From the sequence record SRR22947725_2340: a stretch of DNA of 35,719 nucleotides. One strand, given 5' to 3'. Numbering within the stretch: the first letter of the stretch is position 1; the number at the start of each line of letters is the position of its first letter. The translations under genes were made by a program, and so were the position numbers. Of the stretch, positions 1 to 35,719 are shown one piece after another. The notes under the pieces are model-generated. The model had not been told where the DNA came from and searched no databases. It worked only from the letters and a program-made list of their open reading frames with translations.

Positions 1-211
1 GCCACGGGCTTTCAGCCCTCGCGATGACAAGGGTGAAGACGCCCTCGCGATGACAAGAGTGTCGTGAGTGCGTGGTATTTGTCATTGCGAGGAGGGAGCC
101 TAAGTGACCGACGCGGCAATCCATGGTGTCTCGGGGGACGCGTGCGGACAGTGCGGATCGGTTATTGGCTCACAGTGGATCGCCACGGGCTTTAAGCCCT
201 CGCGATGACAA
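1..211. repeat. Array of palindromic REP-like elements: one complete unit (79-211), the tail of a preceding unit (1-30) and an extra partial arm (41-56)
   Basis: GCCCTCGCGATGACAA occurs at 15-30, 41-56 and 196-211. Positions 1-30 and 182-211 match at 29/30 nt. TTGTCATTGCGAGG (79-92) pairs with CCTCGCGATGACAA (198-211, one G-T). CGCGGCAATCCA (112-123) pairs imperfectly with TGGATCGCCACG (176-187). Small inner hairpin GGGCTTTAAGCCC at 187-199. Confidence 0.85.
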
Positions 212-254
212 GGTGTGGGAGAAGTCGGGACTATTTCCAACCTATGACAACAAA

Positions 255-1103
255 TTATTTCTGAATCAATTCATGAATTGATTCCACAGGTATACAATTC
301 TTGACCACCATTTGCAGGTTTTCTTTCTTCCCGTTCTCTATGCTGTAATAAATGGAACTGGTTGATGACACCACACCCACGACCTGCCCCTTGCGATTAA
401 ACACGGGAGCTCCACTTGATCCTTTGGCATAGTCAGCAGTGATAGACATCCTGCGACCGGGTTTTTGACCGTTTTTCAAAATCATTTGGTAACGGGAGAC
501 CATACCCTTTGTCATGGTGTACAATTTTCTATTTGGATGACTGATTACCCAGACATCCGCTCCCACACTTGCGGGCTTACCAAGAGCCATTGGAATTAAT
601 TTGGCATCCCGTAACTTTAAAATGGCAAGATCGTCTTCCTGATTGGCAGCGAGAACTTTTTCAACTCCATAAACAGTACCCTCCGCATCCATAGCTCCCA
701 GAATTTCTCCTTCATCTTTTTCCAACACATGATGATTGGTTACGATAATACCATCTTGCCCAATAGCGAAAGCAGAAGCCATGGAGGTATGCCATTTCGA
801 ACATTTCCCACAATTATAAAGCCTGCCCATTACTAAAACAGATTTAGATATCTGATCATAAAGCTTGTAGGGTGAAACGGAGTGGATTGGAACCTCTCCG
901 AGCACAACCTTGGAATGCTTTTGAGTGAGTTGTCTTTTTAAATCGGCGAGTCGAACCGATTGATTGCCTTCCAATAATTCTTCCAATCCTTTTTGGAAAT
1001 CGGAACCTAGCTTTAAATCATTGAAGTATCTTGGTTGGGCAAGTAGCGAAACCGATGTAAGAAAGAAAAGAAAAATTAAGATGGAGGAGGAAAATCTACA
1101 CAT
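255..1103 (-). CDS. Secreted trypsin-like (S1C/Trypsin_2) serine protease without PDZ domain
   Basis: Signal peptide (..LLA|Q). Catalytic triad motifs TNHHV, DLAILKL and KGSSGAPV. The protein ends right after the protease domain. Confidence 0.85.
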   Translation of the reverse strand: MCRFSSSILIFLFFLTSVSLLAQPRYFNDLKLGSDFQKGLEELLEGNQSVRLADLKRQLTQKHSKVVLGEVPIHSVSPYKLYDQISKSVLVMGRLYNCGKCSKWHTSMASAFAIGQDGIIVTNHHVLEKDEGEILGAMDAEGTVYGVEKVLAANQEDDLAILKLRDAKLIPMALGKPASVGADVWVISHPNRKLYTMTKGMVSRYQMILKNGQKPGRRMSITADYAKGSSGAPVFNRKGQVVGVVSSTSSIYYSIENGKKENLQMVVKNCIPVESIHELIQK

Positions 1104-1138
1104 AGACCCATAACGAAGATGACTTTGAAATGGGTCAA
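1104..1138 (-). promoter_or_regulatory. Candidate sigma70-type promoter, probably leaderless
   Basis: Minus-strand TTGACC starts at 1138, 35 nt before the ATG at 1103. The -10 box is weak (CGTTAT). Confidence 0.4.
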
Positions 1139-1139
1139 C

Positions 1140-4100
1140 CTATTCCTTAACCGCTTTATATTTACCTTCGATATGTAAAGTGTCCCCAATCAATTTGTGA
1201 ACCAAATTCCCTTCCAAAACAAATTCATTTTCAGATTTGGAAATACAGCGGCGTTTCCAGATCACATCCTCTCCCAGACGAAGAGTGACCTGACCGTCTT
1301 CGGCAATCTCACGGGTATACCCATTGAGATATTTCCAGGTTCCCAATGCAGGATGTCCTTTGAGGTTTAGAGCGAGTGCTGACTCATGTACAGGAAGTTT
1401 CATCTCTCCGACTTCGGAAAGTGTGCGTAGGCGAATGTTACGAAATTCAATCGGAGCCCCCTCAGATTCTAAACAGAAGAACCCAGAAGATGGATCAATC
1501 CCATCCCCTCCTGAGACCTCCTCCCCGTTGACCCAAAGGCGGACCTCACCATCGACCGCCCGAACATAATACCGGTTCCATTGATTGATTCCCAATGTCG
1601 TTTCTTTGCTTGGAAAACTGCGCCGACCATTAGGCGCAACCGGAGGAAAGGGATTCATTTTAATTGGGCCCACCGGAAAGACGTCACCGTGACTGGTAAA
1701 CCAGTCGGCCGGTTTTTTATGCCGTTTGGTGTAGTGCTCGGCATACCCGAGGTCGAGAACCTGCACTTCAATCCCGTGAGGCAGGCGGCCCTGCCCGGCG
1801 GCTAATTTGGAAATACTTTGCGGAGTCGCCCAGACAAAGACGCCCGAGTTTCCGGCATTTTTTTTGTGCATCCATTCGAGTAGGAGTTCAAAGTTTTCCA
1901 AGGGTTCGCGGTACCGGATGACCCCGGTCGGTTTGCCGGTGCAGTAGGCATGCCCGCCCTCCCAGCGCCAGGTATCGGGGTAACAGTTCACATTGACAAA
2001 ATCCTCTCCCGTAACGACCTGCCATCCCGGCTCATTTCCGGTGGGGGGAACGGGTTCTCCGGAATCTCCAGAGGTGGAATCGTCTTCCCCCGAACCGGTG
2101 GATTGCATGTACACCGCGAGGTCCGCGAGGTCCTGATCAGACATTCCCATCTCCGACGCGGAGGGCATCCAGGATTCCTTTAAATAATCAATTTTTGCAC
2201 CCGCTCGACGAAAAAGAATTTTACGGGTTTGGCCGCCAAGGACTTTCAGTTTGAGGGAACCGGCATGCCAACTGTAATTGGAAAGAAAGCCCTCCGCCAC
2301 ATGCTTATTTTTCTTGGTGGTGAGACGGACCGGTTTTTCATACCCATGAGCAAGTTTGTCATCCGGATAAACGATCTCTTTTACAATCTCCTCTACGGTA
2401 CGCTCCTTCCCCCAATGGGTAAGGTTGGGCCCAAAGTTGACCCCAATTCCTTCAATCTTATGGCACAGATAACATTTTGCGGCTACTGTCTTGCCCCTAT
2501 CTAAATCTCCTTGTAGCTGCGCAATTTGAGCAGGCTCAGAAATTGTAGTCAATACTCCCAGTTGGGTGGGAATTAGATAGCTTGCTTCCATCATTTCTCC
2601 CTTTAAATCATTAAGATCTTTTGCAATTATCTCGTCCACCGTGACCTGGTAGTACTCGGCAGAAAACTCGGATAGTTGGGCGAGGGCCTGTAAGCGCTTA
2701 ACCCGGTCCTGTCTTTCCTTATCGTTACGAAAACTGGCAAAGGCCATGGACAGAAACCTAAATTCATCCACTGGTGATTTTTGTACACGAATGCAAAGAT
2801 CCAGATCGCGGATTGCTTCAGGGGTATGGAGTCGCCATGCGAGATGCTTATTTTTCGATCCCCACTTTTCGGGATCCGGCATGGTAGGAGCGACCAGCTG
2901 ATTATAAACCAAGTTTTCCTTTCCGTGAAAGGCCACTCCCAGGGCTTCCAAATAAAATCGATTCCGACCGTCAAATCCTTTCATCAATTGGGCAAGAAGG
3001 TCGCGACAATCTGAAAAGGGAATACCTTTCAGGCTCACCGCTACATCGCGCCGAACCGAGGCGAAGGGGGACTGGGCGAGTGCCTTGGCATATTCAAGCG
3101 TACGATCAGGGTGGCTATGCCTAAGGGCACGATAGGACACTACGACCTCGACCTCATCTTTACTTTGCAAACCGGGTTCAATTCGAGTCCTCCCCTTCTC
3201 CCCCAGCTGGGCAAGTACCCAAATTGCACGGGAACGGAGAAAGGGATCACTGCGGTTTTGGGCCAAGAACTGCTCGACCTTGGTGTAGGCCTTTTCTCCA
3301 AGACTGACCAGTTGGGCGGCGGCATGAGAGCGTACATTGACAGCAGGGTTTTTCAGGGCGGCGAGCAGACCATCCACTTGAGAAAAATCAATTTTGGGCA
3401 GAGTCAGGGGCTTCCCATCTTTACGGGTAATACGATAGATGCTCCCGCTTACCTGATTGGTTCCCCGGCTGGTATCATTGTAAAAATCGGAAAAGAAAAG
3501 CGAGCCATCAGGGGCAAGTGCGAGATCGGTGGGTAAAAAGAATTCGCCCTTTCGCTCTTTCTTCAAACGAATGAAGGGTTGATGATCCCCCATCTCAATT
3601 TGAGCATCCTTCCATTGCGGGGTGACCGCCATCACCTCCTTGCGCACCATGCAGGCGACGAGATAAGTACCGGCCAGACCGAGGGTATCGTCCTCAATCA
3701 GCACATTTCCAGTGGGTGAACCGGCACCGTAAATCGTGCCCGGTGGAAAAGCGCCCGGATAATTCTCACGCCAGTGGGAACGGGAAAAACGCAGCCCCTT
3801 GCTCCATCCAGCAGGCTCCTCCCAGGACTTGGCGACTTCCTCCCATGATCGGCTCCCGTCGCTCAGGTCCGCATACCCCATATTAGCATGTTCCATCACC
3901 CAACTGATTCGGGCATGAGCAGGGTCATCATTATCACTCTGATAAATATCCCCATGGGAACTAATAAACATATCGTGTGAATTACGCATATTCTCCCCGG
4001 TCGGGGTCAGCCCGGTACCGTCCGGATTAACCCGCATAGTCATACCGCCCACATAGACCTCTCCGTCTGAACTCTTTTTACCAATCCCGTCGCTATAACC

Positions 4101-4727
4101 ATAATAGCACCCGGAAATATGATGCCTACCATCCTTGGTCTTAATATCTGCCCCTCGGTTTCCATAGGAGAAATGCCATTGCCCACTGGGAGCACCGACC
4201 ACCGCATGGAGGGTGTGGTCATGACTCGCATCACGAAACCCGGTTAAGAAAACTTCCCTCTTATCAACTCCCTCATCAAACACCGCGTTCCGATTAACAT
4301 CGGTGTACACGATAATCGATGGGGTGGAAGAAAGAACGATTCGGTTGTCAAAAACTGCAATCCCAAGGGCGGCGTGACGGATTTCCTTTTCGGTGACAAA
4401 GACATGGGAAGAGTCGGCTTTTCCATCCCAATCCTTATCTTCCAGCACGATAATTGATCGGCCTTCCTTGACTCTCATTCCTCTTTGGTAGTCAATTCCC
4501 TCGGTGGCCCACAAGCGTCCCTGAGCATCAAAGTCCATCGCCACCGGGGAAAAAATCATAGGGGAACGGGCCCATAATTCAATGGTCAGATTGGCATCAC
4601 CTAATTCAAAAGCATCGATTGGTACACCAGTGATTGATCGTTCCTCCAAGGCAAAAGCTTCCCGGGTCGGGGCAGCGGAAATAGAAACGAGCAGGCAGAG
4701 GAAAGGGAGAATAATAATCTTTGTCAT
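1140..4727 (-). CDS. PVC-type dehydrogenase-like beta-propeller / HEAT repeat / c-type heme protein with C-terminal DUF1080 (3-keto-disaccharide hydrolase-like) domain
   Basis: Signal peptide. Propeller motifs PVAMDFDAQGRLW, LEDKDWDGKAD and PTDLALAPDGSLFFSDFY. HEAT-like helices. Heme motif CYLCH followed by GPNLT and distal SWMP. DUF1080 motifs NFELLLEW..GNSGVF, IEVQV, WNRYYVRA..LWVNG and LESEGAPIEFRNI. ATG at 4727 preferred to TTG at 4733. Confidence 0.85.
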   Translation of the reverse strand: MTKIIILPFLCLLVSISAAPTREAFALEERSITGVPIDAFELGDANLTIELWARSPMIFSPVAMDFDAQGRLWATEGIDYQRGMRVKEGRSIIVLEDKDWDGKADSSHVFVTEKEIRHAALGIAVFDNRIVLSSTPSIIVYTDVNRNAVFDEGVDKREVFLTGFRDASHDHTLHAVVGAPSGQWHFSYGNRGADIKTKDGRHHISGCYYGYSDGIGKKSSDGEVYVGGMTMRVNPDGTGLTPTGENMRNSHDMFISSHGDIYQSDNDDPAHARISWVMEHANMGYADLSDGSRSWEEVAKSWEEPAGWSKGLRFSRSHWRENYPGAFPPGTIYGAGSPTGNVLIEDDTLGLAGTYLVACMVRKEVMAVTPQWKDAQIEMGDHQPFIRLKKERKGEFFLPTDLALAPDGSLFFSDFYNDTSRGTNQVSGSIYRITRKDGKPLTLPKIDFSQVDGLLAALKNPAVNVRSHAAAQLVSLGEKAYTKVEQFLAQNRSDPFLRSRAIWVLAQLGEKGRTRIEPGLQSKDEVEVVVSYRALRHSHPDRTLEYAKALAQSPFASVRRDVAVSLKGIPFSDCRDLLAQLMKGFDGRNRFYLEALGVAFHGKENLVYNQLVAPTMPDPEKWGSKNKHLAWRLHTPEAIRDLDLCIRVQKSPVDEFRFLSMAFASFRNDKERQDRVKRLQALAQLSEFSAEYYQVTVDEIIAKDLNDLKGEMMEASYLIPTQLGVLTTISEPAQIAQLQGDLDRGKTVAAKCYLCHKIEGIGVNFGPNLTHWGKERTVEEIVKEIVYPDDKLAHGYEKPVRLTTKKNKHVAEGFLSNYSWHAGSLKLKVLGGQTRKILFRRAGAKIDYLKESWMPSASEMGMSDQDLADLAVYMQSTGSGEDDSTSGDSGEPVPPTGNEPGWQVVTGEDFVNVNCYPDTWRWEGGHAYCTGKPTGVIRYREPLENFELLLEWMHKKNAGNSGVFVWATPQSISKLAAGQGRLPHGIEVQVLDLGYAEHYTKRHKKPADWFTSHGDVFPVGPIKMNPFPPVAPNGRRSFPSKETTLGINQWNRYYVRAVDGEVRLWVNGEEVSGGDGIDPSSGFFCLESEGAPIEFRNIRLRTLSEVGEMKLPVHESALALNLKGHPALGTWKYLNGYTREIAEDGQVTLRLGEDVIWKRRCISKSENEFVLEGNLVHKLIGDTLHIEGKYKAVKE

Positions 4728-4774
4728 AATCAAAGCTTTTTATCTACTCAACAGGGTATGAAACCACAATCCCT

Positions 4775-5191
4775 TTAGTCTAAAAAGCGTTCCTTTTCTT
4801 CCGGAGAAGGGAGTCGGCAAGCGGCTCTCTTTTTAGAAATCAAATGACGATTATTTGCGATTATACGATAAAATAAATCCCTCAGAAAAGCGGGTATTAG
4901 CAGGAGGGGCCAAACCACAACCCAAAGCCCACCCAAATCAACGAGAATTCTTAAAACCGCCGATGATCTTCGTAAGATCATACCGTCTCTAATATAAATA
5001 ATCGTATTTAAATCCATACACTCCTCAGGAACCTGTGCATTGGCAAACTTTCCCTGAAGGGGAGAAAATAAAAACTTTTTATCCCGATCACGGCTGAGAA
5101 TAAAATCGACTGATGCATTGCACATACCGCATACACCATCAAATAAAACGACCTGTTGCCTATCCTCTTTTTGTTCATTTGACACGCTCAT
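4775..5191 (-). CDS. DCC1-like thiol-disulfide oxidoreductase (DUF393/YuxK family)
   Basis: FDGVCGMC (DxxCxxC), FSPLQ and RDLFYRIIANNR are typical DCC family motifs. Confidence 0.9.
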   Translation of the reverse strand: MSVSNEQKEDRQQVVLFDGVCGMCNASVDFILSRDRDKKFLFSPLQGKFANAQVPEECMDLNTIIYIRDGMILRRSSAVLRILVDLGGLWVVVWPLLLIPAFLRDLFYRIIANNRHLISKKRAACRLPSPEEKERFLD

Positions 5192-5273
5192 AATCTAACG
5201 GCTTGTATTTCATTGCCAACCCTTTTTGAAAAAGACCAGTGTTTACGAAAGTATCATGATCTCGACATTTCAG

Positions 5274-5307
5274 TTGACTAAAATGGCTGCGGAAGGAATT
5301 TCAATGG
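5274..5307 (+). promoter_or_regulatory. Candidate sigma70-type promoter, possibly leaderless
   Basis: TTGACT at 5274-5279, 34 nt before the ATG at 5308. GAATTT follows a 16-nt spacer. An SD-like GGAAGGA also lies in this interval, so the reading is ambiguous. Confidence 0.35.
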
Positions 5308-6048
5308 ATGGAAATCAATAAAATCCACCCGATCGCCAGAGTCACAAAAACTGGTTTATTACTAACGAGTATGATTATTCTTTCTGGTTCAGTTTTTGCC
5401 CAGAATGATAAAAAAATTGAAGACGCGGAAATTTACGGGGCGATTGGAATGATGTTTGCCGAAGGATCCGGTTTGGCAAAAATGGAGTTTACCAGCGAGC
5501 AGATCGATCTCATTTTAGCGGGCATGAAAAAGGGTATTACCCTTGGAAAAATGCCTCCCGAAGCTCAGGCTCTAATGCCCAAGGTTCAACAGATCATGAT
5601 GGAAAAGATGAAAATCGCCCGTGCGGCCGAGCAGGAAGGGATGAAAGGACTGGCCGCGGAGAACAAAGCAAAATCAAAGGAATATCTCGCCCTGCTTGCG
5701 ACCGATGAAAAAGTCAAAAAAGACCCCTCCGGCTTTTACTACGAAATCATGCGCGAAGGAAAAGGCCCCAGTCCAACCATGGATAAAACGGTTCGTTTGC
5801 ACTATCATGGTACTTTGATTGACGGAACGGTTTTTGACAGCTCGGTGGACCGGGGACAACCTGCGAGCTTCCCTATGAATGGTGTAATCAAAGGTTTCTC
5901 TGGCGGTTTGACTAAGACTCAGGTCGGAGGGAAAGTGAAAATTTACATTCCGAGCGAACTAGGATATGGTGATAATCCACGCCCCGGCGGAAAGATCAAG
6001 CCCGGTGATATGCTAATCTTCGAATGCGAATTGCTCGAAATTATGTGA
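5308..6048 (+). CDS. FKBP-type peptidyl-prolyl cis-trans isomerase (FkpA/Mip-like, with N-terminal dimerisation helices)
   Basis: Signal peptide. VRLHYHGTLIDGTVFDSS, VIKGF and YIPSELGYG..LIFECELLEI FKBP motifs. Confidence 0.93.
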   Translation: MEINKIHPIARVTKTGLLLTSMIILSGSVFAQNDKKIEDAEIYGAIGMMFAEGSGLAKMEFTSEQIDLILAGMKKGITLGKMPPEAQALMPKVQQIMMEKMKIARAAEQEGMKGLAAENKAKSKEYLALLATDEKVKKDPSGFYYEIMREGKGPSPTMDKTVRLHYHGTLIDGTVFDSSVDRGQPASFPMNGVIKGFSGGLTKTQVGGKVKIYIPSELGYGDNPRPGGKIKPGDMLIFECELLEIM

Positions 6049-6115
6049 TTCTTTTAGGGTAGTCTAATAGAAGACTACTTACGGGGAAAAAAGTTCATTT
6101 CAATATCCCCTGCGA

Positions 6116-6150
6116 TTGACCTGACGGGTGGGATTTATACACTATCTCTA
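6116..6150 (+). promoter_or_regulatory. Candidate sigma70 promoter, probably leaderless
   Basis: TTGACC (6116-6121), 16 nt, TACACT (6138-6143), 7 nt, then GTG at 6151. Confidence 0.5.
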
Positions 6151-8525
6151 GTGTTTCTTATTTCGACAGTAAAAAGATTTCTTTGGTTTTTCTTTTTTTA
6201 TATTCCTTTTGCAGTACTTGCAGATTTTGCTAAGGAATATAAAGAAGGTCTTACCCATTGGGCATTTCAACCTATAAGAAATGCACCCATCCCTGAATCC
6301 AGACTACACAACCCGATTGACGCTTTCGTGGAACAGAACCTACGGGTACACTCTCTTGACTTCGCCAATCCAGCAAATCGCCAAACGATTATCCGTCGTC
6401 TTTATCACGACCTGATCGGACTCAAGCCAACCTATGAAGAGATCAAAAAGTTTGTGGATGATACGAATCCAAAAGCTTACGCCAAGTTAGTGGATCAATT
6501 ACTTGCTTCCCCACGCTTTGGCGAAAGATGGGGCAGGCATTGGCTTGATGTTGCGCGCTATGCGGACACAAAAGGGTATCTTGCAGGTGGAGAAAGTCGT
6601 GCTTATCCCTACGCTTACACATACCGGGACTGGGTGATCAAGGCATTCAACAAAGACCTCCCTTACGATAAATTTATCAGGAGACAAATGGCGGCGGATT
6701 TCCTGATTGAACAGCCAAACCATCCAGACCTCGCCGCGCTTGGATTTCTTACCGTAGGCCCTGTTTTTTTAAACCGCAGGCAGTTAATTATCGATGACCA
6801 GATCGATTTGGTAACCCGTGGACTCATGGGTTTCACGGTTGCCTGCGCTCGGTGCCACGATCATTTCCATGATCCTATCCCCACAGCCGACTACTATTCA
6901 CTCTACGGAATTTTTGATGCTTCTAATAAGCCTGCCAAATTCCCACTCATCGGGAAACCAGATGAGAACTCCACATCCTACATGGAATTCAAAAACAAAC
7001 TTAATGAATTGCAGCAAAATGTGGATCAGTATCTACAGTCAAAACTTGACTCCGTTCAATCCAAGGAAGGCATCGAACAATATATCAAATTATCACTGGA
7101 TGGCTATGATACACCAAAAAACGACTTTGAAGCCTTAGCAGGGAAGCGAAAACTCTATCCCAAATTGGCCAATCGCTGGAGGGATTACCTGAAAGGAAAA
7201 GAAAAAGCTGAGCAGAGCTTTCTGAAGCCATTATTAAACTTGGCAAAATCCACAGCTCAGGCAGAAACTTACAGAAAATGGAAGTCATCTGACTTAGCTT
7301 CCTTCCCATCCTTTTTACGGAAAAGAGTTAAGGAAAACGAGTCCGCTGAACTTTCTGATTTCATTTCCTGGCATGCCGATGCACTACACCGTGCCCTGAT
7401 CGAATCCAGGACTGCTAAAGAAAAAAAAGGGCTTGTATTTGCCGTTTCTGCGAAGGGTTTCCCCGCAAATATTAAACCTGAAGGAATTGAGAAGTATTTT
7501 ACCCAAAAAGACCTAACTCATAAAAACAACCTCCGTAAAAAAGTCGCAAGTCATGAAGCCACTCATCCGGGTGCTCCTCCAAGAGCAATGTCTCTGATGG
7601 ACAAAGATAACATTCAGGAACCATATGTTTTTTTACGTGGTACTCTAGGTGCCCGTGGAGATCGTGTCCCCCGTCGTTTTCCTGTGGCTCTTTCTCCCAG
7701 TGGAGTGGAAAGGAAAAATTACACCAAGGGAAGCGGGCGATTGGAACTCGCTGAATCGATCCTCGATCCATCGAACCCCTTAACCTCCCGGGTGATGGTA
7801 AATCGGATTTGGAAGCATCTTTTTGGAAAAGGCATTGTCCGAACACCCAGTAATTTTGGATTGATGGGAAAAAGCCCAACCCATCCCGAAATACTTGATC
7901 ATTTGGCCCAATCTTTCATGGTAAATGGTTGGAGTATTAAAAAGATGATTCGGTCCATTGTTTTGAGTAAGACTTATCGGCAGAAAACTCGAAAACTTCC
8001 CGCAAAAGACCCCGATAATCTTTATCTTTCTTCGATGAATAGAAAACGACTAAATTTTGAAGCCATGAGGGATGGTATGCTCCAAGTATCAGGAGAACTT
8101 GACCTGACCATGCATGGCCCCTCCCAAAAGCTTCACTCCAAGCCCTACTCCAAAAGAAGAGCTGTCTATGGTTACATTGACCGGCAGAATATTTCCCCGA
8201 CACTCAACTCCTTTGATTTCGCCAACCCAAACATCCATGCACCCCAACGGGTTGAGACCACGGTTCCCCAACAGGCTCTATTTGCATTCAATCATCCATT
8301 CGTCATTGAAAGATCTGCCACCTTGGCAAAGAAAGCATTCGATTCTAAAACCACCAGCCCTTCTTCCCAGGTAGAATTTCTTTACCGCCAAATTCTGTCG
8401 CGAGACCCAAGACAAGATGAAAGTAAACTGTCAGTTGAATTCATCGGGACCGATGCAAAACTTGCCAATTTTGAGGACCTTGCACAAACTTTACTCGTTT
8501 CCAATGAATTCTTCTTCACCGACTG

Positions 8526-8526
<1 letters not shown>
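6151..8526 (+). CDS. DUF1549 (PSCyt2) + DUF1553 (PSD1) planctomycete-type cytochrome c protein
   Basis: HWAFQP, NPIDAF, RRLYHDLIGLKP, FGERWGRHWLDVARYADT, CARCHDH heme motif, SGRLELA, NPLTSRVMVNRIW, PTHPEILDHLA, RRAVY and TTVPQQALF. Confidence 0.92.
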
Positions 8527-9928
<1,402 letters not shown>

Positions 9929-9932
<4 letters not shown>

Positions 9933-10351
9933 AAGTGTACTTCGCAGGCTCGATCCGGGGAGGCCGGGAAGATCAGCAAAAGTATTTAGAATTAATCGAT
10001 TTTATCTCGACCAAAGCAGAAGTTCTTACTGAACATGTCGGGTCCCACTCAATTGGAAAAATCGGAGAGGATGCTCTCGATGACATTGCAATCTACAAGC
10101 GTGACATGGAATGGCTCGAGGAAGCCGATGCCGTGATTGCTGAAGTCACCACCCCTTCCCTTGGAGTTGGCTATGAATTAGGAGTAGCCGAAAAACTTAA
10201 CAAACCCACCCTTTGCCTTTTCAATGAAGGCAAGAAGGATCAAACATTATCCGCAATGTTGACGGGCAATTCAAATTTTCTAAATTACCACTACCAATCT
10301 TTATCCCAGGCTAAACAAAAAATAACCGATTTTTTAAGCCTGGGTCTTTAG
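9929..10351 (+). CDS. DNPH1/Rcl-like 2'-deoxynucleoside 5'-phosphate N-hydrolase (nucleoside 2-deoxyribosyltransferase family)
   Basis: YFAGSIRGGRED, VLTEHV, D.EWLEEADAVIAEVTTPSLGVGYELG and LSAM closely follow recalled DNPH1 motifs. The GTG start overlaps the upstream stop (GTGA). Confidence 0.88.
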
Positions 10352-11248
10352 CTTTTTTAGAAACTCACCGGGACTCACTCCGGTCACCCGTTTAAAAACA
10401 GTCGAAAAATACTGACTGGATGAAAAACCCAGGCGATGAGATACTTCTTTAATATGCCATGAGCCCTGACTCAGTAATTGCTCGGCCTCGCGAACACGCT
10501 GACGATTAATAAAATCCAAAGGAGAATATCCGACTTGCTGACGAAAAATTTTACGAAACGCAGTCTCTGAAATACTCATTGATTTTGCAAGATGTTCAAT
10601 CGTGGGTGGACTATCCAAATTCTGAGTAATTTCTTTTATGCAATTCTGTATACCCTCTGAAATATCCGATTGGCCCAAATTCCCACCCTCCGCCGTATAA
10701 TCCCGGATTACTCTGACAAGTAAGTGATGAAGAAGAGCTCGACAAACCAGGCGTGAATGTTCGCTCGGAGCCCGGTGTTCGTCTACTATATCCTGAAACT
10801 GCCCCCCTATTTTACGAGAAACAGGGAATGCCCTAATTTCAAAACTATCCAAAGCGGACTTAATTTTTTGGGTCTGCTTCAAATCAATGCCAGGTAAAGC
10901 ACTCTCTTCATTCAATGCTATCCGTAGCCAAAAATGTTCACAGGGCTCAAGGGCACCAGTACGGCTTCCGTGACGTTCGCCTGGACGAATCACCAACATG
11001 GTACCCGCCCGCAAAATATAATTACTTTCCTCCACCCACCAATTCACTTCCCCATTTACAATATAATGGATCTCATACTCGCAGGGATGTGCATCCTCCT
11101 CCAGCGCTTGATCAAAAGCCTTACTAAAGTGAAGCCAACCGAGAATAGCCAATTCAGGAAGGAGCAAACTATTTTTTTCAAAGGTAATATGCTGCCGCCC
11201 AGGTTCTGGTCTAAAATCTCTCCACACATCTGACTTATTACCCGACAT
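10334..11248 (-). CDS. AraC family transcriptional regulator (cupin sensor + HTH)
   Basis: Cupin motifs H..YEIHYIVNG and IRPGERH. C-terminal TIEHLAK..FRKIFRQQVGYSP..IKEVSHRLGFSSSQYFSTVFKRVTGVSP. ATG at 11248 preferred to 11308 because a TTGACT lies 35 nt upstream of it. The 3' end overlaps the convergent DNPH1-like gene by 18 nt. Confidence 0.92.
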   Translation of the reverse strand: MSGNKSDVWRDFRPEPGRQHITFEKNSLLLPELAILGWLHFSKAFDQALEEDAHPCEYEIHYIVNGEVNWWVEESNYILRAGTMLVIRPGERHGSRTGALEPCEHFWLRIALNEESALPGIDLKQTQKIKSALDSFEIRAFPVSRKIGGQFQDIVDEHRAPSEHSRLVCRALLHHLLVRVIRDYTAEGGNLGQSDISEGIQNCIKEITQNLDSPPTIEHLAKSMSISETAFRKIFRQQVGYSPLDFINRQRVREAEQLLSQGSWHIKEVSHRLGFSSSQYFSTVFKRVTGVSPGEFLKKLKTQA

Positions 11249-11283
11249 GAAATAAAGAATGATTCCGAAAAAGAGAAAGTCAA
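11249..11283 (-). promoter_or_regulatory. Candidate leaderless promoter for the AraC gene
   Basis: Minus strand: TTGACT (11283-11278), 16 nt, CATTCT, 7 nt, then ATG at 11248. Confidence 0.5.
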
Positions 11284-11288
11284 CGACT

Positions 11289-11400
11289 TGTATAAATTTC
11301 GAAACCATTGATATTCAAAACTAAATTCGCTTTTCCTTAGCACTTAATTAGAAAATAATGAAACTTTGATTCCTACAGTTTGGCTATGTATAAATTTCGA
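11289..11400. promoter_or_regulatory. Perfect 14-bp direct repeat TGTATAAATTTCGA (11289-11302 and 11387-11400), candidate operator pair
   Basis: Two identical copies with starts 98 nt apart, in the divergent AraC/operon intergenic region. Confidence 0.55.
11366..11394 (+). promoter_or_regulatory. Candidate sigma70 promoter for the glycan operon
   Basis: TTGATT (11366-11371), 17 nt, TATAAA (11389-11394). The -10 box lies inside the second repeat copy. Confidence 0.45.
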
Positions 11401-11416
11401 TTAATCTAGTTAGCTT

Positions 11417-14400
11417 ATGAAATACCCATTCAATACCATTAAAGTTATTTTATTCTACACCACGCTAATTCTATTTACCTGTGTAAGTGTAAGCCTGACC
11501 GCGGCTAAAAAAGCAACCCCTGAGGAGATTCAGAAAATTACCGAAGCTATTCCCGCCACTATCCAATCTGCAAAGAAATACAAGGTTTTGGTTTTCTCCA
11601 AAGCGTTTACTTATTACCACAGCTCCATCGCTGTAGCAAAAGAGATGGCCCGACAAATGGGTGAAAAAACCGGTCTCTTTGAAGCTGATTTCACAGATGA
11701 CCCCAAGGATCTCAGTGCTGAGAACCTGAAAAATTACGACACTGTCTACTTGAATAATTCAACCAGTATTGAAAGAGGCCTGACCACTGAAAAAATGCGG
11801 AAGGATTTTATTGAATATGTAAGAAACGGCGGTGGTTTGGTTGCTATTCATGCGGCCACGGATGGCGGATGGCCCGAATATACTGATATGGTGGGAGGAA
11901 ATTTCAATGGGCATCCATGGGGGCATCAAGGCACTTACTGTATCTGCAATGAGGATCCAAAGCATCCCATTGTGAATGGAATCTTCGATGGTAAACAGAG
12001 CTTTAATCTCAATGATGAGTTGTATCAATACAAAGACTTCGATCGAAAAAAAGTGAGGGTATTACTTTCTGTCGATATGTCGAAATTTGAAAATCATCGG
12101 GGTGGACGAAAGAGGGAGGACAATGACTACGCAATGGCCTGGGTCAAAGAATTTGGTAAGGGTCGAGTCTTTGTATCCAGTCCGGGTCACAATCATCACA
12201 TCTATTGGAACAAGGATATCCTTAAGATGTGGTATCAGGGTTTTCGATTTGTTCTCGGGGAACTTGATGCGGAGACTGAATCTATCCAAAAGCCAAGTTA
12301 TGCCCTACCGCCTAAAGAAGGAGAACAGGCCCCCATCGTTCGTTTCAAAACCCCGGAAGAGAGCCAGGAATCGTTCAAGGTCCAACCGGGATATTCCCTT
12401 GAGCTCGTAGCGGACAATCCCATGGTCACCGAACCAACCGTCTGTGTATGGGATGGAAATGGGAGAATGTATGTGGCCGAGTGGCGCACCTACATGCAGG
12501 ACATAAATGGTACCGGTACTAATGATCCGGTCAGCCAGGTCGTTCGTCTTGAGGACAAAAATGGGGATGGGGTTATGGATCACAAAACCATCTTCGCAAA
12601 AGACCTGCTCCTCCCGCGAATGATCCTGCCCCTGCTCGATTCTGTTCTTATCGCGGAGTCCAACACCAATGATATTTTTGAATACTTCGACCGTGATAAT
12701 GACGGAGTCGCTGAGGAGAAAAAGATTTGGTTCGAGGGTGGAAAACGCGGTGGTAATGTCGAACACCAACCCTCAGGATTAATTTGGAGTATGGACAATT
12801 GGCTCTACCTGACATACAGCGACTACCGACTTCGTTTGCATAATGGTAAAGTAATTAAGGGCGAAACCAAGGGAAACCGGGGCCAATGGGGATTGACTCA
12901 GGATAATGCCGGAAAAGTCATGTATGTGGATGCCGGTGCCGGCATTGGACCCGTCCATCCACTATTTCCAAATATTTACACAAAATGGCACCCCAAATGG
13001 GTTATGGCGGAAGGTTTCAGGGAGGTCTTTGCCATTGATAACATTGCGGATTCGCAGGGCGGATTTGGTAGCATGCGGGCCAATAACTCTGCCAAGAGTT
13101 TCACCGCAACCTGTGGACAGGCCATCTTCCGGGGGGATCGTTTGCCCAAGGATTTAATTGGTAATTTATTCTTTCATGAACCAGTTGGACGCCTGACCCG
13201 GCGGGCAAAAATCAAAACGGACTCCATGGGTCGGCGCGTGCTTCATAATGCTTATATAGAAGACGAATTTGTAACCAGTTCGGACGCCAATTTCAGACCG
13301 GTTAATTCGGCAACTGGACCGGACGGTACTCTCTATATCGTCGATATGCACCGCGGAGTGGTACAGGAATCTGCCTGGGTTCCGAAGGGTTCCTTCATTC
13401 ACTCCTCCATTAAGCACTATGGACTCGATCAAAATGTACAACGCGGACGAATTTATCGGGTCCGTCACTCTGGCTTCACACCCGGACCGCGTCCCAACAT
13501 GCTCAACGAAACATCCAGTGAACTGGTAAGCCATCTTTCCCACCCGAACGGATGGTGGAGGGATGAGGCCCAGAAATTAATCATTGTCAAGGGAGACCAG
13601 ACTGTGCTTCCCGCACTGCGCCAACTGGTGAAAAACTCTTTAAACCCACTGGCCCGACTGCATGCTCTCTGGACAATAGAGGGATTAAATGCAATTGACT
13701 TGGATTTTCTTAAAACCGTTTATCAGGATAATGATCCGACAATTCGGGCGGCAGCCATTCGGATGACTGAACCATTCTTTCATCAAGAAATAAGTACCAT
13801 TTCCGCCCTTCAATCTTTGGTTAGTGATCCACATCACGATGTTGCTATTCAACTTTTACTCTCTGCCTCTACCAAAGTTACACCTGAAACTCGGGCACTG
13901 GCTGGTTCCGTTTTGGCAGAAAATCCATCCAATACATACCTCAAGGAAATTGATGATGAATTGAATAAGGATTATTTTGCGGAAGTGGCACGGCAAAAAG
14001 AATTAGCCCAGTTAGAGGCGGAAGAAGTGGCCTTACTCAATGCAGGCAAAAAACATTTCGAAGCACTTTGTGCCACCTGCCATGCCCCGGATGGAACTGG
14101 AGTCAAGACTCCAGACGGCAAAATGAAAATGGCTCCCTCTTTCGTTAACAATCCCACCGTGATCGGCTCCAAAGATGTACTTGCAAAAGTCGCTCTCCAA
14201 GGAATTTCAGGACCTTTACGCGGAAAATCTTATATGGGTGGGTTCATGATGCCCTTGAAGACAAACGACGATCAATACATCGCTTCCGTGTTAACTTACA
14301 TACGCAACAGCTTTGGTAATAAAGCAGGAATGATTAAAACGGAGGAGGTTGCACAAGCTCGTGAGGAAACCGCGAGTATGACTCAGGCCTACACGGAGGC

Positions 14401-15259
14401 CTCTCTCCGTGAAATTCTGCTCAATTCCGGGAGCGAAATCAAACTTTGGAAACTTTCGGCAAGCCATGGACAAAAGCATCTGCAATTCCTCCAGGATAAG
14501 GATGAAAAGACGACCTTTGCAACCAAGGCGGCCTTAAAAGTAGGCACTTGGATCGAGGCCGACTTCCCTCATCAGAGGAATGTATTCAAAATCATTCTCA
14601 CTGCCAAAGGTGGGGATTACCCGGGTATGTTAAAAGTGGAAACATCCGAGAACGGAGATTCCTGGGTTACAGTCGCAGATCAGGTTAAGGGATCCCAGGT
14701 TACTACGATTCCATTCGACATGGTGGTGGCTAAAAAAGTTCGGATCACCAGCCTGGAGGAAAAAAATAGTTGGTGGCAATTGTACAAACTCGAAATAATT
14801 GGTCCGGGCATGGGTGATGTTGATCAGTACAAACCTTCCAACCGTCATTACCTCCAACTTAGTGACGCAAAAAAAGTCCAAGTTGGCTGGAGCACCGCTA
14901 AACAGAATCGATCTGTGACAGGAGGAGAGCTAAAAGTGGCAGGCCAAAAGTTTACCCATGGTATAGGCACTCATGCACACAGCGAAATCACCTATGATCT
15001 GAATGGAAAAGGGTATCGACGATTTTATAGCATGGTGGGACACAATGACGGTGGACGGGATACCTACCTGACTTTTGAGGTTCATGTGGACAACAAAAAA
15101 GTTTTTGACAGTGGAAATATGACAAAAGGAGAACCTGCCAAGGCATTGGATATTTCCGTTCAAGGAGCAAACGAACTCAAGTTGGTAGTTACCAATGGTC
15201 AGGATGGGAAACCAGAAGGTGACCACGCGGACTGGGGCTATGCTTTCCTTGTGAAATGA
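11417..15259 (+). CDS. Multidomain secreted protein: ThuA-like + PVC-type dehydrogenase propeller + HEAT + cytochrome c + F5/8C (CBM32-like) + NPCBM/NEW2 (CBM51-like)
   Basis: ThuA motifs KVLVFSKAFTYYHSSI, GGGLVAIHAATD, DELY and GKGRVFVSSPGH. Propeller motifs WDGNGRMYVAEWRTYM and FRPVN..GPDGTLYIVDMHRG. Heme motif CATCH with distal MMP. Discoidin-like segment KVETSENGDSWVTV. NPCBM motifs GIGTHAHSEITYDL and GDHADWG. Confidence 0.85.
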   Translation: MKYPFNTIKVILFYTTLILFTCVSVSLTAAKKATPEEIQKITEAIPATIQSAKKYKVLVFSKAFTYYHSSIAVAKEMARQMGEKTGLFEADFTDDPKDLSAENLKNYDTVYLNNSTSIERGLTTEKMRKDFIEYVRNGGGLVAIHAATDGGWPEYTDMVGGNFNGHPWGHQGTYCICNEDPKHPIVNGIFDGKQSFNLNDELYQYKDFDRKKVRVLLSVDMSKFENHRGGRKREDNDYAMAWVKEFGKGRVFVSSPGHNHHIYWNKDILKMWYQGFRFVLGELDAETESIQKPSYALPPKEGEQAPIVRFKTPEESQESFKVQPGYSLELVADNPMVTEPTVCVWDGNGRMYVAEWRTYMQDINGTGTNDPVSQVVRLEDKNGDGVMDHKTIFAKDLLLPRMILPLLDSVLIAESNTNDIFEYFDRDNDGVAEEKKIWFEGGKRGGNVEHQPSGLIWSMDNWLYLTYSDYRLRLHNGKVIKGETKGNRGQWGLTQDNAGKVMYVDAGAGIGPVHPLFPNIYTKWHPKWVMAEGFREVFAIDNIADSQGGFGSMRANNSAKSFTATCGQAIFRGDRLPKDLIGNLFFHEPVGRLTRRAKIKTDSMGRRVLHNAYIEDEFVTSSDANFRPVNSATGPDGTLYIVDMHRGVVQESAWVPKGSFIHSSIKHYGLDQNVQRGRIYRVRHSGFTPGPRPNMLNETSSELVSHLSHPNGWWRDEAQKLIIVKGDQTVLPALRQLVKNSLNPLARLHALWTIEGLNAIDLDFLKTVYQDNDPTIRAAAIRMTEPFFHQEISTISALQSLVSDPHHDVAIQLLLSASTKVTPETRALAGSVLAENPSNTYLKEIDDELNKDYFAEVARQKELAQLEAEEVALLNAGKKHFEALCATCHAPDGTGVKTPDGKMKMAPSFVNNPTVIGSKDVLAKVALQGISGPLRGKSYMGGFMMPLKTNDDQYIASVLTYIRNSFGNKAGMIKTEEVAQAREETASMTQAYTEASLREILLNSGSEIKLWKLSASHGQKHLQFLQDKDEKTTFATKAALKVGTWIEADFPHQRNVFKIILTAKGGDYPGMLKVETSENGDSWVTVADQVKGSQVTTIPFDMVVAKKVRITSLEEKNSWWQLYKLEIIGPGMGDVDQYKPSNRHYLQLSDAKKVQVGWSTAKQNRSVTGGELKVAGQKFTHGIGTHAHSEITYDLNGKGYRRFYSMVGHNDGGRDTYLTFEVHVDNKKVFDSGNMTKGEPAKALDISVQGANELKLVVTNGQDGKPEGDHADWGYAFLVK

Positions 15260-15263
15260 TTTG

Positions 15264-16304
15264 ATGACAGACCTTGCCCAACGCAGCCCTCTTAATCCGT
15301 TAATTACTCCTTCTCAGGTTAACTCATACCATCCTGATACGGAAGTAGAATGCCTATTGAATCCGGGTGTTTTTCAATTCCGGGAAATGACCTGGTTAGT
15401 TGTCCGGGTCGCTGAACGGCCTGAACAAAAAGAAGGAGAAATTTCGTTTCCGATCATTAAAAACGGATCAGTAGAAATTGTATCCTTTCGATTAGATGAT
15501 CCGTTATTGGATGTAAGTGACCCAAGGGAACCCCGTTATAATGGTGTAACCTACTTATCAACCCTTTCACACTTAAGATTATTCAACAGCGAAGACGGGG
15601 TTCATTTTAAAGATGCGGGTTGGCCTAACTTATTTGGAAAAGGTGATTTGGAAAGCTACGGAATAGAAGACTGTCGGGTTGCTTCGATGAAGGATGGTTC
15701 TTTTCTACTTACTTATACCGCCACTTCCGAAAATGGATACGGTGTTGGGTTGCGCCGAACCTACGATTGGAAAACACATGAAGAATTTGGGATGATACTT
15801 CCCCCTGCCAACAAAGACTGTGCAATCTTCGAAAAGAAAATTAAGGGGGAATATTTTTGTTTTCACAGACCAAGCGGAGTGGGCCTAGGCGGTCACTATA
15901 TTTGGCTGGCTTCCTCTCCGGATTTATTCCATTGGGGAAACCATACATGCCTCGCAAAAACTCGCGAAGGGATGTGGGATTGTTCTCGAATTGGTGCGGG
16001 AGCGGCCCCGATAAAGACCGAGCGGGGATGGTTGGCAATTTATCATGGGGCAGACCATCAAAACAGATACTGTCTGGGAGCTATATTACTTGATAAAAAC
16101 AATCCAAGTAAAGTAGTAGGAAGGAGCAAAAAACCGATTATGGAACCCACTGCCGACTACGAAAAAGAAGGCTTTTTTGGAAATGTTGTCTTTACAAATG
16201 GCCACATTGTGAAAGACGATCAACTTATTCTTTATTATGGTGCTTCCGACAGTGTAATTTGTTCCGCCGAATTTTCCATTTCGGAAATACTTAAAACCTT
16301 ATGA
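15264..16304 (+). CDS. GH130 glycoside phosphorylase, Lin0857-like (putative beta-1,2-mannobiose/oligomannoside phosphorylase)
   Basis: NPLITP, LVVRVAERP, SFRLDD..DPR, YLSTLSHLR, YGIEDCRV, NKD, HRPS, WLASSPDL, PIKTERGWLAIYHGA and EP.ADYEKEGFFGNVVF match my recollection of Listeria Lin0857 throughout. No signal peptide. TTG at 15261 is an alternative start. Confidence 0.85.
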   Translation: MTDLAQRSPLNPLITPSQVNSYHPDTEVECLLNPGVFQFREMTWLVVRVAERPEQKEGEISFPIIKNGSVEIVSFRLDDPLLDVSDPREPRYNGVTYLSTLSHLRLFNSEDGVHFKDAGWPNLFGKGDLESYGIEDCRVASMKDGSFLLTYTATSENGYGVGLRRTYDWKTHEEFGMILPPANKDCAIFEKKIKGEYFCFHRPSGVGLGGHYIWLASSPDLFHWGNHTCLAKTREGMWDCSRIGAGAAPIKTERGWLAIYHGADHQNRYCLGAILLDKNNPSKVVGRSKKPIMEPTADYEKEGFFGNVVFTNGHIVKDDQLILYYGASDSVICSAEFSISEILKTL

Positions 16305-17167
16305 GATCCGAAAAATTAATTTGGGAAGGCTTCCCCGATCATGACATATATAATATTACTGCCCCTTTTCATTGGATGGGACGAGATGTAATCGCTGGAC
16401 GGGTTGAAAAAAGAACCGAAGAACTCTCTCAAATTGTATTATTCGAAAAATCTGCCAACGGTTGGACTCCAGTTCCCAATGCACCGGTTTTTTCTGGACT
16501 GCAGGATCCTTGTGTTACCCGGATAAATGGAAAGCTATTGCTTGGCGGGGTACGCTTCCCCGTGATCATCGGAGATGATCAAAATGCCTGGCAGATGGAA
16601 TTCTTCATCGAGAATGAGGGAGGCAAGTTTGAAAAGGTTCTGACCGGACCACCCAAGATGAAAGATGTTCGCTTCCTTCAACTTCCGGATCACCGAATAT
16701 TTGTGTTAACCAGACCACAAGGAGAGAAAGGGGGTCGGGGGAAAATTGGATTTTGCATTGTGGATTCCCTCGCAGACGCAACCCACGATGTAATTGATCA
16801 GGCTCCCCTTTTTGATCACTGTGTGGAAAAATTATGGGTCGGGGCAAATGAGGCTCATAATCTAAAAAACGGCAGGATTGGTGTACTGGGTCACATTGCC
16901 GAATTTGACGAAGATCAAAATCGACACTACTACGCGATGGCATTCGCAATTGATCCAGAAGAAGGAACCTCTACTCTGCCTGAAATTATTGCCAAGCGTT
17001 GTGATTTTCCGAAGGGAGAATCTAAGCGCGAAGATCTTGAGGATGTCATCTTCTCCGGAGGGATCCAACGGCAAGAAAATGGAAAAGCCCTTCTCTTTGC
17101 AGGTCTAAGTGATGCGGAAGCAGGTTTCATCGAAATACCCGATCCTTTCCTTCAATACGAAAACTGA
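16301..17167 (+). CDS. DUF1861 / GT108 family protein (Leishmania MTP-like beta-1,2-mannosyltransferase/phosphorylase homolog)
   Basis: DIYNITAPF, IAGRVE, LQDP, GP.KMKDVR, TRPQG..GGRGKIGF, GANE, IGVLGHIA, HYYAMAF and DVIFSGG are characteristic of DUF1861. ATGA overlap with the GH130 gene. Confidence 0.82.
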   Translation: MRSEKLIWEGFPDHDIYNITAPFHWMGRDVIAGRVEKRTEELSQIVLFEKSANGWTPVPNAPVFSGLQDPCVTRINGKLLLGGVRFPVIIGDDQNAWQMEFFIENEGGKFEKVLTGPPKMKDVRFLQLPDHRIFVLTRPQGEKGGRGKIGFCIVDSLADATHDVIDQAPLFDHCVEKLWVGANEAHNLKNGRIGVLGHIAEFDEDQNRHYYAMAFAIDPEEGTSTLPEIIAKRCDFPKGESKREDLEDVIFSGGIQRQENGKALLFAGLSDAEAGFIEIPDPFLQYEN

Positions 17168-17168
17168 G

Positions 17169-19142
17169 GTGCGCCTGCTTCTGCTCATAAGTTTATTTTT
17201 CGGTTGCTTGGGCCAAGCTCAAAACTTGCCAAGTATTGCGAAATTCCCAGACCTTCCTCCTGATTATTCTTTACGGGATTGGAAAAAAACTGCCCTTGAT
17301 TACGATGCTTTGGTCTTTGATCAGAACCGGACCGGAAAATTCCTTCCCCTTATTTGGATGGACGATTCGAAAAAGGTAAACCCAGCCAATGGTTTTGGCC
17401 TTCCCACTTATGTTGGGGATTCACGGCAAAACCCGAAAACCGCTTTACATGAAGCAATCACCGGTATGGCATCGGTCCTGAATGGCACCTTACTTGGAGA
17501 AGACAAGTCAACGTATATTCCCATGCTTGCCACCCATTTTCACCAAAAGAATGGAATTGGACTGTACCTTAATCAGGTGGGCACAAGAGGGGATAGTTTC
17601 TGGTATGATCTTTTGCCCAGTCTATTATTCGTTCATCTTTACCATCACTACCCACAAACATCGATTCTAGCAGAACAGTTCCATTCAACTATTAGTACAT
17701 GGGAGCAGATTGCCGGGCAACTGGGTAACAATTTTGATCATACTGGATATGATTTTCACACGAAACTACCGGTGAACCGCGGATGGTCGGAAGCAGATAT
17801 CGTGGCAGGTCTGGCTTGCTTACAATATATTGGATGGAAGAAAACGCGGAACCAATCCTTTTTGGAGATGAGTAAAAAATGCCTTAATTGGATGGACCGG
17901 AGAAAAACCAATCCATACTACGAATGTCTTGCCCCCTATGGTGCTTATGTATCCGCACTTTATAATGCAGAACGGAACGGTACTCACCAGACTGCAAAAT
18001 TCATTGAATGGGTCCTCGCTGGAGATAATCCTAGAAAATGGGGTGCGATGTTTGAATCATGGAACGGAATCCCGGTTCATGGTCTAATTGGCAGTGTATA
18101 TCCAAATTATGAATATGCCTTTGCCATGAACACTTTCCAGGCAGTTGGCATCATGGCACCCATTGCACGCTATGAAGACAAGTTTGCCCGGGATTTAGCC
18201 AAGTGGATTCTAAATGTTTCTTCCAACAGTCGATACTTTTACCCAGATGCATGGTCCCCTGAACAGCAGACCAGTTACAAATGGGCCCAAGAACATGATC
18301 CCACTTTTTGCATTCCCTACGAAGGAATTAGAAAACAGGGAACCATTCGAAATTATCCCGAAGTAGACCGCATGAAATTGGGCACCCTCAAATTGGGAGA
18401 ATCAACCAACCCAGATAAAGACATGCTCCTGACCGCAAACCATGAGGGTGAAGTTCACTACGAGGGAGAGATTAACTTACCCACCGGAATGGTTCATTCC
18501 CTGATTGCAGTGATCAGGCATAGAAAAATCGAGAACGAAATTCAAGTCTTCATCCAAGGAAACCCCACCAATCAGATCAATTATCTCGCCCAAAAATCGG
18601 ATCACCAAAAGCTTTCTATCAAGGGGAAAGGAATGATTGAATTGGTGGTGAGGGCAAAAGGACTACAACCCGGTGAAGTAATTCAAGTCCAGGATCTGGT
18701 GGTGGAAACCAGGTTACCCAATCCGCCCCATGTCGGTGGAGATGCTACTATTCATGGGTGGGGTGAGACTGACCTCGGACTCTATGGTGGATCCAATGTC
18801 GGCTACCTTGCCGCATTGATTGAACCGACCAATATTGAAGGGATTCTTGCGATTGACCCAGTGGCAACCGATATCATAAACCCAGACGCATTTCCCACTC
18901 GTCTATTCTATAATCCATTCCCTAAAGCAAAAACCATTCATTGGAATTGTGGAAAACATCCGGTACGGGTGTACGACGCACTTAGCAATAAAACCATTTA
19001 TTCATCCGTTCACGGTTCACAGAACTTTGAAATTCCTGCCAAACAAGCAATCATGCTTGTCTCCACCCCAGCGGATAAACCCTTGGAAAGAATCAAAGGT
19101 CACCTAATTTGCGAGAATATCGTGGTCGACTTCCAACTCTAA
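17169..19142 (+). CDS. Uncharacterised secreted protein, probable carbohydrate-active enzyme
   Basis: GTG at 17169, 1 nt after the upstream stop, gives a signal peptide (MRLLLLISLFFGCLGQA|Q). Aromatic- and acid-rich blocks RDWK, HEAI, FWYDLLP, EAD, YYE, YAFAMNT and PYEG. I cannot name a family with confidence. Confidence 0.75.
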   Translation: MRLLLLISLFFGCLGQAQNLPSIAKFPDLPPDYSLRDWKKTALDYDALVFDQNRTGKFLPLIWMDDSKKVNPANGFGLPTYVGDSRQNPKTALHEAITGMASVLNGTLLGEDKSTYIPMLATHFHQKNGIGLYLNQVGTRGDSFWYDLLPSLLFVHLYHHYPQTSILAEQFHSTISTWEQIAGQLGNNFDHTGYDFHTKLPVNRGWSEADIVAGLACLQYIGWKKTRNQSFLEMSKKCLNWMDRRKTNPYYECLAPYGAYVSALYNAERNGTHQTAKFIEWVLAGDNPRKWGAMFESWNGIPVHGLIGSVYPNYEYAFAMNTFQAVGIMAPIARYEDKFARDLAKWILNVSSNSRYFYPDAWSPEQQTSYKWAQEHDPTFCIPYEGIRKQGTIRNYPEVDRMKLGTLKLGESTNPDKDMLLTANHEGEVHYEGEINLPTGMVHSLIAVIRHRKIENEIQVFIQGNPTNQINYLAQKSDHQKLSIKGKGMIELVVRAKGLQPGEVIQVQDLVVETRLPNPPHVGGDATIHGWGETDLGLYGGSNVGYLAALIEPTNIEGILAIDPVATDIINPDAFPTRLFYNPFPKAKTIHWNCGKHPVRVYDALSNKTIYSSVHGSQNFEIPAKQAIMLVSTPADKPLERIKGHLICENIVVDFQL

Positions 19143-19146
19143 CTCT

Positions 19147-20874
19147 ATGCACTGGATCGACTACAGTATCATTTTTCTCTACATCGCATTTGCGATTGGG
19201 GTAGGTATTTTCTTCTCTGGTAAAGCATCCAAAAATTCAGAATCCTTTTTTCTAGGCGGACGTTCTCTTCCCTGGTGGGCAATTTGTCTATCCATGATTG
19301 CCACTAGTTTCGCATCGGATACTCCAATCTGGGTGACGGAGGTGACCAGAAAAGACGGTCTCGAAAGAATGTGGTGGGTCATTGTTTCAGTCCTCCCCCT
19401 GATCATCGGTATTTTTCTTTTTTCCAGGCTATGGAGAAGAACGAACCTGATTACGGATGCGGAATTTTTTGAATTTCGATACGAGGGGAAATCCGCGGCA
19501 ATCCTGCGTGGGGTCCGGGCGTGTTACGGAGGAATCTTACAAAATCTATTAACCATTGGTTGGGTCACTTTTGGAATGAGTACGGTGATTGAAGTGCTCA
19601 CTCCTTTTGACCAGACACAGGCAATCGTAGTGCTTATGGCCGTGGCCCTTTTTTACGCCACCTTTTCCGGATTCTATGGAGTCGTGACCACCGATGTAGT
19701 TCAATTCTTCATCACTATGGGAAGCATGCTTGCCCTTGCCTGTATTGCCGTAAGCCAAGCAGGTGGACTGGACACTATTCTTACCGGGATTCGATCGATG
19801 CCTGAATACGGTGAAAAAACCCTCTCCCTCTTCCCCGATTTTTCAACCTTCAATTCAGATGTGCTCAAAATGCTGGTGATTTTCACCCTGGTCTGGTGGA
19901 GCGATGCCAACGGATATAATATGCAAAGAATGTCTGCCTGTCGAAATGAGAAAGACGCCATTCGGGCAACCTTATTTTACTCCATTTTCCAATCATGTCG
20001 CCCCTGGCTTTGGGTAGTTGTGGGGCTAGTTTCCATTGTGGCCTTCCCTGCCCTATCCGATCATAGCAAGGCGTACCCGATGGTAATCAATGAATATCTC
20101 GGGATTGGGCTGAAGGGACTTCTGATTACCGCCTTCCTCGCCGCTTTCATGTCCACTATAGACACGCACCTCAATTGGGGAGCTTCTTTCCTAACCATTG
20201 ATTTATACAAACGGTTTTACCGGAAAGATGCGACTGAAGCTCATTACGTGCGGGCTTCCAAATTATTTATGGTTTTACTTATGATCGCAGGTGCAATCAT
20301 TGCCACCCAAGTCGAATCGGTCAGCGGGGTAATGGAATGGCTCGCGTATCTGATGATCCCCGGAGGTATTGCCTCAGTCCTTCGATGGTTTTGGTGGCGG
20401 ATTAATGCGTTCACCGAGTTAACCGCTTTGGTAGGAGGATTACTTGGAGGCATTCTTTTTAAACTACTCGATTCCGACTGGATTGTTTGGGGAAAGCCAT
20501 GGGGCAGCTTCGCCTGGGAATTCAAAGTGGCTCTTTTAGTCAGTGTAATCTTCCCACTCAGTATTCTTGTTACTTTTCTGACCCAACCGGTATCCAAAGA
20601 AAAACTGATTACATTTTACCGCCAGGTTCGACCGGGTGGTGCATGGGGGCCAATCCGTAAAGCAGTGGGTAAAGTTTCTGGATCCACCCTCACCCTATCC
20701 AGTTGGCTCGATGTCATAGGAGGGGTCATGCTCTGCTATGGATTATCTCTGGCGATCGCCTATGCAATTCTTCTTCACTTTCCTGCCTGTGGTATCTGTT
20801 CCGCCATTTCATTCACGGGTGCTCTTCTGGTATGGAGATGGTATAAAAAAGAAGTGATACGCCTCACTGAATAA
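19147..20874 (+). CDS. Sodium:solute symporter (SSS/SLC5 family)
   Basis: About 13 hydrophobic segments. FFLGGRSLPWW, SMIATSFASDTP, FFEFRY, GVVTTDVVQF, MQR and AAFMST. Confidence 0.93.
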   Translation: MHWIDYSIIFLYIAFAIGVGIFFSGKASKNSESFFLGGRSLPWWAICLSMIATSFASDTPIWVTEVTRKDGLERMWWVIVSVLPLIIGIFLFSRLWRRTNLITDAEFFEFRYEGKSAAILRGVRACYGGILQNLLTIGWVTFGMSTVIEVLTPFDQTQAIVVLMAVALFYATFSGFYGVVTTDVVQFFITMGSMLALACIAVSQAGGLDTILTGIRSMPEYGEKTLSLFPDFSTFNSDVLKMLVIFTLVWWSDANGYNMQRMSACRNEKDAIRATLFYSIFQSCRPWLWVVVGLVSIVAFPALSDHSKAYPMVINEYLGIGLKGLLITAFLAAFMSTIDTHLNWGASFLTIDLYKRFYRKDATEAHYVRASKLFMVLLMIAGAIIATQVESVSGVMEWLAYLMIPGGIASVLRWFWWRINAFTELTALVGGLLGGILFKLLDSDWIVWGKPWGSFAWEFKVALLVSVIFPLSILVTFLTQPVSKEKLITFYRQVRPGGAWGPIRKAVGKVSGSTLTLSSWLDVIGGVMLCYGLSLAIAYAILLHFPACGICSAISFTGALLVWRWYKKEVIRLTE

Positions 20875-20875
20875 A

Positions 20876-22438
20876 ATGAAACTCCTGAAATCGGTCTATC
20901 GCTCCAGCTCTTTTTTGATCTTCCTTTTCATTTGGTTGGAGTCCACCGCGGCCCCAAAACCCAACATTCTTCTCATCACCGCCGACGATCTGGGATGGGA
21001 TTCATTGGGTTGCATGGGGAACCCCCTTGAAGGATTGTCCCCAAACTTGGATCGTCTTGCCTCCGAAGGCTTACTGATCAAGCACGGCTATGTGGCAACC
21101 CCCATTTGCGGGCCTTCCCGCCAAGCTCTTTACACCGGAAGGTTTCCACAGAGCACTGGACTTATGGGACACGGAGTCCAACCTCCTAATTGGTGGAAAT
21201 TAAATAGGAGCAATGCAGGAACTCAATCAATCACATCCCTCCTGTTACAGAATGGATACCTCAGTGGAATGATCGGAAAACACGGATCCGAATGGTGTCA
21301 GTTCAGTCTTCCCCCACACGGGCGAAACGATCAGACCGGAATGGGACGAAATCCGGAAAAATACTTCGCCTACACCCGTCAGTTCCTTGCCCGGGCAAAA
21401 GAAGAAAAGAAGCCTTTCTTTCTCGCCGCCAATGCCCATGACCCCCATCGCTATTGGGCAAGGCATCCAGATGAAACATCTAAATGGATCAATCAAATGA
21501 TGGGAGATGAACCATGGGAACGCCTGCTCAATGGCAAACCTTACCCCGATCCAAAGTCCAGATTTATACCCGAGCAATGCCCTGTCCCACCCGCCTATCC
21601 CAGGGTACCAAAATTAAAAGAATCTCTGGCTAGTTACTATGACTCCGTCAATCGAATGGACCAAGTTGTCGGAGGGGTGCTACAAGCACTAGAAGAAAGC
21701 GGACTGGCGAAAAATACCCTCGTGCTCTTTCTCTCCGATCATGGGATGGCGTGGGATTTAAGCAAGTGGTCCCTTTATCCATCCGGGGTCCGCACCCCAA
21801 TCCTTATTCGTTGGCCCGCACAAGTGAAAGCCGGACAAATTGATTCACAATCCATTGTTTCAGTTGTTGATATTGCTCCCACCATTGCGGAACTTTGTGG
21901 ATTATCCCCCATGACTAAAACCGATGGAAAATCTTTTTCTTCTTTATTGAAAAAACGACAGTCAAAATGGAAACGCTCCAGTGCATTCAGTTGTTTTAAT
22001 TATATGAACAATAGCCCTGAAATCGATAATTCGATTGATTCCTTTCCTTCTGATTTACCTGAAAAATTTGATCAATACCGACCATCTCGCTCTTTAAACA
22101 ACAAAGATTTCAGTTATGTATGGAATGGGTGGGCTGATGGCAATCGATCCTTACCGAGAACCATGCTCGGAGAATTTCACTGGATGATAACAAAACTGGC
22201 AGGGAACAAGACTAATTCGACCTACGGAGATTATATTGAAAGGAAAAATTTTATTGAATTTAGAACGCGGGAAGAATTGTACGATTTATCCAAGGATCCT
22301 GGCTGCCGTACCAATCTATCCAAACATGATAATCATCAAACTACCTTGAAGGATTTTAGGAATCGCATGAAAGAGGTTTTGCAAAAAACCAACGATCATG
22401 AATTAGATAACTACCTAACCTTCTTAAATAAAAAATGA
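20876..22438 (+). CDS. Formylglycine-dependent (S1) sulfatase, secreted
   Basis: Signal peptide. PNILLITADDLG, CGPSRQALYTG (CxPxR), GKH, DPH, SDHG and EELYDL..DP. Confidence 0.93.
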   Translation: MKLLKSVYRSSSFLIFLFIWLESTAAPKPNILLITADDLGWDSLGCMGNPLEGLSPNLDRLASEGLLIKHGYVATPICGPSRQALYTGRFPQSTGLMGHGVQPPNWWKLNRSNAGTQSITSLLLQNGYLSGMIGKHGSEWCQFSLPPHGRNDQTGMGRNPEKYFAYTRQFLARAKEEKKPFFLAANAHDPHRYWARHPDETSKWINQMMGDEPWERLLNGKPYPDPKSRFIPEQCPVPPAYPRVPKLKESLASYYDSVNRMDQVVGGVLQALEESGLAKNTLVLFLSDHGMAWDLSKWSLYPSGVRTPILIRWPAQVKAGQIDSQSIVSVVDIAPTIAELCGLSPMTKTDGKSFSSLLKKRQSKWKRSSAFSCFNYMNNSPEIDNSIDSFPSDLPEKFDQYRPSRSLNNKDFSYVWNGWADGNRSLPRTMLGEFHWMITKLAGNKTNSTYGDYIERKNFIEFRTREELYDLSKDPGCRTNLSKHDNHQTTLKDFRNRMKEVLQKTNDHELDNYLTFLNKK

Positions 22439-23856
22439 TTTCTACCTTATCGACTCGTTTCATAAATTTATTTCCCTTACTTGGATTTGCCCTTTTGTGC
22501 CAAATTCTTGTGGCTGAACAAACCAAGCCCAACTTTATCATTATCATCGGGGACGATGTGGGATGGGATGCCTTCGGATGTACAGGGATGAAAGAGGCAA
22601 GAACTCCGGCGATCGATCAGTTGGCAAACGAATCAACCATGATGACTCGTTTCTACTGCAGCGTTTCCCAATGTGCTCCCCTTCGGGCCGAGCTTTACAC
22701 TGGTCTATTCCCAATGAATAACGGCGTGCTCGCCAATGCGAGGAAAGAAAAACGTACAGGGATTAAAAATATCGCCGATCATTTGAATCCGCTTGGGTAC
22801 AAGGTTGGACTGTCTGGAAAGAAACACTTTGGCTTAGGCACTGCCAAGATCGATGAGATCCCCGGTTTTCCCTCCAATGCGAATGGATCGAACCAGATCC
22901 ATTCATTCGATGGAGTCGAACATTATATTTCCCAGGCAAAGAAGGAAGGAAACTCGTTTTGCGTGGTTATTGGGGCGACCCACGCACACCATCCATGGGA
23001 TCATGGAGAAGAATCAAATTACCCTGTGGGAAAAGTAAATTTACGTCCCCACTACATTGACACACCGGCCGCCCGGCAGGCGGTTGCCAAACATGCAGCC
23101 GAAGTCGAAGTTCTCGATCAACAAGTTCGCGAGACCCGCGAACTGATGAAGAAGATGGACTTGGGAAAGGACACGATTCTGATTTTCCTGAGCGAGCAGG
23201 GAATAGCCATGCCCCGGGGAAAATGGTCCCCCTACGAACACGGATCACGAGCCATTTGCCTGGCCCAGTGGAAGGGAAAAATCCTCTCACGCAAGACCGA
23301 TGCCCTCGCCATGTACTGCGACATCGTTCCCACATTGATCGACTTTGCAGGGGGGGGGAATCCCGGTCTGGACGGTAAATCACTCAGGAAACTATGGACC
23401 AGCAAGAAGATCAACAACCACCGTAAAGAAATCCTGATCTCCAATGTCCACCCATTCTGGCAAAAGGCCATTGTCACCGACACCTACAAATTAATCTGGA
23501 CCGGGCATCCGGAAAGAGAGCATATCTTCAGTAACTTCACATCTAAAAGTAAATTTTTCGCCAAACCTTGGATAGAATGGATAGAGAAGGCCCAGAATAA
23601 TCAAAGAGTGGCCCGCAAAGTTGATCATATCCTTCAGCCCAAAGCCTTCGAGCTGTATAATATCGTGAACGATCCATACGAAATCAAAGACCTTTCCAAT
23701 CTTCCCGAAAACAAGAAAAGAATCGTCACGCTCAAGGCGAAGCTCAAGAAATTAATGACCGACTGCGGGGAATCAACCACCCCTCCATTAGAAACAGCAC
23801 CCAAAACTAAGAAAGATAAGGGCAAGCGACGCAAAATCCAAAAAACCTCAAAGTAA
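22435..23856 (+). CDS. Formylglycine-dependent (S1) sulfatase, secreted
   Basis: Signal peptide. PNFIIIIGDD, CAPLRAELYTG, GKKH, SEQG and ELYNIVNDPYE. Lys/Arg-rich tail. ATGA overlap with the upstream gene. Confidence 0.9.
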   Translation: MISTLSTRFINLFPLLGFALLCQILVAEQTKPNFIIIIGDDVGWDAFGCTGMKEARTPAIDQLANESTMMTRFYCSVSQCAPLRAELYTGLFPMNNGVLANARKEKRTGIKNIADHLNPLGYKVGLSGKKHFGLGTAKIDEIPGFPSNANGSNQIHSFDGVEHYISQAKKEGNSFCVVIGATHAHHPWDHGEESNYPVGKVNLRPHYIDTPAARQAVAKHAAEVEVLDQQVRETRELMKKMDLGKDTILIFLSEQGIAMPRGKWSPYEHGSRAICLAQWKGKILSRKTDALAMYCDIVPTLIDFAGGGNPGLDGKSLRKLWTSKKINNHRKEILISNVHPFWQKAIVTDTYKLIWTGHPEREHIFSNFTSKSKFFAKPWIEWIEKAQNNQRVARKVDHILQPKAFELYNIVNDPYEIKDLSNLPENKKRIVTLKAKLKKLMTDCGESTTPPLETAPKTKKDKGKRRKIQKTSK

Positions 23857-25713
23857 ATGACCATGACTACAAAGACCCGCCTTCTAAACAAAATTGCACT
23901 TCTGGCATTTTTTGTATCTTGCACGCTCCCCTTAACCGGAAAAGTTATAAAGCCCAACATTCTCTGGATTACCAGCGAGGATAACAGTATTGAATGGATA
24001 AGTTGCTACGGAAGCAAGAATGCCAAAACTCCCAACATTGACCAGTTGGCGAAGGAAGGGTTCCGTTACCTGTACTGTTTCGATAATGGTGCGGTCTGTG
24101 CCCCTACCCGTTCCTCTTGGATTACCGGGATGCATTCGATTTCCAATGGAACCCAGCCGATGCGCAGCGGATTCGAGATTCCCGCCACGATCAGCTTTTA
24201 CAACGAGCTCCTGCAAAAAGCGGGCTACTTCACAAGTAATTGTTCGAAAACCGACTACAACCTCAGAGCACCCAGTGGTCGCAACCCCAAGAACTTCTGG
24301 AACTATTCCGGAAAGGAATATGCAGGAACTTGGAAACTGCGTGAAAAAGGCCAACCCTTCTTCACAGTATACAATATTGGAGAGAGTCATGAATCCAGAG
24401 CCTTTGGCGATCATAAGGACGAGTCCATCGATCCAGAGGAAATGATCCTCGCTCCCTACCATCCGGATCTTCCCGAAATGCGCAATACTTACGCCAAATA
24501 TGCCAGTGCCATATCTAAAATGGATTCTTTAGTGGGGCAAGCGATCGAAAACCTCAAGCAGGACGGACTCTATGAAAATACAATCATTGTATACAACTCC
24601 GACCACGGTGGCGTGCTTGCCCGCAGTAAAAGATTCCTCTATTCCAGCGGAATCCATTGTCCCCTGATCGTGCGCATTCCAGAAAAAATGAAAGCCCTTT
24701 ACCCAAAAGGGAAAACTCCAGGATCCACCATGGATCGGATTGTAAGCTTCATCGATATGCCCAAGACCTGGGTCAGCCTGACCGGTGCTGAAATGACAGA
24801 TAATTTTCAGGGCCGGATCTTTCTTGGTCCAAATACAGAACCTGAATCCCAGTACCATTTCTCGTGGCGAGAGCGTGCGGACGAACGATTCGACAATGTC
24901 CGGGTGATGCGTGATAAACAATTCGCTTATCATAAAAACTATGCTCCCTTTGCCCCCAACGGACAGTACCTTGCGTACATGCACAATATGAAGGCAACGG
25001 GTGCCTGGGAACGCCATCATTTGGCCGGGAAAACTAACGCGGTGACCGGTCGTTTCTTCGAACCCCGCCCATCCGAGGAATTCTACGATAACTTTAAAGA
25101 CTTTCACAATATTGACAACCAAATCGATGACCCATTGCACCAGACTAAGATTAAAGAACTCAAGAAAGAACTCCGCCGGCAACAACTCAAGCACTTTGAT
25201 TCGGGTCTCATGCCCGAAGAAATGAGGAACCGGATCATAAAGGAAAAGAATACCACGGTATATGCCTTTGTTCGGGACCCCAAGCTCTACCCATTAGCAC
25301 AATATCTCGACTACTCCGACCTTGCCCTGACCCGTAAAAAGAAAAACCTCAAGACCTTCATCAAGGGACTTGCGGACGAGGATCCGGTCAAACGCTACTG
25401 GTCAGTGATTGGCTTACTGCTCCTCGAAAAACAGGCCAAATCTGCGATTTCAGAACTGAAAAAAGTGCTCGGGGATCGCGATGAAATTCCAGCCTTTGCT
25501 GCCTGGGCAATTTATAAAGCCGGGGAAAAAACATTCGCCGAGAAATGGATGCTTGAGGCCATTACCCAAAATCCGGGAAACAAGACACTGGCCAATATCT
25601 TTGACTGGATGGGTACGGCCAGCCACTCCTTGCTCGCTAAAATTCCCAGCGATAAGCTCCCCCAAAAAGGTCTACTCAAAGATGTGATCAAACGATCAGG
25701 AGTACAAAATTAA
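23857..25713 (+). CDS. Formylglycine-dependent (S1) sulfatase with C-terminal HEAT-like helices
   Basis: Signal peptide. PNILWITSEDN, CAPTRSSWITG, KTDYN, HES and SDHG. C-terminal L.DEDPVKRYW HEAT-like repeat. Confidence 0.92.
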   Translation: MTMTTKTRLLNKIALLAFFVSCTLPLTGKVIKPNILWITSEDNSIEWISCYGSKNAKTPNIDQLAKEGFRYLYCFDNGAVCAPTRSSWITGMHSISNGTQPMRSGFEIPATISFYNELLQKAGYFTSNCSKTDYNLRAPSGRNPKNFWNYSGKEYAGTWKLREKGQPFFTVYNIGESHESRAFGDHKDESIDPEEMILAPYHPDLPEMRNTYAKYASAISKMDSLVGQAIENLKQDGLYENTIIVYNSDHGGVLARSKRFLYSSGIHCPLIVRIPEKMKALYPKGKTPGSTMDRIVSFIDMPKTWVSLTGAEMTDNFQGRIFLGPNTEPESQYHFSWRERADERFDNVRVMRDKQFAYHKNYAPFAPNGQYLAYMHNMKATGAWERHHLAGKTNAVTGRFFEPRPSEEFYDNFKDFHNIDNQIDDPLHQTKIKELKKELRRQQLKHFDSGLMPEEMRNRIIKEKNTTVYAFVRDPKLYPLAQYLDYSDLALTRKKKNLKTFIKGLADEDPVKRYWSVIGLLLLEKQAKSAISELKKVLGDRDEIPAFAAWAIYKAGEKTFAEKWMLEAITQNPGNKTLANIFDWMGTASHSLLAKIPSDKLPQKGLLKDVIKRSGVQN

Positions 25714-25725
25714 AACTTTGAATGC

Positions 25726-26028
25726 TTAAAACCTGTAGAGTACGGATTTAAGATCCAACACTTTTCCTTTGAGAATGGGAATACCTTCCCGTTCGAGTAA
25801 TTTAATCTTTTGGTCGATGCCATTTGCATATCCCCCCACCTTACCGTCACTGCACACCACACGGTGACAGGGGACGACTACAAGATCTCGGTTCTTAGCC
25901 ATGGCCCGTCCCACTGCCCGATAGGCTTGGGAGTCCAACACCCGGGAAATTTCCCGGTATGTGGTAACCTTTCCCTTAGGAATCTGCCTGAGTAATTCCA
26001 GGCATTGAACTTCAAATTTTTTAAGCAA
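25726..26028 (-). CDS. O6-alkylguanine-DNA alkyltransferase (MGMT/Ogt) DNA-binding/catalytic domain protein
   Basis: IPKGKVTTY, RAVGRAM, VPCHRVV (active-site Cys), GGY and K..LL..EG. The TTG start is uncertain. Confidence 0.9.
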   Translation of the reverse strand: MLKKFEVQCLELLRQIPKGKVTTYREISRVLDSQAYRAVGRAMAKNRDLVVVPCHRVVCSDGKVGGYANGIDQKIKLLEREGIPILKGKVLDLKSVLYRF

Positions 26029-26142
26029 TTTATCAGATACAAATAAAGATTTCTATCTTAGCGTTATAAATAATTAGTCTGGCAATCGAAAAATCAGGTC
26101 TAAACTCCGCAAAGATTTTAAACTTTAACATGCAGATGGCAA

Positions 26143-26177
26143 TTGACCTGTATCCATAAACTTTGAAGTTTTAAAGG
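26143..26177 (+). promoter_or_regulatory. Candidate sigma70-type promoter, probably leaderless
   Basis: TTGACC at 26143-26148, 35 nt before the ATG at 26178. Shares ATTGACCTG with 6115-6123. Confidence 0.4.
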
Positions 26178-28763
26178 ATGATAAAGTCCCTCACCTCTTT
26201 AAGGCTCGTTTGCCTGCTATTATTAGGGTCCTCCGTACTCGCCCAACAGACAAAGCAAAAACCTCCTGTTCAGGAAACCAAGGCAGCTGTAAAGAAGAAG
26301 GTTAAGACCAAGTTCTTCGGCAAGAAACCCATTCCTTTTATCAATACCGCCCTCACCTTTGCCGGTCCGATGAACAAGATCGGGCGCGATGGAATCCAGT
26401 GCGACCTTCCGGCAGCCGTGTCCGGCAAAGACGGAAAAGCCCTGATCTCTTATTTGGAATGGGATGGCAAGACGGACCGCCTCATTTTATCCCGAAAAAT
26501 AAAAAAGGGATTCCAACAAGTTTCCGCTGATGTGGCCAAGGGCGTACTGCACAAACCAGCAATTGCAATCGACGGCAAGGGAACGGCGTGGATCTTTTGG
26601 AGTGAAACCCATGGGGACACGACCGTGGATCTCAAGGCAAGATCGTGGTCTGCGAGCAAGGGTTTCGGCTCTCCCCTTACCCTTGCTGACTCCGATGCGG
26701 CTGAGGCCTTTGTGGTCGCCGGAACCGACTCCAATGGACGGGTCTGGGCTTCCTGGCAATCATTTCGGGCGGGAGAAGCGGATATTTATGCCCGTTTCCT
26801 CGATCCAAAATCCGGAAAATGGTCTAAGGAAATTGCCGTGGCTACCGAGCAGGGAGGAGATTGGGAACCGAGCATCGCCTTCGACCAAAAGGGTCAAGCC
26901 TGGATCGCCTACGACAGTTCGCGTGGAAACGAGTTCAACCTCAACTTGGCCCGGGTGAACGATCAAGGCCAAACCAGGGAATTCGCAATTGCCCACAGTC
27001 CCAAGTACGAAGCCCGTGCATCCATCACCACCACCGCACAAGGTGATGGATTCTGGATCACTGCCGAGAGAGGAAAGGAAAAGCACGGACTCGACTACCG
27101 GGGTCATGGAAACGATACTGGAATTAATGCCAAGAAATCAGTTCTTTTCGGAAAATTCGAAAGCACAACCGGCAAGTTCACCGAGATTCCCCTGGGGCAT
27201 GCAGGAAGAGCAGGTAACCCCGTTAACCGACCAGTCGTCGGCGTCGGCAAGGATGGAAACCCCTGGGTCGTCTACCGGTATTTCAACCGGGCCCTTTGGC
27301 GAATCGCCGCAACTGGCTATCGTCTTGACTCCAAGACCTGGAGCTCGAGAAGAAGAATTCCCAACAGTAGTTTCGGGCAAGACAGGACCGCCATTTTCCT
27401 ACCAGCCCATGAGAAGGGTGACCTCCGCCTATGCTGGCCATCCGACGAGCGCCCGAACAAGGCCCATCAAACCGCCGCGGTCTTTCTCGCCGCCCTGCCC
27501 TCTTCGACATCTCTGCCCGCAGCCACCCCCGAAAAAGCAGGTAAAGCCCCAACCAAGAAGCAACTCCCACACTCGCACAAAACCCCCGAACGCCCTGCCT
27601 TCGACCGTCATGAATGGAAGGTCGACGGACAAACCTTTGGGCTCTTTTGGGGGGATGTACATCGGCACACTGATGTCTCTAATTGCCGCACCGGGTTCGA
27701 CGGATGCATTGTCGATCATTTCCGCTATGCCTACGACTTGGCCAAGATCGACTTTCTCGGAACCTCCGATCACACCGACATTGGCAAGATCTATCATCCT
27801 TATGAATGGTGGCACAACCAACGGATGCACGATGCCCTGCATAGCCCTGGTCGTTTCAATACCGTCTATGTTTATGAGCGTGAACAGAAGTGGCCATGGG
27901 GACATCGTAATATCGTCTTTGCCCAGCGAGGGGGTCCTATCGTCTACATAAAGCGTTCCCTCTATCTGAATTCTACCTGGCAAAAGACTTTGCCCGTGGA
28001 TCCCAAAGGAGCCGCTGAAATATCACCCTATGAACTTTGGGATTTGCTTAGAAAATATGACAAGCCCGTGGCTGCTCTGAGTCATACCGGAGCCACCGGG
28101 ATGGGCACGGACTGGAAAATATATGAAAAATTCGATTACAGTTCCGAAAATGTGGTTGAAATCTATCAGGGTGCCCGGGTTTCCTATGAGGCTGCGGGTG
28201 CTCCCCAACCATCTGTTGGTTTTTCCCAAAACACTCACTTAAATACAACCGGACGGGTGGTGAATTCACCATCCGCACCGATTATGGATTTTGGTAAACA
28301 CGGAAACGGTACTTATCAGACGGCTTTAAGTGAAGGGCATAACCTCGGGGTCTTTGCCAGTTCGGATCATATTTCCCAGCACGCAAGTTACGGGGGAGTA
28401 TATTGTAAAGATTTCACCAGGGAGGGAATCATCGAGGCCATGGATAACCGTCGCACCATTGCCGCCACCGATAAAATCTACCTGAATTTCACCTGTAATG
28501 ATCAGCCTCTCGGATCCTTTTTAAAAACCAAAGGGGCACCCAAATTCTGGGTCAAGGTGGACGGCACCTCCGATTTCAAAAGAATCACCATTGTCCGCAA
28601 TGAAAAGGACTGGAAGCACTTCAATGAATTCGAGGGAAAAGTCTTTGAGAAAACCTTTAGCGATCCGAAAATGCTCGAGGGCGAAAACCGCTATTATGTC
28701 CGCGTGATTCAAAGGGACGGCAACATGGCCTGGTCCTCCCCAGTTTGGGTCACAGAAAAATAA
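26178..28763 (+). CDS. Secreted beta-propeller + PHP-like metallohydrolase (DUF3604/CehA-McbA-like) protein
   Basis: Signal peptide. Repeated P.IA.D..G.AWI blades and a Pro/Ala/Lys linker. PHP metal motifs WGDVHRHT, DFLGTSDH, YE, GHRN, SHT, VEIYQ and ASSDH. C-terminal YYVRVIQ.DG.MAWSSPVWV. Confidence 0.8.
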   Translation: MIKSLTSLRLVCLLLLGSSVLAQQTKQKPPVQETKAAVKKKVKTKFFGKKPIPFINTALTFAGPMNKIGRDGIQCDLPAAVSGKDGKALISYLEWDGKTDRLILSRKIKKGFQQVSADVAKGVLHKPAIAIDGKGTAWIFWSETHGDTTVDLKARSWSASKGFGSPLTLADSDAAEAFVVAGTDSNGRVWASWQSFRAGEADIYARFLDPKSGKWSKEIAVATEQGGDWEPSIAFDQKGQAWIAYDSSRGNEFNLNLARVNDQGQTREFAIAHSPKYEARASITTTAQGDGFWITAERGKEKHGLDYRGHGNDTGINAKKSVLFGKFESTTGKFTEIPLGHAGRAGNPVNRPVVGVGKDGNPWVVYRYFNRALWRIAATGYRLDSKTWSSRRRIPNSSFGQDRTAIFLPAHEKGDLRLCWPSDERPNKAHQTAAVFLAALPSSTSLPAATPEKAGKAPTKKQLPHSHKTPERPAFDRHEWKVDGQTFGLFWGDVHRHTDVSNCRTGFDGCIVDHFRYAYDLAKIDFLGTSDHTDIGKIYHPYEWWHNQRMHDALHSPGRFNTVYVYEREQKWPWGHRNIVFAQRGGPIVYIKRSLYLNSTWQKTLPVDPKGAAEISPYELWDLLRKYDKPVAALSHTGATGMGTDWKIYEKFDYSSENVVEIYQGARVSYEAAGAPQPSVGFSQNTHLNTTGRVVNSPSAPIMDFGKHGNGTYQTALSEGHNLGVFASSDHISQHASYGGVYCKDFTREGIIEAMDNRRTIAATDKIYLNFTCNDQPLGSFLKTKGAPKFWVKVDGTSDFKRITIVRNEKDWKHFNEFEGKVFEKTFSDPKMLEGENRYYVRVIQRDGNMAWSSPVWVTEK

Positions 28764-28779
28764 ATCTTATCTGGTAGTA

Positions 28780-29763
28780 ATGAAATCATTTTTGAAATTT
28801 ATCCTCTCATTATTGCCGATTTTTTTAGTATCAACCGATCTGCTGGCTACAGAGTCTCAATTGCGGGAGGTTATTGTTAGTCACACGGACGAGAATAACA
28901 TACTCCAGCTTTATTATGTGAAGGAGGATGGCTCATCGAGGCGGCAAATAACAAATTCTATTCATGGATGCCTTCAACCCGCAGTGTCTCCAAATGGAAG
29001 GAAAATTGTATATTTACAAATGAGCGGAGAGGGAATGAGTATTTGGGTTTCCGACATCGATGGTAATAATTCGAAAGTTCTTACGAAACCAGGAAGAAAT
29101 TTAATACCCACCTGGTTCCCTGACTCCAAACACATCGTGTGGATGAATTTCAAACCGGGAAAAGATCCGGCAGAGAATAGTCAGTTACATATCATGAACA
29201 CGGAGACCATGGAATCAAGGCGGCTGTTCAGCGATCCAGAGCAAATTAAATTCAGCAATTCCATGCCTGTAGTCTCACCCAAAGGCAAGCAGGTGGCTTT
29301 TATTTCAAATCGTCAGGGCACCTACAGAGTCTGGCTGAGCAATCTTGATGGCAGTGATGCAAAACCCATTTCACCCACATCCACTAAGGAACACGATATT
29401 CTCGAGTTGCCAATTGAACAGAAAGTCCCCGCCTGGTCACCGGATGGCAAATGGATTGCTCATTGGGAAGGCGTGGAAATGATTCATATGAGCAAATTCA
29501 CGGGGATACAAAATCATCAAAAAGACAGAATGATTGGCGAGAGCTGGAATGTATGGGTGGTTCGTATTGATGGGAAAAAGAAACGAAAAGTGGGACACGG
29601 TGACGATCCAACATGGTCTCCCGACGGATTTGTGACCCGGTCTTTCCCGAATCAAAAAAAGGGCGGACCCAAAATCATGATTGAAACTAAAAACGAATCG
29701 AAGGAATTACTGATCGTTCCTCCCCAAACTCCTCATTATGGTCGATTCGCCTGGATACCATAA
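28780..29763 (+). CDS. TolB-like PD40/WD40 beta-propeller secreted protein
   Basis: Signal peptide. Repeats PAVSPNGRKIVY, PTWFPDSKHIVW, PVVSPKGKQVAF, PAWSPDGKWIA and PTWSPDG. No TolB N-domain and no neighbouring tol-pal genes. Confidence 0.85.
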   Translation: MKSFLKFILSLLPIFLVSTDLLATESQLREVIVSHTDENNILQLYYVKEDGSSRRQITNSIHGCLQPAVSPNGRKIVYLQMSGEGMSIWVSDIDGNNSKVLTKPGRNLIPTWFPDSKHIVWMNFKPGKDPAENSQLHIMNTETMESRRLFSDPEQIKFSNSMPVVSPKGKQVAFISNRQGTYRVWLSNLDGSDAKPISPTSTKEHDILELPIEQKVPAWSPDGKWIAHWEGVEMIHMSKFTGIQNHQKDRMIGESWNVWVVRIDGKKKRKVGHGDDPTWSPDGFVTRSFPNQKKGGPKIMIETKNESKELLIVPPQTPHYGRFAWIP

Positions 29764-29853
29764 TCATCCTTACAACATTCGATTACAAAAAATTGGAATA
29801 AAAGGAGCCTTCGGTTTTCTCGGTCTTTCGCTCTAGCTACATTCGGTCAAAAC

Positions 29854-30816
29854 TTAGTTCCCGAGCAAGGAAACCATCCTCTTACCCAGAGCATCCCCGA
29901 TTAAAAAATAGCTTTCTGCATTTCCGAACCAATGGTGCCCATGTCCAACATTGGGCGACTCTTCCTTCGGACGGGCAAACGGAGTGGTTCTTACAAATGA
30001 GACTTTTCCCTTCCATTCCTTCCGCTCGCAGGCACTCCGTTGTGCCATCCTAATCATCTTCATCTTCTCACCTGCCTCTTCACCCATGTTCCCCAGTTCA
30101 CCCACAACAACGGGCAGATCCGGTTGTTGAAAATGGACTCGTAAATCCTGGACCAGATGGACTAGGTTGTTCTCGTACCCGGCAAGGGCATCCGGATCAA
30201 ACATATCATTCCAACCCTGAAACCAAATAAATCCTCCCCATTTTGGAATACGGTTCTTCAGGGTGGGAAATTCATCCCTGTAATGATCCAGGGCTTCCTT
30301 TACTTCGAACAACATTTTTTGATAATACTCTCCTGTCTCTCCACCCGCGGAAGGGGGACGAAAGTCCTTGTGTAAACTCTTTCCACCCCACGCAGTCTTG
30401 ATCAGGAGAACCGGTTCTTTAAAATAATTTCCCAGTCGATGCCCGATCTGGAGCTCCGGTCCAATATGGTGCCGGTTATTCATACTTCCATATCCGGTAA
30501 ACCCGATGCTTACCCCTCCTGCCATCACTCCCTGCTTATTTCTATAACGAATAAAAGCATCCTCCCGCTCAATCCATTTCCCCTTACTGTCCTGCAAATG
30601 GTTAAATAGACGGGGTGTCTTAGTCTGTTCTATAATTCGTACCAAAGTACCCTTGCCCCCGTTGTAATATTTCGGATGATCCATATCCACAACGCCCTGC
30701 CCTTGCATATTGGACTGACCAGCCAATAAAAACACCTGAAATATATTACTATCAGTTTCTTCAGCTGTTACTTGAAATATGCCCAGCAAAAAATAAAAGA
30801 CAGGCTGGACTCTCAT
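29854..30816 (-). CDS. SASA/DUF303 SGNH esterase (sialate/carbohydrate O-acetylesterase-like)
   Basis: Signal peptide. [31 protein letters not shown] and HHWFGNA. ATGA overlap with the upstream dehydratase stop. Confidence 0.88.
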
Positions 30817-31916
30817 GAAATCACAAATTCAGGATCACCGAGCACATCCATCATGGGCTCGATCCCCAATCCTGGTGCCGTGGATGAAGCCATTCGTCCC
30901 TTTACCCGCTGCGGAGCACCATCCGCCAGGGGTTGGGTAACATAACTATTAAAATCGGTGGCGGTGAACAAAAAATCGGAAGGTGTGCTGTGGGCCAGAT
31001 GAGCGATCGCTGCGGTGACAATATCTCCGCCCCAGGTATCTTCCAAGGTCATCGCAACGCCGAGGGACACACACAGATCTCTTGCCTGCTTGGCCCGGGT
31101 TAAACCTCCAAACTTACTGATCTTGATGTTAACCACATCCATGGCCAGGTCATGGGAAGCCTTGAGAATTTCGGGCATTCCATCAATCACCTCATCTAAA
31201 ACAAAAGGCAGGTTCGTGTGTTGCCGAACCGAGAGGCAGTCCTCATAGCGTAAGCAGGGTTGCTCGATGTATACATCGATATCTCTCACTGCCTCCACTA
31301 CACGCATGGCCTCATGCTTAAGCCAGCCGGTGTTGGCATCAGCCACCAATTTATCTCCGGGTTGCAACTGAGCGGATGCCTGGCGTATTCTTTCGATATC
31401 CGTATCCGGGTCCCCTCCCACCTTTAACTGAAAGCGCCGGTATCCTTCCTCCCGGTACCCTGCAATCTTTTTTGCCATTTCCTCCGGACTTTCCTGGGAA
31501 ATTGCACGGTAAAGAACAAAGTCCTCTCCATACGCACCACCCAGTAATGAGCTGACAGGTAAACCCGAGACTTTCCCCAAAATATCCCAACACGCGACAT
31601 CAATAGCCGATTTCACATAAGGATGCCCCTTCATCGCCTGATCCATGAGACGATTCAGTTTTTCCAAATGTAAGGGGTTCTCCCCAAGAAGACTCGGACC
31701 CAATTCCTCAATCCCGACCCGTACACCTTTTGCATAGGAAGCCAAGTAAACCGGTCCAAGAGGACAGACTTCGCCATAACCAGTGACTCCCTCGTCCGTC
31801 TCCACTCCCACAATGGTGGAATCAAAAGTTTCAACCGACTTCCCCCCCGACCATTTGTAATCTCCTTCATGCAAAGGCAAATCGACTTGCCATACCGTAA
31901 TTTTAGAAATTTTCAT
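30813..31916 (-). CDS. cis-3-hydroxy-L-proline dehydratase-like enzyme (enolase superfamily, MLE subgroup)
   Basis: [77 protein letters not shown] and ATDFNSY match the recalled Labrenzia c3LHyp dehydratase. Located in a Hyp cluster. ATG at 31916 preferred. Confidence 0.8.
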
Positions 31917-31927
31917 TGCCTGTACAT

Positions 31928-32875
31928 TTATTGTGATCCGACCCAGTTCTTCCACCAACTTTTAAAAATTCGCCACTGCTTATGAATGAATTCTCGTTGC
32001 GAAGGATTTAATTCATCCGATGAATTGAGCTGATGGGTATATTCCTCAAAACCTTCAAGCACCATCAATTCCTTATAATAAAGAACCAGGTCAGGCCCCT
32101 CATCAAACTTCGACAGAACGGACATCGCGGAATCCAACTCAATAGCCAGCCGGCGTGACTCCACATTCCCCTCGGCCGCTTCCCGGCAAAGTTCAATTAA
32201 TCGCAGAACCGGTTTGGGCAGGGCATTCCCCACTCCGGTGATTGCTCCCACCGCTCCGCAATTCACAAATCCATGAAAGACCTGGGTATCAACGCCAACC
32301 ATCAGAGCCAGCCCCTCATCTCCACTGGTAATGTGTTCAGCCGCATAAGTGAGGGATTCCGCTCCACCAAATTCCTTAAAGCCCACCAAGTTGGAGAATT
32401 TCTTTTGCAATTTAAAAAACAAATCCGCTTTGGTCTCAAATCCGTAGTATGGACTATTATAAATCACCGCAGGCAGATCTCCTCCCGCTTCGAGAACGGA
32501 GGAAAAATGAACTTCCTGGGCAATCGGGGATATCCCGCGGGAAAGAACCCGGGGAATAATCATCAACCCGTCGGCTCCCACTTCTCGGGCATGCGCAGCG
32601 TGTGATACCGCACCCTGAGGGCTTTGTGCACCCGTTCCCACAACGGTGGGGATACCCGCTTCCACTAAACGCGTCACTCCTTCCTGTCTCTGCATATCCG
32701 AAAGCAATGGCCAATCACCCATTGAACCACAATAAACAACTCCGTTCATTCCGGCTTGCATCAGATGACCAGCGGTTTTCACCAACGCATCATAATCAGG
32801 TTTACGATCATTGGAACACGGAGTCATCAGAGCGGGAATACATCCCCGGAAAATATTTTGGGCGGAGTCAGTCAT
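31928..32875 (-). CDS. DHDPS-family protein, probable delta1-pyrroline-4-hydroxy-2-carboxylate deaminase
   Basis: [28 protein letters not shown] (Schiff-base Lys) and GAITG. Adjacent to a Hyp epimerase and a D-amino acid dehydrogenase. Confidence 0.8.
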
Positions 32876-32923
32876 GGGATAATTACTTTACGGTTCATTA
32901 TCATGATCGATCAATTTTAAAAA

Positions 32924-34174
32924 CTAGAACCTGAGAGGAGAATAGGCAGAGGGATCAATATGAGGTTCATCCCCACAAATCATCTCTTTAATCAAACGAC
33001 CTGTTGAGGGAGCCAAACTTAACCCGAGCATATTATGCCCGGTGGCCAGGTAGGCATTATCAATTTGAGGAACCTGCCCCACAATCGGCAGACTGTCCCA
33101 GGTCATCGGACGCCAACCGTACCATGTGTCTTCAGCCGGACCCTCCACATCAGACCTTAAAAATGGCCGGGCGGAGTCTCTCAATAATTTTAGTCTGCGA
33201 GCAGGAATCGATTCATCGTACCCGACAAATTCCATCATCGAGCCCAAACGAAATCCATTCTCAAAGGGAGAAACCCCAATTTTTTTCTCTGGAAAAAGCA
33301 TTGGATAGAACGGGGAATCCTCCGGTCTCTTCATCGTCAGGGAGTATCCCTTCCCCGGTTCGATCGGAATCGAACATTCGAGAGAATCCGACCATTTTGA
33401 ACTCCACGCACCGAGGGCAAAAACAAAATAATCCGCATCCAGTATTCCGTCCTTCACCTGTAACCGCACCACTTTACCTCCCTCCTTTTCGACCTCCTGC
33501 AATGCAGTATTTTCAATAAATTCAACTCCCTGCTTTCGTAACTGCTCCACCCATGCCTGGTTAAGCTTTTCCGGATTCAGGGATGTGTCTCCCCGGTAAT
33601 GATAAGCTCCGGCTAATCCAGCACGAAGCCCCGGTTCCAATGCAGTAAGATCAGAACCCTCCAGTCTCACCGCTGAAACGCCAAAGTTTTCTTCGAGCAT
33701 CTGATCTGTCTTGGCAAACGCATTCATGCCCTCCTCCGTTTCATACACATAAAGCAAACCACGCTCCTGCCATTCACATTGTTTGGAAAATCTTTTCATC
33801 AATAAATGATATTCCTCCATCGATGCATCCAGAATGGACTGCAATACCTCACCCGTCTGCAAGACTTGTTGGTGAGTACATCGCCTGGCGAACTGCCACA
33901 TCCATTGCCACAGGGCAGGACTGGGCCGTAACTTTAAATGAAAGGGAGATTCCCGGTTCAATATTGATTTAAGGGCAACTCCAATGGCTCCCGGTTCGGT
34001 CAATGGTGGAATGTGACTCGGACAGATATACCCGCAATTTGCCCGGGAGCATGCCCCGCCCGCTTTCCCTTGATCTAGAACGGTCACCTCAAATCCGGCT
34101 TCCGACAGGTAATGGGCACATGCAATTCCAATGACACCCGCCCCGGCAATGACCACTCTCTGCTTGGAATTCAT
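32924..34174 (-). CDS. FAD-dependent D-amino acid dehydrogenase (DadA-like), probable cis-4-hydroxy-D-proline dehydrogenase
   Basis: GAGVIG Rossmann motif, CSRANCG, PGKGYS, WYGWRPMT.D.LP and ATGHNMLG. ATG at 34174 avoids overlapping the epimerase gene. Confidence 0.85.
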   Translation of the reverse strand: MNSKQRVVIAGAGVIGIACAHYLSEAGFEVTVLDQGKAGGACSRANCGYICPSHIPPLTEPGAIGVALKSILNRESPFHLKLRPSPALWQWMWQFARRCTHQQVLQTGEVLQSILDASMEEYHLLMKRFSKQCEWQERGLLYVYETEEGMNAFAKTDQMLEENFGVSAVRLEGSDLTALEPGLRAGLAGAYHYRGDTSLNPEKLNQAWVEQLRKQGVEFIENTALQEVEKEGGKVVRLQVKDGILDADYFVFALGAWSSKWSDSLECSIPIEPGKGYSLTMKRPEDSPFYPMLFPEKKIGVSPFENGFRLGSMMEFVGYDESIPARRLKLLRDSARPFLRSDVEGPAEDTWYGWRPMTWDSLPIVGQVPQIDNAYLATGHNMLGLSLAPSTGRLIKEMICGDEPHIDPSAYSPLRF

Positions 34175-34184
34175 TAGGAAAGAT

Positions 34185-35117
34185 TCAAATTCCTTCGCGA
34201 AACGGATCACCCTCCTGCCAAAGTAATTCTCCCCGCGATGAAAGATGTGCGGTTCCCGTAATTCTCGGTAATATCTTAGAATCATCAATCCACTGGTACG
34301 ACCCCTCAAAAACACTTCCAATGATACTCTCCTGCACCCATGTTTCACCGGGCTTCAATTTCCCGTCCTCCGCGAGGCAGGCAAGTTTTGCACTTGTTCC
34401 CGTCCCACACGGGGAACGATCATAAGCCCCGCCCGGACAAAGTACGAAATTCCGACTCTGCACACCTTCCAGTGGGGAGGGTTCAAATAATTCAATGTGA
34501 TCAATCACTCCGCCGTCCTCTCCGCATATTCCAGCATCCTCAAGTGCCGATCGAATGTGTAATGTATGTTCAGTTAATTCTTTGATTTTTGGGGAGTCCA
34601 AGGGCAACGGACTGTCTTCCACCAAAAAAAACCAGTTTCCTCCCCATGCAAGGTCGCCGGTTATTTTCCCAAACCCCTCGACTTCAACTTGCACTGATTT
34701 TTTATAGCGGTAGCTCGGCACATTCCGGATCGATACCCGATGGGCGGAGTGCAATTCAGCCTCCACTATGCCCACCGGAGTTTCCAATCGAAGAGTACCC
34801 AATCCAACCCGACCCATTTCATACAAGGTAACGGCAAGTCCGATCGTTCCATGCCCGCACATTCCAAGATACCCGACATTGTTAAAAAAAATCACTCCGG
34901 CATCGCAGGTTTTGTCATGAGGTTCACAGAGCAAAGCTCCCACCATGGCCTCCCATCCTCTTGGTTCATTGATCACCGCACGCCGAAATCCGTCCTGTTC
35001 CTTTTGAAAGATCTCCATTCTCTGAGCAAGCCTCTCCGTCCCCAAATCCGGGCCTCCAGAAACGATCACCCGGGTGGGTTCACCCCCGGTATGCGAGTCA
35101 ATAAATTGCACCTTCAT
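34185..35117 (-). CDS. lhpA: 4-hydroxyproline 2-epimerase (proline racemase family)
   Basis: DSHTGGEPTR, VGYLGMCGH and DRSPCGTGTSA (both catalytic Cys present), WGGNWF, plus operon context. Confidence 0.88.
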   Translation of the reverse strand: MKVQFIDSHTGGEPTRVIVSGGPDLGTERLAQRMEIFQKEQDGFRRAVINEPRGWEAMVGALLCEPHDKTCDAGVIFFNNVGYLGMCGHGTIGLAVTLYEMGRVGLGTLRLETPVGIVEAELHSAHRVSIRNVPSYRYKKSVQVEVEGFGKITGDLAWGGNWFFLVEDSPLPLDSPKIKELTEHTLHIRSALEDAGICGEDGGVIDHIELFEPSPLEGVQSRNFVLCPGGAYDRSPCGTGTSAKLACLAEDGKLKPGETWVQESIIGSVFEGSYQWIDDSKILPRITGTAHLSSRGELLWQEGDPFREGI

Positions 35118-35143
35118 TATGATTCGAAAAAAGTCACCAAGCT

Positions 35144-35719
35144 CTAATCCTTGCTCACTAAAGCTTCCGCAAAGGCCTTACCGATCTGTGCCATGGTTTT
35201 AGCACTTCCATAATAATGATAACCGCCATTCGATTTTGCTATCCTCGCATAGGCTTCCTCTTTTTCACTAATCAATTTTGTACGGTATTTCTCAATATAC
35301 TCTTTTTGCTCCTGAGCAGTCATCGACCCGTCACGGTTTGAGTGATCTTTGTGCTTATTTTTAAGAAAGCCGGCCATTTGCTTAACCCGTTCCTGATTAT
35401 CTTCCAGTTCCTTCAAACGCATATCCCAAAATTTGGCCGTTCTCACCTCAAACACATTCCCTTTAAATTCCGGCATCGACGCAGGGGCAGCCATTGCCTC
35501 CCGGAACGCACCATGGATCGGAACATACCGTGGACTGGCATATTTTTCCAACGGTCCACCGACTCCCATCACGCCAATGACAAACTTCATCTTCGGTGCA
35601 TTGAGATCCTTTCGTACATCTCCAATAAAATGAGCCAAACAATCCGTATACGCATCATACCCTCCCGGTTGGCCGCGATTCGGATAAGTCCCACTGGCCA
35701 CCATATCATTCCATCCCTG
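35144..35719 (-). CDS. SASA/DUF303 SGNH esterase, 5' part outside the window
   Basis: The frame stays open to the window edge and reads QGWNDMV.., the same block as WFQGWND in 29854-30816. C-terminal GYHYYGSA..GKAFAEA. Confidence 0.8.
   Translation of the reverse strand, partial: QGWNDMVASGTYPNRGQPGGYDAYTDCLAHFIGDVRKDLNAPKMKFVIGVMGVGGPLEKYASPRYVPIHGAFREAMAAPASMPEFKGNVFEVRTAKFWDMRLKELEDNQERVKQMAGFLKNKHKDHSNRDGSMTAQEQKEYIEKYRTKLISEKEEAYARIAKSNGGYHYYGSAKTMAQIGKAFAEALVSKD

Follow-up and report, generated by a model that had tools for sequence, protein, structure and literature searches.

A locus for the uptake and phosphorolysis of β-1,2-mannosides, with the product of its fourth gene (G4) as the extracytoplasmic glycanase, is our preferred reading of an eight-gene operon in a marine Verrucomicrobium, and we give it a probability of about 0.6. 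The operon lies within a 35,719-nt stretch of DNA from sequence record SRR22947725_2340, referred to here as the window. G4 is the most informative of the eight genes, and its family shows a linkage to β-1,2-mannoside enzymes that spans phyla; the preliminary description of this DNA listed it as an unknown secreted protein and missed that link.

The ORF listing and direct reading of the junctions showed eight tightly packed plus-strand genes (G1 to G8) at positions 11417 to 25713, divergent from an AraC-family gene, with all junctions being gaps of 0 to 4 nt or ATGA overlaps. The preliminary description had reported this arrangement, and Pfam bore out the domain content that it listed: a CBM-bearing redox protein, a GH130, a DUF1861 protein, the unknown secreted protein, an SSS transporter, and three sulfatases. 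The AraC-family regulator (10334 to 11308, minus strand) consists of a cupin/AraC_binding sensor domain (Pfam AraC_binding, 9.6e-11) and HTH_18 (1.7e-21). The 108-nt divergent region (11309 to 11416) is presumed to hold the promoter and operator; a consensus scan reported no sigma-70-like site in it. The G1/G2 gap is 1 nt if G2 starts at TTG 15261 and 4 nt if it starts at ATG 15264, G2/G3 and G6/G7 overlap at ATGA, and the remaining gaps are 1 nt (G3/G4), 4 nt (G4/G5), 1 nt (G5/G6), and 0 nt (G7/G8). The G3/G4 value depends on GTG 17169 as the G4 start, which gives a signal-peptide-like N-terminus, M-RLLLLISLFFGC...; the mechanical ORF, from GTG 17109, would overlap G3 by 59 nt, and the short form is the one used in an NCBI-annotated Opitutales homologue, P0122 (657 aa). 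The junctions in the window are too short for an additional promoter to fit between the genes, and terminator-like sites were not in excess within the cluster in a pattern scan (16, versus 23.3 ± 5.6 in shuffles). From this packing, co-transcription of G6 to G8 with the upstream core is likely. Crude hydropathy, used rather than SignalP, gave signal-peptide-like hydrophobic N-termini for G1, G4, G6, G7, and G8 and none for G2 and G3. The nearest related loci belong to an "uncultured Opitutae bacterium" (L001, 99%) and an "Opitutales bacterium" (L002, 96%); the source is therefore a Verrucomicrobiota/Opitutales genome, and the earlier label of a PVC bacterium was right.

G2 (15261 to 16304; Pfam Glyco_hydro_130, 3.6e-49) is predicted to be a cytoplasmic GH130_4 β-1,2-mannobiose/triose phosphorylase. 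Its best solved relatives in a PDB sequence search were Uhgb_MS (9EQQ, E value of 5.3e-150 over residues 4 to 346), a GH130_4 enzyme from an uncultured human-gut member of the Bacteroidota (also 9ERG and 9ERH), and Lin0857 from Listeria innocua (5B0P, 8.6e-85), both of which are β-1,2-mannobiose/triose phosphorylases (PMC12814180). Next came Teth514-type β-1,2 phosphorylases (9FJ8, 1.6e-49; 7FIP, 7.9e-46), with β-1,4 enzymes at 1e-27 or weaker, so that the proposed β-1,2 type held: G2 groups with the β-1,2 phosphorylases and not with β-1,4 or β-1,3 enzymes. G2 aligns end to end with the two best relatives and retains Uhgb_MS residues R88, E136, D137, K184, R202, and R242, among which E136 and K184 are β-1,2 determinants and R88, R202, and R242 bind phosphate (PMC12814180); it differs from them in its marine verrucomicrobial host and at nucleotide-contact residues P206 and N211, which are V and H in G2. 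The three NCBIfam matches of G2 are all to β-1,2-mannoside families, at scores under the equivalog cut-offs (379 bits versus 550; 213 versus 450). G3 (16301 to 17167; Pfam DUF1861, 8.4e-97), also cytoplasmic, matches the GT108 enzymes MTP1 to MTP7 of Leishmania (6Q4W to 6Q50, 2B4W) at 2e-41, as expected from the earlier suggestion that it is a GT108 (2.2e-41 for MTP4, 6Q50). It shares their DUF1861 fold family and retains D83, K133, D134, R150, H208, and D285 (MTP4 numbering); these residues mark it as a GT108 whose active site is intact. MTP4 E82 is replaced by Q in all 121 aligned bacterial sequences, G3 and its 120 close relatives, and the MTPs differ further in serving a eukaryotic intracellular reserve metabolism. 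GT108 enzymes synthesize or phosphorolyse β-1,2-mannan (PMC10913872; PMC12814180); G3 may be a β-1,2-mannosyltransferase and/or a β-1,2-oligomannan phosphorylase, and sequence cannot say which (PMC10913872). Phosphorolysis of β-1,2-mannosides in the cytoplasm is very probable.

G4 (17169 to 19142; 657 aa) is secreted, possibly as a lipoprotein (LFFGC), and had no match in Pfam, NCBIfam, or among PDB sequences. Its family is large, lacks a Pfam or NCBIfam model, and seems to be uncharacterized so far, though widespread. An AlphaFold2 model (pLDDT 93.5, pTM 0.91) has a helical barrel followed by β-sandwich domains, and the predicted fold is a six-hairpin-like barrel with such domains. Foldseek gave only weak matches (best E value of 8.7e-6, query-normalized TM-scores of at most 0.34), to six-hairpin enzymes of a generic kind: arabinofuranosidases of GH127/GH146, GH9, and the epimerase-like 3GT5 of the AGE family (target-normalized TM-score of 0.51). 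Neither sequence searches nor Foldseek detected a relative with known function. Residues E208, E252, E385, and D525 are invariant in the family, along with many aromatics. The nucleophile of GH127/GH146 is a cysteine; the family alignment has no conserved cysteine, and G4 thus has no counterpart of that nucleophile. Signal-peptide-like N-termini occur in 58 of 80 family proteins, and the long members bear SLH, F5/8 type C, Fn3, LamG, PKD, T9SS, and PATR modules; overall, G4 has the appearance of a carbohydrate-active enzyme that works outside the cell.

We compared 79 G4-family loci from species-representative genomes. GH130 is present in 47 of them, at most 1.5 kb from a G4-family gene in 37, and DUF1861 in 19; each of the 15 phylum labels (14 named phyla and the unlabelled group) includes GH130-bearing loci. 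Four of the 50 neighbouring GH130 genes were compared with the PDB. That of L072 matched the Teth514_1788-type 1,2-β-oligomannan phosphorylase (9e-133), that of L044, from Mucilaginibacter, the β-1,2-mannosidases BT3780 and BACOVA_03624 (1e-172; PDB codes as in PMC4599007), and that of L032 Lin0857 (7e-158); that of L068 had distant matches only, the best still being β-1,2 enzymes (4e-32). Identity to G2 is 45% or more for another 24 of the 50, whereas 20 of the 50 are less than 45% identical to any of the three reference types; the genes of L032 and L068, compared above, belong to these 20. Copies of G5 (19147 to 20874; Pfam SSF, 1e-31; TIGR00813, 7e-44), a sodium:solute symporter presumed to import oligosaccharides, are found at orthologue level (50% identity or more) in 17 loci, some of them from Planctomycetota and Lentisphaerota, and tblastn found AraC-like genes in 11 (22 to 100% identity covering at least half of the query). 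In Flavobacterium, L040 has the layout of a canonical polysaccharide utilization locus, in the order HTCS, SusC, SusD, G4-family, GH130, MFS, G4-family, and GH13, and no secreted protein in it other than the two of the G4 family is a candidate glycanase. Planctomycetota loci show the recurring order G4-family, G4-family, GH130, and in L051 and L059 an ORF of ∼430 aa without a Pfam match at 1e-8 follows GH130. What is conserved is a core of G4, GH130, and a transporter, to which GT108 may be added.

G4 adjoins four β-1,2-specific GH130 lineages, as well as GT108, in other phyla and for that reason is the strongest candidate for the enzyme, otherwise missing, that would cleave β-1,2-mannan outside the cytoplasm; that it is a glycanase acting on β-1,2-mannosidic chains has, in our estimate, slightly better than even odds. 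It might instead cleave another linkage, such as the backbone of a heteroglycan with β-1,2-mannose side chains, or be a lyase, an epimerase, or a binding protein merely travelling with GH130. The generic nature of its fold matches would suit such a role, as would the 32 loci in which GH130 was not seen, 12 of them with at least 7 kb on both sides, which show that the family is not exclusively tied to GH130. We consider this unlikely, given the association with four separate GH130 lineages, the want of any other candidate glycanase in L040, L051, and L059, and the missing cysteine nucleophile.

The sulfatases are secreted S1 enzymes, each with a C-x-P-x-R motif: G6, a formylglycine sulfatase (20876 to 22438; Pfam Sulfatase, 5.3e-45; CGPSR), G7 (22435 to 23856; 4.1e-28; CAPLR), and G8 (23857 to 25713; 4e-29; CAPTR), which is S1_8-like and has a C-terminal extension. 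Their mutual identity is only 26 to 28%, so they represent three lineages rather than tandem copies. The best PDB matches were SGSH (4MHX, 1.7e-34) and S1_8A (9BB9, 1.7e-32) for G6 and an arylsulfatase (7SNJ, 1.8e-24) for G7; G8 matched 9BBA, "S1_8C sulfatase" (5.9e-70), S1_8A (9BB9, 3.5e-63), and S1_8B (2.1e-44). Characterized S1_8 enzymes are galactose-2-sulfate sulfohydrolases (bioRxiv 10.1101/2025.01.09.632246), a specificity that we counted against a tie between sulfatases and mannosides. A G6-like sulfatase (60 to 98% identity) directly follows G5 in 8 of the 79 loci (L001 to L005, L007, L008, and L011), a few nucleotides away in four; in the remaining four, where the N-terminus of G6 is unaligned, the alignment begins 30 to 90 nt past G5. 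In L005 and L007, no G7 was detected between the G6 and G8 copies. All eight loci lie within one clade of the G4 tree, for which one change of state suffices, and the upstream PSD1, DUF1501, and NDT genes keep their synteny in L001, L002, and L004 as well, so that shared ancestry alone could explain the conservation. The preliminary interpretation stands for the β-1,2 GH130, the GT108, and the topology; co-conservation of the sulfatases with the GH130/DUF1861 core does not hold at large.

G1 (11417 to 15259; 1280 aa) is a secreted redox protein with carbohydrate-binding modules. Its Pfam domains are, in order, ThuA-like, DUF7133 (a PVC-type dehydrogenase-like region), HEAT repeats, cytochrome c (heme motif CATCH), F5/8 type C, and NPCBM, the last two of which we take to be CBM32 and CBM51; NCBIfam assigns it to TIGR02604, "PVC-type heme-binding CxxCH protein" (2.6e-44). 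The binding modules belong to families annotated, by their Pfam names, as galactose binding, which we counted against the mannoside reading. G1-like genes occur in 7 of the 79 loci, all from Verrucomicrobiota near the window. G1 and the three sulfatases are accessory genes belonging to a single marine clade of Opitutales.

These distributions bear on whether the operon joins two modules that have no common substrate. The mannoside core (G2 to G5) and a desulfation/oxidation set (G1 and G6 to G8), brought together in one marine clade, would then share a transcript while the set acts on another sulfated glycan, such as a sulfated galactan or fucoidan-type polymer, or while both act on different parts of a mixed algal exudate. 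Of the 70 more distant G4 loci, only 5 have any sulfatase within the sequence fetched, against 65 without, and the tree implies a single gain; G8 has galactose-2-sulfatases as its nearest characterized relatives, G1 bears F5/8 type C and NPCBM modules, and the same core carries different accessories in other lineages, namely SASA/GDSL esterases and ∼940-aa FAD_oxidored proteins in L017, L019, and L021. Against this stand the close or overlapping junctions in the window, the G5-G6 order maintained in eight species, and L009, where a G6-like copy (53% identity), now upstream of AraC, still adjoins the rearranged cluster; with just one AraC regulator and one transporter, a common inducer and a single imported product would be expected. 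We regard the two-module explanation as rather doubtful. That the sulfatases act on the same glycan as the mannoside enzymes is itself a tentative proposal, with the odds somewhat against it, and a sulfated β-1,2-mannan as substrate is speculative. In β-1,2-mannan, O-2 is occupied by the linkage. The sulfated mannans described in the literature that we found are α-1,3 linked, not β-1,2 (PMC13063451). The three sulfatases hint at an unknown sulfated marine glycan.

For the β-1,2-mannoside reading we infer an AraC-controlled catabolic operon whose substrate would be a glycan containing β-1,2-linked mannose. Outside the cytoplasm, G4 would cleave β-1,2-mannosidic chains to oligosaccharides, and G6 to G8 with G1 would strip or modify decorations of the same or an accompanying glycan; the oligosaccharides would enter through G5, and in the cytoplasm longer chains would be handled by G3 while β-1,2-mannobiose and -triose are phosphorolysed by G2. 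The flow put forward earlier, from secreted enzymes through a Na+/solute symporter to cytoplasmic phosphorylases, fits the predicted topology. G2 and G3 could alternatively serve the turnover of an internal β-1,2-mannan reserve, or GDP-mannose/mannoside supply, as a bacterial counterpart of Leishmania mannogen with GT108 as the synthase and GH130 as the mobilizing phosphorylase. Strict GDP-Man transferases exist among GT108 enzymes, transferase activity has been inferred for the ancestral bacterial GT108 (PMC10913872), GH130_4 enzymes show weak transferase activity (PMC12814180), and a GDP-mannose salvage role was proposed for a Thermoanaerobacter cluster (PMC4264767). A reserve function is nevertheless highly improbable: the same operon holds the secreted G4, a symporter, secreted sulfatases, and a sugar-type AraC regulator, the same enzymes accompany SusC/SusD or ABC importers in other phyla, and the window has no GDP-mannose pathway gene.

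Literature searches turned up no description of such a locus, in agreement with the preliminary description. The Thermoanaerobacter sp. cluster follows a common logic, the import of β-1,2-mannooligosaccharides and their conversion to Man1P by two cytoplasmic enzymes with possibly differing chain-length preferences (PMC4264767); it has two GH130_6 enzymes, an ABC transporter, GH5, Man1P guanylyltransferase, and GT4, whereas the window has GH130_4 and GT108, an SSS symporter, G4, sulfatases, and the redox protein. Chiku et al. state that no β-1,2-oligomannan source was known for that Thermoanaerobacter (PMC4264767). The yeast-mannan loci of Bacteroides (GH130_3 BT3780 and BACOVA_03624) target β-1,2-mannose caps (PMC4599007), and a close BT3780 homologue adjoins the G4-family gene in Mucilaginibacter L044; those Bacteroides loci rely on α-mannan enzymes and periplasmic hydrolysis, whereas the window would use cytoplasmic phosphorolysis and has no α-mannanase or α-mannosidase family. 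The Polaribacter locus for diatom C6-sulfated α-1,3-mannan (GH195, GH92, S1_51, S1_11) is likewise marine and combines mannan-cleaving enzymes with sulfatases (PMC13063451), but differs in linkage and in its glycosidase and sulfatase subfamilies, and lacks both GH130 and GT108 (PMC13063451 contains the term GH130 0 times). The λ-carrageenan locus of Pseudoalteromonas distincta U2A (S1_8A/B/C, S1_15) resembles the window in the matches of G8 to S1_8C, S1_8A, and S1_8B; its enzymes act on galactose-2-sulfate in a galactan, and the window has no GH150, GH110, or GH2 partner.

G1 recalls the ThuAB/3-ketoglycoside route in joining a ThuA domain to cytochrome c; ThuAB has been described as a periplasmic, cytochrome-c-dependent 3-ketoglycoside dehydrogenase (PMC8121099). 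The window has no ThuB (Gfo/Idh/MocA) partner, however, and G1 has a PVC-type architecture, its ThuA domain being fused also to DUF7133, HEAT repeats, and two binding modules. A neighbouring protein encoded at 1140 to 4733 has the same DUF7133/cytochrome c core together with a DUF1080 domain, a likeness to the DUF1080 3-keto-disaccharide hydrolase.

The gene content of the operon is best explained by catabolism of a glycan containing β-1,2-mannose, a reading built from sequence comparisons. In the ORF listing of the window, eight genes lie on the plus strand at 11417–25713: a ThuA/DUF7133/cytochrome c/binding-module protein (G1), a GH130 enzyme (G2), a DUF1861/GT108 protein (G3), an uncharacterised secreted protein (G4), a sodium:solute symporter (G5), and three sulfatases (G6, G7, and G8). 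The preliminary description had them as co-oriented and tightly packed, and the junctions, read directly, bear this out, each being a gap of 0 to 4 nt or an ATGA overlap; the AraC-family gene (10334–11308) is divergent as described, with a spacer of 108 nt, and Pfam confirmed the domain content that had been listed. G2 may start at TTG 15261 or ATG 15264, both of which are possible. The 1-nt gap between G3 and G4 holds only with a G4 start at GTG 17169. With this start the N-terminus looks like a signal peptide or that of a lipoprotein, and the protein agrees with an Opitutales homologue as modelled by NCBI (657 aa); an ORF taken mechanically from 17109 would overlap the DUF1861 gene by 59 nt. 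Hydrophobic N-termini are found on G1, G4, and G6 to G8, but not on G2 or G3. Within the cluster, a consensus scan for terminators and promoters gave fewer sites than shuffled sequence, with no enrichment of terminator-like sites and no useful signal. G5 carries the SSF signature (PF00474, 1e-31) and matches TIGR00813 at 7.2e-44, its 150.5 bits falling under the 184-bit cut-off. The nearest genomes belong to Opitutales/Opitutae, Verrucomicrobiota (99% and 96%).

G2 is a member of the five-bladed propeller family GH130 (Pfam PF04041, 3.6e-49) and aligns over its full length with Uhgb_MS (9EQQ) and Lin0857 (5B0P). A PDB sequence search gave E values of 5.3e-150 for Uhgb_MS and 8.6e-85 for Lin0857, followed by the Teth514-type β-1,2 phosphorylases (1e-46 to 1e-49) and the β-1,4 enzymes (1e-27 or weaker). 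Grouping with β-1,4 or β-1,3 enzymes had been named beforehand as the observation that would count against a β-1,2 assignment; with Uhgb_MS and Lin0857 as its best relatives, G2 lies outside those clades. In the alignment (Uhgb_MS numbering), R88, R202, and R242 are all kept, as are the catalytic Asp adjoining E136 and the +1-subsite pair E136/K184 (motifs GIEDCRV and NKDCA), and V and H take the place of the variable nucleotide contacts P206 and N211. Ladeveze et al. (PMC12814180) describe the three arginines as phosphate contacts and E136/K184 as β-1,2 determinants. Cytoplasmic phosphorylases are expected to have no signal peptide, according to PMC7660257, and the N-terminus of G2 agrees. 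All three NCBIfam matches of G2 are β-1,2-mannoside families, and all fall below the equivalog cut-offs (379.1 bits against 550 and 213 against 450; NF050092, NF052550); by these scores G2 is a relative of the families but not an NCBI equivalog. We predict that G2 is a β-1,2-mannobiose/triose phosphorylase of GH130 subfamily 4.

G3 is a DUF1861 protein (PF08950, 8.4e-97) that matches MTP4, the Leishmania GT108 enzyme (6Q50), at 2.2e-41. Six of the seven MTP4 active-site residues are kept (D83, K133, D134, R150, H208, and D285); the seventh, E82, is replaced by Q in G3, as it is in each of the 120 close bacterial relatives. Because the Arg/His position alone does not separate transferase from phosphorylase, as shown by Franceus et al. 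2024 (PMC10913872), the direction of the G3 reaction cannot be read from its sequence.

G4 matched no family in Pfam or NCBIfam, and its only neighbours in the ESM Atlas were unnamed clusters, all "hypothetical protein." No relative was found among PDB sequences, the best match, a urea transporter (2e-4), being spurious. The family is nevertheless large: a profile of 45 homologues, searched against 1.84 billion representatives, retrieved 1143 clusters at the 50% identity level (E up to 1e-10), and scanning species-representative genomes gave 461 relatives. AlphaFold2 predicts, with high confidence (pLDDT 93.5, pTM 0.91), an N-terminal helical barrel (about residues 20–380) followed by β-sandwich domains. 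A Foldseek search of the full model against the PDB gave only weak matches (best E 8.7e-6) and no close fold relative. Among them were six-hairpin enzymes, namely GH127/GH146, GH9, and the AGE-like 3GT5; 3GT5 reached a TM-score of 0.51 normalised to the target, and GH127/GH146 gave Foldseek E values of about 1e-4 and TM-scores of 0.26–0.32 normalised to the query. The β-L-arabinofuranosidases of GH127/GH146 have a conserved cysteine nucleophile, and no cysteine is conserved among 45 members of the G4 family; on this ground, and with no PDB sequence match, assignment of G4 to GH127/GH146 was rejected. Residues E208, E252, E385, and D525 are invariant in the family, together with many aromatic residues. 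Signal-peptide-like N-termini are present in 58 of 80 members, a few paralogues being without one, and long members are fused to SLH, F5/8 type C, Fn3, LamG, PKD, T9SS, and PATR modules. Related loci from species-representative genomes, found with G4 as query, carry L numbers here; in L032 (13736–15373), and likewise in L043, L049, and L056, G4-family ORFs begin at a conserved M-P-x-L-P motif without a hydrophobic N-terminus, so there are cytoplasmic paralogues as well as secreted ones. These features fit a family of extracytoplasmic carbohydrate-active enzymes with some cytoplasmic members.

The best 80 of the 461 G4 matches yielded 79 loci, each flanked by as much as 10 kb either way, and these were searched with the window's proteins. 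GH130 was present in 47 of them, within 1.5 kb of the G4-family gene in 37, and GH130-bearing G4 loci occur under all 15 phylum labels (14 named phyla plus unlabelled). DUF1861 was found in 19 loci, a symporter at least 50% identical to G5 in 17, any sulfatase in 14, an AraC-like gene in 11, and a G1-like gene in 7. GH130 was not seen in the remaining 32, of which 12 had at least 7 kb on both sides. Between the DUF1861 and G4 hit lists, 7 contigs agreed in length, only a weak hint of co-occurrence.

Among the 50 neighbouring GH130 genes, 24 were at least 45% identical to G2 and 20 were below 45% to three reference types. Four of the 50 were compared with the PDB: that of Neomarinimicrobiota (L072) is Teth514_1788-like (9e-133), that of Paenibacillus (L032) is Lin0857-like (7e-158), and that of Mucilaginibacter (L044) resembles the β-1,2-mannosidases BT3780/BACOVA_03624 (1e-172), whose PDB codes are confirmed in Cuskin et al. 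2015 (PMC4599007); the Phycisphaeraceae gene (L068) is distant, its top matches also being β-1,2 enzymes (4e-32). G4-family genes thus adjoin four lineages specific for β-1,2-mannosides, as well as GT108. Pfam annotation of 19 loci gave the gene orders. In Flavobacterium (L040) it runs HTCS, SusC, SusD, G4-family, GH130, MFS, G4-family, GH13; Pfam found no domain of such a Bacteroidota-type SusC/SusD pair in the window. Two Planctomycetota loci (L051 and L059) have two G4-family genes, GH130, and then an ORF, about 430 aa long, for which Pfam gave nothing at 1e-8, and Paenibacillus L032 has LacI, DUF1861, GH130, an ABC importer, G4-family, PP2C, G4-family. No candidate glycanase other than the G4-family genes was found in L040, L051, or L059. 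The 32 loci without GH130 and the 20 GH130 genes below 45% identity count against the association.

In a Planctomycetales bin (L013, 9600–13800), G4 and the symporter are 52% and 70% identical to those of the window, GH130 is reduced to a 16% remnant, and G4 aligns as two overlapping pieces; the gene may be frameshifted or decaying, and it may have passed from one phylum to another. A contig labelled "Methanobacteriota archaeon" (L006, 1–8997) carries an Opitutales-type AraC-GH130-DUF1861-G4-symporter operon with 57–85% protein identity, and on the G4 tree it nests inside the clade of Opitutales; the contig is probably mis-binned.

G6, G7, and G8 each contain a PF00884 sulfatase domain, a signal-peptide-like N-terminus, and a C-x-P-x-R maturation motif (CGPSR, CAPLR, and CAPTR, respectively), and by family criteria they are S1 formylglycine-dependent sulfatases. 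They share only 26–28% identity with one another. The closest PDB relatives of G8 are S1_8C (5.9e-70), S1_8A, and S1_8B (down to 2.1e-44), so that G8 may be called S1_8-like, a label taken from PDB relatives; a preprint (bioRxiv 10.1101/2025.01.09.632246) describes the characterised S1_8 enzymes, which come from a λ-carrageenan locus, as galactose-2-sulfate sulfohydrolases.

Sulfatases directly follow the symporter in eight loci (L001–L005, L007, L008, and L011). The gap between G5 and G6 is a few nucleotides in four of these; in the remaining four the G6 alignment begins 30–90 nt past G5 and leaves out the N-terminus. In the G4 tree (IQ-TREE quick search, LG+G4, 80 rows), all eight form one clade, and the trait needs a single state change; L006 also falls in this clade, but its contig stops just past the symporter. 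Among the next relatives, L009 keeps AraC and G1 to G5 and has a G6-like sulfatase (53% identity) upstream of AraC, and L010 keeps G2 to G5 only, with an unrelated sulfatase on the opposite strand. Where G4 is less than 60% identical, 5 of 70 loci contain any sulfatase. Upstream of the operon, at 6151–10351 (+), lies a housekeeping-type run with a PSCyt2/PSD1 (DUF1549/DUF1553) and DUF1501 pair, typical of PVC genomes, and then a gene resembling those for nucleoside 2-deoxyribosyltransferases, with its end overlapping the 3′ end of AraC. This run is syntenic in L001, L002, and L004, so shared descent could explain much of the conservation of the sulfatase operon.

In G1 a ThuA domain is combined with a dehydrogenase-like region of the PVC type, a cytochrome c, and two binding modules. 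Its role may be to oxidise a glycoside, a reasonable guess since Liu et al. 2021 (PMC8121099) describe ThuAB as a periplasmic cytochrome-c-dependent 3-ketoglycoside dehydrogenase. The window also encodes, at 1140–4733 (−), a 1197-aa PVC-type heme-binding protein with DUF7133, HEAT, cytochrome c, and DUF1080, the last a 3-keto-disaccharide hydrolase domain; its architecture is a sibling of that of G1 with another end domain. Freshwater or soil Verrucomicrobiota and a Pontiellaceae bin (L017, 4380–9917; L019, 2137–9219; L021, 1628–5428) carry, beside G4, GH130, and DUF1861, a FAD_oxidored protein (PF12831; about 940 aa in L017 and L019, 477 aa in L021) and SASA or GDSL esterases, with no sulfatases; L019 and L021 also have an MFS_2 transporter. 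That a common core carries different accessories in different lineages fits a shared pathway supplemented, habitat by habitat, with enzymes for removing decorations.

In the proposed pathway, G4 would open a β-1,2-mannose chain outside the cytoplasm, G5 would import the oligosaccharides, and G3 and G2 would convert them to Man1P by phosphorolysis. Co-transcription of the sulfatases and G1 with this core is very probable, and therefore they probably serve the same foraging task. They may also act on the same polymer, for which the gene packing and the G6 linkage retained in L009 are arguments. Arguments against a simple sulfated β-1,2-mannan are the single origin of the sulfatases on the G4 tree, the galactose-type relatives of G8 and of the G1 modules, and the fact that O-2 is occupied in a β-1,2 chain. 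We know of no sulfated β-1,2-mannose glycan from marine eukaryotes that has been described chemically. We consider it improbable that G4 founds a new GH family and that the target is, at the same time, an undescribed sulfated mannose-containing marine glycan; were both so, the G4 family would be extracytoplasmic β-1,2-mannanases, the missing first step of a cross-phylum pathway, and the marine Opitutales version, with its three different sulfatases and a cytochrome-c-linked oxidoreductase bearing binding modules, would target a sulfated β-1,2-mannose glycan of marine eukaryotes. Two known polymers were considered as well. The sulfated mannan described from marine diatoms was rejected as substrate, being α-1,3 linked and degraded by other enzyme families (PMC13063451). 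For fucoidan side chains, a 2026 Nature paper includes a GH130 among nine enzymes tested; six had confirmed activity, no GH130 among them, and three had no detectable activity, which leaves the fucoidan link without support (PMC13668718).

Glycan utilisation operons based on phosphorylases are known as a kind, and what is new in this one is its parts. The open-access literature yielded no locus joining β-1,2-mannoside phosphorylases with sulfatases, in line with the preliminary description, and no description of the G4 family, though a recent family assignment may exist in CAZy or in subscription journals. Nor did it yield an endo-β-1,2-mannanase; papers on that activity or on β-1,2-mannooligosaccharide degradation dealt with α-1,2-mannanase, GH130/GT108, and Candida only. 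Within the literature found, no enzyme opening a β-1,2-mannan chain from outside is described, and no natural supply of substrate outside Candida and Leishmania; for Thermoanaerobacter, no β-1,2-oligomannan source was known according to Chiku et al. 2014 (PMC4264767). The G4 family offers a concrete and cheap test for the missing outside-cleavage step. The broad spread of the G4-GH130 module over soil, freshwater, gut, and marine phyla suggests that β-1,2-mannosides commonly serve as a carbon source in the environment. Should the marine sulfatase-bearing version indeed act on one glycan, it would point to an unrecognised sulfated mannose-containing polymer in ocean carbon cycling, and would supply enzymes to detect and dissect it.

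Downstream of the operon, after a 465-nt gap, the stretch 26178–29763 (+) encodes a secreted 861-aa protein with a weak DUF3604 match (4e-4) and then a PD40 β-propeller protein; L001 and L002 have retained the two. In a Hydrogenedentes locus (L047), AraC, GH130, and G4 are adjoined by a G9-like stretch (26% identity, 44% coverage). Genes for a SASA esterase, an MR_MLE enolase-superfamily protein, a DHDPS-family protein, a DAO-type FAD oxidoreductase, and a proline-racemase-family protein occupy 29854–35117 (−), a cluster that looks like hydroxyproline or sugar-acid catabolism.

Follow-up and report, generated by a model that had tools for sequence, protein, structure and literature searches.

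What does a pair of overlapping genes, one for a GH130 enzyme and one for a GT108/DUF1861 homologue of the Leishmania MTPs, do in a bacterium? The pair lies in a stretch of 35,719 nucleotides (sequence record SRR22947725_2340), the whole of which was analysed and is called the window here. A sequence-only reading of this DNA had offered two answers, phosphorolysis split by chain length between the two enzymes, or a mannogen-like storage cycle.

The gene pair and its active sites

The GH130 gene (15264..16304, + strand) encodes a subfamily-4-like enzyme, a putative beta-1,2-mannobiose/-triose phosphorylase; its open reading frame (15261..16304) gives 347 aa from a TTG start and 346 aa from the ATG at 15264. 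The GT108/DUF1861 gene (16301..17167, + strand) starts with ATG and encodes 288 aa. At the junction, t-ATGA at 16300-16304, the GT108 ATG (16301-16303) overlaps the GH130 TGA (16302-16304), and the ATGA overlap at 16301-16304 that the earlier reading described was confirmed by the ORF listing and the sequence. An ATGA-type junction, in which the DUF1861 match begins on the last base of the GH130 match, was retained in related loci L001-L009. The N-termini (MTDLAQRSPLNPLITP... and MRSEKLIWEGFPDHD...) were judged by eye and carry no hydrophobic leader, in agreement with the statement that neither gene has a signal peptide; both proteins are predicted to be cytoplasmic, whereas their same-strand neighbours bear leaders. 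Each gene was present in one copy within the window. Recent horizontal transfer was considered, and since the GC content of the pair (0.44-0.46) falls within the range of the window (0.42-0.52), composition gives no sign of recent import. A predicted complex of the two proteins scored 0.01 against a mark of 0.34, in a run without their own alignments, and counts neither for nor against binding.

The GH130 protein was matched by Pfam PF04041 (Glyco_hydro_130) with 167.9 bits (E = 3.5e-49, cut-off 26). Against the PDB, Uhgb_MS scored best (5.3e-150, residues 3-345), followed by Lin0857 (8.6e-85), and GH130_6 enzymes scored lower (1.6e-49 and 7.9e-46). The description as a Lin0857-like GH130 therefore stood as to family and likeness, but the closest characterised enzyme is Uhgb_MS. 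NCBIfam equivalog BtaManbiosPhlase gave 379.1 bits, below its cut-off of 550, so the protein is described as GH130_4-like rather than as equivalogous to the Listeria enzyme. Residues R47, R88, E136, D137, K184, R202, R242 and F304/F305 of Uhgb_MS, read off the alignment, are all kept; alignment A3 (19 rows) shows little or no variation at these positions, and none at R47, R88, E136, K184, R202 and R242. In Uhgb_MS, R47 and E136 serve beta-1,2 specificity and K184, R202 and R242 phosphate, and the GH130_4 lid loop (about 48 residues, with R88) limits substrates to DP 2-3 (PMC12814180). The lid loop of the window enzyme aligns with Uhgb_MS 53-100 with a single one-residue gap and conserved P87-R88. 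Four positions are altered, V89E in the lid and P206V, E207G and N211H in loop L2, whose residues are tied to weak GDP-mannose transferase activity in Uhgb_MS (PMC12814180). Uhgb_MS (GH130_4; 9EQQ/9ERG/9ERH) is thus alike in lid, catalytic, phosphate and beta-1,2 residues; it comes from a human gut metagenome, with gene neighbours not given in PMC12814180, whereas the window operon is marine. Lin0857 (Listeria innocua, beta-1,2-mannobiose phosphorylase, 5B0P) shares the subfamily and lid architecture and is more distant.

Assignment of the second protein to GT108/DUF1861 was borne out by Pfam PF08950 (324.3 bits against a cut-off of 28, E = 8.4e-97, covering profile positions 12-295 of 296), and a PDB search matched it to MTP4 (E = 2.2e-41). 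Neither Pfam match of the pair can be put down to chance. The AF2 model (pLDDT 94.5) is a five-bladed beta-propeller that superposes on the MTP structures (Foldseek TM 0.89-0.92 to 6Q4W, 6Q4X, 6Q4Z, 6Q50 and 2B4W, MTP1/2/4 among them), the next-best matches being GH130 enzymes (TM 0.72 or less). A structural comparison at the catalytic Asp and phosphate sites had been proposed: the model superposes on MTP1/2/4 at TM ~0.9 with the catalytic Asp kept, and the motifs named beforehand were found at 67-70 (LQDP), 120-124 (MKDVR), R138-P139 and G197-H198 (alignment A1 and PDB alignment). The catalytic Asp is D94 in MTP2 and D83 in MTP4, and phosphate and mannose are bound in MTP4 by D134, R150, H208 and D285. 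In the PDB alignment D69, D122, R138, H198 and D271 of the window enzyme correspond to MTP4 D83, D134, R150, H208 and D285, and all five are invariant in alignment A1. The exception among the MTP4 active-site residues is E82, which is Gln68 in the window enzyme. The window protein lacks an N-terminal extension (about 20-45 residues) that is seen in the 16 of 20 A1 rows outside its closest relatives.

Operon layout and related loci

From 11417 to 25713, consecutive genes are 4 bases or less apart or overlap. The first operon gene (11417..15259, + strand) encodes an exported 1280-aa protein with a leader and ThuA, DUF7133 (PVC-type haem CxxCH), cytochrome c, F5/8 type C and NPCBM domains (Pfam; NCBIfam TIGR02604, 152 bits, above the cut-off of 122), a homologue of which was kept upstream of GH130 in L001, L002, L003, L005, L008 and L011. 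Divergent from the operon is an AraC-family regulator (10334..11308, - strand; Pfam HTH_18, 1.7e-21, with HTH_AraC, AraC_binding and Cupin_2). Downstream of the pair follow an exported 657-aa protein (17169..19142, + strand), a sodium:solute symporter family transporter (19147..20874, + strand; PF00474, 1e-31; TIGR00813, 7e-44, below cut-off) and three exported S1 sulfatases with leaders, all on the + strand (20876-22438, 22435-23856 and 23857-25713; PF00884, 5e-45, 4e-28 and 4e-29, respectively), the third being closest to 'S1_8C sulfatase' 9BBA (5.9e-70); a literature search on S1_8 sulfatases brought up nothing of use. The symporter was kept in 10 of L001-L011; the one exception is L007, whose sequence stops 2 bases past the DUF1861 match. 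All three sulfatases were kept in L001, L002, L004 and L005; for L003, L006 and L008 the flanking DNA compared reaches the first sulfatase only. Promoter and terminator scans returned fewer sites than shuffled sequence, and nothing informative.

Distribution was analysed in 80 loci, the best-scoring of 464, so the sample is biased toward relatives of the window. Within these best 80 of 464, GH130 was found in the flanks of 60 (41 of 47 in Bacillota) and 300 nt or less from DUF1861 in 46, mostly Bacillota. Pairing with GH130 is therefore common and not special to this organism, and copies are often met outside Gram-positives, 33 of the 80 loci being non-Bacillota (Verrucomicrobiota, Planctomycetota, Armatimonadota, Elusimicrobiota, unclassified, and archaeal, the last probably mis-binned). 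One relative was already named at source 'DUF1861 family protein [Verrucomicrobiota bacterium]'. The pair is not obligatory, since 7 of 11 Planctomycetota loci (best 80 of 464) had DUF1861 with no GH130 within the flanks. Natural GH130-DUF1861 fusions (P0170, P0207) have the domain order of the window pair, and Bacillota GH130_4 genes beside DUF1861 were 42-47% identical to the window GH130. Annotated GH130 and DUF1861 genes accompany ABC sugar-uptake genes in Bacillota L031, L037 and L053, with a LacI regulator in L031 and L053; PVC loci have AraC with MFS or SSF transporters, an AraC-type gene lying within the flanks of 8/15 Verrucomicrobiota and 11/11 Planctomycetota loci (best 80 of 464). 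GT108 adjoining GH130_4 is the usual layout for bacterial GT108, and Verrucomicrobiota and Planctomycetota copies are plentiful in public genomes.

The 657-aa protein, which bears a signal peptide or lipobox, was modelled (AF2 pLDDT 92.3) as a helical (alpha/alpha)6-like barrel with a beta-sandwich. No Pfam, NCBIfam or PDB-profile match was found, its profile returned nothing below E 0.028 against PDB sequences, and Pfam gave no consistent match over all 38 alignment members of the family. Foldseek matches of the model to (alpha/alpha)6 glycosidases were weak (TM 0.51 or less), and a protein-atlas search returned only unnamed clusters, mostly Planctomycetota. Within the flanks, a homologue was present in 12/15 Verrucomicrobiota, 10/11 Planctomycetota and 1/47 Bacillota loci (best 80 of 464). 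The protein, in which residues E252, E385 and D525 are invariant, is a candidate extracellular glycan-cleaving partner of the pair. A link to PF10091 (Glycoamylase), with which DUF1861 is fused in P0126 and P0131, was considered and rejected (hhalign probability 0.4%).

A Gln-type clade apart from the Leishmania line

Leishmania MTPs are reportedly of Gram-positive origin, and the sequence-only reading had taken a PVC copy to be informative on their transfer history. It says little about it, because the window clade stood apart, with a support of 100 in both of two trees, from the clade with AncY and AncZ. These database entries, published ancestors on the line leading to Leishmania (PMC10913872), were the markers of the Leishmania lineage in trees built from a set of sequences other than the Leishmania MTPs and AsGT; no Leishmania MTP sequence was present among the 150 representatives listed or the 120 P0241 matches listed. 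The characterised GT108 proteins (Leishmania MTPs, AsGT, ancestors) belong to the other clade or lie on the way to it (PMC10913872 and the trees), and the window copy is, as judged by the trees, off the line of descent to the Leishmania enzymes. AsGT (Anaerocolumna sedimenticola), the sole characterised bacterial GT108 found in the literature searched, is also bacterial and is reported to be a bifunctional phosphorylase/transferase (PMC10913872). A Lachnospiraceae enzyme is named closest to the Leishmania enzymes, and AsGT is their closest bacterial relative (PMC10913872), so that it descends from AncZ; AncZ falls in the Glu-type clade of the trees, outside that of the window. Strict transferase activity is reported for AncX, the oldest of the reconstructed ancestors (PMC10913872).

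The two clades differ next to the catalytic Asp. Position 68 was Gln in 120/120 window-like proteins listed and Glu in 120/120 P0241-like proteins listed, AncY and AncZ among the latter, and Leishmania MTP1/2/4 carry Glu at the equivalent position. The E82A variant of MTP4 lost phosphorylase activity and kept transferase activity (PMC12814180). At the His/Arg switch, the window GT108 has Arg, compared with His in the priming transferases MTP1/2; Arg was found in 120/120 window-like proteins listed, 137/138 representatives and 120/120 P0241-like proteins listed. On these alignments, Gln next to the catalytic Asp is diagnostic of the GT108 branch whose members pair with GH130_4 and in some cases are fused to it, and no characterised member of this Gln-type branch was found in the literature searched.

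Compared with the dual transferase-phosphorylases MTP3/4/6/7 of Leishmania mexicana (6Q50), the window GT108 belongs to the same Pfam family and has the same five-bladed propeller (TM 0.90, 33% identity), and shares the catalytic Asp, the phosphate-binding Asp, Arg, His and Asp, and the Arg at the switch. It differs in its deep clade, in Gln for Glu82 and in an activity that is predicted. In Leishmania, an array of paralogues, with a His-switch priming transferase and paralogous phosphorylases, serves a reserve glycan, whereas the window has one GT108 gene, of the Arg type, in a bacterial uptake operon.

Function of the pair

We consider it probable (about 0.6) that the pair serves the last, cytoplasmic stage of a regulated operon by which a marine bacterium of the Opitutales (Verrucomicrobiota) utilises a glycan. 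The three exported sulfatases, the ThuA/haem/carbohydrate-binding protein and the helical-barrel protein would process a glycan outside the cytoplasm, the sodium/solute symporter would bring the resulting beta-mannoside into the cell, and GH130 and GT108 would carry out cytoplasmic phosphorolysis. The lid of the GH130_4 would shut out longer chains and so restrict the enzyme to beta-1,2-mannobiose and -triose, and the GT108, with Arg at the phosphate switch, would take the rest, be it beta-1,2-manno-oligosaccharides of greater length or some related beta-mannoside. The families, the fold, the conserved active sites, the operon layout, the export signals, the kept synteny and the natural fusions are observed; the substrates, the direction in which the reaction runs in vivo and the sharing of work between the enzymes are inferred. 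Between the two mechanisms first proposed, the lid limit, the transporter and the exported enzymes make the chain-length split the one favoured by context, which lends no support to storage. Monosaccharides and small solutes are the cargo for which the symporter family is chiefly known, so import of an oligosaccharide is an assumption, and we know of no natural marine source of beta-1,2-mannan. Gln68 in place of MTP4 Glu82, the strict transferase AncX and the occurrence of DUF1861 without GH130 in Planctomycetota count against the catabolic reading.

A precedent for divided phosphorolysis is provided by Thermoanaerobacter sp. X-514, where two cytoplasmic beta-1,2-mannoside phosphorylases of differing chain-length preference (Teth514_1788/1789) are encoded beside an ABC transporter (PMC4264767). 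The window likewise has two adjacent phosphorylase-type genes near an importer, on the same strand, overlapping, without leaders and with the symporter two genes downstream, and the chain-length ranges in the Thermoanaerobacter system are complementary. Both Teth514 enzymes are GH130_6 and the importer is of the ABC type, whereas the window combines GH130_4 with GT108, has a sodium/solute symporter and adds sulfatases and the exported 657-aa protein.

The pathway may also be catabolic with another GT108 substrate, a possible but doubtful alternative in which the Gln-type enzymes would be phosphorylases of some beta-mannoside distinct from plain beta-1,2-mannan, such as a hetero-disaccharide or modified mannoside released by the helical-barrel protein. 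In its favour are the consistent Gln/Glu difference between the clades and the finding that in GH130 the residue before the catalytic Asp sets linkage specificity (E136 in Uhgb_MS and Y103 in Uhgb_MP; PMC12814180). In L035, one gene of each GT108 clade lies side by side, followed by GH130, which suggests that the clades are not redundant, and in Planctomycetota DUF1861 is accompanied by the exported 657-aa family in 10/11 loci compared with GH130 in 4/11 (best 80 of 464). However, Gln can form the same hydrogen bonds as Glu, the remaining active-site residues examined match those of beta-1,2-mannan enzymes, and the simplest reason for the tight pairing and fusion with a beta-1,2-specific GH130_4 would be that both enzymes act on one series of substrates.

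A mannogen-like reserve or compatible-solute cycle, in which GT108 would build beta-1,2-mannan from GDP-mannose or mannose 1-phosphate and GH130 would aid its turnover, is unlikely and was given a very small share of the probability. Its appeal lies in the predicted cytoplasmic location of both proteins, in the use of GDP-mannose by GT108 enzymes and the strict transferase activity of their deepest ancestor (PMC10913872), in the replacement by Gln68 of a Glu whose loss in MTP4 spares only the transferase, and in the weak transferase activity of beta-1,2-specific GH130 enzymes (PMC12814180). The operon, however, holds exported sulfatases, exported carbohydrate-binding proteins, an importer and an AraC-type regulator, and the Bacillota relatives lie in LacI and ABC sugar-uptake operons. 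The switch residue is not the His of the priming transferases, the single GT108 copy forms no paralogue array, no mannose-1-phosphate guanylyltransferase gene was found in the window with Pfam, and loop L2 of the GH130 is altered at the residues noted above that are linked to GDP-mannose use in Uhgb_MS. Salvage, in which the phosphorylases would mainly make mannose 1-phosphate for glycoconjugates at no ATP cost rather than for carbon and energy, was proposed for Teth514_1788/1789, whose cluster has a mannose-1-phosphate guanylyltransferase (PMC4264767), and L053 (Geobacillus) has an NTP_transferase gene directly after GH130, but it is improbable here, as Pfam found no nucleotidyltransferase gene in the operon and the presence of three sulfatases and large exported proteins suggests that glycan is degraded in bulk, and it departs from the catabolic reading only in the fate of the product.

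Returning to catabolism of an imported glycan, a tentative and more specific form of that reading is that the operon encodes a hitherto undescribed system of three parts that acts on a beta-mannoside glycan of marine origin, perhaps a sulfated one, with an exported barrel enzyme of a new type, a Gln-type GT108 phosphorylase of distinct specificity, and GH130_4 finishing the di- and trisaccharides. The GT108 would then have a specificity unlike that of the clade with the Leishmania enzymes and AsGT. The literature search brought up no endo-acting beta-1,2-mannan hydrolase, and the unannotated exported family that accompanies the pair across phyla may be the missing upstream enzyme. For the GT108 branch paired with GH130_4, which is uncharacterised in the literature searched, the genomic context gives a clear physiological hypothesis of uptake and phosphorolysis. 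If the three-part system were correct, GT108 would be a family of phosphorylases that serve chiefly catabolism in free-living bacteria, and the storage role in Leishmania would be a late offshoot of the other GT108 clade.

The overlapping GH130 and GT108 genes

Among the window ORFs, a tightly packed row of plus-strand genes spanned 11417-25713. Within it a GH130 gene (15264-16304, +; 346 aa from its ATG; Pfam Glyco_hydro_130, E 3.5e-49) was followed by a DUF1861/GT108 gene (16301-17167, +; 288 aa; Pfam DUF1861 over nearly the full profile, E 8.4e-97), the second gene's ATG overlapping the first gene's TGA within the bases ATGA (16301-16304). Both genes were present as one copy in the window, and neither protein had a hydrophobic leader at its N-terminus, whereas leaders were present in same-strand neighbours. 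The gene pair described in the sequence-only reading, with its overlap, its lack of signal peptides and its DUF1861 match, was thus confirmed.

The window GH130 matched 18 distinct PDB chains. Uhgb_MS (9EQQ/9ERG/9ERH) ranked first (E 5.3e-150, residues 3-345 aligned), Lin0857 second (E 8.6e-85), and the GH130_6 enzymes Teth514_1788 (1.6e-49) and Teth514_1789 (7.9e-46) lower; the likeness to Lin0857 proposed earlier held at the level of subfamily 4, but the closest solved relative was Uhgb_MS. The latter is described in the accessible text of Ladeveze et al. (PMC12814180) as a phosphorylase of beta-1,2-mannobiose and -triose whose activity as a GDP-mannose transferase is very weak. Functional residues named there were conserved in the window protein (R47, the lid with P87-R88, E136-D137, K184, R202, R242 and F304/F305; PDB alignment), and were invariant or nearly so across 19 aligned GH130 genes adjoining DUF1861 genes. 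The window protein departed from Uhgb_MS at V89, where it had Glu, and in loop L2 at residues linked to binding of the nucleotide (P206V, E207G, N211H). Scored against the NCBIfam equivalog of beta-1,2-mannobiose phosphorylase, it reached 379 bits, below the cut-off of 550. Because the match and the residues were of Uhgb_MS type, yet the equivalog cut-off was not reached, the protein is called, from its sequence, a putative GH130_4-like beta-1,2-mannobiose/-triose phosphorylase.

For the window GT108, five distinct PDB chains matched, and the solved relatives at sequence level were from Leishmania only (MTP4, 2.2e-41; 2B4W; MTP2; MTP1). An AlphaFold model built from a 20-row DUF1861 alignment (pLDDT 94.5) superposed on MTP1/2/4 with TM 0.89-0.92, against ≤0.72 for GH130 structures (Foldseek). 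MTP4 D83 (the catalytic base), D134, R150, H208 and D285 corresponded to window D69, D122, R138, H198 and D271, all invariant in the 20 rows. At the R138 position the strict transferases MTP1/2 carry His (PMC10913872, accessible text), and the His of MTP2 was seen there in the PDB alignment. At the active site, for which a structural comparison had been suggested earlier, one residue differed: MTP4 Glu82 is Gln68 in the window protein.

Operon context and related loci

Next to a divergent AraC regulator, the window operon comprised an exported 1280-aa protein at its head (11417-15259, +; ThuA, DUF7133 with the PVC-type haem CxxCH, cytochrome c, F5/8 type C and NPCBM), GH130 and GT108, and continued with an exported 657-aa protein without known family (17169-19142, +), a sodium/solute symporter and three exported sulfatases. 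A homologue of the head protein was kept upstream of GH130 in six related loci (L001, L002, L003, L005, L008, L011). Shortly after the sulfatases, an exported 861-aa protein (26178-28763, +) had no family match (sub-threshold DUF3604, E 4e-4).

In the best 80 of 464 DUF1861 loci, GH130 was found in the examined flanks of 60 and at ≤300 nt in 46; by phylum, it flanked DUF1861 in 41/47 Bacillota, 14/15 Verrucomicrobiota and 4/11 Planctomycetota. In 11 related loci, whose 135 ORFs were annotated with Pfam, the Bacillota loci had ABC sugar-uptake genes together with GH130 and DUF1861 (and a LacI regulator in L031 and L053), and the PVC loci had AraC with MFS or SSF transporters. Natural GH130-DUF1861 fusions, with domains ordered as the window genes, were P0170 (680 aa; GH130 part 39% identical to the window GH130 over full length) and P0207 (820 aa). 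Taken together, the window context, the related loci and the fusions carry the signature of an uptake-and-phosphorolysis pathway.

Homologues of the 657-aa protein numbered 133 (E ≤1e-5), and no Pfam domain was found in their shared N-terminal part; the protein itself had no match among Pfam, NCBIfam and PDB profiles. In its confident model (pLDDT 92.3), beta-sandwich domains come after a helical barrel, and there was only weak likeness to (alpha/alpha)6 enzymes (GH127, GH146, GH9 and the N-acylglucosamine epimerase family; Foldseek TM ≤0.51). E252, E385 and D525 were invariant over 38 aligned rows. Leaders were present in 4/4 translated homologues, that of Gram-positive Amphibacillus (L037) being of lipoprotein type, and homologues lay in the DUF1861 flanks of 12/15 Verrucomicrobiota, 10/11 Planctomycetota and 1/47 Bacillota loci (best 80 of 464). 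The protein is a reasonable candidate for the enzyme that would free the imported sugar outside the cell.

Other associations were also recorded. DUF1861 was fused to PF10091 'Glycoamylase', in either order, in P0126 (778 aa) and P0131 (773 aa). In a Chthoniobacterales locus (L014, 8831-14400) and a Tepidisphaeraceae locus (L016, 10404-13181), DUF1861 had as neighbours large PF12831 FAD oxidoreductases (925-930 aa), a GFO/IDH/MocA oxidoreductase and a 3-keto-disaccharide hydrolase; these are hints of an oxidative glycoside route beside phosphorolysis. Elsewhere in the window, a run of proline-racemase-family, FAD-dependent DAO-type oxidoreductase, DHDPS-family and enolase-superfamily genes (30813-35117, -) has the look of a catabolic cluster of hydroxyproline type. 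A second protein with DUF7133, joined to 3-keto-disaccharide hydrolase and cytochrome c domains, and a PSCyt2/PSD1 and DUF1501 pair (1140-4733, - and 6151-9932, +), are typical for Planctomycetota/Verrucomicrobiota genomes.

Distribution and phylogeny of GT108

The DUF1861 family comprised 696 clusters at 50% identity (E ≤0.001), and 464 encoding stretches came from a pattern scan in which each species was represented by a single genome. The best 80 were from Bacillota (47), Verrucomicrobiota (15), Planctomycetota (11), Armatimonadota (3), Elusimicrobiota (2), one unclassified source and one labelled Methanobacteriota; as these were the top scorers against a window-led alignment, their phylum proportions are skewed toward relatives of the window. 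Even given this bias, occurrence outside Gram-positives is clearly no rarity (33/80 outside Bacillota), and the unusualness first attached to such a copy was not upheld. Protein identities of 96-100% to an uncultured Opitutae genome bin (L001) place the window DNA in a marine-type Opitutales. The locus labelled Methanobacteriota (L009; NZMM01000016.1, 8997 bases) showed an AraC-GH130-DUF1861-unknown-SSF row of Opitutales type, whose proteins were 57-85% identical to those of the window. Its DUF1861 was nested among those of Opitutales (support 99), and the contig is probably bacterial and mis-binned.

Unrooted trees were built with FastTree (104 rows) and IQ-TREE 'quick' (53 rows, mixture model), with database entries for the synthetic ancestors AncY and AncZ standing in for the Leishmania sequences. 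Both gave two deep clades (support 100 each), cleanly separated by residue 68, which was Gln in 120/120 window-like and Glu in 120/120 P0241-like proteins (101 Gln, 34 Glu, 1 Lys and 2 gaps among 138 representatives). The Glu-type clade included AncY and AncZ, several members source-named 'MTP-1 family protein', and the Victivallales/Lentisphaeria proteins P0481, P0491 and P0506, so that PVC bacteria hold both clades. AncZ is the common ancestor of the Leishmania enzymes and AsGT, their closest bacterial relative, from the Lachnospiraceae Anaerocolumna sedimenticola (Franceus et al., PMC10913872, accessible text). The window GT108 fell in the other clade in both trees, where non-Bacillota rows formed a single group among Bacillota branches (support 100; 35 rows in FastTree, 20 in IQ-TREE). 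The modest conclusion from these sequences is that the window copy appears to lie off the line leading to Leishmania, and this PVC copy tells little of the transfer history on which it was expected to bear.

Some Bacillota had two DUF1861 genes (L035; L053, L066, L067, L076; L064). In L035 (8001-10963) one gene of each deep clade lay adjacent, followed by GH130; Geobacillus loci held two Gln-type copies ~5-6 kb apart, and Sporolactobacillus a tandem pair.

GT108 and GH130_4 are established families, and the characterised GT108 proteins in the accessible texts are six Leishmania enzymes, AsGT and resurrected ancestors (PMC7660257, PMC8950772, PMC10913872). No description of the GH130_4-GT108 pair, the Gln-type clade or an endo-beta-1,2-mannanase was found in the accessible literature; subscription papers or supplements may hold one.

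Proposed phosphorolysis of imported beta-mannosides

At a probability of roughly 0.6, the pair would phosphorolyse imported beta-mannosides in the cytoplasm, the lid-limited GH130_4 acting on DP 2-3 and GT108 on the remainder beyond its reach. The main uncertainty concerns the predicted activity of the Gln-type clade; in addition, MTP4 E82A, changed at the equivalent of Gln68, is reported to lose phosphorylase activity and to keep that of a transferase (PMC12814180, accessible text). That GT108 acts on a different beta-mannoside is unlikely, if the most credible of the alternatives. A mannogen-like storage cycle, also raised earlier, is improbable, being opposed by the exported partners and importer in the operon, by its regulator, by Arg at the switch and by the single GT108 copy. 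GDP-mannose salvage by the pair, equally improbable, would alter only the fate of the product. Phosphorolysis of imported beta-mannosides by the pair would resemble the pathway proposed for Thermoanaerobacter, in which two beta-1,2-mannoside phosphorylases have unlike chain-length preferences (PMC4264767, accessible text).

Follow-up and report, generated by a model that had tools for sequence, protein, structure and literature searches.

The analysis of the window, i.e., the whole stretch of 35,719 nucleotides from sequence record SRR22947725_2340, points to the product of the gene at 17169-19142 (hereinafter the target) as a putative glycoside hydrolase that works outside the cytoplasm, belongs to a six-hairpin family still without classification and would feed a pathway for the import and phosphorolysis of beta-mannosides; a probability of roughly 0.55 is assigned to this reading. 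It is quite probable that the target acts on carbohydrates and is linked in function to the beta-mannoside phosphorylases encoded beside it, and moderately probable that it is a hydrolase and not a lyase, an epimerase or a binder. A putative action specifically on beta-1,2-mannosidic linkages is a tentative proposal, and so is, with slightly more doubt, the idea that the activity of the family is that of an endo-beta-1,2-mannanase, the members forming a large, widespread and unclassified glycoside hydrolase family.

The open reading frame is unbroken, with a GTG start and 657 codons followed by a stop, and the following parts can be distinguished in it:

17169..19142, + strand: unnamed secreted protein of the six-hairpin family, 657 aa, with a predicted (alpha/alpha)6 barrel and beta-sandwich (open reading frame, homologues, AF2 model)
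17169..17228, + strand: signal peptide, about residues 1-20 (sequence, hydrophobic run, low pLDDT)
17241..18323, + strand: predicted (alpha/alpha)6-barrel domain, about residues 25-385 (AF2, Foldseek, conservation)
18336..18713, + strand: predicted beta-sandwich insertion, about residues 390-515 (AF2 strands)
18726..19139, + strand: predicted C-terminal beta domain, about residues 520-657 (AF2 strands, conservation)

The N-terminus reads M/V-R, a hydrophobic run of 12-13 residues and then GQA|QN, a sequence in which signal peptidase I probably cleaves after GQA. The secretion claimed in the original prediction agrees with this N-terminus, with a crude hydrophobic-run test, passed by the target and by 92 of 121 homologues, and with the low pLDDT (52-59), which in the AF2 model is confined to residues 1-20; the target is almost certainly a real secreted protein. 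An alternative upstream GTG at 17109 would yield 677 aa, and a similar start is used in several 676-aa proteins called in public data (P0002, P0008, P0011 and P0012); this start lies within the DUF1861 gene and leaves the signal peptide internal. The closest homologues (P0003-P0005, P0007 and P0010) agree with the start that gives 657 aa.

The full-length AF2 model (pLDDT 93.2, pTM 0.91) has helices at residues 38-376 and strands at 386-515 and 521-654, which is the layout anticipated from the sequence: helices in the core, beta structure in an insertion and at the C-terminus. The model of residues 20-390 (pLDDT 96.4, pTM 0.93) contains about 12 helices. When the barrel domain was searched with Foldseek, the listed matches were mostly sugar-active six-hairpin proteins (probability about 1.0, TM 0.3-0.52, E of at least 1.2e-3) of the GH76, GH76-like AprG, AGE/YihS isomerase, GH8, GH88, GH47 and GH78 types; a few of those listed, such as squalene-hopene cyclases and complement C5, do not act on sugars. 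The claimed (alpha/alpha)-barrel is thus upheld by the models and by these matches, and the AlphaFold/Foldseek comparison that had been proposed disclosed a likeness at the level of the six-hairpin superfamily only, with TM 0.4-0.5 (GH76, AGE epimerases, GH8, GH88, GH127/146). At fold level, the predicted structure places the target in the six-hairpin (alpha/alpha)6 superfamily. The Cry toxins and the phage tail protein that stood among the top matches of the full-length model (TM 0.1-0.3) were discarded as partial beta-sandwich overlaps, and the domain-only search was preferred. In the ESM Atlas, the whole target retrieved nothing but clusters of 'hypothetical protein'; among named clusters the scores stay below 0.9, at 0.81 for an ulvan lyase N-terminal domain and at 0.77 for a mixed GH127/GH76 cluster, and both are leads only. 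The beta-sandwich insertion is a minority feature, since about 86-96 of the 261 family proteins occupy its columns, and many family representatives align to the profile as two stretches with the insertion skipped; the C-terminal beta domain is kept family-wide (columns occupied in about 215-255 of 261 proteins).

The protein had been called an orphan, a description refuted by 133 homologues in a word-indexed search and 1593 cluster representatives in an exhaustive search with the target profile (both at E<=1e-3); the GTDB species genomes contribute 392 relatives that were confirmed. The possibility of a new family stands: by sequence, the target matches no family in Pfam (E<=0.01) or NCBIfam and no entry of the PDB, where the profile search (hmmsearch) gave a best E of 0.25 and no significant chain. 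A urea transporter, the best PDB match by phmmer (E 2e-4, 77 residues), was rejected as noise, being absent from the profile search. When 62 family members were scanned against Pfam at E<=1, no family was matched by more than three members and none above its cut-off. The target has no match to PF10091, the Pfam family that corresponds to the GH144 endo-beta-1,2-glucanase-like enzymes; at one locus (L065) a separate PF10091 protein adjoins the family gene. The literature search found no description of such a family nor of an endo-beta-1,2-mannanase, and the '2-mannanase' reports retrieved concern, in the portions available, GH99 alpha-enzymes in all cases. Judged against Pfam, NCBIfam, the PDB and the literature, the target most likely founds or joins a not-yet-classified six-hairpin family.

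The degree of conservation was computed over 261 family proteins. The five motifs highlighted originally all occur in the target (HEAI at 94-97, FWYDLLP at 144-150, WSEAD at 206-210, PYYE at 249-252 and IPYEG at 382-386), and four of the five contain residues conserved family-wide (E95, W145/Y146, E208, Y251/E252, Y384/E385); the richness in Trp, Tyr, Asp and Glu holds locally and not overall (W 2.3%, Y 4.7%, D 5.2%, E 4.9%). The conserved set comprises W145, Y146, E208, Y251, E252, N266, Y316, Y335, R355, Q367, Y384 and E385 in the barrel, and G524, D525, Y539, N582 and P583 in the C-terminal beta domain. As for the carboxylates, E385 is found in 259/259 proteins, E252 in 251/261 (with D in 7 more), D525 in 243/249, E208 in 237/259 and E95 in 225/257 (with D in 24 more). 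The aromatic residues W145, Y146, Y251, Y316, Y335 (260/260), Y384 and Y539 (255/256) are conserved, as is N582 (255/255). In the AF2 model the conserved residues precede alternate helices (144, 211, 255, 319), positions that would represent the usual catalytic face of six-hairpin enzymes, and the topology suggests that the conserved carboxylates might cluster in a cleft.

The genes surrounding the target in the window are the following:

10334..11308, - strand: AraC-family regulator, divergent (Pfam HTH_18, AraC_binding)
11417..15259, + strand: 1280-aa protein with ThuA, DUF7133, HEAT, cytochrome c, F5/8 type C and NPCBM domains, first co-directional gene (Pfam)
15261..16304, + strand: GH130 of the beta-1,2-mannoside phosphorylase type, without signal peptide (Pfam PF04041, PDB matches)
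16301..17167, + strand: DUF1861, beta-1,2-mannoside phosphorylase/transferase of the GT108 type, without signal peptide (Pfam PF08950, E 8e-97)
19147..20874, + strand: sodium:solute symporter (Pfam SSF, TIGR00813)
20876..25713, + strand: three tandem secreted sulfatases (Pfam Sulfatase, three times; signal-peptide-like N-termini)

The target is packed, as originally described, between the two phosphorylase genes and the symporter gene, with gaps or overlaps of 1-4 nt, and the Pfam scan revealed no further recognisable glycosidase catalytic domain in the operon. The neighbours are indeed of the beta-1,2-mannoside type: the GH130 is nearest to Uhgb_MS (9eqq, E 5e-150) and Lin0857 (5b0p, E 9e-85), and the DUF1861 protein to Leishmania MTP-4 (6q50, E 2e-41), with matches also to MTP-1 and MTP-2. 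The DUF1861-type enzymes are named GT108 (as given in part of PMC12814180), and their characterised members work on beta-1,2-mannosides (sections of PMC10913872 and PMC12814180). Signal peptides are present in the target and in the sulfatases and absent from both phosphorylases; the tandem sulfatases are particular to the marine Opitutales-type operon.

In order to assess the conservation of this context, 80 related loci were compared, a set that leaves the Bacteroidota (LamG and T9SS forms) outside and in which many contigs are short. The co-occurrence of homologues with GH130 or DUF1861, which had been proposed as a check, was found in 42/80 loci, in 34/80 at no more than 1.2 kb from the family gene; it amounts to 25/38 where the family gene is flanked on each side by 5 kb or more, and to 32/70 when the ten closest relatives are left aside. 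Genomes carry few GH130 genes, and this is the one ground on which 42/80 is regarded as far above chance. The positive loci span 11 named phylum labels, counted per label; the remaining 38/80 loci, which count against the preferred reading, contain neither GH130 nor DUF1861, the positives being 0/6 in Armatimonadota and 4/19 in Planctomycetota. One extra weak GH130 was disclosed by Pfam at L071. In a Fidelibacterota/Marinimicrobia locus, the adjoining GH130 is of another beta-1,2 type, i.e., Teth514_1788-like (9fj8, E 2e-128). Close homologues of the SSF symporter adjoin the family genes in 14/80 loci, AraC homologues occur in 14/80 and homologues of the 1280-aa ThuA/DUF7133 protein in 6/80; more generally, sugar transporters (SSF, MFS_2 and ABC) and sugar regulators are recurrent near the family genes. 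In Paenibacillus operons, a paralogue of about 990 aa with a signal peptide and one of about 545 aa without it lie beside an ABC importer, GH130 and DUF1861. Of the long members scanned, 12/31 bear SLH, F5/8 type C, fn3, LamG, Ig-like, PATR or T9SS modules and 19/31 none of them; no other catalytic domain was found in the module-bearing ones. Such a modular build is usual for surface-anchored glycan-degrading enzymes.

On the basis of these data, the following scheme can be proposed. The target would be exported via its signal peptide, in accordance with its sequence, and its barrel and C-terminal beta domain would bind a glycan containing beta-mannosides through the conserved aromatic residues. 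The conserved carboxylates would then cut the glycan, E385, E252, E208 and D525 being candidates for the acid/base pair and its helpers. The resulting oligosaccharides would enter the cell via the SSF symporter, likely the importer of the target's product, and the cytoplasmic GH130 and DUF1861/GT108 enzymes, given their similarity to characterised ones, would phosphorolyse them to mannose 1-phosphate. As for the substrate, beta-1,2-mannan or a beta-1,2-mannosylated glycan is the leading guess. For the marine Opitutales operon a sulfated substrate is probable, perhaps with acetyl groups as well; the sulfatases, together with the SASA and GDSL esterases that recur near the family genes, speak for a heteroglycan with decorations and not for plain beta-1,2-mannan. 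According to portions of PMC10913872 and PMC12814180, the bacterial GT108 and GH130 beta-1,2 enzymes are also capable of synthesis; since they can run in that direction, the cluster need not be purely catabolic.

The target might instead be a glycoside hydrolase of a new family acting on another linkage; it might cut beta-1,4- or beta-1,3-mannan, or remove branches so that a beta-mannoside chain becomes accessible. The partner GH130 of a Pyrinomonadaceae locus (L029) is TM1225-like (E 4e-55) and thus nearer to beta-1,4 than to beta-1,2 enzymes, and this alternative would also fit the recurrent acetylesterases (SASA, GDSL), the GH63/MGH1-like, GH95, GH2 and PF10091 genes present at some family loci and the many loci without GH130. 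However, the partners in the window and in most linked loci are nearest to beta-1,2-specific enzymes, and the action of the characterised DUF1861/GT108 members on beta-1,2-mannosides (in the sections of PMC10913872 and PMC12814180 cited above) also argues against it, so that it is considered unlikely.

It is rather improbable that the target, with its toroid plus beta-sandwich, is a polysaccharide lyase, or else a C5-epimerase of uronates in the polymer, and works on an anionic sulfated algal polysaccharide; the mannoside phosphorylases would in this case serve another branch of the locus. The PL12, PL15, PL17, PL39 and PL40 lyases share the domain build of the target and have their active site at the domain interface (as stated in part of PMC12915356), and invariant residues occur in both domains of the target, where the conserved Y251, Y335, Y384, Y539, N266 and N582 could support a Tyr-based elimination. 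The three sulfatases of the operon and the ulvan lyase cluster of the ESM Atlas point in the same direction, as do, for the epimerase, weak matches to the D-glucuronyl C5-epimerase C-terminal domain (PF06662). The latter are sub-threshold (13.2-17.7 bits against a cut-off of 23.3, best E 0.0026), concern 3/62 members and not the target itself, and span a single helical hairpin (profile positions 11-69 of 188); like the Atlas scores below 0.9, they are leads only. The lyase/epimerase option of the original prediction is weakened because no His is conserved across the family alignment (best column 119/259), whereas the base is a His in PL40 and in the enzymes structurally related to it (same portion of PMC12915356). 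Moreover, matches to PL or heparinase Pfam families are absent from the target and the 62 members, no lyase is among the listed Foldseek matches, and sulfatase matches occur in 14/80 loci only. The family-wide partners, GH130 and DUF1861, act on neutral beta-mannosides, and the Pfam scans of 59 and 118 neighbouring proteins disclosed neither GH88/GH105 nor recognisable uronate-catabolism genes.

It is very improbable that the target is a non-catalytic protein of the cell envelope, binding glycans or acting as a scaffold. Its catalysis is predicted only, conserved aromatic residues are abundant in the family, and the listed Foldseek matches include YPO2471 (7tem), a putative exported protein with partial similarity; however, several carboxylates are near-invariant over 261 diverse members (one in 259/259), some paralogues in the Paenibacillus operons are cytoplasmic, and in large surface proteins of several modules, which have binding modules already, no module but the family domain is a candidate for catalysis. 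An AGE-type epimerase or isomerase, as an example a mannobiose 2-epimerase acting as the GH130 partner in beta-1,4-mannan pathways, is scarcely credible: such enzymes are among the best barrel matches (3gt5, YihS, cellobiose 2-epimerases, mannose isomerase) and the pairing of an epimerase with GH130 is known (from part of PMC12871903), but the target has a signal peptide while the GH130 partners are cytoplasmic and of the beta-1,2 type, not mannosylglucose phosphorylases, no Pfam match of any kind and no conserved His were found, and the family members bear the SLH, T9SS and CBM-like modules typical of extracellular enzymes.

The preferred reading, a secreted glycoside hydrolase acting upstream of the phosphorylases, would bear on a gap in a known pathway. 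Much is established about the beta-1,2-mannoside phosphorylases of the GH130 subfamilies and of GT108, and the uptake of beta-1,2-oligomannan has been proposed in the available part of PMC4264767 without naming the enzyme that produces it; the family of the target, which travels with the phosphorylases under 11 phylum labels, is the obvious candidate for this missing first step. Its confirmation would provide a new CAZy family, an annotation for at least 1593 protein clusters now labelled 'hypothetical', and a tool enzyme for beta-1,2-mannans, those of fungal and kinetoplastid glycans included; it would also hint that carbon cycling in the sea and in soils involves a pool of glycans that has been overlooked. 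If the family were truly composed of endo-beta-1,2-mannanases, beta-1,2-mannans would commonly serve as a source of carbon in the environment, and a secreted depolymerase devoted to them would act ahead of GH130/GT108; examples might be a kinetoplastid-type mannogen, fungal beta-1,2-oligomannosides or an unknown marine sulfated form. Even if the target were a lyase, or active on another glycan, it would still represent a large unannotated family of carbohydrate-active enzymes worth characterising.

The comparison with known systems starts from the GH76 alpha-1,6-mannanases (BT2949 and BT3792) and the GH76-like transaldolase AprG, which have an (alpha/alpha)6 barrel of similar size and are among the best Foldseek matches of the N-terminal domain (4v1r, E 2.2e-3, TM 0.42; 4c1s, TM 0.47; 9lfy, E 1.2e-3); the GH76 members are, moreover, extracytoplasmic and mannan-degrading. 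The catalytic motif of GH76 is an adjacent Asp-Asp pair. Membership of GH76 was rejected, since neither the target nor the 62 members match PF03663, the TM values stay below 0.5 (0.41-0.47, with E of at least 2e-3 and, for GH76/AprG, an identity of 8-12%) and the family alignment contains no adjacent pair of conserved Asp; unlike GH76 and AprG, the target has an additional conserved C-terminal beta domain, and its partner genes encode beta- and not alpha-mannoside enzymes.

The AGE superfamily (N-acylglucosamine 2-epimerase, cellobiose/mannobiose 2-epimerase, YihS, mannose isomerase) shares the six-hairpin barrel (3gt5, TM 0.50/0.48; 1fp3, TM 0.48), and some of its members are partners of GH130 in mannan catabolism. 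AGE enzymes are cytoplasmic and use catalytic His residues, whereas no column of the target family has His in more than 119/259; this, the signal peptide and the missing Pfam match led to the rejection of AGE membership, and the target differs also in its extra beta domains and in its multi-modular, surface-anchored relatives. The GH127/GH146 beta-L-arabinofuranosidases have the same barrel plus beta-sandwich build and were matched by the full-length model with E of about 1e-4, at a TM of just 0.25-0.31 and an rmsd of about 28 A. In these enzymes the nucleophile is a Cys, and further Cys residues bind Zn; the target does not match PF07944 and no Cys is conserved at >=85% in the family alignment, so that this membership was rejected as well.

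The PL12, PL15, PL17, PL39 and PL40 lyases combine a toroid with a beta-sheet domain and have a His base and a Tyr acid at the interface (PMC12915356, in part); the target shares the build and the conserved Tyr and Asn residues, but differs in the missing conserved His, Pfam match and listed Foldseek lyase, and in gene partners that act on neutral mannosides. The closest parallel in terms of pathway concerns the beta-1,2-mannoside clusters of Thermoanaerobacter (Teth514_1788/1789) and Listeria (Lin0857). The Teth514_1788/1789 cluster, as described in the available part of PMC4264767, includes two hypothetical proteins besides a GH5; in the same part, no enzyme is assigned to the making of the imported beta-1,2-oligomannan and no environmental source of beta-1,2-mannan is established for that genus, the latter being a point against the preferred reading. 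The downstream logic of these beta-1,2-mannoside clusters, with a transporter and cytoplasmic phosphorylases (same part of PMC4264767), is the same as that of the operon in the window.

The gene under study is an uninterrupted open reading frame of 657 codons with a GTG start, embedded in a tightly packed co-directional cluster spanning at least from 11417 to 25713. The features of the window are the following:

1140-4733, - strand: second giant secreted protein (DUF7133, HEAT, cytochrome c and 3-keto-disaccharide hydrolase domains)
6151-9932, + strand: PSCyt2/PSD1 (DUF1549/DUF1553) and DUF1501 gene pair (Pfam)
10334-11308, divergent from the cluster: AraC regulator
11417-15259, + strand: giant secreted protein at the head of the operon (DUF7133, HEAT, cytochrome c and ThuA, F5/8 type C, NPCBM)
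15261-16304, + strand: GH130 gene, overlapping the DUF1861 gene by 4 nt
16301-17167, + strand: DUF1861 gene, directly before the target
17169-19142, + strand: target, beginning 1 base past the DUF1861 stop and ending 4 bases short of the SSF gene
19147-20874, + strand: SSF symporter gene, directly after the target
20876-25713, + strand: three sulfatase genes in tandem, their N-termini resembling signal peptides, directly after the symporter, gaps/overlaps 0-4 nt
25726-26028, - strand: 100-aa ORF with a 6-O-methylguanine DNA methyltransferase DNA-binding domain (E 1e-27)
26178-28763, + strand: 861-aa secreted protein, whose single match is a sub-threshold DUF3604 (E 4e-4)
29854-30816, - strand: SASA-type acetylesterase, followed by four further genes, to 35117
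within 29854-35117, - strand: MR_MLE enolase-superfamily, DHDPS-like, DAO-type FAD oxidoreductase and proline-racemase-family genes

The 100-aa ORF runs against the cluster in the interval separating the last sulfatase gene from that of the 861-aa protein, so the operon probably ends here. The 861-aa protein is a second unexplained protein of this neighbourhood, and its homologues are confined to L001, L002 and L004 among the 80 loci surveyed. Both giant PVC-type proteins share the DUF7133, HEAT and cytochrome c domains, and the joint presence of ThuA and 3-keto-disaccharide hydrolase domains is what we take to be a hint of an oxidative (3-keto-glycoside) route of glycan breakdown. The four genes listed after the acetylesterase resemble a set for hydroxyproline catabolism.

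As for the translation start, a GTG at 17109 would yield a protein of 677 aa, and an upstream start of this kind is used in some 676-aa public gene calls (P0002, P0008, P0011, P0012); it overlaps the DUF1861 gene and buries the signal peptide. The closest 657-aa homologues start exactly at 17169. The resulting N-terminus (M/V-R, a 13-residue hydrophobic stretch and GQA|QN) looks like a signal peptidase I signal, and it is the sole low-confidence part of the AlphaFold model. Signal peptides are present in the target, in the sulfatases and in the product of the large gene that opens the cluster, and absent from the GH130 and DUF1861 proteins.

The original prediction regarded the target as an orphan, which does not hold: a word-indexed search retrieved 133 homologues (E<=1e-3), unnamed or "hypothetical" except where names refer to fused LamG, PKD or T9SS modules. 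A family profile of 48 members, scored against 1.84 billion cluster representatives, found 1593 proteins at E<=1e-3 (1163 of them at E<=1e-10, 621 at E<=1e-30). When GTDB genomes, one for each species, were scanned with a pattern, 392 relatives were confirmed, the best 80 of which were taken as loci L001-L080 (Bacteroidota are absent from these 80). Searches of Pfam, NCBIfam and PDB disclosed neither a Pfam or NCBIfam model nor a PDB sequence relative, and literature searches disclosed no description of the family or of any endo-beta-1,2-mannanase. GH76, AGE, GH127/146, PF06662 and PF10091 were each tried as the family of the target and rejected; the toroid lyases give a mixed picture, agreeing in domain build but not in the conserved His. 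On the basis of Pfam, NCBIfam, PDB and the literature we rate the family as new, within a fold superfamily that is already known; a very recent CAZy/dbCAN classification may exist.

The proteins of L001 and L002, 99% and 96% identical to the target, are both labelled Opitutae/Opitutales, indicating that the window belongs to a marine-type Opitutales genome. The PSCyt2/PSD1 and DUF1501 pair agrees with this assignment, such pairs being typical of Planctomycetota and Verrucomicrobiota. Locus L006 (NZMM01000016.1), labelled "Methanobacteriota archaeon", shows the same order as the window (AraC, GH130, DUF1861, family gene, SSF) with a family protein 61% identical to the target; its label probably stems from mis-binning and not from a true presence in archaea.

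The AF2 model of the full-length target (pLDDT 93.2, pTM 0.91; N-domain alone, aa 20-390, 96.4 and 0.93) comprises an (alpha/alpha)6 barrel (about aa 25-385), a beta-sandwich insertion (about 390-515) and a C-terminal beta domain (about 520-657). Since in 261 family proteins the insertion columns are occupied in only about 86-96 and those of the C-terminal domain, with near-invariant G524, D525, Y539 and N582, in about 215-255, the family core consists of the barrel and the C-terminal beta domain. Foldseek against PDB gave no match at E<=1e-3 for the barrel alone, the best being AprG/GH76 (E 1.2e-3 to 4e-3, TM about 0.4), the AGE-family protein 3gt5 (TM 0.50/0.48), YPO2471 (TM 0.52/0.48), YihS, cellobiose 2-epimerases, GH8 CelA, GH88 hydrolases, GH47 and GH78; the whole target matched GH127/GH146, GH9 and partial beta-sandwiches (TM <= 0.33). 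Judging from the predicted model, membership of the six-hairpin superfamily is clear at the fold level, and within it the target fits no known family.

All five motifs quoted in the original prediction are present (aa 94-97, 144-150, 206-210, 249-252 and 382-386). Over the 261 proteins, the conserved carboxylates are E385 (259/259), E252 (251/261, plus 7 Asp), D525 (243/249), E208 (237/259), E95 (225/257, plus 24 Asp) and D210 (D/E in 250/260), accompanied by near-invariant aromatics (W145, Y146, Y251, Y316, F318, Y335 in 260/260, Y384, Y539) and by N266, N582, Q367 and R355. No His is conserved across the family (best position 119/259), and no Cys reaches 85%. The conserved barrel residues directly precede alternate helices of the model (starting at about 144, 211, 255 and 319), which would place them on the catalytic face of six-hairpin enzymes. 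Such a pattern fits a carboxylate-based glycosidase and argues against His-dependent AGE epimerases, Cys-dependent GH127/146 and His/Tyr toroid lyases, the mechanistic type assigned to PL40 in PMC12915356.

Among proteins of solved structure, the GH130 of the window has extremely close matches in Uhgb_MS (PDB 9eqq, E 5e-150), for which the title of one entry names a 1,2-beta-mannoside complex, and in Lin0857 (E 9e-85). For the DUF1861 protein the matches are mannogen MTPs of Leishmania (6q50, E 2e-41), which are placed in GT108 in PMC12814180; PMC10913872 describes a bacterial GT108 member as a bifunctional beta-1,2-mannoside phosphorylase/transferase. When the window proteins were compared by phmmer with all ORFs of the 80 loci, GH130 was found in 39 and DUF1861 in 19; the co-occurrence proposed as a check in the original prediction was thus borne out, one or the other being present in 42/80 loci, a raw count that is not set against the frequency of GH130 beside randomly chosen genes. 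In 34/80 loci the partner is no more than 1.2 kb away from a family gene. Linkage is seen in 25 of the 38 loci that are flanked by 5 kb or more on each side, and in 32/70 once the ten closest relatives are left out. Positive loci are labelled as Verrucomicrobiota (18/26), Acidobacteriota (6/8), Bacillota (5/7), Planctomycetota (4/19), Fidelibacterota (2/2), Lentisphaerota (2/2), Kiritimatiellota (1/2), Binatota (1/1) and Vulcanimicrobiota (1/1), plus one labelled Methanobacteriota and one of unknown label; none of the six Armatimonadota loci has either gene. The adjacent GH130 of a Fidelibacterota locus (L039) represents a different beta-1,2-specific lineage (1,2-beta-oligomannan phosphorylase 9fj8, E 2e-128), and that of a Pyrinomonadaceae locus (L029) is TM1225-like.

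Pfam scans of neighbours (59 + 118 ORFs) revealed sugar transporters (SSF, MFS_2, ABC), AraC/LacI/GntR regulators, SASA or GDSL esterases (L012, L013, L017, L018, L032, L065) and large PF12831 FAD-dependent oxidoreductases (477-1093 aa; the same loci except L065), the latter in loci from Verrucomicrobiota, Kiritimatiellota and Planctomycetota, where an MFS_2 transporter and an esterase frequently accompany them; GH63-like, GH95, GH2 or PF10091 proteins occur now and then. Sulfatases occur together with the family in only 14/80 loci, mostly of marine Opitutales type. In Paenibacillus the operon order is LacI, DUF1861, GH130, two permeases, a binding protein, a family member with a signal peptide (about 990 aa) and, further along, a second one without (about 545 aa). 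Two paralogues per locus occur in L040, L044, L050 (Paenibacillus), L045, L048, L056, L057, L061, L064, L072, L074 and L077, and a cassette running from a family gene and GH130 to a longer paralogue recurs in Verrucomicrobiota, Planctomycetota, Binatota and Vulcanimicrobiota. Modules of the SLH, F5/8 type C, fn3, LamG, Ig-like, PATR or cadherin-like kind were detected in 12 of the 31 long members scanned, and no further catalytic domain in any of the 31; Bacteroidota members commonly have a T9SS tail. In L022 (12157-17611, - strand), an Armatimonadota locus that lacks GH130, the family gene adjoins a PNGase F C-terminal domain protein and a NAGPA phosphodiester glycosidase, a hint that part of the family may act on glycoproteins or on substrates of phosphomannan type.

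On the whole, the target is most likely an exported glycan-cleaving enzyme, with a probability of roughly 0.6 of being a hydrolase. A toroid-type lyase or C5-epimerase would also suit its domain build and the sulfatases of the operon, and draws on an ESM Atlas lead at 0.81 and on sub-threshold PF06662 matches in 3/62 members; however, a conserved His is lacking, the partner enzymes act on neutral mannosides and uronate-pathway partners were not found among the scanned neighbours. A hydrolase acting on a linkage other than the beta-1,2-mannosidic one is a further alternative. An AGE-type epimerase, despite the shared fold, is hard to reconcile with the signal peptide, the missing His and the surface-anchored relatives; a non-catalytic binder is at odds with the invariant carboxylates, the cytoplasmic paralogues and the fact that this domain is the sole candidate catalytic module in multi-modular proteins.

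The leading hypothesis takes the target for a glycoside hydrolase with beta-1,2-mannosidic glycans as its substrate, its narrower assignment as a beta-1,2-mannanase being tentative and rather doubtful. The enzyme would be exported and would cleave the glycan outside the cytoplasm; the neighbouring symporter might import the products, which the cytoplasmic GH130 and GT108-type enzymes would then phosphorolyse. The gene, its family, the fold, the conservation and the linkage come directly from the analysis, and from these export, catalysis, substrate and product flow are inferred. The three sulfatases and the SASA esterase suggest that the real substrate is decorated. Uptake of beta-1,2-oligomannan has been proposed in Thermoanaerobacter, the accessible part of that paper assigning no enzyme to its production (PMC4264767). 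In its predicted role, the target would take the part that a secreted depolymerase plays in polysaccharide utilisation loci.
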